Made by a program: the position numbers and the translations under genes | Notes under the pieces: generated by a model | What the model was told of the DNA's origin: nothing | The model's database searches: none | Seen by the model: the letters and a program-made list of their open reading frames with translations, nothing else | Assembly: GCF_964355755.1 (NCBI RefSeq) | Contig: NC_092678.1 | Location: 12,150,352-12,214,351 of the forward strand | DNA: 64,000 nt | Direction: 5' to 3' | Origin: Antedon mediterranea | Taxonomy: Eukaryota > Animalia > Echinodermata | Part shown: piece after piece, positions 1-64,000 of the stretch | Numbering within the stretch: position 1 is the first letter of the stretch | How the letters are laid out: each line of letters opens with the position of its first letter

Positions 1-1050
1 AGAAATTAAGTTAAAAATCCTATCAAAGTTCCAGCTTGGAGTCAATTGTTTAAAACCTTAAAAAGATATTTGAAACTAAATTATACACATAGGTCGAGCC
101 AATTCCAATGGTAGGGGGCGGTTAAGTGAGTCTTCTGCACCATCACTTACTTTGATCATGGAGTAGGCCTAATGTAATAAAGCGGCGACTCAGGTCATTT
201 TTGTGAAATTCACGAAAAGCAATTTTGGATTTGAAACGAACAAAATCTCGGTCGCTTTTTTTTTAAATCAAGAAAAATTCACCAATTAATAGGAAATTCA
301 TAACAGCGGTAGAATATAATATGTGAATTTTTTGGCAAGGAGATAATCAAGATATAATCCTAAATTTTTTAGAATTTGGCTGAAATATATATATTCTCCT
401 TAACACTTTGAACTGCCACCGCCAGCGTTTTTAGCCCAATTCGATGTTTTTATTAAAGCTGATTGCAGGGCCGTAGCCAGGATCTGTCAAGGGGGGGTTC
501 GGACACTAAATATTTGGGTCAACCCCCCCCCCCCCCTTCCCCCAGCCTGATGCGAAGCGAATTTTGTTAAATGACACCCCTAGATGGCCGGAAAAGACAC
601 TATCGTGCAGCATGCTATATAACCAATGAGCAAAAAGATCGTACTTTTTTCCTCCTCCTCCTCCTCCTCAAACACGTCGATAATTTAAATGACGATAACT
701 ATTTGTTGCCGTATGTTAGATGCGCGTGCTCTGTGCGGAACCGCCGATTGTTTGATCATTTACTCCGTATTTTGTTTTGCGTTCAAGTTCAATGCGAACG
801 TATATCTAGGAGCAGCCCCGAAAAAAGCACACTGGGTGAAGGCAAATGCTATTTGCTAGCTCTATCTATATTATTTATTTACAGCAATTTGTTGAGGAAT
901 ATAAATATGTAAATAGGTGATATTGATACATTTTAGTACGTATCGGCTGGTGGTCTAGAAAAAAATAATCGGATGCCATAATGTGAACTACAGTACTTGA
1001 TACCATAGATATTATAGTGTAAAATATTAATATTCACTATAATCCTCTAT

Positions 1051-2102
1051 GACCCCATTTACACTTCAGCTTTTAGCGAGCCCGAGGCCGGCTCGGAGCC
1101 AAAAGTGCACAAGTGTAAACACTCTGGGAACAACCGAGCCGGCCTCGAGCCGGCTCAATTTTGAGCCTAGTCTAGAGTAGGCTTCGGGCCGGCAATTGCG
1201 GGCTTCGGGCCGGCACTTCGTATAGTGTAAACACTCGCGGTCATAAAATGAACGTTCTGGGTCAACTAGGCCTATAGCTTTAAGTTTACGAAACTTATTG
1301 CTGATGAATCGGAAATTCTTCATTGAAATTAAATTGGTGAAGATGTATACGCCTTTTTCACGAAACGAAGACATCTTCGATCTATGACAAACAATGCCGT
1401 GCAACGAAGCGTAACCAACAGAAATAACATAGTGTTTTCAGGGGATTTCAGGACACCATGCGGCGCCTATGCTTATAAACTATGGTGTTTTTTTTCGATG
1501 GACTTATTATTATTATTATAAAATTATAATTTTTTTTAATCACAAAGTTCTATAGGCTAATCTTTAAAGAACATTTTACAGTAAAAATTTTGTCCATACG
1601 ACTGTCCGTTGAGGAGTTACGAATTTTTAAGTAACTTGTCCTCCGAAAATAGGCTGAAAACGCTATGTTATTTCTGTTGGTTACGCTTCGTTGAACGGCA
1701 TTGTTTGTGTTGTCATCGATCGAAGATGTCTTCCGTTTCGTGAAAAAGGCGTAGGATCTACTACTATTCTTTAGAAAACGAGACGCAAACATTAGTAGTA
1801 AAAGCAATAATACAATTGTTTTGATCAATATTAAATACCGTTATTTGATTCTTTTTTGATAAAGTTGATAGGCCTAGGCCTAGTGTAGATCGACAACGCT
1901 TATAATATTAACTTTTTAAGACGTGAATGTAGCGAAATCGTATCATCGAGCACTCTTCCGCGAGAGCAAGTGTAAACGCAAAAGTAAGGGCCCGAGGCCG
2001 GCTTTTTGGGTAAGTGTAAACACATTGCGGGCTAAAAAGAAAGCCGGCGTCGGGCCGACTTCGGGCCGGCTAAGAAATCGTCGATGAAGTGTAAATGGGG
2101 TC
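1051..2102. mobile_element. MITE nested in the 466-2589 element
   Basis: TIR GACCCCATTTACACTTCA / TGAAGTGTAAATGGGGTC; TAT on both flanks; subterminal GCCCGAGGCCGG/AAGTGTAAAC repeats. Confidence 0.75.
1350..1751. mobile_element. MITE with ~90-bp TIRs and TA TSD, nested in the 1051-2102 element
   Basis: CGCCTTTTTCACGAAACG...GTTTTCAG is inverted at 1653-1751; TA on both flanks. Confidence 0.75.
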
Positions 2103-3858
2103 TATGATACATTATACTTCATAGTCACACATAAATACTGATGTACGTCGGAAGGCTATATACTTTATGCATGCTGCCTGACTGCCAGTGATCTAAACAA
2201 TTATAGGTACGCAGTTGTCTGGCGGTGTCCTTTGTACGAATCGTTCGTGCGCCAGCTCGCTATGAGACGCGTCAATATCATGTTACTTGCAGGGACCAAA
2301 CATTTATTTTTCAGGTTAAAATCGGCAATTCATTTGCAGCTTTTAGAAATTTACAGACACGTATTACTAGTTGACGCTCATACAGAGAAGAAGGTTCACG
2401 AACAAGTTTACGAATTTTTCAATTTACAAACAACTTTTTGTACTGTGGGGCACGTATTTGGAGGATTTTTGGAGATGAGGGTGAGGTATTGGGCATGTCG
2501 GGGATGGGGGTTCGCAGTTGGTTAAGGGGGGTTCGCTGTAAAGGGGGGGTTCGCCCGAACCATAAAAACCCCCCCTGGCTACGGGCCTGGATTGAAACCA
2601 TGTATGTGATCTGATTTATATGTAATTTAGACTAAAATAATCATAAAGATTTTAGCTTTACAATGGTACCAAGAACGATTTTTAAAGCGCAATATGTAAA
2701 TCGTAATAGTAAAATGAAAGTAACACACTTTTTGAGTTTTTCGTAGTTTCGCGCAAGAAAGTCGAGATATTCGCGATTTTGTGCAAGACATCATAGACTA
2801 GTCCAGATAGTCATATTTCCACTTTAATAAGATGCTGTAGGCATTTCGTGTTAAAAGCGAATAAACATGTGTTTTAGGGTAATTTTGGGGTGCTGAATTC
2901 AAATTTGCTGTTTACCCAGCTCAATTTTTAAATCTTCACCCTTAAAATGTGAAAAACAAAATGGCCGCCATTTTAAACGTATTTTGGCTTATAACTTGAC
3001 TTTTAATTAACGTAGCAAGTTAAAATTAGTTTCTATACCTATGTTTGTGATACTGAGGATTCCAAATATATTGTTATTAAAGTTGTAAATATTCTATTTC
3101 AACCTCCATGTTGGAATTCAAGATGGTCGCCATTTAAAACGTATTTTGGCTTAGAACTTAACATATAAGTAACATAGTAGGTAAGAAATGATGTCTATAC
3201 AGTACCTATATTTGTTATACTGAGGATTTCAAATATATTGTTATTACAGTTGTAAATATTCTATTTCAGTCACCATGTTGGAATTCAAGATGGTCGCCAT
3301 TTAAAACGTATTTTGGCTTATAACTTGACATATAAGTAACATAGTAGGTTAGAAATGATGTCTATACAGTACCTATGTTTGTGATACTGAGGATTCCAAA
3401 TATATTGTTATTAAAGTTGTAAACAGCCACCATGTTGAAATCAAAGATGGCGCCTATTTTAAACAAACACACACCCACAGGGTAGTAACAAAGTGCGATG
3501 CAAACAAACAAATGAAAATAAAAAACTCACAAAGGGATTGTTCTTTATGTGTAAAATATTTTAAAACGAGATAGATGATAATGATGATCATTGTCAAGTG
3601 TTTAGAAAAATTAATGAAAAAAGGAGGTAATACGGAATTCATAAATGTAAAAATGTTACTGATGACATTTGGAATTAACAAAAATGTGTTAAATAATATG
3701 ATTTAATGACATGAGATAATAGGAATGTGAATAAAAGAGAAAAAAAAATATATATACAGTATATAGACATCACAGAATAAATTCTAATCCGCCCGATATA
3801 ATGAAATTTAATTAATTAGAAAGAATAAAAATGACGAAACCTGTGAGAATGAGAAAAA

Positions 3859-3929
3859 GCCCTCTCCGAGATTCAAACCCGGAACCTTCTGCTTGATATG
3901 CAGATCTCCTAACCATTGGACCACTGGGG
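3859..3929 (-). mobile_element. tRNA-derived SINE head or tRNA pseudogene
   Basis: minus strand CCCCAGTGGTCCAATGGTTAGG...CCGGGTTTGAATCTCGG has A-box and B-box-like motifs; acceptor stem poor; a decayed relative lies at ~43694-43750. Confidence 0.5.
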
Positions 3930-5415
3930 TTTTCATTGTATTGTTCCAATTCGATTGTGCGAGGCAGCGAGGCACACCAAATATAAGTGTGAGGCATGCG
4001 AGGCATATAGTTTACAATTTCAAAAAGGTGCGAGGCATATAGTTTACAATTTCAAAAAGGTGCGAGGCATTTCTTAACGGGCTATTATGCTATATTATAG
4101 GCCTAATAATCAATTATTTATATTTTTAAAATAGGCCTAGCGTATCGAAATAGATTCGTGTATACACTCATCGTGCTATGTTGTATATTTTTATTTAACG
4201 ATTGTTTTTTTCAAATTGTTTGTTCATAATGATAATGAAAGAGTTGGTCAAAAAGACTTCACAGAATTAATTCAATACAACAACAACGTATTTATATCAA
4301 AACATTTCTCGGAATAGAAATAGATTGTAAAATTGGTAAAAAAACAAACATGTTAAATGTATACAAACAACAACTGATAAAGACATCAGTATAATAATAA
4401 TATATAAATTGAGAAAACTGCTAAAAAGTAGTGTATAATTTATTTTATTTATGCATTGATATTACCATATATTAATGATTGTTGTGAAATTTGGGGTAAC
4501 ACTTATAAAAGTACAGTACAAAATGTTTACAAAAAAAAGGTACTGTAATTTATAAAATTATCAATAGTGTAAGATGATAGCATTAGCCATAGTAGTAAAT
4601 GATACTGGATATCAGAGGAAGTAGAGGTTTCGTTTTGAGGTTTTTTCATCTACAGTATTATATATAATGCCTTCAATTCAGAATAAGGAAATAGAATTAA
4701 CTAGCTTCACGGCCAAAATGATAATAGAGGACTAAAACAAAGTGGAATGCGTCAATTTCTCATGCATTTATTGGTGAAAAACACGTTTAATCTCAATATA
4801 TTTTTGTTAATTTGTCAATAAAAATGCTGTAATATGTTACTGCTGATACTGTTCTGTTTTCAAAGAATAATAATCGATCCTAAATTTTGGGAAACGATAA
4901 AATGATGCCTCGCATTTTTTGATGATGGTAAAACGATGCCTCGCATACATTTCTGACTTGCCTTGCTTTTGCGCATATCCTAGGCCTGTTGTGCATGTAA
5001 TTCTCTGTGCCCTGGGGACCTGTGAACACCTGCACATAGCCGGCCTAGCCCATTAAACAATTATTACGCAATAAACATTAAGCTATATATGCTTTGCAAT
5101 TAGTGGTAATATGTAGGCCTACACACATAAATATAAGTTTAATTTATAGTATAATAATTAGATATCAAATTAATAGTTTTCATACAATAATATCGTGGAT
5201 TTATATAGCGCCTAATGTTGTGAAACATTATTACCCCAGTCTATTGGATCAAACGTGTATGGAAACATCCAAAATTGAAATGACACATGAAATAAATAAT
5301 GTCATATTGCAGTTCTTGGTATAACAAGTGAGCATCTTCATCTGCAATCAAAGTTGCTATTTCATTGCCAGAATTTTACCTGTTTGGTGACCAAGTCAAC
5401 AACTTTTTTGGCTTC

Positions 5416-6592
5416 TATATATAAATTTACGTAAGGGCAAAATTCGATAAATCTCGGTTAATTTATAGAATTTTTACTCGATGGTATATAAAGTTGGTTC
5501 ATACTTTCGGTACTGATTTTAACCATCTGACATAACCCTGTTTATTAATTAAATTGAGTTAGGTAATTAGTTATTGACGATTAAAACGAATTTAGGTTCA
5601 ACGATTTGCCCCAAATAGGGGTGTTTTCCGATATATACACTGTCTAATGGATGTCCATCTTGAAAAATACCCGCCACAAAAATGCGAGGAGGCTTCGCAT
5701 TTTCCTATCTCCTCCTACGATAATTGTTTTTAATAGCTGAAAACTGATTGAACAGCTAGAGTACAGCATCATAAATGTTGAAGACAGGCCGATTTTCTTT
5801 AAAAAATACTATTTTGATAGATTTAATATACGATTATACAAATGTATTGATTTGCGATGAATGGAACATCCCAGAGTTTGGTTTAACACAAGTAGGTAAA
5901 TTTATGAGCCCTTGGTTTAACACATACGGTAGGTAAATATATGGGCCCTTTGAGAATAAACTTGCAATACTTTGACAATACTGTAAATACCTATTAACTA
6001 TTTTTGGTCGTCATTTGAATCGAACATTTCTTACTGTGAATGTTCATACTGTTAGATGTAATATAAAAATATATACAAATAAACTTTATTACTGAGATTG
6101 TGGTTAGGCTCTACTGATATATAAACACATTATTATATACAAATAAACTTTATACTGACAGTTCCTTCTCAACGTTTGTATTAATTAATAATTACCAATA
6201 ATATAAACGTCGTAGTGGTGTATCGTGACATGTACTTTGATATTTCAATCGATTATGACAGTGACAGTTTTAACAAAGTATTAAATCGCAAATGTTTTAC
6301 TTTATTTAGAGGTATATTATTTATAGGCCTATAAAACATGAAAAAAATATTTCGTTACTGAGTGGATAAAGAATATATTTAAAAATTGTTCCTCTTTGTA
6401 CCTATCCGCTTTCCCATCCCTCAACCCTAATGTTACATACAAAACACAAATTGGGTTTCTTTAAATGAGTCCAAATCAAAAATTTGGACTCATTTTGTGA
6501 TAAGTTTCTCCTTCGGAAGTAATTCCCAGGGTGCTAATTTTAGTTGACTACATAAATCATCGTGTCTATTTTTTCGTTTCTGTAAACGACAA
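5416..6592 (+). repeat. ~1.1-kb dispersed repeat, copy 1
   Basis: colinear with 13334-14406 (e.g. AAAGTTGGTTC..ACTTTCGGTACTGAT ... CTGTAAACGACAA). Confidence 0.85.
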
Positions 6593-8788
6593 TGTATTAT
6601 AGTCCTGCGGTACGTACATTTGAAATCGCCAGTTTTGTTACGCAGAAATTACTGTGTATTCGAGAACCATCTGTGGGCACGACCTAGATGGTACGCGAGC
6701 GAAAATATTCTATTTCAGCCGCCATGTTGAAATCCAAGATGGCCGCCATTTTAAACGTATTTTGGCTTATAACTTGACTTTTAATTATCATAGCAAGTTA
6801 AAAATAGTTTCTATACCTATGTTTGTGATACTGAGGATTCCAAATATATTGTTATTAAAGTTGTAAATATTCTATTTCAGCCTCCATGTTGGAATTCAAG
6901 ATGGTCGCCATTTAAAACGTATTTTGGCTTATAACTTGACAAGTAACATAGTAGGTTAGAAATGATGTCTATACAGTACCTATGTTTGTGATACTGAGGA
7001 TTCCAAATATATTGTTATTAAAGTTGTAAATATTCTATTTCAGCCGCCATGTTGAAATCCAAGATGGCCGCCATCATTTTAAACGTATTTTGGCTTATAA
7101 CTTGACTTTTAATTAACATAGCAAGTTAAAAATGGTTTCTACCTATAGTCCAGTAAAAGTATGGTTGAACCAAGATTCATCGAGCATAAAGTACATTATA
7201 TTGTGCCAACAAGGATGAAGAACCATCAGTTAAAGATACTGCATATCAACGGTATTCAAAGTGTTTGGGTAATTTTCTAACTTGCCATCACTACCGGTGA
7301 CCGGTAAACAAGCTTTGTTCTTATGTCATCCACACCAGCATTTGTTATAAATCTTTATGAATTTGAAATAATTTGAAATGGTGAATAAATTGATAATTGG
7401 TACTTAATTACAGTATTTAAATTTCTACAACAAGCAGTATTTAACTTCCTTGGCAAAAAATTTCAGGAAATGGAATCGAAACTTTGAATGCAGATGGAGC
7501 ATTAAATCTATTAGGGGCCTACTATTACTTTGCCATCATTAATAAAATATTTTAAGACAGAAGAAGCAATATAGTGGAAAAATCTGTAGTTAAAGAAACC
7601 ACTGGGGAGCAAATGGCAACATCTTCAATGGCATTTCGAATGAGAAACGATCTGTACTTGCAAAGAAACAAAGATATGAATTATGAATGAATTCGAAACA
7701 TGCATCTTTTGTTCAGTCCAAAATTAACAAGACATCTGATTAATAATAATTAATAGTAATTCACTTACAGTAGGTGGTCTATAAGTAAAACCAACCGTTA
7801 TAAGGAGATAATATACAGGGCTTCAAAATGGTAAATGGCGGCCATTTTTAATTTATGCTAATGAACCCACTTCACGATGTCCAATTTTGGTAAACTTTGG
7901 ATATGATGTTAATTTGGACCATATCCACCAGACAAAACAAAAACAAATTATGTTGCAATTTGTTCTAGGTTCAACCATACTTTTACTGGACTATAGGTAG
8001 AAACCATTTTTAACTTGCTATGTTAATTAAAAGTCAAGTTATAAGCCAAAATACGTTTAAAATGATGGCGGCCATCTTGGATTTCAACATGGCGGCTGAA
8101 ATAGAATATTTACAACTTTAATAACAATATATTTGGAATCCTCAGTATCACAAACATAGGTACTGTATAGACATCATTTCTAACCTACTATGTTACTTGT
8201 CAAGTTATAAGCAAAAATACGTTTTAAATGGCGACCATCTTGAAATCCAACATGGAGGCTGAAATAGAATATTTACAACTTTAATAACAATATATTTGGA
8301 ATCCTCAGTATCACAAACATAGGTATAGAAACTATTTTTAACTTGCTATGATAATTAAAAGTCAAGTTATAAGCTAAAATACGTTTAAAATGGCGGCCAT
8401 CTTGGATTTCAACATGGCGGCTGAAATAGAATATTTTCAACTTTAATAACAATATAGTTGGAATCTTCACTATCACAAACATAGGTATAGACACCATTTT
8501 TAACTTGCTACGTCACTTAAAAGTCAATTTATAAGCCAAAATAAGTCTGAAATGGCGGCCATTTTGTTTTTCACATTTTAAGGGTGAAGATCTAAAAATT
8601 GAGCCGGGTAAACAGCAAATTTGAATTCAGCACCCCAAAATTACCCTAAAACACATGTTTATTCGCTTTTAACACGAAATGCCTACAGCATTTCATTTTT
8701 CTCAAATCTGGACTAGTCTATCACAATATAAAAATATCGCCCGGTGAGATCAACAAACAACAAAAAAGTTACTTACACGGCACCGATA

Positions 8789-9733
8789 GACGTTCCAACC
8801 CTCCCGATTTATCCGGGAGTCTCCCGAATGTTAACATCACCTCCCGGTCTCCCGAATTTTAAATATATCTCCCGATTTCACACATTTCTATAAAATTCAG
8901 TATTATTGCATTAAATTAAAATCCATCTTCCCACGAAAGTTAATATTGCAAATTAATTTAATCTCACACGTCGTATGTACCACCCCGTATGATACAACGA
9001 ACATGTAATGTATGTAAAGATTGTATAGCATAGTACAGCCATGGATGGTACAGAGTACTGTAAGGCGACGTCCTTTGTGTTTACCGACAGTACGCGATTC
9101 TTACCTTTAGCGATGAAGCTACAGTATCGCTTTATCAGTAGAGTAGGCGCACGTGTACTGAAACTTTTTCCTGGGTACAAGTTTGACCTAATTCCCATGC
9201 CCAGGAGGGAAGGCATCATCGTCAGTGTAGTAGTAGTAGTAGTACTATGCGACGTCCTTTGTGTTTACCGACAGTACGCGATGAATCTACAGTATCAGTA
9301 GTAGGCGCGCGTGTACTGAAATTGCTAGTTACAAAGTTCTTTGACCCAATTCCAATGCCCAGGCATCGATCGTACCATCGTACAGTGTATTCTCACTGCG
9401 CATGTACCGGAAAAGTACTTGTAGTACTGTATTTTGCGTACATACTTTCGCGAATTGCAATCACTCGTGACATTTTCTGGTTTTACAGTATGTCGGAAAA
9501 ACGTAGTAGCGTAGTTTTAGAGACTAAAGAAAGTTGTAAAAAGAAAAATTATAAAAGTAGATTTTCTAATGAATGGAAAAATACGTTTCCGTTTGTTAGT
9601 GCAAGTAATCAACACGTTACCGAGAGTGAATACAAGTTTTATTATTGAACGTTGGTGGCGACAGACATCACAGTGTTAACGTTGGTGGCGGTATACCCTC
9701 CCGATTTTTAATTCATTTAGGTTGGAACGTCTG
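8789..9733 (+). mobile_element. internally deleted hAT-like DNA transposon
   Basis: TIR GACGTTCCAACC / GGTTGGAACGTC(TG); CGATA on both flanks; CTCCCG subterminal repeats; internal ORF piece YKSRFSNEWKNTFPFV resembles a hAT transposase N-terminal zinc-finger region. Confidence 0.6.
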
Positions 9734-11002
9734 CGATAGGCCTATAAAAACAAGTTATCACTATCGAAAAATGTATTACATTTTATAAATCATAAATCTT
9801 ACATCAATGTTTCGCCAAAATCCACATAGTAAAGACACCAGGCCTAGTTAACCAGGCCTAAAGTTGGTCCGGAACCGTTTTACGACTAGGCCTAGGCTAT
9901 GCTAGCCTTGTACTACTAGCCTAGATAGTAAACTGATGATAATATCCATACCATTTCAAAACAAGTTTGTTGCGTGAAACTCGGTCACTTTCAGTAAAAC
10001 ACCAAAACAATTAGGGTATTATAATAAAATTAAAGACTTCGTATTGAAAATGACTCCATTATTTTTTATTCAGATAACAAACAAACATGTCAATCCACAA
10101 AAACCTTTGTAATGCTTCGGCGGCATAGCTAGCGCGCAACCGATACACAATGCGCCAAGCCATCGCTCTACGCGCTACTGTGATGCGCGGTGTTTGTTAT
10201 TTCGACAGGTACCATTTTGACAGTCGTTCCTAACCAGATTAGTTACTTTCAAATTGTAAAATATTTACGGTCCAGACCGAATATAGTGTTCATATTTATA
10301 GTATATACCAATAATTAACCTATCTACCGGATTTCGTAAAAAAACGCGAAAAACGAAGATCTTCGTGTTTGGCAGTCAAGCGTTGTGTTTCCAAAAACGA
10401 AGATCTTCGTGTTTGGCAGTCAAAGTGTTAAGGTCGTATTTTTTCGGAAACGACATATAACAAAAAAAGTTTCTTTTATACATAAAAATTCATACAGGAA
10501 TTAAACACACCTGTATCATCATTTAATTAGGAGACTATAATAAAATCTGCCAAATTTCTGAGTTTGTAGTTCCAACTCTCCTAATTGGGCCAGTATTGAC
10601 ACTGCAAAAGTTAAGGGGAAAGTATTTTTCCCCTTTAAGGGGAAAGTATTTTTCCCCTTAAGTACAATTTCCCCATAGAGCCATGTGTTTTTTTTTGACA
10701 ATGACAACATCAACAACAACAATTTATAAGCGGTATCAACAAATATTCTTGTCATGATAACATATAAATAAGCCTCTAAAACCACGATGGGCATAAGTGG
10801 CTGAGGTGAGAACATTTTTAGGACTGACTGATCAATGTGCCCGAAAATTACGTAAAATTCGTCCGGTTGGGATAATAAATAAATCTACTCACCTCAGCCA
10901 TACGGGAATTTTTTAAAAACAAGGTAATAAAGAAATAGGTCTATATGTTGATTAAAGTTTGCGGTACACCACGTATATTAGTTCTGAAAAAGAACTGTTG
11001 AG

Positions 11003-11050
11003 TTTCGTGACGTTTCGATCAAAATGCTTTGATCGTCCTCAGGAGTGAAA
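11003..11050 (-). ncRNA. minimal type-I hammerhead ribozyme-like motif (Penelope/retrozyme type), probably degenerate
   Basis: minus strand CTGAGGA-C-GATCAAAG-CA-TTTTGATC-GAAAC-GTC gives core boxes, stem II and a palindromic ACGT stem III; stem I is weak. Confidence 0.5.
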
Positions 11051-11101
11051 ATGCAGAAAGTTCAGGAAACTGAGAATAACATTGGAGTCTCTGCATGTCT
11101 A

Positions 11102-11297
11102 AAGGGTCTTTCACACCTGTTCCGGTACGGTTCCGGCCCGGCGCCGGAAAATTCAATTGAACGTCAATGTTTCGTTTTCACGCGGCTACGCGCATATCGA
11201 TTGGCGCATATCCGCGTGATGGAGCGTCGTGAAAACGAAACATTGATGTTCGATTCGCCGGACCGGAACCGTGCCGGAACAGGTGTGAAAGACCCTT
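11102..11297. mobile_element. palindromic MITE
   Basis: near-perfect ~196-bp hairpin AAGGGTCTTTCACACCTGTTCCGG...CCGGAACAGGTGTGAAAGACCCTT; TA/TWA flanks. Confidence 0.85.
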
Positions 11298-12039
11298 TAA
11301 GAAAGGTCAGGTTGTACATTAGTTCTGAAAAGAACTGTTGAGTTCTATACTTAATAAAACAGTATATAGTTAAAAACACCTTCGTAATTTTAAGTAAATC
11401 AGGGAAGATTCCTTAGATAAGCACAAATTAAGGTTTTTTTAAATAGCTTAAAGATAAATTATAATGTAGAAAAAATATTGCTTTTAAGCGAAATACAATA
11501 ACTAAGTTTAAGAAAAAATGGAAATTACTGGAAGATAATTAAATTACACATAATATTTTAAATTTATAAAATGAAATTTAGTTAATAAAAAAGATTTTAT
11601 TCATTTAAATGTAGAATTTCATAAAAACTGTTAATATTTTCTTTTATTATTTGTGTTTGTTTGTAATAATATGAAAATTTAAAATTTACTGAACAGACAC
11701 CCTACTATCTACTAGAACGAGGGATCCTCTCACTAATACTCTTAGTCTTTATTTTTTTCCAATCATATATACAGTAATACAAACAAATATATTTTGAAAA
11801 GAATATTGGATATTGTATCGGTTATTTCTATTAATTTGTCAATTTGGTATAAAATAAACTCACGGATACAATAATTATCATTTATGTTACATTTATTATC
11901 ATGACTGTCAAAACAAAGTAAACATTTTTGATTAGTCAGTATTTTCTAAACATTTCCTTCAATCACTTTATATTTAGGTACCATATTTTTATACAAATTT
12001 GAAATGAAAAGATGCTGGCTGAGGAATACGTTGGTATAG

Positions 12040-15000
12040 TTAACGTCCATTCATATCTCCATAACTTACGAACATCCGTTCTAGAAAAGATTAATACAGT
12101 GTAAGTAAATTTATTAAAGTTATAATATGTTCATTTTTGATGCAGTTATTATTCAAGAAATTGATAATAATATTATAATATGACCGCAATGCTATATAAA
12201 TTGAATTTTGTTGACAAAAGTGAGGGATCCAAGATTTTGATTTAGGGGGACCGATGGCCTAAAATTGTAATATGAAGACATGAAGGTAATATGAACATAT
12301 ATTATGTCCTTTCTTTTGCATTGTAATTTTTAAATTTTCCCTCACCACCATGGACAATGTTGCTGATTAGTATTCTAACTCATGATATCAACAGTTCAGT
12401 GTGTAGGCGTAATAATTACTGGCCCTACGAGATGAATGGGTGTGTGTTTTACCTTTAGATAGTGTAGTAAAAACTGTATTTTGCCAAAAATAAATTAGAA
12501 AATAATCGCCTCTATATTACAACATCAATTGTGATGGCGGTAATGATTACAATGCTAAAGATAATGATAAATGTAGGTATAAATTGAGTTCATGCAAAAC
12601 ATAAGTCGTACGTGGTGGTGGAGGTCGTGGTGGAGGTTGTGGTGGATAGCAGATGAAATCCTGGCCACTAGATACACAATCATATCCAATTCCACATGGG
12701 CTTGGTTGACATGGGTCTACATCCGTCTCTATAGTATCAAACAAATCAAATGTAATCAATATACAGTATATATTCATTTTTTTTAATGGAAGAGGAGAAA
12801 AATTCTTCGCCTTGCAAAATTAGCTGATACGTGAGAAAAAAAAAAAAAATGAAAAAAGAAAAATGTTACCGTAGGTGCAGACTTACAAAAGTTGACATAA
12901 CTTATACATAATAAGTTTAATAGGGATTACAACTAAATAAGATAAAGCAAAATATAAATAAGGCCTAAAGAAATGAGTAAGCAGGTACTGTTTATACTGT
13001 GACGTAGGAACCAATACGTTTATTTTACAGTTTAAATATTAAGGGTAGGAGAACGTTTAATAGTTCATCTAATGAATTCCAGTTCCAGTTTTTGATCGGT
13101 TTAGTTAATTGATTGGCGTATAATATTGGAGTTGGATGGAATATTTAGCCTATCGGTTGACGTGTATTAATGGCCGATTATTTTTAGGTGGATAGAGTTA
13201 CTAAAGGATGATATTTAAAGAGATCATTACTATAACCATATGCTACATTTTTATTCTAGGCATACTCTAGCCATGAGCGTCCCCACACAATTCCACGTTG
13301 TAACTGAGGTTTTGAACGTAAGTATTCTTCATCTATATATAAATTTACGTACGTCACTTCTAGAATGTTTACTCGACTAGTATATAAAGTTGGTTCGTAC
13401 TTTCGGTACTGATTATAACCACCAGTTTACTAATTAAATTGAGTTAGATAATTAGTTTAAAACGAATTTAGGCTCAAAGATTTGCCCCAAATAAGGGTGT
13501 TTTCCGATCGTAGTATACACTGTTTAATGGATGTCCATCTTGAAAAATACCCGCACACAATAATACGAGGAGGCTTCGCATTTACCTACGATAATGTTTT
13601 TAACAGCTGCAAACCGGTTGAACAGCTCGAGTACATCATCATTATGTTGAAGACACACCGATTTTCTTTAAAAGATACTATGCTGATAGATTTAATATTC
13701 GTTTATACAAATGTATTGATTTGCGATGAATGGAACATTCCAATCTCTCAGTCTCAGTATAACTATTTGGTTTAACACAAGTAGGTAAATTTATGGGTCC
13801 TTTAGATATAGTATTACAATAATTTTAAAATACTGTAAATACGTATTAACTCATTTTGGTCGCCATTGAATCGCAACTTTCTTACTATGAGTGTGGGTAC
13901 TGGTAGATATATAAACACATATACAAATAACATTTATTACTGTGACTGTGGGTACTGTTATATAAACACATACTATACAAATAAACTTTATTACTGACAT
14001 TTGCTTCTCAACGTTTGTATTAATTAATAATTATAAAAAATATAAACGTCGTAGTGGTTTACATGTACTTTACTATTTCAACGACTGACAGTGAGGGGTT
14101 TAACAAAGTATTAAATCGCAAATGTTTTACTATATTTAGTGGTATGTTATTTATAGGCCTATAAAACATGAAAACATAATATTTCGTTACCAAGTGAATA
14201 AAGAATATATTTAAAAATTGTAACCATCCTCTTGCCTATCCCTAATTGTATATACAAAACACAAATTGGTTTTGTTTAAACGAGTCCAAATCAAAAATTT
14301 GGACTCATTTTGTGACAAGTTTCTATTTCGGAAGTAATTCCCAGGGTGCTAATTTTAGTTGACTACATAAATCATCGGGTCTATTTATTTGTTTCTGTAA
14401 ACGACAAAACATATGTATTATACTGTTCCTACAAGTCACATTCATCGTATTCGGGATTGTCAATGTTGGACCACTTATCGTCCGCCGGATAGTACTAGTG
14501 ATTATTTTGATAAAATAATTGATATTATTGAAATGGCATCAGCTGAAAACAAGGAAATGATTATTCTGAGTGATCTAAATATTGATTATAAATTTGATGA
14601 GGATCTATATAAGAACCCAGTCAATTTGATCGAAAATATGTTCTCTCTGCAACAATTAATTACCAAACCAACATGAGTTACTCAAATGACGTCAACTTGT
14701 ATTGACCTTATTCTCAGCTCAATACCTGACCAATATTCTATAAGTGACGTAGCTAAAGTTGCTCTCAGTGATCATTTCGTGGTATATACTTATTTGAAGT
14801 CAATTAAGGAACCTATTAAACATAAAACTGTTACTTTTAGAAATTTCAAAAACTTTGACAAAAATGCATTTATCAATGATATACGGGAATGGGAATCAGT
14901 ACAAAATATCGAAATTTCCTTAGATATAAATGAAATGTGGACAAATTGGCGGAATTCATTCTTAGCTATTTGTAACAAGCATGCACCATTCAGAACAACA

Positions 15001-15794
15001 TACCCCATGGATGTCACCCGATATTATTAAGTTAATATAAACGTGATTATTGTAAGACACTATCCGACAGGCACAAAACACAACACCATCTACAAGAATT
15101 TTGTAGAATTAGAAATTTAATGAATAAGAGTATTAAGGAAATAGGAAACAAATTTAAAAATGACCCAAAACAGCTGTGGTGCGAACTAAATCAAATTACT
15201 GGTCAATCAAAGGAGAGACAGTCAATTCATCCCGAATTCACCGCGTTGGAGTTGAGAATCGAATCACACTGAAATCGTCTATCTAGTCTGTCGCCATAAA
15301 ATTACGGTTCGATTTTACGCTAAATTGTTCTAGCCTTTAAAGGCGCTGCGCAAAAAAACACCAAATAATAAATGCGGTCAGTAGGCTATAGGCCTAGAGG
15401 TAAATATTTAGGCTTATCTTTCATTCAAACGGAATTAAAAGACAAGAATTTACTTAGATGTTATAGAAAACAAATAATGAATGTTTTTATATCCGTGCTA
15501 TGGTACTTTGAGTGACAAAGTAAATATATAATATCTTATAATAAATTTGGTTTACTAGAACTTGCTAAAGCATTGTATGTTATTACTGTTTGCGCCAATA
15601 ACAGTACACTATTTTATGATGACGGGTCTGCCTACTGTACCCAACATTACCTAAGTTAATGCAGGTTAATTTGAATGTAATAAAGAAACTATAAATTAAG
15701 AGAGGAGACTCCACTAACCGCCATCTGTTGCAGTAGCTTCAAATATTACGTTTGTTAAAAGAAGAAACACGAAAGTCATCAGAACTCGAGCCAT
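12040..15794 (-). CDS. small secreted Cys/Pro-rich peptide, family copy A (77 aa, or 88 aa with the microexon)
   Basis: exons 15794-15719 MARVLMTFVFLLLTNVIFEATATDG, 12728-12612 ETDVDPCQPSPCGIGYDCVSSGQDFICYPPQPPPRPPPP, optional 12452-12420 RKTHTHSSRRA, 12080-12040 (Q/K)RMFVSYGDMNGR*; all GT-AG and phase 1; probable non-coding exon 1 ends at 17629. Confidence 0.75.
13334..14406 (+). repeat. ~1.1-kb dispersed repeat, copy 2 (inside a gene A intron)
   Basis: colinear with 5416-6592. Confidence 0.85.
14460..15250 (+). mobile_element. degenerate LINE (CR1/L2-like) endonuclease fragment
   Basis: APE motifs YRPP, DLN, TSTCIDLI, SDH followed by RNFKNFD, broken by stops. Confidence 0.8.
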
Positions 15795-17229
15795 CTTCTG
15801 AGACAAATCTGCTGCAATAGAATAATAATATAAATTATAATTATAGTCTATAATATAATAAGTAATCTAATAATTTAAATTGAGAGATAACCCTAGCTAC
15901 TCCTTGGTTTTAAAAACTAAAAATAGATAGTTTTCCTTTAATATTTTTATAAAAACAATTTACAGCTACTTTGCATTATTTCTATCTAATCGTTTTACAT
16001 CCAGTGTAAAACGGAGTATATCTTGTTTAAATATTTCTGAGGATTGTTCTTTAAATTGTTATCCATTGTTTAATGCACATGTCTAGACGTATTATTTTAA
16101 TTACTGAATAAATAAAAAATATTAAGTAGTCAAAATAAGCGGTTCCACTTGTTGCTTTGTATTAAGTTATGGTCTAGAACAATAAAATAGCAGATATTTA
16201 ATTGGTCGATTTTTTCACTGAAATAGCCTATAAAAGAAGCGTTTAAGCACATTTGAGGTCTATCTAGATCTAATTTTTACGGAGTTCGTGTATACAAGTT
16301 TAAGGTAAATGTTGTGTTCAATTGGTTGTAATAATTATGGTAGAACTACAATGTGAAATATATTTTATTGTGTGTCTTATATTTTTGTTCAATAGATTGG
16401 TCAAAATAAACCAAGAACTTATGAAGCAAGTAGAAGCTACATTTCCGAGGTCACCTTTTTAAAACCACTGAGAAAGTGATGACGATTGGTTGTTAGCGTT
16501 GGATACACCAATACTATTAAGAGGAAAAAGAGTATAGGCCTGAATATGATAGAAGAGAATAAAGTACTTTTCAGCATTTGTTAAAGTTTGTTCTTGTCTT
16601 TCTTCTTAGGCAATGAAGGAAAGAAACATTTTAGTCTAGTTCTAGTCAAAATTTAACCTTTTTCACACTTGTAAAATGTAATAACTTGTAACAAGTTGTA
16701 ACCAGGTTTGCTGGAAAATGTGAAAAAGATATTAGTGCTAAAAATTTAAATAAAACGTATGATATACCGGTTTATATAATTTCAAAATATGTGGATGAGA
16801 ATATTATAGATAACATGGTCCTGATGAAGTTCAATGTTCTGAGGAAGTATATTATCTGTAGACAAATACAATTTTCATCAGGTTTTGTGGTTTGGAATAT
16901 TTTAATTGTCGGTATACATTATGCATGATCATCTGTTGTGTGATGGCCATATATCTTTTCACATTTTCTGTGTGACTTTGTTGTCTCACATTTATTTGGG
17001 ATTTTTCATTGTAAGTTTTCATTATAATAGCCTCAGACATCATATATATGTTTTCTCAATTGTAAGTACTCATGCACCCCCCACAGTTAAGCGTACAGAG
17101 ATTTGTCTTTTTTACTTAGGCCTATTACGTAAAGATTGCTCAGTACTCAGTGTTCGCCGGCTTTAGAAAATTGTCTCCTATCTTTAAACACTAGCGGGTC
17201 AGAACATAATACTAAAAAAGAGGTCTAGA

Positions 17230-17404
17230 AGTAGGACTGTGGTCCGGATTGCCTCCAAAATGTAATGGATTTGTCCTTGACATCATATCTATCTGTATTT
17301 TCGTTTTGGTAAAGATCTTGCAATAACACGCGATCGATTACATGCTAACAAACAAGCGGACAGACATACGCGATCGATTACATATACCTCCTTAGCGGAG
17401 GTAA
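17230..17404 (+). mobile_element. short interspersed repeat with a Helitron/Helentron-like 3' hairpin
   Basis: ends in the hairpin ACCTCCTTAGCGGAGGTAAA; superfamily assignment is tentative. Confidence 0.35.
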
Positions 17405-20400
17405 ATTATAGGTTTCATATTTAACTAATGGTAAAATAAAGCATTAATAATGTGTATGGGATCGATATATCTTCTGCTAAATATGTGCGAGTGTTTCTGT
17501 ACCGTCCGTATATGACTAGACAGAAATCAGAACTGGCATGTTTATTATGGCTTTTTTGAAAAGAACAATATTTCATTTATTAAAAACAATATTGGCTTCA
17601 GATTGAAAAATAATTAACTCAGGCTTACCTGACAAAACAGAATGATGTAACATCTAAACGAATGAATTGAAATGTCTGTACACAACATGTAGGCCTGTAT
17701 ATTAATAAGCCAATGGTAATCATCAACTCATTAAATTTTAACCTTGTGGTTTTATGTACAAAGATAATACAATAAAAATAAAATTAACATGTTTGTCTCA
17801 AGTAAAATTTACATAATAATTACATCAAATTTTTAAAGAATAATTCATATATCACAAATAAATCATTATTTTGATAAATCGAAAATGCTAATGTCTCAAT
17901 AAATCATTGTGCTTAACCAGTCCTTATTAATAAAACATGTTAATTGTTAAACTGATTCAATTCAACATCAAATACTGCTGACCTTTATATTATTACAGTT
18001 TTTCTTTATTGATATTCTGATTGACATTTTTATTCTGTTTTAACAGTACAAAGGTAAACTAGATTTAATTCGTCACTATGACGATTTATAGATTATATGC
18101 ATTGATATAAATAAAGATAATTTATTTTTAAAAAGATATATTGATTGATTGATTTTGTTAGAATCTTTAATTATTTATAATATATGAAGATAGGATCTTG
18201 GTAACGCAAACACAATAGACATAAGTTACTTTTTTTTCTCCTGTAGATTTTATTCATTTCATTTCATTCATTATTTGAGTTTAAGAGTGAATAAAATATG
18301 ATGAAATTGATGATGAAAGGTTGTAAAACAAAAATCGGGCAAAAGGAGTGCGTGTTACCGTTTAATGCGCAGTGCGCGTACCAAAATCTGCGAACTAATT
18401 GTTAACACTTAAAATTGCCTGAAAATTTAAGCACTCGTACGCATGCGTTATATGCGAGTACCAAATTTGGTTTAATTCTTGTGAAGATATTATTACAAAC
18501 GTGATTTCATAAAATTGGACGTAGACCGCGTAATTGTTGATTGCGTACACCATGAAAAGCTTAGTACATCGATTCCTGGCCATAAGGTCTACTGAAAAAT
18601 TGATGTAGCTTGATTAAATTGATCTCAAAATTATGCTAAGGATAAGTAAAGATTCTGACAAAATCAATAAGGTTAGGCCTATATTTCATGATAATGCATA
18701 TAATGATGAACGAACGACTTTAAATTATATTCTTTCCCTCTGTAGACCTCTAACTTTTCCATTTTGTTTCTTTGTGGCTTTATTTTAAACAGGGTTACAA
18801 AAATAAACAAAATCAACCAACATTAGTGTTTGTACTAATTTTTTATTTAGACCGTGAGCAATATCTGGCATATTATTGAAAAGCTGGTTTACAGCCATTT
18901 ATTTACATTTACAAAATGTAATAAAACATTTTATTAAATTTAGCCTAATCATGTTTGCAAAGTGTAAGAGTATCAATTAATGCTCTATGTTTTGATAATA
19001 CTGAATAAGGATCATACCAAGTAATAAGGGAAAGAAGAAGATTGCTACATTTGAAGGTGGAGATGGACAATACACGTTTTTAAGACTGTGATTTGGCAAT
19101 CAAAGATGGGAAATGACAGTAATGTATCGCGCACTGCAATCGGCAAAACGATCGTACTTTTTCTAATCTGTGTGTGGGAACCGTCACAGACGATGTTTAA
19201 TTTAGACTTGCGTCCAATGCGTATATATAGTTAGTATTTTATTTGTAATAGAAGAGGGGAGGTCGCATCACCAAATCCCCCCGCCAGCCCCCACCTCCTT
19301 CCCCCCCCCCCAAAAAAAAAGAAAGCTGAGATGAAAACAACTGATTGAGAAGAAAAAGTAAAATCGAGGGCTTTGGAGGGAGAAAAGCTGAAGAATTTCA
19401 CTTTTCAATGCATTTACATGTGACACACAATTGAATACATGATCGTTTGCGCTGTATTTGCAATTATTATTTTGAGTTCCAACGATACACATTCCGAAAA
19501 GCTCCAATGACCTCTTTCGAGTTCATCACAGAGTGTTCAAGAGATCATCATTTCAGACAATAAACATTCTTTTTAGTATTAAGTGAAATTAAATAGCCTA
19601 AATTTCACATCAAACTTTATGAAACTATTTTTTAGGGATATTGTAATATATTGTTATGAGGTTTCTGACTTGTAATGAAGACTCTACTCGCTTGACTGTA
19701 GTAGTAACACATATATTATTTATTCAATAATACGTTATATACTCAATACAATTCAATACAACTAGAAACAGGAATAGAGGATACAGTGATGCTGTCGGTG
19801 AGGTGTGAGGTGTGTAGGGCTGCTTCTGGAGAAGTGGCTGTGAGGTGTGTAGGTCTGCTTCTGGAGAAGTGGCTGGGAGGTGTGCCTGGGCTCTTCTGAA
19901 ACTTGGGGGTATATTGGCTCAGTTCATTAGCATATGTCATTACATTTATGGAGCTAATGATTGGTCTTAAGTTAATCCAGGGGTGTTTAAGTGGGAGTGA
20001 TTGATCTTATCTGGGGAGGTTACAATGATGAATTGGCGCTGTCGAATTTCTGCTTAAAACTGTCAATATCTAATTGTTTTACGATGGGAACGGTTAGGAA
20101 GGTCAAATAAACTGTTTACTTTTGGGATTTAACTATGAACTAAATGGACTAAATGTACTTTTGAAACATCTGGACAAACTCTCTTCTGGACTTTCTGGGC
20201 CAAGTTTGTGAACTTATTTGAATCCTAATACAAAGGTTGATTTGTTAATTATAAATGTATATCATTATATTACAATATGTATTGTTTTTGTTTATTTGTC
20301 TGTTTCTCTATTTGTTTCATACACTTTAATTTAATAGTTTTTAAGAAAAAATGCAAAATAAAACAAATTAAAATAAATTTAGTAATTTTGTTTCTTAAAT

Positions 20401-20832
20401 TTAGTTTGGATATGAAAACAAATTTAGGCTATACTATACTAATTTTACAGAAATATAAGTTTGTGAACAGAGAAAAACATACTGTAAGTTTGACAAAAAA
20501 CTTTAAGGAATGGTCAGCAGGTTTTCTAAATTAAACCTAAGTTAATCTATATAAACGTAAAATATTACCAATCTATTTAGAGAAGACACCATATTTCAAT
20601 ATTGATGAAGTCAAATACACAACAGAATAACCTAAGTAGCAACAATGTACTGCAGTACATCAATCATAAAAAATGTAAACAGACAGCTTACTTGCCATAC
20701 ACCAAGATACCTCTTAAGATTCGATTTACAATTAAAATTGGATAAACCTTTTCAATAAAGAAGATATAAAGAAAATTCAGGCTATTAACATTTACTTAAA
20801 AATGAATGAGAAAGTTTGTAGATTTAGTTGAA

Positions 20833-23372
20833 CTAACGGTGATTATCCCCAATACTTAGAAACATCCCACGACCTGAAAAAGGTAAATAATTTTATTATA
20901 GATAAGCACTAATGTATTTAGATTTTTTGAGATTGACAAATCTCAATATTCATTGATTATAATGATTATCAATGAATATGTAGGTAATAATGATTATCAA
21001 TGAATATGTTTGATTGCAATCATCAACACTGTCAACAATGATAATGCTTAAAATGATAAATGTATAATGAATGACAAATTCCTGATTACAGTACATGAAA
21101 TCGACCATAATCAAAGTGTCCACATAAACAATGTACTGGAGAATACAGTTACCTAGGGTAAAGGGTTGGCGGGAGTGTTGAATGCAGCTATATAAAAACG
21201 TATTGAATATAGTAATGTTGTAGCACTATGACCGATGTCGAGTATAACATCAGTATAGCATACGAATGTCGAGTATAATATACGAAGCCGAGTATAACAT
21301 ACGAATGCCGAGTATAACATACGAATGCCGAGTATAACATACGAATGCCGAGTATAACATACGAATGCCGAGTACAACATACGAATGTCGAGTATAACAA
21401 ACGAATGTCGAGTATAACATACGAATGTCGAGTATAACATCGGATGTCGAGTATAACATACGAATGTCGAGTATAACATACGAATGCCGAGTATAACATA
21501 CGAATGTCGAGTAAAACATACGAATGTCGAGTATAACATACGAATGTCGAGTATAACATACGAATGTCGAGTATAACATCGGATGTCAAGTATAACATAC
21601 GAATGTCGAGTATAACATACGGATGTCGAGTATAACATACGAATGTCGAGTATAACATACGAATATCGAGTATAACATACGAATGCCGAGTATAACATAC
21701 GAATGTCGAGTATAACATACGAATGTCGAGTATAACATACGAATGTCGAGTATAACATACGAATGTCGAGTATAACATACGAATGTCGAATATAACATAC
21801 GAATGTCGAGTATAACATCGGATGTCGAGTATAACATACGAATATCGAGTATAACATACGAATGTCGAGTATAACATACGAATGTCGAGTATAACATACG
21901 AATGCCGAGTATAACATACGAATGTCGAGTATAACATACGAATGTCGAGTATAACATACGAATGTCAAGTATAACATACGAATGCCGAGTATAACATACG
22001 AATGTCGAGTATAACATACGAATGCCGAGTATAACATACGAATGTCGAGTATAACATCGGATGTCGAGTATAACATACGAATATCGAGTATAACATACGA
22101 ATGCCGAGTATAACATACGAATGTCGAGTATAACATCGGATGTCGAGTATCACATACGAATATCGAGTATAACATACGAATGTCGAGTATAACATACGAA
22201 TGCCGAGTATAACATACGAATGTCGAGTATAACATACGAATGTCGAGTATAACATCGGATGTCGAGTATAACATACGAATGCCGAGTATAACATACGAAT
22301 GCCGAGTATAACATACGAATGCCGAGTATAACATACGAATGCCGAGTATAACATACGAATGCCGAGTATAACATACGAATGCCGAGTATAACATACGAAT
22401 GCCGAGTATAACATACGAATGCCGAGTATAACATAAGAATGCCGAGTATAACATACGAATGTCGAGTATAACATACGAATGCTGAGTATAACATACGAAT
22501 GCCGAGTATAACATACGAATGCCGAGTATAACATACGAATGCCGAGTATAACATACGAATGTCGAGTATAACATACGAATGTCGAGTATAACATACGAAT
22601 GTCGAGTATAACATACGAATGCCGAGTATAACATACGAATGCCGAGTATAACATACGAATGTCGAGTATAACATACGAATGTCGAGTATAACATACGAAT
22701 GTCGAGTATAACATACGAATGTCGAGTATAACATACGAATGTCGAGTATAACATACGAATGTCGAGTATAACATACGAATGTCGAGTATAACATACGAAT
22801 GTCGAGTATAACATACGAATGTCGAGTATAACTTGAATTATTAAAATAAACAGTGAACAAACCGTACGTTTTTTGGGTCTTTCCGTGCAGCTGCCAGAAT
22901 CGACATTACATGTAAATCCAGCCTCACATGTATTTGGTTCACATGGGCTTTCTATAACAAAAAAATTAACAAGTATATTTTCAAAACCAATAATAGTAGT
23001 TTAAGGTAAATGTTTAGTAACATTGTATCTTTACCAAATGCCTAGTAATTAACCTTTTGGATCAGTCACTTGAAACATCTCTTTATTGTATAATTATTAA
23101 GCATATTGCTATTTAATATAGATAGTAACCAGTGATTATAATATAGACCTACCCTTTCGTAACCATGATAGTTGTGTTTAAATATAGCACTATGTTAACA
23201 GTATTTTAATATTTATTGATTGATTCTTTTCTAGCTGTAAATAGTATATCATCAACATATTAAAAAATATAGCATGAACATAATACTACTAACCGCCTTC
23301 TTGTGCGGCAACTTCAAACATTAAATTTGTTACAAGCAGGAATACTATAGCAATCAATACTACTCGAGCCAT
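20833..23372 (-). CDS. small secreted Cys-rich peptide, family copy B (67 aa)
   Basis: exons 23372-23294 MARVVLIAIVFLLVTNLMFEVAAQEG, 22951-22868 ESPCEPNTCEAGFTCNVDSGSCTERPKK, 20873-20833 RRGMFLSIGDNHR*; canonical splice sites, all phase 1. Confidence 0.75.
21236..22832. repeat. 20-bp minisatellite (~80 copies) in a gene B intron
   Basis: unit GTCGAGTATAACATACGAAT with GCC/GTC and 19-bp ...CATCGGAT variants. Confidence 0.97.
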
Positions 23373-23530
23373 CTTCTGAAAATAAAAAAAAACCTGTAAA
23401 AATGATTATTCATTAGTTTATCATTAAATGTAAACAAAATAAAAATACTAAAGTCTTAATATGATTATGCTTCATCACATTTTGTGTCTTTGTTTCGTGT
23501 CAACCTCGACGTCTATTTTGTTCTTTTCCT

Positions 23531-23778
23531 TATGCTGCTGTGAATGTTGGCTTGGCCTCTTGGTTTCTGTGTTGTCCGTTATCGTCATCCTATTATGCTG
23601 CTGTGAATGTTGGCTTGGCCTCTTGGTTTCTGTGTTGTCCGTTATCGTCATCCTATTATGCTGCTGTGAATGTTGGCTTGGCCTCTTGGTTTCTGTGTTG
23701 TTCCTTTACGTCATCCTATTATGCTGCTGTAAATGTTGGCTTGGCCTCTTGGTTTCTGTGTTGTCCGTTATCGTCATC
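23531..23778. repeat. 63-bp tandem repeat (~4 copies)
   Basis: unit TATGCTGCTGTGAATGTTGGCTTGGCCTCTTGGTTTCTGTGTTGTCCGTTATCGTCATCCTAT. Confidence 0.95.
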
Positions 23779-24730
23779 TTATTATTGTCATTGTTGAATA
23801 ACGATAGAAAAGACCAACTTTACGATAAAAAAGATATCATTGTTAGGCAATTCGCTTAGTGCATAGTTTCTTTCTACCCGTCGTATTTCTCCATCCACTG
23901 AGACATCTTGTTAATTTGCCAGTAAATAGAAATTTTACGAACATTTTATGACGTTTTTACGTACTGTAAGAGAAAAATATGTACTTACACTGCTTTGAGA
24001 TTTCATCAAAACAAAGCAATCGAATACTTCACAGGACTGACGATCAGTTTTGAATAATTGTTTTAGAATAACAAGGCAAATTTAGTAGGCCTACAATCCT
24101 AGCTGAAGAAGTAATCGATGTGATTGTTTGTACACGTAAACGCATTTCTATATTTGCATATGCAATCTTTATTTTATGGGTTTTATGTCAAAAATTAGTA
24201 TACCAAAATAGCATTTTTGTAATAAATACAATTTACGTAAGAATTATATAATTGAAGAATAAACTACTAATTTGTCGTAAAAAAATGCCAAAACTATAAA
24301 TGTGTAGGTGACTGCATATTAATAAAACATTTTTAAAAATTAAAATATTTATTTCAAATTTATTTGATATATTTTACAAAGTTGACTAATAGATTTTAAA
24401 AACAGATGTAGCCAAAACAATTGTATTATATCTTTTGTGAAAGGTTACTGATTAATCTGATGTAAAACACGAGCCAAAAGAATAAATTAGTGGAGGTGAA
24501 TATTGTCATTATGTCAAATACAGTATTGTTCTAAATAATGTAAATATAAAACATATCATGAGTTAAAATTATTCAATATTCAAACATATAGTTTTTTATT
24601 TTTATTTGATATCTGACAGATTTTTTCCCTGTTTTAACGCTAAAGAAATAACATCTTTCTGTTTGCATTTTGTATGTTTGTCACGAACGATAGAACGTAG
24701 AGAACATTACAATTAAAAGTATAATTAATT

Positions 24731-25360
24731 AATATTATCAGCAAATGTCTGTATTCAGGTGTGTAATATTATCAGCAAATGTTTGTATACAGGTGTGTAA
24801 TATTATCAGCAAATGTCTGTATACAGGTGTGTAATATTATCAGCAAATGTCTGTATACAGGTGTGTAATATTATCAGCAAATGTTTGTATACAGGTGTGT
24901 AATATTATCAGCAAATGTTTGTATACAGGTGTGTAATATTATCAGCAAATGTTTGTATACAGGTGTGTAATATTATCAGCAAATGTCTGTATACAGGTGT
25001 GTAATATTATCAGAAAATGTCTGTATACAGGTGTGTAATATTATCAGCAAATGTCTGTATACAGGTGTGTAATATTATCAGCAAATGTTTGTATACAGGT
25101 GTGTAATATTATCAGCAAATGTTTGTATACAGGTGTGTAATATTATCAGCAAATGTTTGTATACAGGTGTGTAATATTATCAGCAAATGTCTGTATACAG
25201 GTGTGTAATATTATCAGCAAATGTCTGTATACAGGTGTGTAATAAATTTCAGCAAATGTCTGTATACAGGTGTGTAATATTATCAGCAAATGTCTGTATA
25301 CAGGTGTGTAATAAATATCAGCAAATGTCTGTATACAGGTGTGTAATATTATCAGCAAAT
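24731..25360. repeat. 34-bp minisatellite (~18 copies)
   Basis: unit AATATTATCAGCAAATGTCTGTATACAGGTGTGT. Confidence 0.97.
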
Positions 25361-25597
25361 TTCTGTATTTCTTTGTCAGCAGTCGATCACGTCTTCCTGG
25401 ATTTGGTCTTTGCCAATTACAATATTATCTTATCCTATGAACATGGCTTGGTCTAATACAAATGATCGTCGGATATACGTTTTGGTACAAACTCCAGCCC
25501 AACGGGTGGTAGCGAACGATCAATCAATCTGCTTCCTTGTCTATAAGGTTGATTTGAGGCGCAATTACTACATTTCTCAACAACTATCTCAACCAAT

Positions 25598-28203
25598 ATG
25601 CCTACCTTGCAGAAAACATATGCAGGATTAAGCATCCTACTTTTATTTCTGTTTCTACAGAAAAACCTTTATAATGTTCATTCAGTGAGGAATACGATGT
25701 TCAATCACGAACCATCCTCGAAAGTAACGACGTTCGTTACTGGATCAAGGCGTTTCTCGAGCCGGTCGATGAGTTACTATTCTAACTATTCGTGCTGTGC
25801 ATCCTTTCAGCCGAAATTAACTCAATTCGGAGATGTAGAATTAAACCCGGGTCCGCCACAATCAACAACTCAAAATGTTAGTGGTAAAAATGGTGAACAT
25901 CATATTAATATGTATTACCAGAACGTTAGAAGTCTAAAAAACAAAATGGATATACTGCACTCAAGTATGCAGACACGTCACACATGTTAAACCACCTTCA
26001 TGATATCGTTTCCTTCCTTAAAAGATTTTGTCATTGATTCTGAAATCACGATTCCTGACTTTAGGCTCTACAGACGAGACAGGCAGGAGGACGGACGACG
26101 TGGAGGAGGTGTTCTTATGTACATCTCAAATCGATTGACCAGTCGTAGATTATTTCACCTGGAAGACGATGTCAACAAAATAACTTGGGTCGAAGTAATT
26201 ATATCTCGATCTTTGAAATTACTAGTTGCCACTTACTATCGCCCACCTAATCTCAAACGCGATTCTGTTGAACATCTCATCGAAACTTTGAAGTCATCCA
26301 TGCGGAGCTATCCAGTCCATAAACTCCTAATCGTAAGAGATTTTAATTTCTCGGACATACTCTGGCTCCCTGACGGCACATACCACGCACCAACAAACTG
26401 AACTATTTACGGACTTTGTTCTCGATAGACTTAACCTCAAACAATGCAACTTAAATAACACTTGTAACAATAACATTCTGGATTTAGTCTTGAGTAACAA
26501 CAACGATTTGGTATACGAGATAAAAACTGGTCAAAATGTGTTCGATTCTGACCATGAATCAATCTCTTTCATGCTCAAGTTTGACGATAACATTGCTTTT
26601 GTTAATAATTTTACTAGATACCAATTTAATTATAAAAAAGCAAACTTTGAAGAACTAAACTAAACTTTTAAAAGGGTCCCCTGGGAAGTCCTATTAGATT
26701 TTAGTAACGATGTAAACGATAAGCTACTATTAGATACCTTGTTCCAGTTGTGAAAGTTAAAAAGAAAAGACCACCCTGGTTTGATAGAGAATTAGTAACA
26801 GTTTTTAAGGACAAGCAGCATTTTCACAATATCTGGAAGAAATTTCCTTCCATTATTAGCAGGCAAAACTTCTGTGTTGCCCGACGAAATTAAAAAAAAG
26901 GAAAATTAAGTATAAGTCTTATTTAACTTCATTGTCATCTAATATTAAAACCAACCCCAAACCATTTTGGTCATGGTTAAACAACAAAAGAGTCTTAAAA
27001 TCCACTGTTTCTACCATTACCAATCATGCTAATAAGGCTGCGGAGACGCCGCAAGCCAAAGCTGGTTTGTTTAATAATTTTGTTGTTTCTAATTTCTCAG
27101 ACTCCAGGGACAATGAACCTGCGGAGTATCGATGTCTCCCAGAGGTAAACGCTGATGTCCCGAACAACATCATTATTCGGCAGGATGAAGTTGACAAGAT
27201 CTTGAGGTCGCTCGACGTGCGCAAGGCGGTGGGCAATGACCCTATTAGCAACGAAATCCTTAAGTTCTGTTCTACCTCCTTATTCTTTCCAATCACGCGC
27301 ATATTTCGTTTCTCTATCCAGACTGTTGTTTTCCCTGAAAGATGGAAAACCGCCAACGTTTTCCCCACACACAAAGCTAATTCAATACTTAAAGTTATTA
27401 GGCTAATTACAGACCCATCTCATTACTCCCCACTATATCAAAAGTTTTCGAACGCATTGTCCACAAGCAACTCTTGAACCACGTTTATCCCCATATCGCT
27501 ACTGAACAACATGGCTTCATGTCCGGTAGATCGTATGAGACCAATTTGACCATGCTAATGTCTACTTTATATGAAGCCATAGAGCATGCGATATTATTTA
27601 CACAGATTTCACTAACGCTTTCGATAGAATACCCCACAATCTTCTTCTTCTCAAACTCAAGCAATTTGGAATCTGTGGTAATCTTCATGCTTGGTTCAAG
27701 AGTTACTTGTATAGGAGACTCCAGAGAGTCCAAATTCATGCCACAAGAATCGATCGGATTCATACTAAATTCATAAAGTTCCTCGGCCCAGCAGCCGGTT
27801 CTCTCAACACCAGTAAATTCTTGCCAAGTACTAGACGCACACGAACCGACATGATTTTTCTTTTTAAATGCCTAAATTCAAAGTTTGAATGTAGATTTGT
27901 CTCTCAATTTAATTTTCGTGTCCTTGTGCGTAAACTTCGTATTAATAATATTTTAAAAGTGCAGTTTTCTCGTGTTAATGTATGTAAAACGGGTTGCTCA
28001 TTCTTATAATAGTTCAAATGTTTCCTTACATCGATATTTTTAGTTGTAATACTTCTGCTTTTGATGTCATTTTTGATAATATATAAATTTGTTTGTTCCT
28101 TGTTCTTTTTTTATGTAAATCAAATGTATATTTTATGGCGATCCTGTTTTGGTGTTTTTTTCTTTACACTGTTGGATCTTGAATGAATAAATAAATAAAT
28201 AAA
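25598..28203 (+). mobile_element. degenerate CR1/L2-clade LINE (2A-like motif, APE, partial RT, (TAAA)n tail)
   Basis: GDVELNPGP, YYQNVRSL, RRDR..RGGGVL, YYRPP, KAVGNDPIS, WKTANVFP and QHGFMSGRS motifs across frameshifts; TAAA repeats at ~28186-28203. Confidence 0.9.
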
Positions 28204-28559
28204 GTCTTACATACGGTAATACACCTGAATATTTATATTTGCAAATTACCCTTTTCGTTCGGCTTATGACTGTGACAATGTTTTGTTTTTAATATCTAGA
28301 AATAATATTGTTGCACTAAAATGTAGAAGGTGCTATGCTATAATGATATTCAAAATATACTTTTATACTATTATTAATCTAATAATTAAAATTAAGATAC
28401 TCCTTGATTTTACAACCTAAAAATAGACCTATATATTTATAGAATTTCAGATTGTAAAACTAATTTACTCTAATAATTTTGAGAAAACATATAATTAAAT
28501 ATTGAATAAAGTATGATGACAACAATGTAGTGTGCAGACTTCTTTAAGAACAAAATCTA

Positions 28560-30246
28560 GACTACTCGTGATGGACTGTACGGTGATAGCAGCAACATCC
28601 ATGATGTCTCTTTTCATTATGATCTTCTCTCTCCAGTTGATTCTGCGGCAGACATCATCACGTTATCAGAACTAGAACCGGCCGATGAAGATGAAATCAA
28701 GTCTATTCTTAGCAGATCATCCTGTAAATCTTCAGTTGACCTAGATCCAATTCCAACATCGCTTTTGAAGAAATGTCTTGATGTCGTGTAACCATCCCAT
28801 CTATAACTTTGATTGTTAACAGAGTATTGCGGAGGGATTTTTCCATGACGCTCTAAAGATATCGAACATTCGACCTTTAATCAAGAAACCTAACGTGGAT
28901 ACCGATGAGTTGAAAAATTATAGGCCTGTGTCCAACTTGAAGTTTCTCGGAAAGACCATTGAACGCTTTGTCTCAATACGTCTTGCTCAACATACACAGT
29001 TTGCTTGACCCATTTTAATCGACGTACCGACCACATCATAGTGTTGAAACTGCACTACTGCGTGTCTCCAATGATGTCCTACAAGAAATGGACAAGGGAA
29101 ACCTCATCGCACTTATTTTACTCGATCTCAGCGCAGTTTTTGACACAGTTGACCACACTGTTCTGTTGGCGCGACTCAAACATTACATAGGGCTGGATGG
29201 CAAGGTTCTTGATTGCTGTTCCTCATACCTCTCTGGTCGTCCACAAAGAGTGTGTGTAGGAAATTCGGAGTCCGATTCTTTTGTACTGGACTATTCTGTT
29301 CCACAAGGGTCAATTTCAACTGGGGATGTAGAGGTTAAGTTTGAGACTCTTAAAAATTGTGTTGTCGAGCTGAAACCTGGATGTCTCATAACTTCCTTAA
29401 ACTGAATGATGACAAGACGGAATTCATTATTTTTGCATCTCCTCATCAAAAGAATAAATGCAAAGATCTCAGCTTCAGCATCGGAGAGTGTGAAATTGAT
29501 CAAGCTCCATATGTCAAGAATTTAGGCATCTTGATTGACTCATCAATGACCATGAGTACAAAAATTTCCAGAATAACCAGTAGATCAACCTATCATCTTC
29601 GAAATATTAGAAGGATAAGGAGGTATATTTCAAGGGAGGCAACTCGAATCATAACTGAAACAAGGAAATTTGATCACATCACTCCGATTTTGAAAGATCT
29701 CCACTGGCTGCCGGTCTCATATAGAATAATTTTCAAGATTTTACTTATAACGTTCAAGACATTAAATGGTGAAGGTCCGCAGTACCTCCGTGATTTGCTG
29801 GTCAGGCATGCGCCAGCTCAGAATCTTAGGTCTAGTAGTCTGCAACAACTTATTGTTCCTAGGTCTAGGCATTCATGGGGTGACAGGTCAGTTGCTGCAA
29901 CTTGTCTCTGGAACGCATTACCATCACATATTAGATCTAGCAAGTCTACTGATGTGTTCAAGAGTGCACTTAAGACACATCTGCTGTCGAAATTTGTAAG
30001 GCTATTGTTTAGTTAGATACCCACATTACTGAGAACACCTGTGAGTAATGAACTGGCAGGTCTGTGCACCTTAAATTGCCGGTAAACGAAAGCAGTGAGA
30101 TGGGTTCGATTGGTCTTTTTTTTCCGTTTTGCAAATATTTTTGTTGTTTTTAGTTTCATGGTTGCATTTCTCATGGTTTTCACAAGCGCCTTGAGCACTT
30201 TGTGGATATGTGCGCTCTATAAATCTTATTATTATTATTATTATTA
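28560..30246 (+). mobile_element. degenerate L2-type LINE RT 3' fragment with (TTA)n tail
   Basis: NYRPVSNL, LLDLSAVFDTVDH, VPQGS, LKLNDDKTEF, HITPILKDLHWLPV motifs; TTA repeats at ~30226-30246. Confidence 0.9.
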
Positions 30247-30417
30247 AGTACATTAATCAGAATTAATCAGTTTACGGAAGGCTTACTCTTACCTCTTAAG
30301 ATTCAATTTAAATTAGATAGACTTTTTAAAATACAGATTAAAAAAAGAAATTACAAAGTTTCAGGCTATTAACATTTACTTCAGAAAGTATGAGAAAGTT
30401 TATAGGTTTTGTTGAGC

Positions 30418-31660
<1,243 letters not shown>

Positions 31661-32230
31661 ACATTAGAAATATGTAGGTGACTGCTTATTAATAAATCAT
31701 TCCATATGTTTATTATGTATCATATTAGGTTAGGTTAAATGCGTTATGTTGGATATGATACTAGGAGATACATTAATAGCCGTTTTATTTTTAACAAAAT
31801 AAAAGGCTAACATTATTCTACAATGAACGTAAAATTATCATTACTTTTAATCATTCAAAGAAGACAGTATTATTCTTTTGATTGATTGCTTTATTTAGAA
31901 TAACAAATTACATATCCAATAACAATGAAAGAAAACGAAAATCACATTAAAATAACATTTTCTCGCATTTAATGATGAGATTTTAATTTAATCAGCTACT
32001 ATTATTGATGAAATTCATTTTCCTGTTAAATTAGATAACAAAAGATGGCGGCAACAGTGTTGTAGTGCAGTACATTAATTAGAATAGTAAAACATAAGCC
32101 CTGACACACACCGAGACTAGAAATATATATTACAATTAGATAGATTTTTAATTAAAAAAAGTTTCAGGCCATTATTTATTTTTTTTCAAAATAAATAAGA
32201 AGTTCTTTGTTTGTTTAAGGTGAAATGAAC

Positions 32231-32878
32231 TTAACGATTAATATCCCCAGCACTTACGAACATCAGATCTAGAAAATAAAAGGTAATAGTTATAATGATG
32301 ATAATGATGATCATCATCATCTTCATGATCATCATCATCATCACCATCATCATTATATTAAACATAGGAGATTATAGTATTAATTGTGCTGGTTTGATAA
32401 TGATAATAAAGAATGGTAGTCAAGATGCTGGTGTACAGTAGGTTTTTAATCCAATTGAGCTCTCAAAAATATCGGTGAACAAACCGTACTCTGTGCTTGT
32501 ATGCATCTACGAGTCTTGGCACCAGGAGTGACTCTACACCTTGATTTAGATTTATGGACATTTCCTATTAAACAAAATGAAACTAGTGAAGCAAATTAGG
32601 ATGTATGCATATGCAAAAGAGATCAAATTGATACGCCCTTGATCGTCTTGTTAGTAATCCAAAATAGATACTACAAAATAACTGAGAGATTAATAAGAAT
32701 TAAATTTAAAAAGTAAGTAAGTATTGTTTTTGTTTTATAAAATTGAAGTTTCATATGATATATTTATATATTGACATGTAGGCTTCACTGTATACTAACC
32801 GTCTTTTTGTGCAGCCCCTTCAAATATTACGTTTATTATTACAAGTAAAAATATTAAAGTAATCAGAGCTCGAGCCAT
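32231..32878 (-). CDS. small secreted cationic 2-Cys peptide, family copy C (63 aa)
   Basis: exons 32878-32800 MARALITLIFLLVIINVIFEGAAQKD, 32564-32490 GNVHKSKSRCRVTPGAKTRRCIQAQ, 32268-32231 NLMFVSAGDINR*; canonical splice sites; probable non-coding exon 1 donor at 33171. Confidence 0.75.
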
Positions 32879-33971
32879 CTTCTGTAAGTGAAATCATGTA
32901 AAAATGATTATTAAAAAACGTGAACATAAGTTTAAAGTGTATCGTGTAACATGTACGGCTCGCCGTTTGGGTCATGTCATAGTCGTGGTGCTGCATCGCA
33001 GATATCGTCATCTTGGTTTCTCCTCATTATCAATGTCTGCTATTTTTAAAATAGTCTTCTTTTCATAAGTAAAGTAAAGGAAACTTAAGTAAGTGAAGTA
33101 AGCATAAATAAAAAGATATATTTCACTGACATTTTCGGAACAACAAAAATAAAATGAATCAAAATCTTACCTGACGAATGTTATCAGTTGTCGAAACAAT
33201 CCAATCTAAAATATTATATTACAGTGATTGTACAGTTTCTATTATAATAACCATATGTTTTATTATATCGGTACATTTTAATTACCTTGGCATTATGCCA
33301 AATAAAAAACCCCAACAAACAATAAAAGGACAAACGTAATTACGTAATGAAAAAAAACAAAACCAAAAAATCAAAACAGTGTATTGCAGGTGTAAATGTT
33401 TGCTAAAAACGATGGATAGGCCTACTGCTTATTAATAAAACATTGTTTGCGTTAATTTATTATTGCATTACAATTTAATTTATTTGTTTAAAATTGGGAG
33501 TTTGATTGACATCGTTTGAACTGAATGAGGATATTATTTAAAAAAAATAAAGCTGACACATGAAGATGGTTTCGTGCATTATGTACTCTGTCACATGTTT
33601 TCCTGGCGGAGATTGGTACTTTCCGTCTCCTAATTTCCTATTATTTTCGTCGTCTTGGCTGGTATGATAGTTTCCGATATTTCCCCGTCATCACCATATC
33701 CAATATCATTGTTCAAGAAAGTATACTTTTACGATATGATCGTAACACCGTATTAATATTGTTTCAATCAAAGTAGCCAACGCATTGCCAGCATTTACTT
33801 AAAAATGCATTGCCTACCTATGGTAAGACTGATGGTACTGTTATACCATAAATGGATGCGGAAACTTACATGCCCTAAGAGTAAAAGTGAGCCGTATTGT
33901 CGACTTTGCAATGGTATGCATTTGATCAACATAATGATAAATATTCAAAAGTAGCTAGCTTCGACCGAAGT

Positions 33972-34947
33972 AAAGTAGTTTGGATAGTTCAGTGAAGCAT
34001 GCGGTGTTTTAAAGTAGTTTGGATAGTTCAGTGAAGCATGCGGTGTTGTCAAGTAGTTTGGATAGTTCAGTGAAGCATGCGGTGTTGTCAAGTAGTTTGG
34101 ATAGTTCAGTGAAGCATGCGGTGTTGTAAAGTAGTTTGGATAGTTCAGTGAAGCATGCGGTGTTGTCAAGTAGTTTGGATAGTTCAGTGAAGCATGCGGT
34201 GTTGTCAAGTAGTTTGGATAGTTCAGTGAAGCATGCGGTGTTGTCAAGTAGTTTGGATAGTTCAGTGAAGCATTCGGTGTTGTCAAGTAGTTTGGATAGT
34301 TCAGTGAAGCATTCGGTGTTGTCAAGTAGTTTGGATAGTTCAGTGAAGCATGCGGTGTTGTCAAGTAGTTTGGATAGTTCAGTGAAGCATGCGGTGTTGT
34401 CAAGTAGTTTGGATAGTTCAGTGAAGCATGCGGTGTTTTCAAGTAGTTTGGATAGTTCAGTGAAGCATGCGGTGTTGTCAAGTAGTTTGGATAGTTCAGT
34501 GAAGCATGCGGTGTTGTCAAGTAGTTTGGATAGTTCAGTGAAGCATGCGGTGTTGTCAAGTAGTTTGGATAGTTCAGTGAAGCATGCGGTGTTGTCAAGT
34601 AGTTTGGATAGTTCAGTGAAGCGTGCGGTGTTGTCAAGTAGTTTGGATAGTTCAGTGAAGCATGCGGTGTTGTCAAGTAGTTTGGATAGTTCAGTGAAGC
34701 GTGCGGTGTTTTCAAGTAGTTTGGATAGTTCAGTGAAGCATGCGGTGTTGTCAAGTAGTTTGGATAGTTCAGTGAAGCATGCGGTGTTGTCAAGTAGTTT
34801 GGATAGTTCAGTGAAGTATGCGGTGTTGTCAAGTAGTTTGGAGAGTTCAGTGAAGCATGCGGTGTTGTCAAGTAGTTTGGATAGTTCAGTGAAGCATGCG
34901 GTGTTGTCAAGTAGTTTGGCTAGTTCAGTGAAGCATGCGGTGTTGTC
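33972..34947. repeat. 39-bp minisatellite (~25 copies)
   Basis: unit AAGTAGTTTGGATAGTTCAGTGAAGCATGCGGTGTTGTC. Confidence 0.97.
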
Positions 34948-36447
34948 ATTTAATAATAAACTTGTTTTGTTATTGCTGTCTGTATTATACACCTCCATCT
35001 AATTGAGATATTATTCTAATAAAACATTATTTAAAATAACTTATATTCAAAACATTACGCATAATAACCGTTTATTATAATTGTTTTAATTGCATTTATT
35101 ATCTTGTTTGATTACAAACTAAAATGTATGTTAGAAACTAAATACACGTCACATTATTGTTATCATCCACATTAAATAATTATTTCACACATCAATATTA
35201 TCTTGCATATTCCAGCACAATTATATCGTGCAGTTTGATGTACTTGACTTGTATGGGTTACTTTACGGAAAACACAATAGAGAAAAGTATACATAAATAT
35301 ATTCATTTGCAATACATAATAATAGAGGCCAAATGCATGACACCATTTTGATTAATTTGTTAGAAAGGTGGTTTTATTGTTTAAAACGAGTCGAAATTCA
35401 GTATATCACAAGTTAAAACAACCAGAAAGAAATGGATGGACCATTAGTAAAATATTGAAAATATAAAAGTAACCACTGACAGTAAGAAACTAACAGGTAC
35501 CAATGTACTCTTTTATTAACGTATTTTCATTATCGTTGTTTAGAACAAGGTTTTCCGCTGTTGCGGCGGCCAAAGCGTATAAGCAAGATTTTTTTCTTCT
35601 TTTTTTCCATCATCATAATAAAATTATTGTCATTGTAATTTTTAGTCGCGTAGTCGGTCAGTCGCCCGGTCGGCCAATCGGTAAACACTAACTCAAATTT
35701 GATGTAATTTGTTTTGGAAAATGTGCATATTTTATTACTTTTGACAACAATAAGTATATACAGTAGTTAAAATCTGCAATACCAAAATCGGTTTAGTAGA
35801 AGATATGTTTTAGGTCAAATAGGTCTAAAATTGGTAATAATCAATATGTAACGGTATTTTATTTATTATTAGACCTATTATATAAATTAATTATTATTTT
35901 TATTAATTACTAGGCATACTATATTAATTATTTATTGTTAATTTATTTTAGTGGGGTCTGTGTTTTCGAGAAATTTTGACGTGGTCACTTTTTAAGATTT
36001 CTAAATTTATAATATTAATAAATACAAAAATCAAACTACCAAATATTCATTTTTTGTAAAAAAAATAATCAAATTATGCACATTTTCAGAAAAGAAAAAT
36101 CATAAAAACATCTGCCAAAAGTGTAGGTGAAAATGTATTGTATCAATGTATTGTGATAAATACTACATTTAATGAAACATTATTCAGTTAGTTACTTATT
36201 TTTTATTTGTTTTCTTTTATAAATACCGTATACTGTAATTGATTTTATAATTACACTAGTTATATTTTAATATCCGTTGGACAGTTTGAATGATTCGCGT
36301 AATGCGTCACGCATCTGACGTACTAGGTAAACTTAAGTGTACTTATTTTGTTTGAATTTCAATTGGTACCATATTAATAGTTCAATGTTTTTATATAATT
36401 GCTGTACATGACATGACATGACATGACATTATGCAAAATGATTTAAC

Positions 36448-37428
36448 TTAGCGATACGCATCTCCAGCGCTTGGGAACATCAAACCTAGAAAAAAAGTTG
36501 TCGCTGTTATTCTTTCAATTCCTCATGTCCAGAACATAGTACACATAAAGTATAGTAAATAAAATAGTAAACATATGACATAAAGTAACTCTTTTTAGCT
36601 TATTGTGTTTTCCTAGCTCTGTGGTGATTTGGAAAACTTTACAGATTCGAAACAACCAAAAAAAAAATTAATAAATTAAAAAAAAAAACATTTCACAATA
36701 AAATACAATTGAATGTTAAAGCAATTTCATCTGGTTTCAATAGTAATCAGTTCATTAATTATAAACCAGTAAAATGAAAATAAAAGGTTTTAGTTTAAAT
36801 AATAGTAACGTAATAACTTATAACAAACCATTTAAAAGGTCAGGCTTTTAGGTAGGCCTATATCTGAAGCTGAAGCCTTGGCCATCTTGATAACAAGTTA
36901 ATGTAGGGGTAATACAAGGGTTCGGTTTACATGGGTCGTCGGTATTTTCTATAACAGAATAATGAAAATGATAAAGTAGAAAAACCATTGTCTGACAATT
37001 TAATCAATAAGAAATGACTTTAAATTAAATTAAATAAATTAACTTATTATAATAGCCTAAAGATTAATTGTCTAAAAGTGAATGAGTTGGCACCATGATA
37101 GCATTAAGGTGTTATTTTATCATTTCCTCATATACAGTATTACAAAACATTTTTTCCGGCGATCTTACATTAGGAAAAAGTAAAGGTAATATGATAATTG
37201 AAGACTCAAAATCTAATAACATTATAATAAAAATTTATAAGAAGGTTCACTAACCACCATTTTATTTTATTTCTTTATTCTGATATAAAATCAATAGGAT
37301 AAAAACACAAAAAAGTACTGATACGGCAAACTTATTTCCATTGTGCGGTCCTAATTTCCATCTTGTGGAGGATTTCCAAATACGGCGGTTACAATCAGAA
37401 ATGTTAAAACAATCACAACTCGAGTCAT
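36448..37428 (-). pseudogene. family copy D, disrupted
   Basis: signal exon MTRVVIVLTFLIVTAVFGNPPQDG is split by a 97-bp insert that adds TAG; Cys exon from 36948 ENTDDPCKPNPCITPTLTCYQDGQGFSF lacks the 4th Cys and a GT donor; tail exon 36485-36448 xLMFPSAGDAYR*. Confidence 0.7.
37261..37357 (-). mobile_element. 5'-truncated retroposon 3' end inserted in the copy D signal exon
   Basis: ATGG duplicated on both sides; insert ends in the A-rich tail AATAAAGAAATAAAATAAA. Confidence 0.7.
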
Positions 37429-37482
37429 CTGACAGAAGTGGAAAGCCATTATTTTATTTTGATACAAAATGACACGCAATTA

Positions 37483-37670
37483 AGGCCAGTTAACACAGAC
37501 GAGCGGAAAGCAAAAATATTTATATTTATGTTATTTCTTATGACCATTTACACTAAACGCGAGCGGTCGAGCGGAAACCGGCCCAGAGGATAGTTACAAA
37601 TTCTACACATGCGACAAACGAAGCTACGCGTTTTCCGCTTATCGTTACCGTTTGTCTGTGTAAATTGGTT
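37483..37670. mobile_element. MITE, same family as 40157-40293
   Basis: AGGCCAGTTAACACAGAC ... GTCTGTGTAAATTGGTTT imperfect TIRs. Confidence 0.55.
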
Positions 37671-38919
37671 TATATCAATTTACCACTCTTCTATGTGTCG
37701 AATTATAAATAGGCCAATGTTTTTGCTCAGAAAAATATCTTTCAAAATTATCTTCTTCATTTTATTTTTATGACGTCAACATTCCCACAAAAATATTTAT
37801 GTGTCCAGTAATTTCACTTATGACACACACACTGTAGGCTGTATATACTGTATAAAACATACGTTGTTTTCGCTCATATTTTAACACACGTGCATGTTGC
37901 ATCGGCGCAGATTTTATCTTAATTATGTCGGGAAAATGATCTGTTATTCCAAAAGATCACTTTATTCGTCAATGTGACGAATTAAAAACTAGTTATATCT
38001 GCATCGTGATGTCTCTCGCCGTCAATATAGTTAACTATCTTTATCATTTCATCTCATAACATCACCATATATAAGCTCATATTCCTCGTCATCCATTGCA
38101 TTTTTTGCCTTCATTACCATAATGGTATTATGGATATCAATGTAAGTGTTGAATAAAAGTTGTTCAATAATTACAATATTTTGTTAGATTAGTGTTTTCA
38201 AAATGAAAAATAAAACATTTAAGGCCTAATATCAAAAAAACAATAATGTAAAAGAACTGATCTGTTGGTATAGACATACATGGACTGTATAATAATATTA
38301 TTATGATATACCGTATGCTTTTAATATCAATTAAAAATGTATATTATTGAAAACGAAATAGATAAAAAGAAAAATTAAATCGTAAAAATATATGCCAAAG
38401 ACAATAAATCGGTTCGGGTGATTTTTTGTTGTCTCAATGGGTAAATGACCAGTGCACATTGATCATTTAACCCGGGAAGCGACAAGCGTCAAATAGAACT
38501 TCATTCTTATGATGCGATGAATCATTTCATCGGGATTTAGTTAACATGATATATGTATTATCATAATTTTAGCTCGATAAAGAGGAACCGTTTACACGGA
38601 AATCACATCATGATCTTTATGCTAATGAGGTGTTTTGTTGCATAACAGATGGACAAGGATTCGCGCATAGTAAAACAAATGCTGATTGGTTAATTTATAG
38701 ATGAAGTATCGCGTTAAACTATAGGTTTCTCCAGCACATTAACTTTCTATTTACTTGAATGTTGGCTCCACTGATCACGTTAGAGAGATTATAAGCTATA
38801 CAGAATTTGAGCGGTACAAAATGGTAGGCAAAAATGTTTTTTTTTTTCAGTTTTAAATGAATGTATGCTTATTATTGTATATGAATGTATATTCAAGGTA
38901 ACGTAATACAATAGTCTGC

Positions 38920-39027
38920 CTATATCGCCAGCCAGACGCCGGCAAAAGCTCTGACCATCAATTTTGTGAGAACAAAATGTAGGACCGGCACATGGCTTTG
39001 GATCACATGGATTAATGACTAATGTTT
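38920..39027 (-). other. orphan 4-Cys exon of the peptide family
   Basis: acceptor TTGTTATAG matches copies B and D; encodes ETLVINPCDPKPCAGPTFCSHKIDGQSFCRRLAGDI; 108 nt to a GC (not GT) donor; has no signal exon of its own. Confidence 0.6.
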
Positions 39028-39527
39028 CTATAACAAAATTATAAAAAAAGCAACATCTACCTAAGTTGAGATGTTGGTATGTTAATATGTTAATTTCAAT
39101 ATTAACATTTATTTTTATTATTGTTTCAATATAACAGTTTAAACGGATTAGAACATGAATTGCAGAAATGTATGATGATATATTTTTAATGTTAATAATT
39201 TTAATATTACGCATAGACAATTTGTTTTGTGGTGTTGCATTTAATCTCTTGATGCGGTGATACAATATTCATGTAATGATATCAGTAAAGTTTTCAAGTA
39301 CGGTGGTTCTACGAAAAATACTTAAAAGAAATTAATTATTCCCGATTATAACATACTGTAATTATTGTCGAAATATTGCCGAATACAACACAATGTCACG
39401 TGCATTTTACTTGGTGTAAATCTAGGTCTAAATATTTTACTTTTTTTAGTGAACATAATTAAAGAACATTCTTATTGATCGTGTGAAAGTGCAGGTTGAT
39501 GTAGTTGACCTGGAGGGGCTACGGTAC

Positions 39528-40567
39528 TTAACGATTAGTATCTCCCGCACTTGGGAACATCTAACCTACAAATAAAAACACAATTCGTTAACAAAACCTC
39601 ACATGATTTCAACAGAACATAATTGAGGAATCACAAGATATGGTACAATGGTAACATCAGTATTTGAAATACTATCTAACGCCCTACAACTGTCTCTGAC
39701 TTTATTTAATAGCAGTTGTCAAATTCCTAAAGAAAATCATGTATTTTTTCGTTGTGATTTCTGTTTTATTATGTTTAATCATTATTATTATGCCAAAAAT
39801 GTATGGTTTTGCCATAGATAATAAATGTACAATGAAATGAAACAATTAACACAAAAAAAAAAACATACCATATACGCACATGTAGCCCTGGCCATTCACA
39901 ATACAGCGTTTACCTTCATCACATGGATTGATGGATCAATAAAATAAGGCAAATATGTTAATTACAGGTAAAAAAGTATAAGCAATGAACGTTTTCATTT
40001 ATTATTGATTGTTTTCATTCATTATAAATAAACAATTCATTGTGGTACAATAACAAAACTGATGATCTGTGAAATAAACGAAGAATACATTTTACATTAT
40101 TAGAAAATAATTATTAAATAATTTACAAAATGGTGAAGACACATGGAAACCTGTAAAGGCCAATTTACCCAGCAGACGAGCCGTAACGGTAAGGCAACAA
40201 CTTGATCGTAACACTCATACACTCTGTATCTATTCTCCGCAGTGTGTGTAAATGGTAGATTTCAAGTTACCGCTTGGCTGTGTAAATTGGCCTTAAATTG
40301 AGGAACGGACGAAATATTCTGCTTGATCATACAGAAGTCTTCCCATTTGTCTTCCACCACTGGGCTTTTAAGGTAGGTAGTGAATCATTCAAACCTCGGC
40401 GTCTTGCGGTGTAAGAACACTTTTGTACACTATCAAACTTTATGTGACACAAAAATGATGTAGAAATTGTATTTTAACCACTAACCGCCTTCTTTTGCAT
40501 CAACTTCAAACATTATGTTTGTTACAAGCAGGAGTACGAAAGCAATGCAGACTACTCGAGCAGCCAT
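39528..40567 (-). pseudogene. family copy E: intact signal exon, damaged Cys and tail exons
   Basis: 40567-40486 MAARVVCIAFVLLLVTNIMFEVDAKEG|GTTAGT; Cys exon ~39936-39869 NPCDEGKRCIVNGQGYMCVY lacks an AG acceptor and is frameshifted; tail 39565-39528 G*MFPSAGDTNR* has an early TAG. Confidence 0.6.
40157..40293. mobile_element. PIF/Harbinger-like MITE
   Basis: TIR AGGCCAATTTAC / GTAAATTGGCCT with TAA flanks. Confidence 0.65.
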
Positions 40568-40826
40568 CTTCTGAAACTTTGTAAAAAATAATGTTATAAT
40601 GTGAACGTAACCGCGTCACAAATTCTCATAAGATCGTATTTTTGTCATCGTCCGTCATGATGTTTTTCACCGTCACTGGCATAAAGCGTCTTCTTTTTGT
40701 TCTTTTTCTACTACTACTTATACTATTTACTATTTATAATTTAAATAGTTTCTTTTGTTTAGATTATTGATCTTAAACATATTTTATACGTATGACAAAA
40801 AAATAAAACAACAAAAGTTAACATAC

Positions 40827-40912
40827 CTGATGAAACAGCATGATTATATTAATTTGTAATAGGATAATCTAAATAAACAGTAATGTTGGTATTGATACAC
40901 GCGCCTTATATG
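40827..40912 (-). promoter_or_regulatory. putative TATA box and short first exon of copy E
   Basis: CATATAAGG at ~40912-40904; exon ends TCAG|GTATGT at 40827, like the TCAG|GTAAG first-exon ends at 17629 and 33171. Confidence 0.45.
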
Positions 40913-41070
40913 CTGTAACAAGTCATTAAATGTCAGTGACCTTTTATGTGCAAAAGAAACAAATAAAAAGAATACTGTAATTACATCGTAAAATCATCTG
41001 AATAAATCATTAAGGTTATATATTATTGGCTCAATACATTTATATGGTAAATATTGCTGATTGATAAAAC

Positions 41071-43012
41071 GGATGCTAGTCAAGTCGCCCCATCGCAAAG
41101 TCGCCCCATATGAAGTCGCCCCTTACAGAGTCGCCCCAAAACAAAGTCGCCCCTACACAGTCGCCCCATCGCAATGTCGCCCCATCGCAAAGTCGCCCCA
41201 ACGCAAAGTCGCCCCATCGCAAAGTCGCCCCATCACAAACTCGCCCTATCGCAAAGTCGCCCCAAAACGTTAAAAAATAGTTACAACTGCGTAAAATGTC
41301 GCAATGATACACAAAATAACACGGAACGTGTAGGCGTAAAAGGGGAAGCCCCGCCATGTAGTCTCAGGTCACACGATCGGCACGCACCCCCATCATCAGA
41401 GAAGAAGCCCCCGACTAATCACTCCGCGCTCTAGCTTACCAGAGGGAAACCCCTGTAATTACTCCGCCGTTGTCGCACTACAACGCACCATCTGAAGATG
41501 GGGAAACCCCGCCGGAGTTTTACGATATCAGTCGCGTTCGAAATCGGTCGCATTTAATTTTGGTCGCGATAAAATGATGTTATACGATCTAGATTATTTT
41601 TACTTTGGTCGATGAATATTTATTATTATTATTAGGCCTATATTGATTTGTAAACATAGTTTAAGATTATAGTATTATCCAGCATAATGTCATTTAACAG
41701 TACATAATTATTTAAATGTGAAATATTTTATAGGAAACGTAGGCTACGTCTGTGTCTTTTATTTTATATGCAACAAATTACGTAAAACAATTTATTTATA
41801 AACATTCAGTTTACTAATATATACATTATAACAATGAACATTGATTGTAAGCCTGGAAAGACAATCCCATCATTATATCCATTATAAAATTGCATCATAT
41901 CACCACTATATGTCGTAAATGATGACGTGCGTGTGTGTATTCGTCGTACGTCCGTGTACGTATTATTCCGTGCCTCTTCACTGTCTTGTTTAATTTACAA
42001 TTAAATAAACACCCGATATGGGGATATTTATTAGGCATGATAATTAGAATGTTCTATAACCGAAAAGGTTGAAAAGAATTATTCAGTAAAATTATCATTG
42101 TGCTGTTGAATAAAGGGCGACCCGCCATCTGAAACATTCTCTGAAACCAATCGGAGCTGCGCCTTCTGGTATCTGTTTCCTCACAGCTGCTACGTCTTTC
42201 TGCTGACCGTCGGGGATTCCCCTTTTTAAAAAACACGCACACGATACTGTACGATGGTTTTTCCATGGTCAAAATGTAGCGTTTTAATTTTACTAAAATA
42301 CCTGCATGTAAAACAATCATATCGACGATGAAATCCTTTTTTTTCATTTCTTCATTTTGAAAAGTCATAATAAAATTAAGACACAAAACTTGTCAATAAA
42401 TGCAAAATGATCAATAAGTAGCCTATAACACTCATTGTCTTACAACACTGTTATTGTTTTAACTACTGTAAATCTATACGAAGGCCTACTACACATTTAT
42501 ACATTTATTATATTATCCTAAAAAATTAGCTGGTATCCACGCGTAGGTTGAAGAAAGATTCGAAATTGTGGCTCTGGTAACTAATTTTAAAATCATATTA
42601 AATTAACATTTTTCGAAACTATAAATCAGAGATAATCTTTTTAGAACTTTCAAAAAAGGGACTATTTTTTTAATGATTTTTAAAAAGCACATCACTCCAT
42701 TAAAACCTGTAAAATGAAAATTAAAACACAAATTATGTATATAATAGGATAAACATTATAATGTATACGACATATAGCGCGACCAAAGTAACAACGCAAT
42801 CGATATCAAACGCAACCAATATGATTAAAACCGTGGGCGACTTTGTGATGGGGCGACTTTGCGTTGGGGCGACTTTGCGATGGGGCGAATTTGCGATGGG
42901 GCGACTTTGCGTTGGGGCGACTTTGCGATGGGGCGAATTTGCGATGGGGCGACTTTGTAATGGGGCGACTTTGCGAAGGGGCGACTGTGCCGGGGCGACT
43001 TGACTGGATCCC
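41071..43012. mobile_element. non-autonomous DNA transposon with subterminal 15-16-bp tandem repeats
   Basis: 8-bp TSD GATAAAAC at 41063-41070 and 43013-43020; AAGTCGCCCCATCGCA arrays in inverted orientation at the two ends. Confidence 0.8.
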
Positions 43013-44023
43013 GATAAAACCAGGGAAGAATGAAGTTAATTTTACTCTTCCCTGATAAAACATGGTTATTGTATATTATTCTATTACCCCTTCATATCTT
43101 AACATCAGTTGGGTTGATTGACAGGCTTGTTCATTGTCTTATGTCAGGCAACTTTAAACTTTTTATCTTTTAACAATCATTTTTATCTTTACATAATATT
43201 TATATTTATATATTTTTAGATTCAATTTTAATGATTGTTCAATTTGATGCCCAGCAAGTTTTAAATTTTTATCTCTTTGTATTTTTATTGTTTACTTTTG
43301 TTCAAGTGCAGTATATGGAGAGCCATCTCGATAGTGCTTTGCACTCATGGCAATCCTCAGCATGCTGCACCGCTGTCTTGTTGTCATGTTTTTTGTGCCT
43401 GAAAATTGAATAAAATAAAATAAAATAAAAATTCCCGTTTTAACTTTACATAACTAGGCCTTACCAATTATAATGAGACGAATGTGGATTTTTTCCCTTG
43501 AGTTGAAACATGACTAGAAAACTATTTAGGCTTTGGTTTCATTGGCACACTTATCGCTAATTTTGGCTGACAGGAACAAACTTACCTGGATAAAAAAACA
43601 GAGGTGAGACTTCCAACAAACATTTCGGAAATCCCGCCTTGTGTCAATGAGTACAATTGAGAACTAGAAAGCGCTATAAAATCGACTAAAAGTCCCAGTG
43701 GTCTAATGGTAGGATATTTGCAATCGAGCAGTTCTACGTCCGAAATCCGTTTTTAATCAATTTACAAAAGAGAATCAATGTGTATGTTATAGCGCGCGGG
43801 ACGATAACTTAACAATAACTATACCAATACACAAAAACGTAAACCAAATAATTATATTTATTATAAATGAATAATTTTATATAAGCAATGAAAAGTGAAA
43901 TCATAAAACTTCTTCCATAATTCTCTACCTTTAAGCATTCGTAACTCTTACAATTTCTCCTCCTTTACAGGGCCGTAACCAGGTTTGACGGCGGGGTGGA
44001 TCGTTAAGTTGTTTAGTGGAACC

Positions 44024-46747
44024 CAGGGGCGGATCCAGGATACCTATTGAAATAGGGGTGGCGTAACTTTGCGAGCGAAGCGAGCAAACATTGGCTGGGG
44101 GCCAGGGGGCCGCCAAGGGCCCCCGGTCGGGATCCAGGGGCCGACGGCCCCTGGAAATTTTGGCGTTCTAGCGCATTGTAAGTCGTTTAAAACGATTTAC
44201 AAACATCTCATAATGTCATTTACCAAACACTCTAAAGCTCGCAAATTACGACATGTGGAATATGCAGCTGATACCATGGAGGTATTTATTTTATACCTCC
44301 ATGCTGATACTTACCTAGGGTACCAAAAGCAAGCCAACAACTTGCCTGTACTTTACATCTAAATTTTTACAACGCGACGATGTTTTTCACCTTTATATTA
44401 TAAACTTGCCCTAGTCTAGGCCGGTATTATTTTTTTACACGCGCGCCGGGTCGATCGCGGTCACTATACTTCGCATGCAGCTAAAGTAAAATGACGTCAC
44501 GTTAAAGCGGGTCGTCACAGAGTCTCATGCATATTAATGAAGCAAACTTGCTGAGAGTGTTTTCACCACGCAACACATGCGACGAGAGATTTATCGAAAC
44601 TCCGAGCCGGCCATCGACTGACGGTCATGTTTTTGACAATTAAAATCACGGCATATTCAACGACCTGGTTTAAACGATTGTTTAAAAATTAGCGGTCCGG
44701 CTCGATTACATTATATTTAGTGATTTGAAAAAAACAAAACACCTCTTTTGTCATGATGTCATCGCGATGTGTTTACCGTCATCGACGGGAAAGCAAATAA
44801 AACAACAAGGGTCATGAAATGCTGCAGCATTGTTAATATTTTAATAGTAATACGTTTTAATAAAATTTAGCCCTAACGGGATAATTTTCGTAGGCATACA
44901 GTCCTAGCCTTTGTTTTTATTGTACTTAATAAATGGGCGCGTAGTATAGTAGCACTGACCATGTGGCTTCATCAACTCTATTGATCGTCTGAGGTAGGCC
45001 TACCGCTACTCTACAATACGGGAGTGACGATCACAAAGGATGCCGCCTGCTTAGTGGAACGCGACCAAGCTCACCACTGGCTTTTATCAACTTGCTCCTT
45101 TTACACTTAAAGGCTGGTTTCCTGTCGACGTAAGAACATCACTTTTGTTGCGACTACGTCGATTTGTCGTAAGAAATGCGGATTTTACAGGAAACCGATT
45201 ACGATCGAAAATTTATAAAATCGACGTAACGTAAGAAAAATGGTAACGACAAACGATTTTACAGGAAACCGATGACCTAACAATTGTTGCGTTACGACGT
45301 TTTCTTCCGATTTTACAGGAAACCGGGATTTTTGATCTTACGCTTGAATGAACGCCCTTGCGTCACGTTTCTTACGTCTCTTACGAAAGTTGACTTGAAG
45401 TCAACTTTCGCAAGAGACGTAAGCGCAATCGTAACAAGCAACCAATGAGCGACAAGAGTTATGACGTAATGTGTATGACCTTACAGTGAAATATAGCCGG
45501 ACAATAACATTTGTATGTATTTACCGTACTACTACAATTTTAGCCCACTTTACGATGTTGTACAATGTACATACTTTACAAATGCACAGTAGTTTCAATA
45601 TAATATTGTTCTAATCAGGGAGTTTACAACTCACATCAAAATATAATACTCTTATTTATGGACGTGCAATAAACAATCCGCATTGAAACATTCGACATTC
45701 TTCTGTTCTATTTGTCGGTAGAAACGTCGCGAAAATGAACATTTGCAACAAGATAAGATATAGAAAGCCCTTGTAAGCAATATAATATTATTATGTAACT
45801 TTAAAAAAAAATGTTTGCTTGATTTTGTATAATTTATATTGTTTTGTCAATATAAATTATATTTTGGTATGCCTGGGCCCATAGGTAGGTCTAATAATAA
45901 TAGGAATCCCGAAATGATTTGCCGTTTTTTAATTTTGAAAACTATTTAAGGCTAGGCCTACTAAGGCCAGAATAATTAATTCATATTTTGGTTCATACAA
46001 TAGTGCATAGGCCTAGCCTATTAGCCTGGCTCCTAGGCTAGTTTGATTATATTTTGGTCAAATCCATTCCTATTAGTACAGTATTAATTAAGTATTATCA
46101 CTAATACTAGGGCCTAGCATATCTACTAAAAATAATATGTTGGTGTGCTGCACTGACACTGAGTAGCTACAGGTACAATAACAACATTCAACATTTCGCG
46201 CGAAAAATGATAAAACCCGCTCTAAAAAGAAACACCAATCATAGATGTTGTTTCAAATACGTCATAAATCCGACCGACGTAAGAAAAAAATTTCAACTTT
46301 CGTAACAACACTAAAATCGACGTAAGCATACGACGTGTGTTTCACAGCCAAAATTTCAACTTTCGGGAGCAGCATAACTACAGATGTTTCTCTGTGGCCC
46401 GACACGATCTTGACTAACGTCAACGACGTCAATTTTTTCTCAACTTTCGTAAGAGACGTAAGAAACGTATGAAACGCAAGAATCGTTGCAAAATTCAACT
46501 TCTTATGTCGACAGGAAACCAGCCTTAACTGTGAATGATCGTTGGTAACGCTAGAGATTGATAGTACACAAAGGATGTCGACGTACATGCTTGGTGGAAT
46601 GCGACCAAGCTGACGATGTGCTCCGACGTACTATTTTCACTATGAAAATGTGCAAACCATCGGTGATTGATGACCGTCGAAACGATACGTGTTTTAAAAA
46701 TCTATTTAATAAAAAAAAAAAATACGCCCCCGCTAGATCCGCCACTG
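44024..46747. mobile_element. nested non-autonomous transposon with 5-bp TSD
   Basis: TIR CAGGGGCGGATCCAG / CTAGATCCGCCACTG; TSD GAACC. Confidence 0.8.
45111..46525. mobile_element. PIF/Harbinger-like non-autonomous element (third nesting level)
   Basis: TIR AGGCTGGTTTCCTGTCGAC / GTCGACAGGAAACCAGCCT; TAA TSD. Confidence 0.8.
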
Positions 46748-47035
46748 GAACCATACCCTCGAATTTTTTTCTCTATAGGCCTATGGCCGCAAATCGCATT
46801 TCCGGCTATTCTCTTTTGTTTATGAACTATATTGTTGGTGTAATTTCCAGCCCACAAATTTCAATTGCCGACCTTAATATTGCCGACCTTATATTGTCAG
46901 AGGACGGCATTCTCTTGCCGACCGAAATTAGGCTAGATCCCTCCTCCTTTCAATCCTCCTAGCAACAACATGGTACATTAGGGATCGTATCATTGAGACT
47001 TTAACAGGCATATTCACCATCATGTGGTGTTTAGG

Positions 47036-48635
47036 CAGTGGTGGCGCCAGCGGGGGGGCTACGGGGGCTTTAGCCCCCTCGTCGGGGAACCTAGCCCCCC
47101 CCCCCCCGTCGGGGAACACGGGTACTTTTTGTCGGGGAATATAATATACAGTAAAAAACGTTCGCGTTCACTTCATGCTTCAGCGCCCAGAAAACCACGA
47201 CGTTCCATTGACCGTGAGAGTACGTCAGAGGGCTATTACTGTATGCACTTTTATGCATTCATTTATTGCCAGCGATCTACTTACTACTAAACATTAGCTA
47301 GGTACGCACTTGTCTGGCGGTATCCCTTTGTACGAATCGTTCAACGTTGGGTCGAGACGCGTGATATCAAGTTCCATACAGGGACCAAAATGTGTAATGT
47401 AGTTATTTTCCAGGCGAAGTTTACCGACGGTTACCGAAGGGAACACGGGTACTTTTTGTCGGGGAATATAATATACAGTAAAAAGCGTTCGCGTTCACTT
47501 CGTAGCTAGCTTCAGCGCCTAGAAAACCGCGACGTTTCATTGACCGTGAGAGTACGTCAGAGTGATATTATGCACTTTATATATGCATTAATTCATTATT
47601 GCCAGCGACCTAACTTACTACTAAACAATAGCTAGGTTCGCACTTGTCTGGCGGTATCCCTTTGTACGAATTGTTCAACGTTGGGTCGAGACGCGTGATA
47701 TCATGTTCCATCCAGGGACCAAAATGTGTACTGTAGTTATTTTCCAGGCGAAGTTTACTGACGGTTACGTCGTGTACTGCGTCGACGTACGCTACACTAC
47801 AGCAAAAACGAATTATGTTAATTGTTCGTATGTTCACCAATTTTTTAATTTACAACTAACCTTCTGTACCGTGGGGCACCTAAAATAAATTTTTCATCCA
47901 TTACTAAACAAAAAAACATGCCATTTTCGCTTAGCCAACATCTTATTATAGCTAAGTTATTACATTTTCAATGTCCTGTATGTCATGAATTTCTCACCAC
48001 TCGGAAGTCCAGATAGTACGCACGCATACACTTGGGAGGAATAAACTTATTTCCCCGACTGAAAAAGGTCTACGCTTGCGTTTTTTAAGCCTCTAGGCCT
48101 GATGTTTCCAAAGTATAAAATGCAATTTTTTGAAGACCCGCAGCTCTAGTTTTAAACAGTTTCTTCTTAGCTCAGCCCCAACAATAAAGCTGGTCATATT
48201 TCGAAGTACAAGAAGTGCATTTTCCGGGACCTAACATCTCTATTTTTCAAACATTTCTTAGCTCAGTCACAACCATGATAGGGACTTATATATTTTGTTT
48301 CATGTTTTGAAGTATATTAAGTTCAATTTCCGGGACCTCCAACTCTATTTTTCTAAATGTTTTTTGAACTTTTATTTTTTAAATTGAAAAATATGGATTG
48401 AAACAGTCATCGCGCATCGTTTTTTTGCACGCAGTTTTTTATTTATGCATTATAAAAAATGGAAAAAATGGCTACCCTAAATCTGATTAAAATGACCTCA
48501 AATGACGCTAGAACGCGTTGCTTCCGGGGGCTTCGCCCCCTCGACCCCCACCGGGGGCCCTTGGCGGCCCCCTGGCCCCCAGCCTAGTGATTCTCGCATA
48601 GCCCCCGCGTCGGGAAGATCCTGGCGCCACCCCTG
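47036..48635. mobile_element. nested hAT-like non-autonomous element with an internal ~330-bp direct duplication
   Basis: TIR CAGTGGTGGCGCCAG / CTGGCGCCACCCCTG; GTTTAGG near both flanks; ~47112-47430 repeated at ~47438-47765. Confidence 0.7.
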
Positions 48636-50029
48636 TAGTTTAGGTAAAAAACCATGGAATTAAGATGATTCCTGAATTCACTCAACCATTGCATCTTGCA
48701 CTTGCGTCCGTGTGAGCTGCATGCTTTCTCTATCAAGCAGCTGGCTGGGCACGTCACACACGCACGCGGAGACCTGTGTAGGGGAATACCCTGTTGTGTC
48801 AACCAAACAACAACTATGCTCTGTGTACAGCTCGCTAGCTCCAGAACCACGATGTTCAGCAGTTATCAAATAGAACTTATCTTGTAAATTTTAGTGTTAG
48901 GTTTTTATATTTTAGTTAAAATATATATATATATATTAATTAAATTTATTAAGGCTTGACTAGGCCTGTAGTGAACAATCGTCGTGTTGTGTTAGTATGC
49001 CCAGCAAAAAAAAAGTGGGAGGCCAAGCGGAACTCGCTGTTCAGCGGGGGGATCGTACGATCCCCCCGATCTCCCCCTGGTTACGGGCCTGCTTTAAATC
49101 TTTTTTGAAAAAAACACCTGTTTCTCTCTCTGATTTTATTTCTTTTTCTCCTTCTTTCATTGTAGGTATACTGTATATTTACATATATAAATATATATAT
49201 ATATTTATTTTTTATATCTTTGTTAATTTTGTGTTTTTATAGTTTAATTTGTATTTACTGTTTGTATTATTTGAGGGTCCCAAATGATCAGCTGATGCTG
49301 GATGGACCACCCTCATAAAATATTGTTGAAAAAAAAAATATATATAATAAAAGTAAATGTTTTATTTACTTAACATAATGAAATTAAAATTCTTACAAAC
49401 ACAATGAAGACACGATTAATCATATTTTGTTTATTTTAAATATCTAAATTATGTTATTAATACTTCAATATTTTTTTTGCATTATATATTATAATAATAA
49501 TAGTAGGCAAGTAGGCCTATGAACAAATGAAATATATAAAATATAAAACTAAGTATAAAATCTTACAAAAATATAATATATGTTTAAAAATAAAAATAAT
49601 TTATTTAATTTCTCTCATGTAAGCTTTAGTTTCATCGAAACAACGCGATATATTTGGTGTATTATCGACGCATTTATACACACAAACTTAAATCCTTACA
49701 TAACGTCGCTGGAATAAGCAAGACAAATTATTCATATTTTTTATCAATGATGTAGACTAATTTGGTTTCCAGACGGCAATTCAACTTAATTTGTGTAAAA
49801 CGATAAACAATTGACTTATTTTGCGTTTCATACATATAATACTAGTTTCCAAAAAAAACCAAAAAACTGAAACACGACTAAAATACGACCTTTGACACAG
49901 AATGAAACAAGCAATGCAATCTATTACGTAATTCACTCAATGTATACGAATGCTTCCTAATACTGTACTGTATCTTATTTTGTAAAATATGAATAATATT
50001 AAATTACCTAAGTGCATACAATATTTAAT

Positions 50030-50222
50030 GATATTTTAATATTATTATATGTTATAATATTATTATATGTTATATGTTTTAATATTAATATATGTTATAT
50101 GTTTTAATATTAATATATTTTATATGTTTTAATATTAATATATGTTATATGTTTTAATATTATTATATGTTATATATTTTAATATTAATATATGTTATAT
50201 GTTTTAATATTAATATATGTTT
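50030..50222. repeat. AT-rich minisatellite in the plexin 3' region
   Basis: repeated AATATTAATATATGTTATATGTTTT-like units. Confidence 0.85.
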
Positions 50223-50513
50223 AACTGCACTGCACTTCTCATCCGATATTATAATAATTTCATCAAATCTTTCAGTGTTTTATTTACTAACTAAACTGAT
50301 TTTTTGCAACTTTACTACAATTTAATGATTTAGTTGCTTGTACCGAATTTATGATTATGAAATGTCCAAGAAATTCACATACAGAATAGTAAATAAATGT
50401 GAAGTTCACGGTTTATATTTGACTTCAATGTTCTACAAATTATGGGCATGACAAAAAGTAAGGACATAAAATATTGAGTACAGTCATCAAGTGACTTGCG
50501 AAATAATTAATGT

Positions 50514-53500
50514 TTAATGAACATCTTCATAAGGATTTGTAGAATGTTGACTGGTAGATGATTCTTCGTTAGGTTCTGCAAAGACGCTCCGCAACTGACG
50601 TAAATTGCGTTGTGTTTCATATCCCTCATCTTGCTGGAGAAGACTTGTAAGCTGTATTAAAACAAACACAACATTATGTGAGGTTCAGTTTAAGAAAAAG
50701 GACAAACTTTTTTATTGCACCGAATTATGAGGAATTCTTAACGCAAAAGGCCTTCATTTACAGCTGGTAAATTATCATAGAACCTGATCAAAATTGTATA
50801 ACAAAAGAGTGTCAGCATCAACTTTGGTGTGTGACCACGTTATGATGAATATAAAGAAAGAACAGGCTTGTGAAAGATATCATTCAGGGAAGTACTGTAT
50901 ACAAGAACGCGTCTTGATGTTAGAATTTGGAAAAGTCACAGAACTGATAGGAAGAGAATATTAAAACACGGATTGGTTTTCAATGGATTGCAAAGAAAAT
51001 AAATTGGTTGTTCCATTAATATTGAAACTTACCTTATCTGTGTGGTCTTTTAGATAGCTGAAAAGGTGCTTAAGTGTACTGGTTCGGCTAAAAATATCTC
51101 TGAAATTCTATTTAAAAAATATAAATTCATTAAATTAAACTCACAAAACTTTTATTTTAAATATTCTGGAAATGTTTGAACAACATATAAAAAAAACTAT
51201 TATTCTTACTTTGCCAGAATTGTGTAGTTCTTGGACAAAGCTTGCACGCTGGAACTCGGCTGTCTGAACCTTCTTATAGAAATTGTCAACCAGACTTCTG
51301 TAGTGTGGCATTTCTTTTGTATACAGCAAACGGTTTACTTCAGATTCCTTTGAAATAAAATAAATACATGCTACTGTAAATGCTAATTTTAAGAATTTGC
51401 TTGCTTTTGATATGAAGTAATTAATTAAAAAACAATGAACATATATTATAGTTATTGAAATAATAGTAATTAGAGTAATTAGTATTAATTTATTCATAAA
51501 ACACATTGCCTTGACATTTGTGGCGATAGTTTGAAGGTAAAATGAACAAAACAAATGTATACAACTAAAAACAAAACCATAATAAAACGATAAAAGCATT
51601 GCATTGACATTTATGGCAATAGTTTGAAGGTTAAAATTAACAAAAAAAACAATTTAAAAATTTAATAACAAAAAATAAACCATAAAATAAAACCATAAAA
51701 CATTGCCTTGACATTTTTGGCAAGAAAAAAAACCAATAATATATGAAATAAAAAACGAAACACAAACCATACAAATAAAACTATAAAATCATCTATAATT
51801 ATGTTTGGCAATTGTTTGAAGGTAAAAAAAATGTATGATTTATTGTTTGTATCAGTAACCACGGCTGCTATTTACTATGGGTGCTTAAGTACAATATTTC
51901 CTGACCATAACTAGTGGCAGATGTATATAGATTTTAATCAAATCAATAAAGGATATGTATCGTTGGCTCATTTTCAACACCATGTTGGACGATACTGGTC
52001 CCTGGCAGTGAACCTACTAGGCCTACAACACCATGTTGGACGATACTGGTCCCTGGCAGTGAACCTACTAGGCCTACAACACCATGTTGGACGATACTGG
52101 TCCCTGGCAGTGAACCTACTAGGCCTACAACACCATGTTGGACGATACTGGTCCCTGGCAGTGAACCTACTAGGCCTACAACACCATGTTGGACGATACT
52201 GGTCCCTGGCAGTGAACCTACTTACTTTTGTGAGTTGTATTTTCTTTGGTGAGCAAGATTCTATAAATGTTCTTGATATAATGCTCAAAGTACCCATTAT
52301 GGGTCCTGTCTGCTTGATGTCAAATATATATTCAGGGTGTTTAATAACCTGTACCCAGAATTTAGAGGGTACGCTAAGAGGAAAAGAAAAAAAAAACATT
52401 CTATAAAATGTTCTGTGTCAAAATAGAAACAATACCTATATAAAAAACAAAATACAAAACTCACTGAAATGATGGATTGGACAAAAAAAAATCAATTTGG
52501 AACACACCTGTTATTTTTCCAGGTGGTCAACGTGAGGTCATCAACACCTTGTTTCTTTGCTTCTTGATCAAATAGATCAAACAGATACTTAACAGATGGA
52601 GGAATTGGAGGATGAGAGCTGGATGCCCAAAATATTGTATTAAACATCTCATCCACATATTCTTTAATAGCTTCCTATATAACAAAAAATAAAATCTTTC
52701 AATTAAAAAGTTATGTGTTGCAGTCATCAGTGAATTAGGTTTTGACTGGTCACTTATAAGCTCTTCAAACTGAATAAAAAAACCAATATATAAAATAAAT
52801 GATAAACTACCTTTGTTGCCATTGCTCTGAGAAACTTGATTTCTTTGATGTCTCTTTTGGCATTTCTATGCATATTGAAGAGACTTTTTCTTTTAGGATC
52901 ACTTCTGCCGACATTATCTAGTGTCTAAAATAAAATTAAATTTATTGTAATTAACTTATCTTTACATACAACTGTTTTACTAGTTGATAAAAATAGTTAA
53001 AATAAAGTTTCATATTTCAATGAAGTGTACATGTTCCATGTATTTGAAATGAGATGACCACCATGTCAAGTTTAAAAAGGTCTAATGCAAAGATATCACC
53101 AAAGATAAAACATATATTGATACCAGATGATAATGCTTCATTCCAGATTCTTCTAAAGACTTCATTGAAATCACACCATTATCTGGTTCCAATGCTGCAT
53201 TGTCAAACACTAGAAATAACAAAAAAACCAGTGCGATAATATACAAATAATGAATGTTTATGAGTGTAATGGTACAAATAATGGCATGAGGTGAATGATG
53301 AAAGGTTGTTATATATCAATGAGGCAACAGCCGAGTTGATATATAACCTTTCATATAAAACATTCATTATTTGTTTTATATAACATCTAAATAGATTCCT
53401 GTCATTTGAATAAAATAAAAGGTAGGCCTAGCCTAATCAAGGCCTACATTTAATTCACATTGATTAAAACAGTAACATTTGGTTATTATATTATTATTTA

Positions 53501-56500
53501 TATGGATTTTATAAATGCACCTACTGTTAGTGTTAATTATGTCAACAAACGACCAAAGATCCTAGGCCTAACAAGGCTAAAACGCTTAGGCATTGCCTAA
53601 TCTTAACAGGCCTGGGCCTAGTATGCTGAAGACCGCAATACGACAGGCAACTGGAACTCATCTAGGCTAATTATGATTCCATGTCTTTTAGAGATGTTCC
53701 CATTACTTCATCAAAATCCTAAAAACTTACAGACAAATACTGTACTAACCAAACTTAGAAGCTGCACCAGCTGCAGGTGTTGCTGTTGCTGGACTGACAA
53801 CATTTAAATCAATGTCAGCATTTGCAACCGTCTGCTTCTTGACAAGAGCTACAGTGCATCCATTGTCTGCAACCTACAGTGTTGATAACCAACATGATTA
53901 ATATGCAAAGAAGCATAATATAATAAAGGTAGCAAGTCATAATAAAAATAATAATGCTAAATGAGTAAAAGAATAAATAAGGGCACAATGTGTTGGACAT
54001 TGGATTACTGATTGTGAATAAGGGCAGATTGTGAATTTGAATCCAACTCTTGCCGCATTGCTTGTATCCTTTAGGCAAGACACAACTATTTATGTTTGTC
54101 TCTCTACATCCAGGTGTATAAAATGGGTGCCCGGTTAGATCAAGACAGAAAGCTAATTACTAGCCGAATTATGGGAGAATGTTTCAATAAGTGTTTGAAA
54201 AAAAATGAACGGCGTAATAATGTTAAGCGCTTAGAAGAATATCATTATAATAGCAAATAAGAAGAATACATCATTAATTTTCTAATACATTTTTTGGGGT
54301 TGTACTACTTTACTTTAGCTTCATAAACTTAAATAGTGATTTGGGATTAATGATTGGATCACTTTCGGTACTGATTTTATTTTATTAATTTTGGCAAACA
54401 TTAACAGACATCCACAAATAGCTTGAGTGTGCCAAAGGAATGGCAAAAGAGGCAATCATCTTCTGTTGGTGATCTGCGACACAGATTAGCAACGCAATTC
54501 TTAGATTCTATTATTATATACTTCTAGAAATGTTAATGCAATTCTACAATTTATTCATGTTGCAAAATAGAATTACTTTTTAAAAAGGTCGCTAATTCTA
54601 AATTAAAAAAAATAAGCAGTAAGATTAATTATCATTCAGATATGATTGACTGTATGTGTAAATATTCTACTAACAGCTTTAGGTATGAGGTCACCAATGG
54701 TATTGAGTTTTATCAGTTGACCATTTCGTTGTGATGTTGCATCGATGTCAGAAAGAATTAGGTGTCCACCTCGCCCATGGCGCCAGCCTATAAAAAAAAG
54801 TAGAGCATATCAAAGGGTAGGAAAACATGATAACTGAATTTACTGTACCTTCATCTATCTTCAAACAACATAGATATTCCATAACATTTTTATTTGTACG
54901 GTATCAAAATAAACCAAATATAATAATAATTAATCAAAACATATCCCAAAGGCCTCTATAATTCTTAAAAACAAAGTACTGTAGGAAAAGTTGGTAATAT
55001 CTGGATGTATTTCAAGAGCTGAAGATGATCTTTGACTGACTAAACAATAGACTGTTTATAATAGCAGGTTTGCATGTTCATAGTAGGAAACTGCTAGGAG
55101 GCAATAGAGAGTGAACATTAAATTAAGATAAAAGAGATCTTTCTGTAGTCAACACCTTTCAGTACATCTATGAATGAATAAGTAGTTGAGAGCAGGAATG
55201 CTAGTAAACTAAACACAGTACCATTTTGATTTGACAAGAAATTATCTCTCTCTCTTTGAAAATTGCTTCAACACATTCAGGTATTCTGATTGTGGTGTGC
55301 TGTTAGTATAGTATCTTGGTGTGTAGAAGTTTATTAATAATTTTTTTTTTAATAATGTTTAGAAAAGAATTTATATCTGATCGTAGTTGTAACTACACGA
55401 TTTGGTAAGCCGTATGTTGTTATGTAAATGAGTTTTTGTTTTACTAATCTTGTATATTAGAAGTTGCCTAGTATTGTATTAACTCTTTTCTGCCATACAA
55501 CTTTATGCTGTATTGTTGCTTACACCGGTAGGGAGATATCTGGTTCATGTCAGATATTTTATTGTAATAATATGTTATGCATTAATATTAATCGCTCTTG
55601 ACCTTGGAGCTTTCAATATTGTTCAAAAACATGTGCTGTACGCTCCGTCGCCACTCAGGGCTAGATAGGAATTTTTTTTTCTCAAGGTTAAGAGTGTTTT
55701 AGTAGAATATTACGGGTTAGCATCCATTTGTTTTCAGTTCATTTAATTGTATGTTAACATGATTGGATATATTGAGATTATACAGGTATAATTGATAAAA
55801 ATCAATTAAGAAATTTATATTTAATTTTAATTCATACAGTATTATTTATATTATAATTTTAATTCATATAGTATTATTTATATTTAATTTTAATTCATAC
55901 AGTATTATTTATATTATAATTTTGGTTCAACAGAAAAGTAAAATAACACACGACTATTTAATTTTCATCATTTCGTTTGTCATCCAGAAACAAAGATTGC
56001 AATTATTATTTGTTATTTATTTATACGATGTACATGGGGTTATGGAAGTTGGCGTGTGCGAATAAACACGTTTTAGACAGTTTGTCACCATTGGTTCATG
56101 TATGGGGTTAACGGGGGCTGAGATGAGATCCAAGTTTAACTGTGCTGGAAGGGCATTAGGTTAAATCTATTACACTCCCACACCTCAAAAGACAAGGCCT
56201 GCTATTGGTTAATAAAGGACTTAAACTCAACTTACTGAGATCTAAATGTTGAACTTTTGGGCGATCTGTGTATGGATCATTTTTGTACAATGTATCCAGT
56301 ATCTTCTCCTTTACTTGACTGATGGTGTCACAGCTAAGAACTTTCACTTTTTGAAATTCACCACTGTCAGAATTTTGTATTGCATTCAGTGTCTGTAAAA
56401 TAAAAAAAATATATATTTTTAGAATATTAAGTTGTAATTAAAGTAATTAATATAGTACACACACAAGACAAAGTAAATACAGAGATTAACTTTGACTGTT

Positions 56501-59500
56501 TACTGTTGTTTTAATAGAAATCCATTGTGGCCATGAAATTTCATCCAATATAATGAAAACGGAATGAATGTATACGGGAAATAGAATACATACAATGACT
56601 TGAGGACGTTCGTCTGACTGAAGGCAATTATCAAGGTTCAATGAGTATGTAGCACGTCCAGTAATGGCATCTACTGGACCCATCTCAATCCTTAACTTCA
56701 GTGCATGGTACAGAACATACAGTGGATGCCCGGCATAGTCCTGCAAAACACATGAATGTTTAAATGAGCAAATGGCCAAAAAGTTAAGACATTGGAACTG
56801 TAATCCATAGCCTTATGCCAAGGGTTTGAGGCTCACTTGCTCCATGGTTCTGGTGGTAGAATGAGTCTTCTTGGATAGTTAATTGTTTTTAACTGTGTGC
56901 TAGTTTATTTTTTATTCTTTTATTTTATTTCATACACATCCAACAGCGAGCATAAACTCGCCAATTACAGGATGGATAAACTATTTTATCGTGCTTATAA
57001 ACTAAGTCTCATTTGAGGGTTAGAGAGTGGAGTTAAAAGAGTCTTGAGTTACAACCCTGCCACGAGGTCAGGATTGAACCCTGGACCTTGGGATTGGAAG
57101 GCAAGCATGTTGTAACCACCAAGCTACAGCTCCACTACAATGCGATAAGCTATGCTTTTCTGTTCAATGTGCAGTATGAAGTCATACTACACTCAGGGAG
57201 TGGAAAGAAAAAATTAAAATATAATAATTTTCACGATAGAACCACACTCCTACACACAGACTAAGAATTGAACTTACTGGCATATAATTGCATCACAACG
57301 CATACGCATTAATAGATGAAAGTCGAACCAATAAATATGATAAAAATGTGCAATATTTCTGGGTTAATTTCAATGTTTAGTTAATATAAAACTAATAAAC
57401 ATTATAAGTAAATCTTCCAAATGATTATTTTTATTATATGAATGTGAGAAAAGCAATATAAACATACCTTAAGGTAATTGTACATTGATAAAGCTATCCA
57501 ATTGGACAATAGCTTTGCAGTCACAGAGTCTGTTCTATAAATGTTAAACAATAATTCAGTTTGAATATGTTGAACATATTTTCACATTTACTGTAACTAA
57601 CAATAAATACATTGACTTTCATTGCTCCAACAATAACAATGTACAGTAACATGGTAGTAAACATATTTTCTTTTTGGTAGAAAGAATGTGCCCTCTAATT
57701 TGCATAGAACACAAGATAATATACACAAGATGACCTGAAGTAGTTATGACTGTGAACAACTTTAACAATTTGGTTTGATACTCAATGCAGAAACTAGTGC
57801 CATGTCTGATCACCTCAGCAACTCCATTTTGCAAAGACAATGATTTTAACATAGAATACATGTGACTCAAAATAATGAGACAGAAGCTATGATTGAGCCA
57901 CCGTTTTGATCTTTATTGGATCAATAAAGATTGAAACGTTGAAAACTGACTTCCCTCTCATTATTATATTTGGATTTAGTTTATTTCATGCTATCTAATA
58001 TTGGATTAGGTTTGTAGATCATCTTGTGTTTTTGTTGTCTTGCTTTAGTATAATATCGGACATTATTATACGCTGTTGACAAAGAATAAATAAAAACAAA
58101 CTGACCTGGCTAGGACCTGCTTGGCTTTATGCGATGACACACAATAATCAATGTTGTCTATTAACAACTCCTCAAGTACCCTATAACACAACACAAATTA
58201 TTGTCAGTTTCATTTATTTAAACAATTAATTGTAACCAACAAATGTCTATATTTGCTGGATTGTTGTGGTGAAACAAGACTTAAAGACAATTGTTCAATT
58301 TGATTAAGACAAAATGGAAGTGAAATTATTTCCATCAAATGTATTATAATATAAAAAAAAAGTAATTTACTCAGTAAAATAATCCATTTTATCTTCGATG
58401 AGAAATTCCACCACAAGTAACGATGCAATGTTACACCTAAAACATGACAAAATAATACACTTTAAATCATTGTTGAATTACAACTTTTTTGGCAAAAACT
58501 ATTAAAAACTATTGTAAGGACAAAATAATATAAGAACAAATTAATATTTTTCTTATATATAAATCTTAGGTGTAAAATTATGGGAAAAGTGGCAATTTAC
58601 AATAAAAAATAATCAATGAAAGTAAAAAAATTAGCATATACTTGCAATCAATTTGGACTACAAGTAGATCACAACTTTATAAGTAAAAAAATGGTTTTTA
58701 GAGGAGTTAACATGCAAATATTTAATCCAACAAAAACATGCTAGGTTATAAAATGTAAGGCTTCATACAATCAAATAGGTTAAGGAGTCTAGCAATAAAT
58801 AGTGTGTTATTCACACTATCCTGTATTGTAATAATTATGGGTCAAAAAACAACACATCTTACACATTTTAAATTGCTTTCATTTTGCTTAGTCAGTAAAA
58901 ATAAGTTTGATGTCAGATGTCAAAATAAAATGCAAACGTTGTAACTATCATCATTAGGCTTAAAACAACAATGTCATAATTAATATGTGATTGTGATTTT
59001 TAAAAATTCCATTAAATGGCCTTATTATTAAAATTAAATAAATGTTTTTGAATAAACAAAAAAATTTATCTGAACATCACTAAATTGTTGTTATATGTTA
59101 TGTACTGTATATTGATTGAAATTAAAGTTTATTGTAAATTGTTATGTTGTATCTTGAAATAAAAGAATGTTCAACATATGACATTGGTCAACAAGAAAAA
59201 AAATATGTTGCCTAACAATGCATTAAATTTAATTAAATGAATTTGAGCTAATTTTGCAATTTAAATTTGGTTAAAAAACTGTAGACTGTAAATTGTAGAT
59301 CTGAACTCACAGGCTTTTTCATCATTTTGTGTTAATGATATTCAGGTTTTGAATTTATAAAGCGCAAATAAAAAAAAAAATCTTTAAGCGCTGTGAACAA
59401 CATTCAAGTGAAAGTTAATCAAGAAAAAGGCTGAAAGCGGAATTCCATGACAACATGTTACCTAATTATTATGCACTAAAATGTCTCCCTTCACTATAGA

Positions 59501-62500
59501 GTACAGTACTTATTAAAAACTAAAAAAGTTAACACAACTTGGTAAAACTGTAAAGGTTATCTTTAAAGTTGGTTTAAAAAAACAAATCATATTCAGTTTA
59601 AACAAAAAACAAAAACCACAATATTAAAGTAAAAATAATTTGATTTAAAATGTTACACCACAAATATTTTCCCCATTTGTTATTCAAACATGCAGCAAGT
59701 TTTCAATAAAATGGAATGAACAACAATATGTAAGGGAGGTAAACATAAAATGTGGTACAAACAATGTAACCATATCAACAAAAAGAATAAAACAATTTGA
59801 ATGCAAACAAATTAACTGAAATTAAAAAAAAAATGTTGAGTGCAAAAGGTAAAAAACCCAAACTTTACCACAATGAACAGAAAACTGTAAAAGCTGTGGA
59901 GAAATGGTATGATATTAACTTGAGGCAAATTAAAAAAATACATGTTGTGATACACACTACAGTGAAACACCTTCTTTGAGACCTCCCTATTAAGGGAATA
60001 CACACCTCTATTAAAACACTACTGTCATTTGAAATGAACAAGGGCAATATTGTTTCAACATTATGGCCAATTACCTTGTTTAGTGGACACTTTCTTGTGA
60101 AACAGATAAAAGGATAATGCGTTTTAACACTACAGCTAACCACTATTCAGGAGACATCTTAATTAAGGCAAAGTTTTTTTTTGAGTTGATGTATACTTTA
60201 AAATGCCAAAAAATTATACAAGTCTTATAATTTCGGTTTGTAAATTCAATTTGAGAAAATATTTTCTAGTACTGGCTAGATTGTGTGGAAGTTGAAACAG
60301 TATATAAAACATACGTAAAGATGGCTCACTAATAATTGAAATGTGCAGTATTAAGGGTAAAAAACTTACTTCTCTTTAACAGTAACTTTTGAATTGCTGT
60401 CCAACATTTTGATGAAAGTTAACAAGAAACTCTTGTTAAGAAGAAGCTCTGAAAGTTGTTGTAAACGTGTTGTAATGTTTTCACTATCCTAAGTGAAGTA
60501 AATTATTAGAAAAGAAATAATTACTACACAAATATTTATTTCATATTATTAATTTTATTGATCAGAGTGTTTAAAGGCAAGAAATTGGAATGTTGATCGT
60601 TGTCTAAGAACACCGGGACTTTTAAGGCCAAAGATTACCGTACACCTTGCGTTAGATAACTAACCTAACGCTGTGAGTCTGAACATACCCTTAGATTCTA
60701 GGACAACAAACAGAAATGTTTCCTGCTTAAAGCTTGGTTCCCACTAGAACGTAACGCAAGGACGTAAACGCAACGCAAGCGTTTTAACCAATGACAAGGG
60801 AAGCTATAGACAGTTAGCAATCACAAGCGAATAAGCCATCGCTTGTGATTGGTCAATTCACTTGCGTTGCGTTATGTCCTTGTGTTGCGTCGCTAGTGGG
60901 AACCACGCTTTACTGTTACTTTGACCACTATCACTCATCCATATTTATTGCATATAACCATGGAGTACAACTCGGGTTGTAATACAACTGAATAGGGAAT
61001 AGTTGAATGTTAAGTTTTTTCGTTCATAGTTGTTTTAACTCTTTCTAATTATCACTTCATATTATCAGGCGTGGGAGTGCCTCCCCAATACACTCCAAAA
61101 AATGACTGAAGTCGTGCCATTTACCGCACGTTTGGTAAACTTTTACACATGAAAAACAGCAAACCTATAGCACACTATGTGCTGGAGTACAATGTGTAGC
61201 ACACTAGCAATTTTAAAGACACAAAGTCTGTGATATGATAAATCAATAAACAAAAAAACTTACTTTGTTTTGTGAATCTGGAATATGTTCAAAGCCATTG
61301 AACATCATGTTACAGACATATTGTTTGTGAGTAACAAAAGGCATTACAATCCCTTGAAAATCATCCGCCGTCAAATCAGTCAAGTAAACGGTTAAATCAG
61401 CAAATGCTATTACAAAAATAAATTAGAAATGATAAGTTTGTGTTTAATAAGTATTTAACCAAATATTCTACACTATGTTATAATGTTTTTTACAAAATAT
61501 TCACATTTCTATAGTTCATTCAATATGATTGTGTTTGTATTTTCTCTATGATTTTTAATTAATATGTGAAGAGAAATTTATTAATATCAACAAGGTAAGT
61601 ACAACATTTTAAGTATAGTGATATTAATAATGTATGAACAGTTGAATGATACTAATTACAATCCTTTATCCAAATTAAAATAGAAAAAACATTGAAAAAA
61701 AATGTTATTTTTATAATTATACAAAATATGAGAAAAATACTTTTTTTTTTAATTAAGGTTGTATGACAAATCTATACTGGAAGTCATTATTGCCTACAAT
61801 CTGCAACTGTTGGTTGGTCAGGGTTGGGTTTGGGGGTAGTATCATGGCACAAATGGAATTGTTCACCTAAGGAATGTACAGTACAGCCAGGCATACGTAT
61901 TAAGAGGCAGTTGTAAAGATATTCTGGCCATTTGCATCTACTAAAGACACACAACAGAATGCTGAGTACTTTGGCAATAAAACAAAGATGGGAATTCTGT
62001 GTACATAATTGAAATATTGGGACATACTTGAGAATGAATGACATTTTACCAGTTTAAAAGTACAAATTTATTGTAAATGGTTATCCTGCAATTTGGTCAG
62101 TTATGCCCAAATAAGGTCATGTTATGCCCAAATAAGGTCATGTTATGCCTAAATAAGGTCATGTTATGTTTGATTTTAATGATTCACCTGATTGAGCTTC
62201 TTCCTGTACTTCTTCTTGAATTCTTTCCATTTCAACATAAACTTTTTTGGTTTCTTTGTCATATTGTTTAATCCTTCTTCTATGGATCAGAAGAATGATA
62301 AAGAAGAGAAGTATTGCAACACCTATTACTGAACAAACTACAATTATTTCTACTTGAATGTTGGAAGAATATTCGATGGGTCCAAACGTCACATTAATGT
62401 TACCATGTTGAATCTGAAATGAAAACAATTCAATTATACTACTATACGCTATTATTTTGTTTTCTGTACAATAATATCTTGAACTTTGATATTTAGCAGT

Positions 62501-63841
62501 AGTTTAAAAAAAAGATTTAAAAAAATTCAAAAAAGCATTTAAAAACATAAATTCCCGCTTATTGAAGAATAGCATTTAAACAAAAACAATCATTAATTAG
62601 AATATTATACAGATAATGAATGTTTACGAGTTGAATGGTGAGAATATTTAATAAGTTGAAAGATTGACTGCTCCCATTTAACGGGTAGCAAGATTACAAT
62701 CATAGGTGTTATAAAATTCATTATTTTGTGATAAAAGATAATGTTCTATCAATTGCAGAACATTTGGCAATATCAGGAGCAGAGTATTTTACTTTTAAAT
62801 GAGAGGTTACCTTTGGCTTTTAATTGAACTTCACTAACAATTCTATATAATAACATTATAAAGTAGTACTGTATCAGTACTTCAATAAATTTGAGAAAAA
62901 TGTCCTTTTCTGTACCATGCTGTCTAAGAGGTTACTTTTAAAGTGAGTAATAATTAGATTATGATTCTTGTGATCAGAAACATTTGTTCACCTTAACAAT
63001 AGGATGATCTTCACCATCTACTGGATTAGGTTCCTTGTCTGGTACTTCAACAAGAACTACTGTACTTGTTATTGCATTTACAGTACATTTAACACTTCCT
63101 ATGAACACTTCAACATCCTCAACTTCACTTGCAAGGTTGATGTCAGAACCCTAATGTACAAAAGCATTTGTTAAATTAATAATAAATAATCACAATCAGT
63201 AAATTACTGATTCAATAAGGATTTGAAAAGTTCTTTTTTAAATTCAAAAATAAATGTAGCTCAATAATACACTTTACAAAAACCAACTATAATAGAACTA
63301 AATTCAATTATAAAAATTCTGAGATTTGTGTAAATATTTTGTGCAGTAGTGGAAACTAAGTTTGGTTGCCACTAGCAGGCATTGCATGATGTAAGCACAA
63401 CACAAGCAACTTGACCATCCATGAAACGATTCATGGATCGTCCATTGCATCATAATAGTCAAATTACTTGCGTTGTCAATTACATTCTTCCATTGTGCTA
63501 AGTAGAGTTGATTTAATGCTTTTACGCAATACACTGCTGAAGAAATAAAACTAGATATTTACCATCAACTTCATAAATTCATCAATATGTTTGTCATATC
63601 TGTATATTCCCTCTACTACAGTCTCTCCATAAAAAGACATATTATCAAAGGGATAATATATTGGATTAGGGTAAACTGAAAATCCAAAATCACCACTCAA
63701 TGCAGGAACGAAACCATCAAATGAAAAGGTCAAAGGTAAAACTGTCCGGTCTGTCTGTCGTCTGCTACGATAACCTGATGTGGAGAGATCAGCTGGTGGA
63801 CTTTCACAATCCATATCCTCATTTGACAGAATTATACAGTT
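50514..63841 (-). CDS. plexin (divergent, B-like features), 3' part: IPT domains, TM and cytoplasmic split RasGAP-fold/RBD; 5' end lies beyond the window
   Basis: 19 GT-AG exons with consistent phases (2541 nt, ~846 aa): 63841-63563, 63150-62992, 62413-62188 (TM), 61406-61264 (AFADL), 60488-60370 (NKSFLLTFI), 58436-58371 (NIASLL), 58180-58106, 57534-57468 (RTDSV..LLSNW), 56740-56594 (GPVDAITG), 56392-56236 ([13 protein letters not shown]), 54787-54675, 53873-53750, 53209-53124 (HYHL), 52924-52811, 52674-52508 ([12 protein letters not shown]), 52373-52226 ([15 protein letters not shown]), 51347-51210 (NRLLY), 51107-51033, 50651-50514 (stop). Confidence 0.93.
51975..52221. repeat. 51-bp tandem repeat (~5 near-identical copies) in a plexin intron
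   Basis: unit CAACACCATGTTGGACGATACTGGTCCCTGGCAGTGAACCTACTAGGCCTA. Confidence 0.95.
54020..54250 (+). mobile_element. degenerate SINE
   Basis: B-box-like TTTGAATCC, then TCCTTTAGGCAAGACAC and CAGGTGTATAAATGGGT core-like blocks and an AAGCGCTTAG 3' segment. Confidence 0.55.
57005..57135 (-). mobile_element. tRNA-derived SINE
   Basis: minus strand GTAGCTTGGTGGTT...CAGGGTTCAATCCTG has A/B boxes followed by a non-tRNA body. Confidence 0.6.
60730..60910. mobile_element. palindromic MITE in a plexin intron
   Basis: AGCTTGGTTCCCACTAG...CTAGTGGGAACCACGCT inverted ends with long internal complementarity. Confidence 0.8.
62100..62168. repeat. 21-bp tandem repeat (~3 copies)
   Basis: unit TTATGCCCAAATAAGGTCATG. 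Confidence 0.85.
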
Positions 63842-64000
63842 CTGAAAAAACAACACATCATTTCTTTATTTATTATGTACATTAAAGAACAATTTACAAG
63901 GAATTTTCAAAATAATTAATTAATTTTCATAAAGTCATATACTTTGCTTAAATCTGACTAAACAATTCTACTTAGTAAACATTATAATCAAAATAAATAC

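Follow-up and report, generated by a model that had tools for sequence, protein, structure and literature searches.

Cluster organization

The stretch of DNA analyzed here (the window, 64 kb) is AT rich and carries a tandem cluster of small minus-strand paralogues, five in number (copies A to E), together with two remnants (G and F) and the 3′ part of a plexin-B-like gene; gene and remnant coordinates below are on the minus strand. Each of copies A to E has three coding exons, namely, a hydrophobic signal-type exon, a phase 1-1 middle exon encoding a putative half of an epidermal growth factor (EGF)-like module, and a last exon ending in MFxSxGDxxR-stop (the tail). Signal-exon ATG codons lie at 15794 (A), 23372 (B), 32878 (C), 37428 (D), and 40567 (E), and the Met codons that open the tail lie at 12075, 20865, 32263, 36480, and 39560, respectively. 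The N-terminal exon is hydrophobic in all five copies by inspection, and the signal peptide is putative. Predicted products of copies A, B, and C are 77, 67, and 63 residues long. Where the original prediction had counted three copies, the window thus holds five and two remnants.

Copy A comprises a likely 5′ untranslated exon (17629 to 17679, placed from a donor site and the copy B layout), the coding part of a putative signal-peptide exon (15719 to 15794, assigned from its hydrophobic N terminus), a middle exon (12612 to 12728; the four-Cys N-terminal half of an EGF-like module plus a Pro-rich linker, phase 1-1), and the coding part of the tail exon (12040 to 12080; Met at 12075, stop at 12042 to 12040), which alone among the copies has an extra Gly codon before the terminal Arg. 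Copy B comprises a signal exon (23294 to 23375; ATG at 23372), a middle exon (22868 to 22951; four Cys, with a basic linker at its end), and a tail exon with 3′ untranslated region (20436 to 20873; Met at 20865, stop at 20835 to 20833). Copy C (32231 to 32878) looks intact, with signal (32878 to 32800), middle (32564 to 32490; two Cys, cationic), and tail (32268 to 32231; Leu before Met) exons.

The remaining units are damaged to differing degrees. Copy D (36448 to 37428) is probably a pseudogene in the window: its signal exon has lost the donor and runs to a stop, its middle exon has Phe in place of the fourth Cys and also runs to a stop, and its tail exon (36485 to 36448) is intact. Copy E (39528 to 40567) has an intact signal exon (40567 to 40486), a middle exon (approximately 39940 to 39869) lacking an AG acceptor, and a tail exon (39565 to 39528) with TAG immediately before the tail Met, a stop that probably arose from a Leu codon. 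Copy G (approximately 30290 to 31701) is a decayed relative of copy B (68 to 84% identity), consisting of a signal-exon remnant and, with no intact middle exon, a tail exon near 30448 that starts R-R-Met and carries an internal deletion. Copies D, E, and G, three of the seven units, are broken. Orphan exon F (38789 to 39027) encodes a half-EGF that reads directly into a tail-like AGDxGR motif at 38935, which shares the top non-tail score over 80,714 windows of seven residues. Exon F may combine a middle and a tail exon in one, or it may be an alternative or real last exon of copy E, in which the middle and tail exons are themselves broken. A weak tail-like match at 48092 to 48111 (plus strand) was rejected, the S-x-G-D part being absent.

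Several repeats accompany the cluster. Between copies B and G (25500 to 30000, plus strand) lie decayed LINE fragments with endonuclease and reverse transcriptase (Pfam E values of ∼3e-4 to 5e-4). Large inverted repeat elements with 162- to 167-nt and 16-nt units, at 2826 to 8697 and 41064 to 43022, are probably non-autonomous transposons. The hexamer AGGCCT occurs 47 times in the whole window, against ∼5 expected from base composition.

The plexin-B-like gene (3′ part, 50517 to 63862; Pfam PF08337) has 18 exons that align to Antedon mediterranea plexin-B-like, most at 92 to 100%, with one reaching 98% identity across 93% of the query; the window therefore belongs to a feather star that is an Antedon or a near relative. 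The gene also matches, at 90% identity, a group of 12 named A. mediterranea plexin-like records that share one 26-Mb contig, plus a second cluster with four isoform records, so that a recent plexin expansion apparently adjoins the peptide cluster. A ligand link to the neighboring plexin, suggested by adjacency, was set aside. The gene served as a splice-site reference: 16 of its 17 junctions aligned well and were kept, one being dropped, and together with the sites of the peptide family they gave 27 acceptors and 23 donors, the family sites in the set being predicted except those of copy B.

Transcript evidence

Assembled contigs of one run (X1), judged spliced and RNA-like from its joints, cover copy B. 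In a 757-nt X1 contig, letters 321 to 757 correspond to 20873 to 20436 and letters 155 to 322 correspond to 23375 to 23294 joined to 22951 to 22866; the two alignments were treated as a single contig because of their equal length and depth. A 342-nt GT-AG intron was removed in X1 and retained in DNA run X3. The alignments share two letters, a GT that belongs to the donor and to the following exon alike; in copy B, the middle exon is thus joined directly to the tail exon. The mRNA therefore encodes K-K-R-R one residue before the tail Met, that residue being Val in the X1 allele and Gly in the window. The predicted order of K-K-R-R, Gly, and tail in copy B is in this way confirmed at its junction, with the allelic Val in X1; a single contig establishes that this form exists and does not exclude other forms. 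RNA support is confined to copy B; C, D, E, and F lay outside the read comparison, and the splicing of copy C is predicted. The last intron of copy B is filled by a 79-copy array of a 20-nt tandem repeat (21252 to 22832), which gives long spurious open frames; the intron is still spliced.

A second X1 contig (475 nt, matched at 23294 to 23369) carries an E-like signal exon spliced to a middle exon that is absent from the window and that, over its first 30 letters, agrees with F at 20 positions in register (hand count). This contig may represent an expressed paralogue, or a very divergent allele, with an F-like middle exon. The family is therefore larger or more polymorphic than the window shows.

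The middle exon as a probable half of an EGF module

Of the Cys of an EGF-like module, the middle exons of A, B, and F retain the first four, whereas D and E have three and C has two; none of the middle exons A to F has the full six in three disulfides. Against Pfam, the copy E middle exon matched EGF with an E value of 0.0014, below the curated cutoff, and a PDB-profile search with the half-EGF returned Delta-like 1 as its top match (E = 0.08). The predicted model contains a β-hairpin (pLDDT, 84; pTM, 0.39), for which the ten top Foldseek rows were all EGF modules or EGF-bearing chains (best E = 0.34, probability of 0.95; none at E ≤ 0.001). ESM Atlas neighbors carry FOLN, DPY, and EGF domains, with best values of 0.81 and 0.80, at the level of a lead. 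This support, weak and consistent, with none of the matches clearing a curated cutoff, suggests that the middle exon is the N-terminal half of an EGF module.

Charge of the middle exon spans acidic (A) to cationic (C). In copy C, where two of the four Cys are lost (32490 to 32564), the mature part has 9 basic and 2 acidic residues, a composition that would resemble that of an antimicrobial peptide.

Conservation of the tail

The motif MFxSxGD occurs five times in the window and in none of 30 shuffles. Amino acid identity is 0.68 in the tail, 0.50 in the signal exon, and 0.27 in the middle exon; beside the tail, identity is 0.39 in the flanking intron and 0.30 in the adjoining 3′ untranslated region. 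Six tail residues are invariant (M, F, S, G, D, and R), and at these there are 18 pairwise synonymous and 0 nonsynonymous differences. Over 10 codons and five copies, with the extra Gly codon of copy A set aside, the tail has a pS of 0.46, a pN of 0.20, and a pN/pS of 0.44, compared with 0.94 for the signal exon and 0.90 for the middle exon, neither exceeding 1; these ratios come from five to six non-independent paralogues and are uncorrected, and the middle exon is near saturation. The original prediction that the tail is the most conserved part is thereby borne out, and the comparison supports purifying selection on the tail, the only exon with such a signature, which is probably the conserved, functional part of the protein.

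The terminal Arg is present in all five full tails and in copy G, and Gly precedes it in only one of six tail exons, that of copy A, where it derives from a private 3-nt insertion. The Gly-Arg end, proposed as an amidation signal, is accordingly no feature of the family, and amidation of copy A, if it occurs, would be a private change. In classical precursor processing, a carboxypeptidase removes C-terminal Arg. Its invariance without Gly suggests that Arg is kept in the active form, which fits poorly with amidation as the purpose of the family.

Linkers and possible release of the tail

Immediately ahead of the tail Met, A and G have an Arg codon and C and D a Leu codon; B has Gly or Val following R-R, and E has a stop. 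Arg thus adjoins the tail in three of six tail exons (A, B, and decayed G). In the linker from the last Cys to the tail Met, basic residues account for 5 of 9 positions in B, for 2 of 14 in A when the microexon discussed below is left out, and for 0 of 4 in E; the 0 of 6 in C agrees with the earlier observation that this copy has no basic site beside the tail. Across the family, the site before the tail is polybasic in B (RNA confirmed), dibasic in decayed G, a single Arg in A without the microexon, Leu in D, and not basic in C and E, so no cleavage site is conserved across the six tail exons and a potential cut site would be a feature of A, B, and G only. Release of the tail as a bioactive peptide, as first proposed, is plausible from the residues present in B (K-K-R-R) and G (R-R-Met) but is not supported as a family property, given C, D, and E.

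Copy A without the microexon has a single Arg after Gln, and the next basic residue is at P7. Monobasic cleavage sites follow an even-position rule for the preceding basic residue, which copy A therefore misses. Monobasic processing is documented in a sea cucumber (PMC6586643), on which ground copy A could be cut without the microexon.

The proposed copy A microexon

A 33-nt microexon of copy A (12452 to 12420) had been proposed to complete a furin-type site. The segment itself reads as claimed: it sits between AAAG and GTAATT, its in silico join to 12612 and 12080 is in frame, and the joined product has R-A-K-R ahead of the tail and ends in G-R-stop. Its standing as an exon fared worse, on acceptor strength, rival candidates, and paralogous counterparts. 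The AAG acceptor scores 0.2 bits, below 26 of the 27 reference acceptors (leave-one-out), which are TAG in 21 cases and CAG in 6, with no AAG and thus A at −3 in 0 of 27; the donor is middling (4.8 bits). The microexon is one of eight in-frame AG..GT candidates in the intron, and three that overlap it score equal or better. A CAG acceptor 21 nt upstream (12473) scores better than its acceptor, and AAG/GT at 12452 is a better donor than its own. Rival candidate exons measure 21 nt (12473 to 12453), 54 nt (12473 to 12420), and 57 nt, and the 54-nt form would also yield R-A-K-R.

Pseudo-exons scoring at least as well as the microexon numbered 12 in 40.8 kb, a count that includes the microexon, its rivals, and two matches inside real exons. 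The copy A tail exon begins with two bases of a split codon followed by Arg, so that an upstream segment ending in A makes K-R; of 289 pseudo-exons spliced onto it, 153 made KR and 7 made RxKR, and the chance of at least one RxKR among eight candidates is P ∼ 0.18. No counterpart of the microexon was found in B to E, and the likeness of the copy A and B introns at this position is not significant, its score being reached by 33 of 381 controls. A 35-nt AG..GT segment in the copy B intron (21187 to 21153), which outscores the copy A microexon, was rejected as an exon, being out of frame, skipped in the X1 contig, and without an acceptor in G. Run X1 has a depth of zero over 11921 to 12562, which covers both the copy A tail exon and the microexon, and so neither supports nor excludes it. 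We regard the microexon as poorly supported and probably intronic, and inclusion of 12452 to 12420 as an exon of copy A is quite unlikely.

Interpretation

The reading that we favor, at about even probability, takes the tail to be the part with which a small secreted ligand binds; a variable half-EGF would carry it, and it would be freed only where a basic linker exists. The small proteins would be secreted, the middle exon would form two disulfides in the fold of an EGF N-terminal half, and Phe, Ser, and Gly-Asp of the tail, with the free C-terminal Arg, would, judging from conservation, dock on a single conserved receptor or enzyme. A convertase would free the tail in B and any other copy whose linker is basic; copy C would act with its tail attached, and copy A would normally be spliced without the microexon, with a single Arg before the tail. 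This reading is weakened because some of the copies lacking a basic site are pseudogenes (D and E appear broken), and two further points count against it, namely, that Arg beside the tail in A, B, and G means that one subgroup keeps a potential cut site and that conservation of the tail would equally fit a sorting propeptide. A more far-reaching account is unlikely: a crinoid-specific signaling family would be in transition, its product changing from a folded protein of EGF origin into a linear peptide that acts free, with the tail as a new receptor ligand that is attached in C, D, and E, cut at R-R in B and G, and cut and amidated in A, possibly switched by splicing of the furin-site exon.

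Other explanations put the weight on different parts of the protein. The genes could be neuropeptide-like precursors whose tail always undergoes cleavage at a basic site and trimming and, in copy A, amidation as well, with the furin site provided by the microexon. We find this doubtful while keeping it in view, as the RNA-confirmed K-K-R-R of B, R-R-Met in G, Arg-Met and the Gly-Arg end in A, and purifying selection on the tail all speak for it, and RxKR is rare by chance (7 of 289 pseudo-exons) and could also be supplied from the better CAG acceptor at 12473. It is opposed by the lack of a basic site in C and E, by Leu before Met in C and D, by the rank of the microexon acceptor below 26 of 27 reference sites, and by an A/B intron likeness matched by 33 of 381 controls; moreover, an Arg lost to carboxypeptidase need not be invariant, and Gly stands in one of six tail exons.

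Variable effectors, broken copies, and a conserved signal exon form a pattern typical of defense peptide families, and here the middle exon is highly variable (identity, 0.27; pN/pS, 0.90) and shifts from acidic in A to cationic in C (9 basic, 2 acidic), three of seven units are broken, a further paralogue seems to be expressed (the 475-nt contig), and the signal exon is conserved at the DNA level. The tail might accordingly be a C-terminal propeptide or sorting signal and the Cys module an effector (in defense, antimicrobial action, or recognition) under birth-and-death evolution, to which we assign a low probability: the cut site needed is missing in C and E, copy C dropped two of four Cys yet kept the tail, and pN/pS never exceeds 1. 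Very improbable, finally, is a metalloprotease-blocking motif whose Asp would imitate the aspartate switch found in astacin prodomains, with the half-EGF serving as scaffold. Phe and Gly-Asp are invariant in the tail and Ile follows in C and F, but FXGDI has two residues fewer between Phe and Gly, Ile comes after Gly-Asp in only one of five tails, and a tail profile run against 177,635 PDB sequences returned no astacin (one match at E ≤ 10, unrelated).

A ten-residue motif stays constant here while carrier, linker, and processing signals turn over. If some copies release the tail and others do not, the cluster would show how an EGF-type exon and a newly added last exon can give rise to a peptide precursor; should the tail serve for sorting alone, this is an ordinary unannotated small-protein cluster.

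Comparison with known systems

Homologue searches with these short queries, whose absence of matches is weak evidence, gave none for the copy A middle exon among 5.8 billion proteins of 49 to 158 amino acids, 0 of 14 candidates at E ≤ 10 for the signal-exon profile, 0 matches for that profile among 1.84 billion representatives, and 0 for the signal-exon DNA pattern in metagenome contigs. Literature searches with tail hexamers and heptamers returned unrelated papers only, and no description of the family was found, although supplements of preprints and subscription papers may contain such peptides; the family is apparently undescribed. Among living echinoderms, crinoids form the sister lineage to all the rest. 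Most of what is known of crinoid secreted peptides comes from one survey (PMC9793003), in whose available parts the family is not listed.

The motif FXGDI is common to astacin prodomains, in which its Asp binds the catalytic zinc (PMC9848320), and the tail resembles it in having an invariant Phe and Gly-Asp within an unstructured segment. The tail differs in being F-x-S-x-G-D, with two more residues between Phe and Gly and no attached protease domain, and exact FXGDI occurs in none of the tails.

Among crinoid pedal peptide/orcokinin-type peptides (PMC9793003), some that follow a dibasic site start with M-F-P-S, which is also the start of the D and E tails, and Phe stands near the N terminus, as does the invariant Phe at tail position 2. 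The tail has 10 residues against ∼17 and occurs as a single C-terminal copy on a Cys-module protein against 12 copies. The other features of that type are lacking in the cluster: Leu stands two residues after Asp in 0 of 5 tails (the Asp-X-Leu core, with X being Pro or Thr), a C-terminal aromatic residue is found as Tyr in one of five (D), and there is one copy per gene in place of a multicopy precursor. When tail, signal, and Cys-start motifs were compared with the crinoid precursors and supplements of that survey, as far as they were available, the M-F-P-S start was the sole match. Crinoid PCNP precursors, like the predicted products here, are small signal-peptide proteins with basic sites, some with two to four Cys; their peptides mostly lie after the signal peptide and end in G-K-R, unlike the C-terminal tail here.

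The closest structural parallels considered are the EGF-like module (Notch, Delta, and factor VII type; PF00008) and the four-Cys FOLN domain (PF09289), with which the middle exon shares the spacing of the first four Cys, a predicted β-hairpin, and a phase 1-1 exon. Relative to these, the Cys5-Cys6 loop is missing, a single module makes up a protein of 63 to 77 residues, and a separate tail exon follows.
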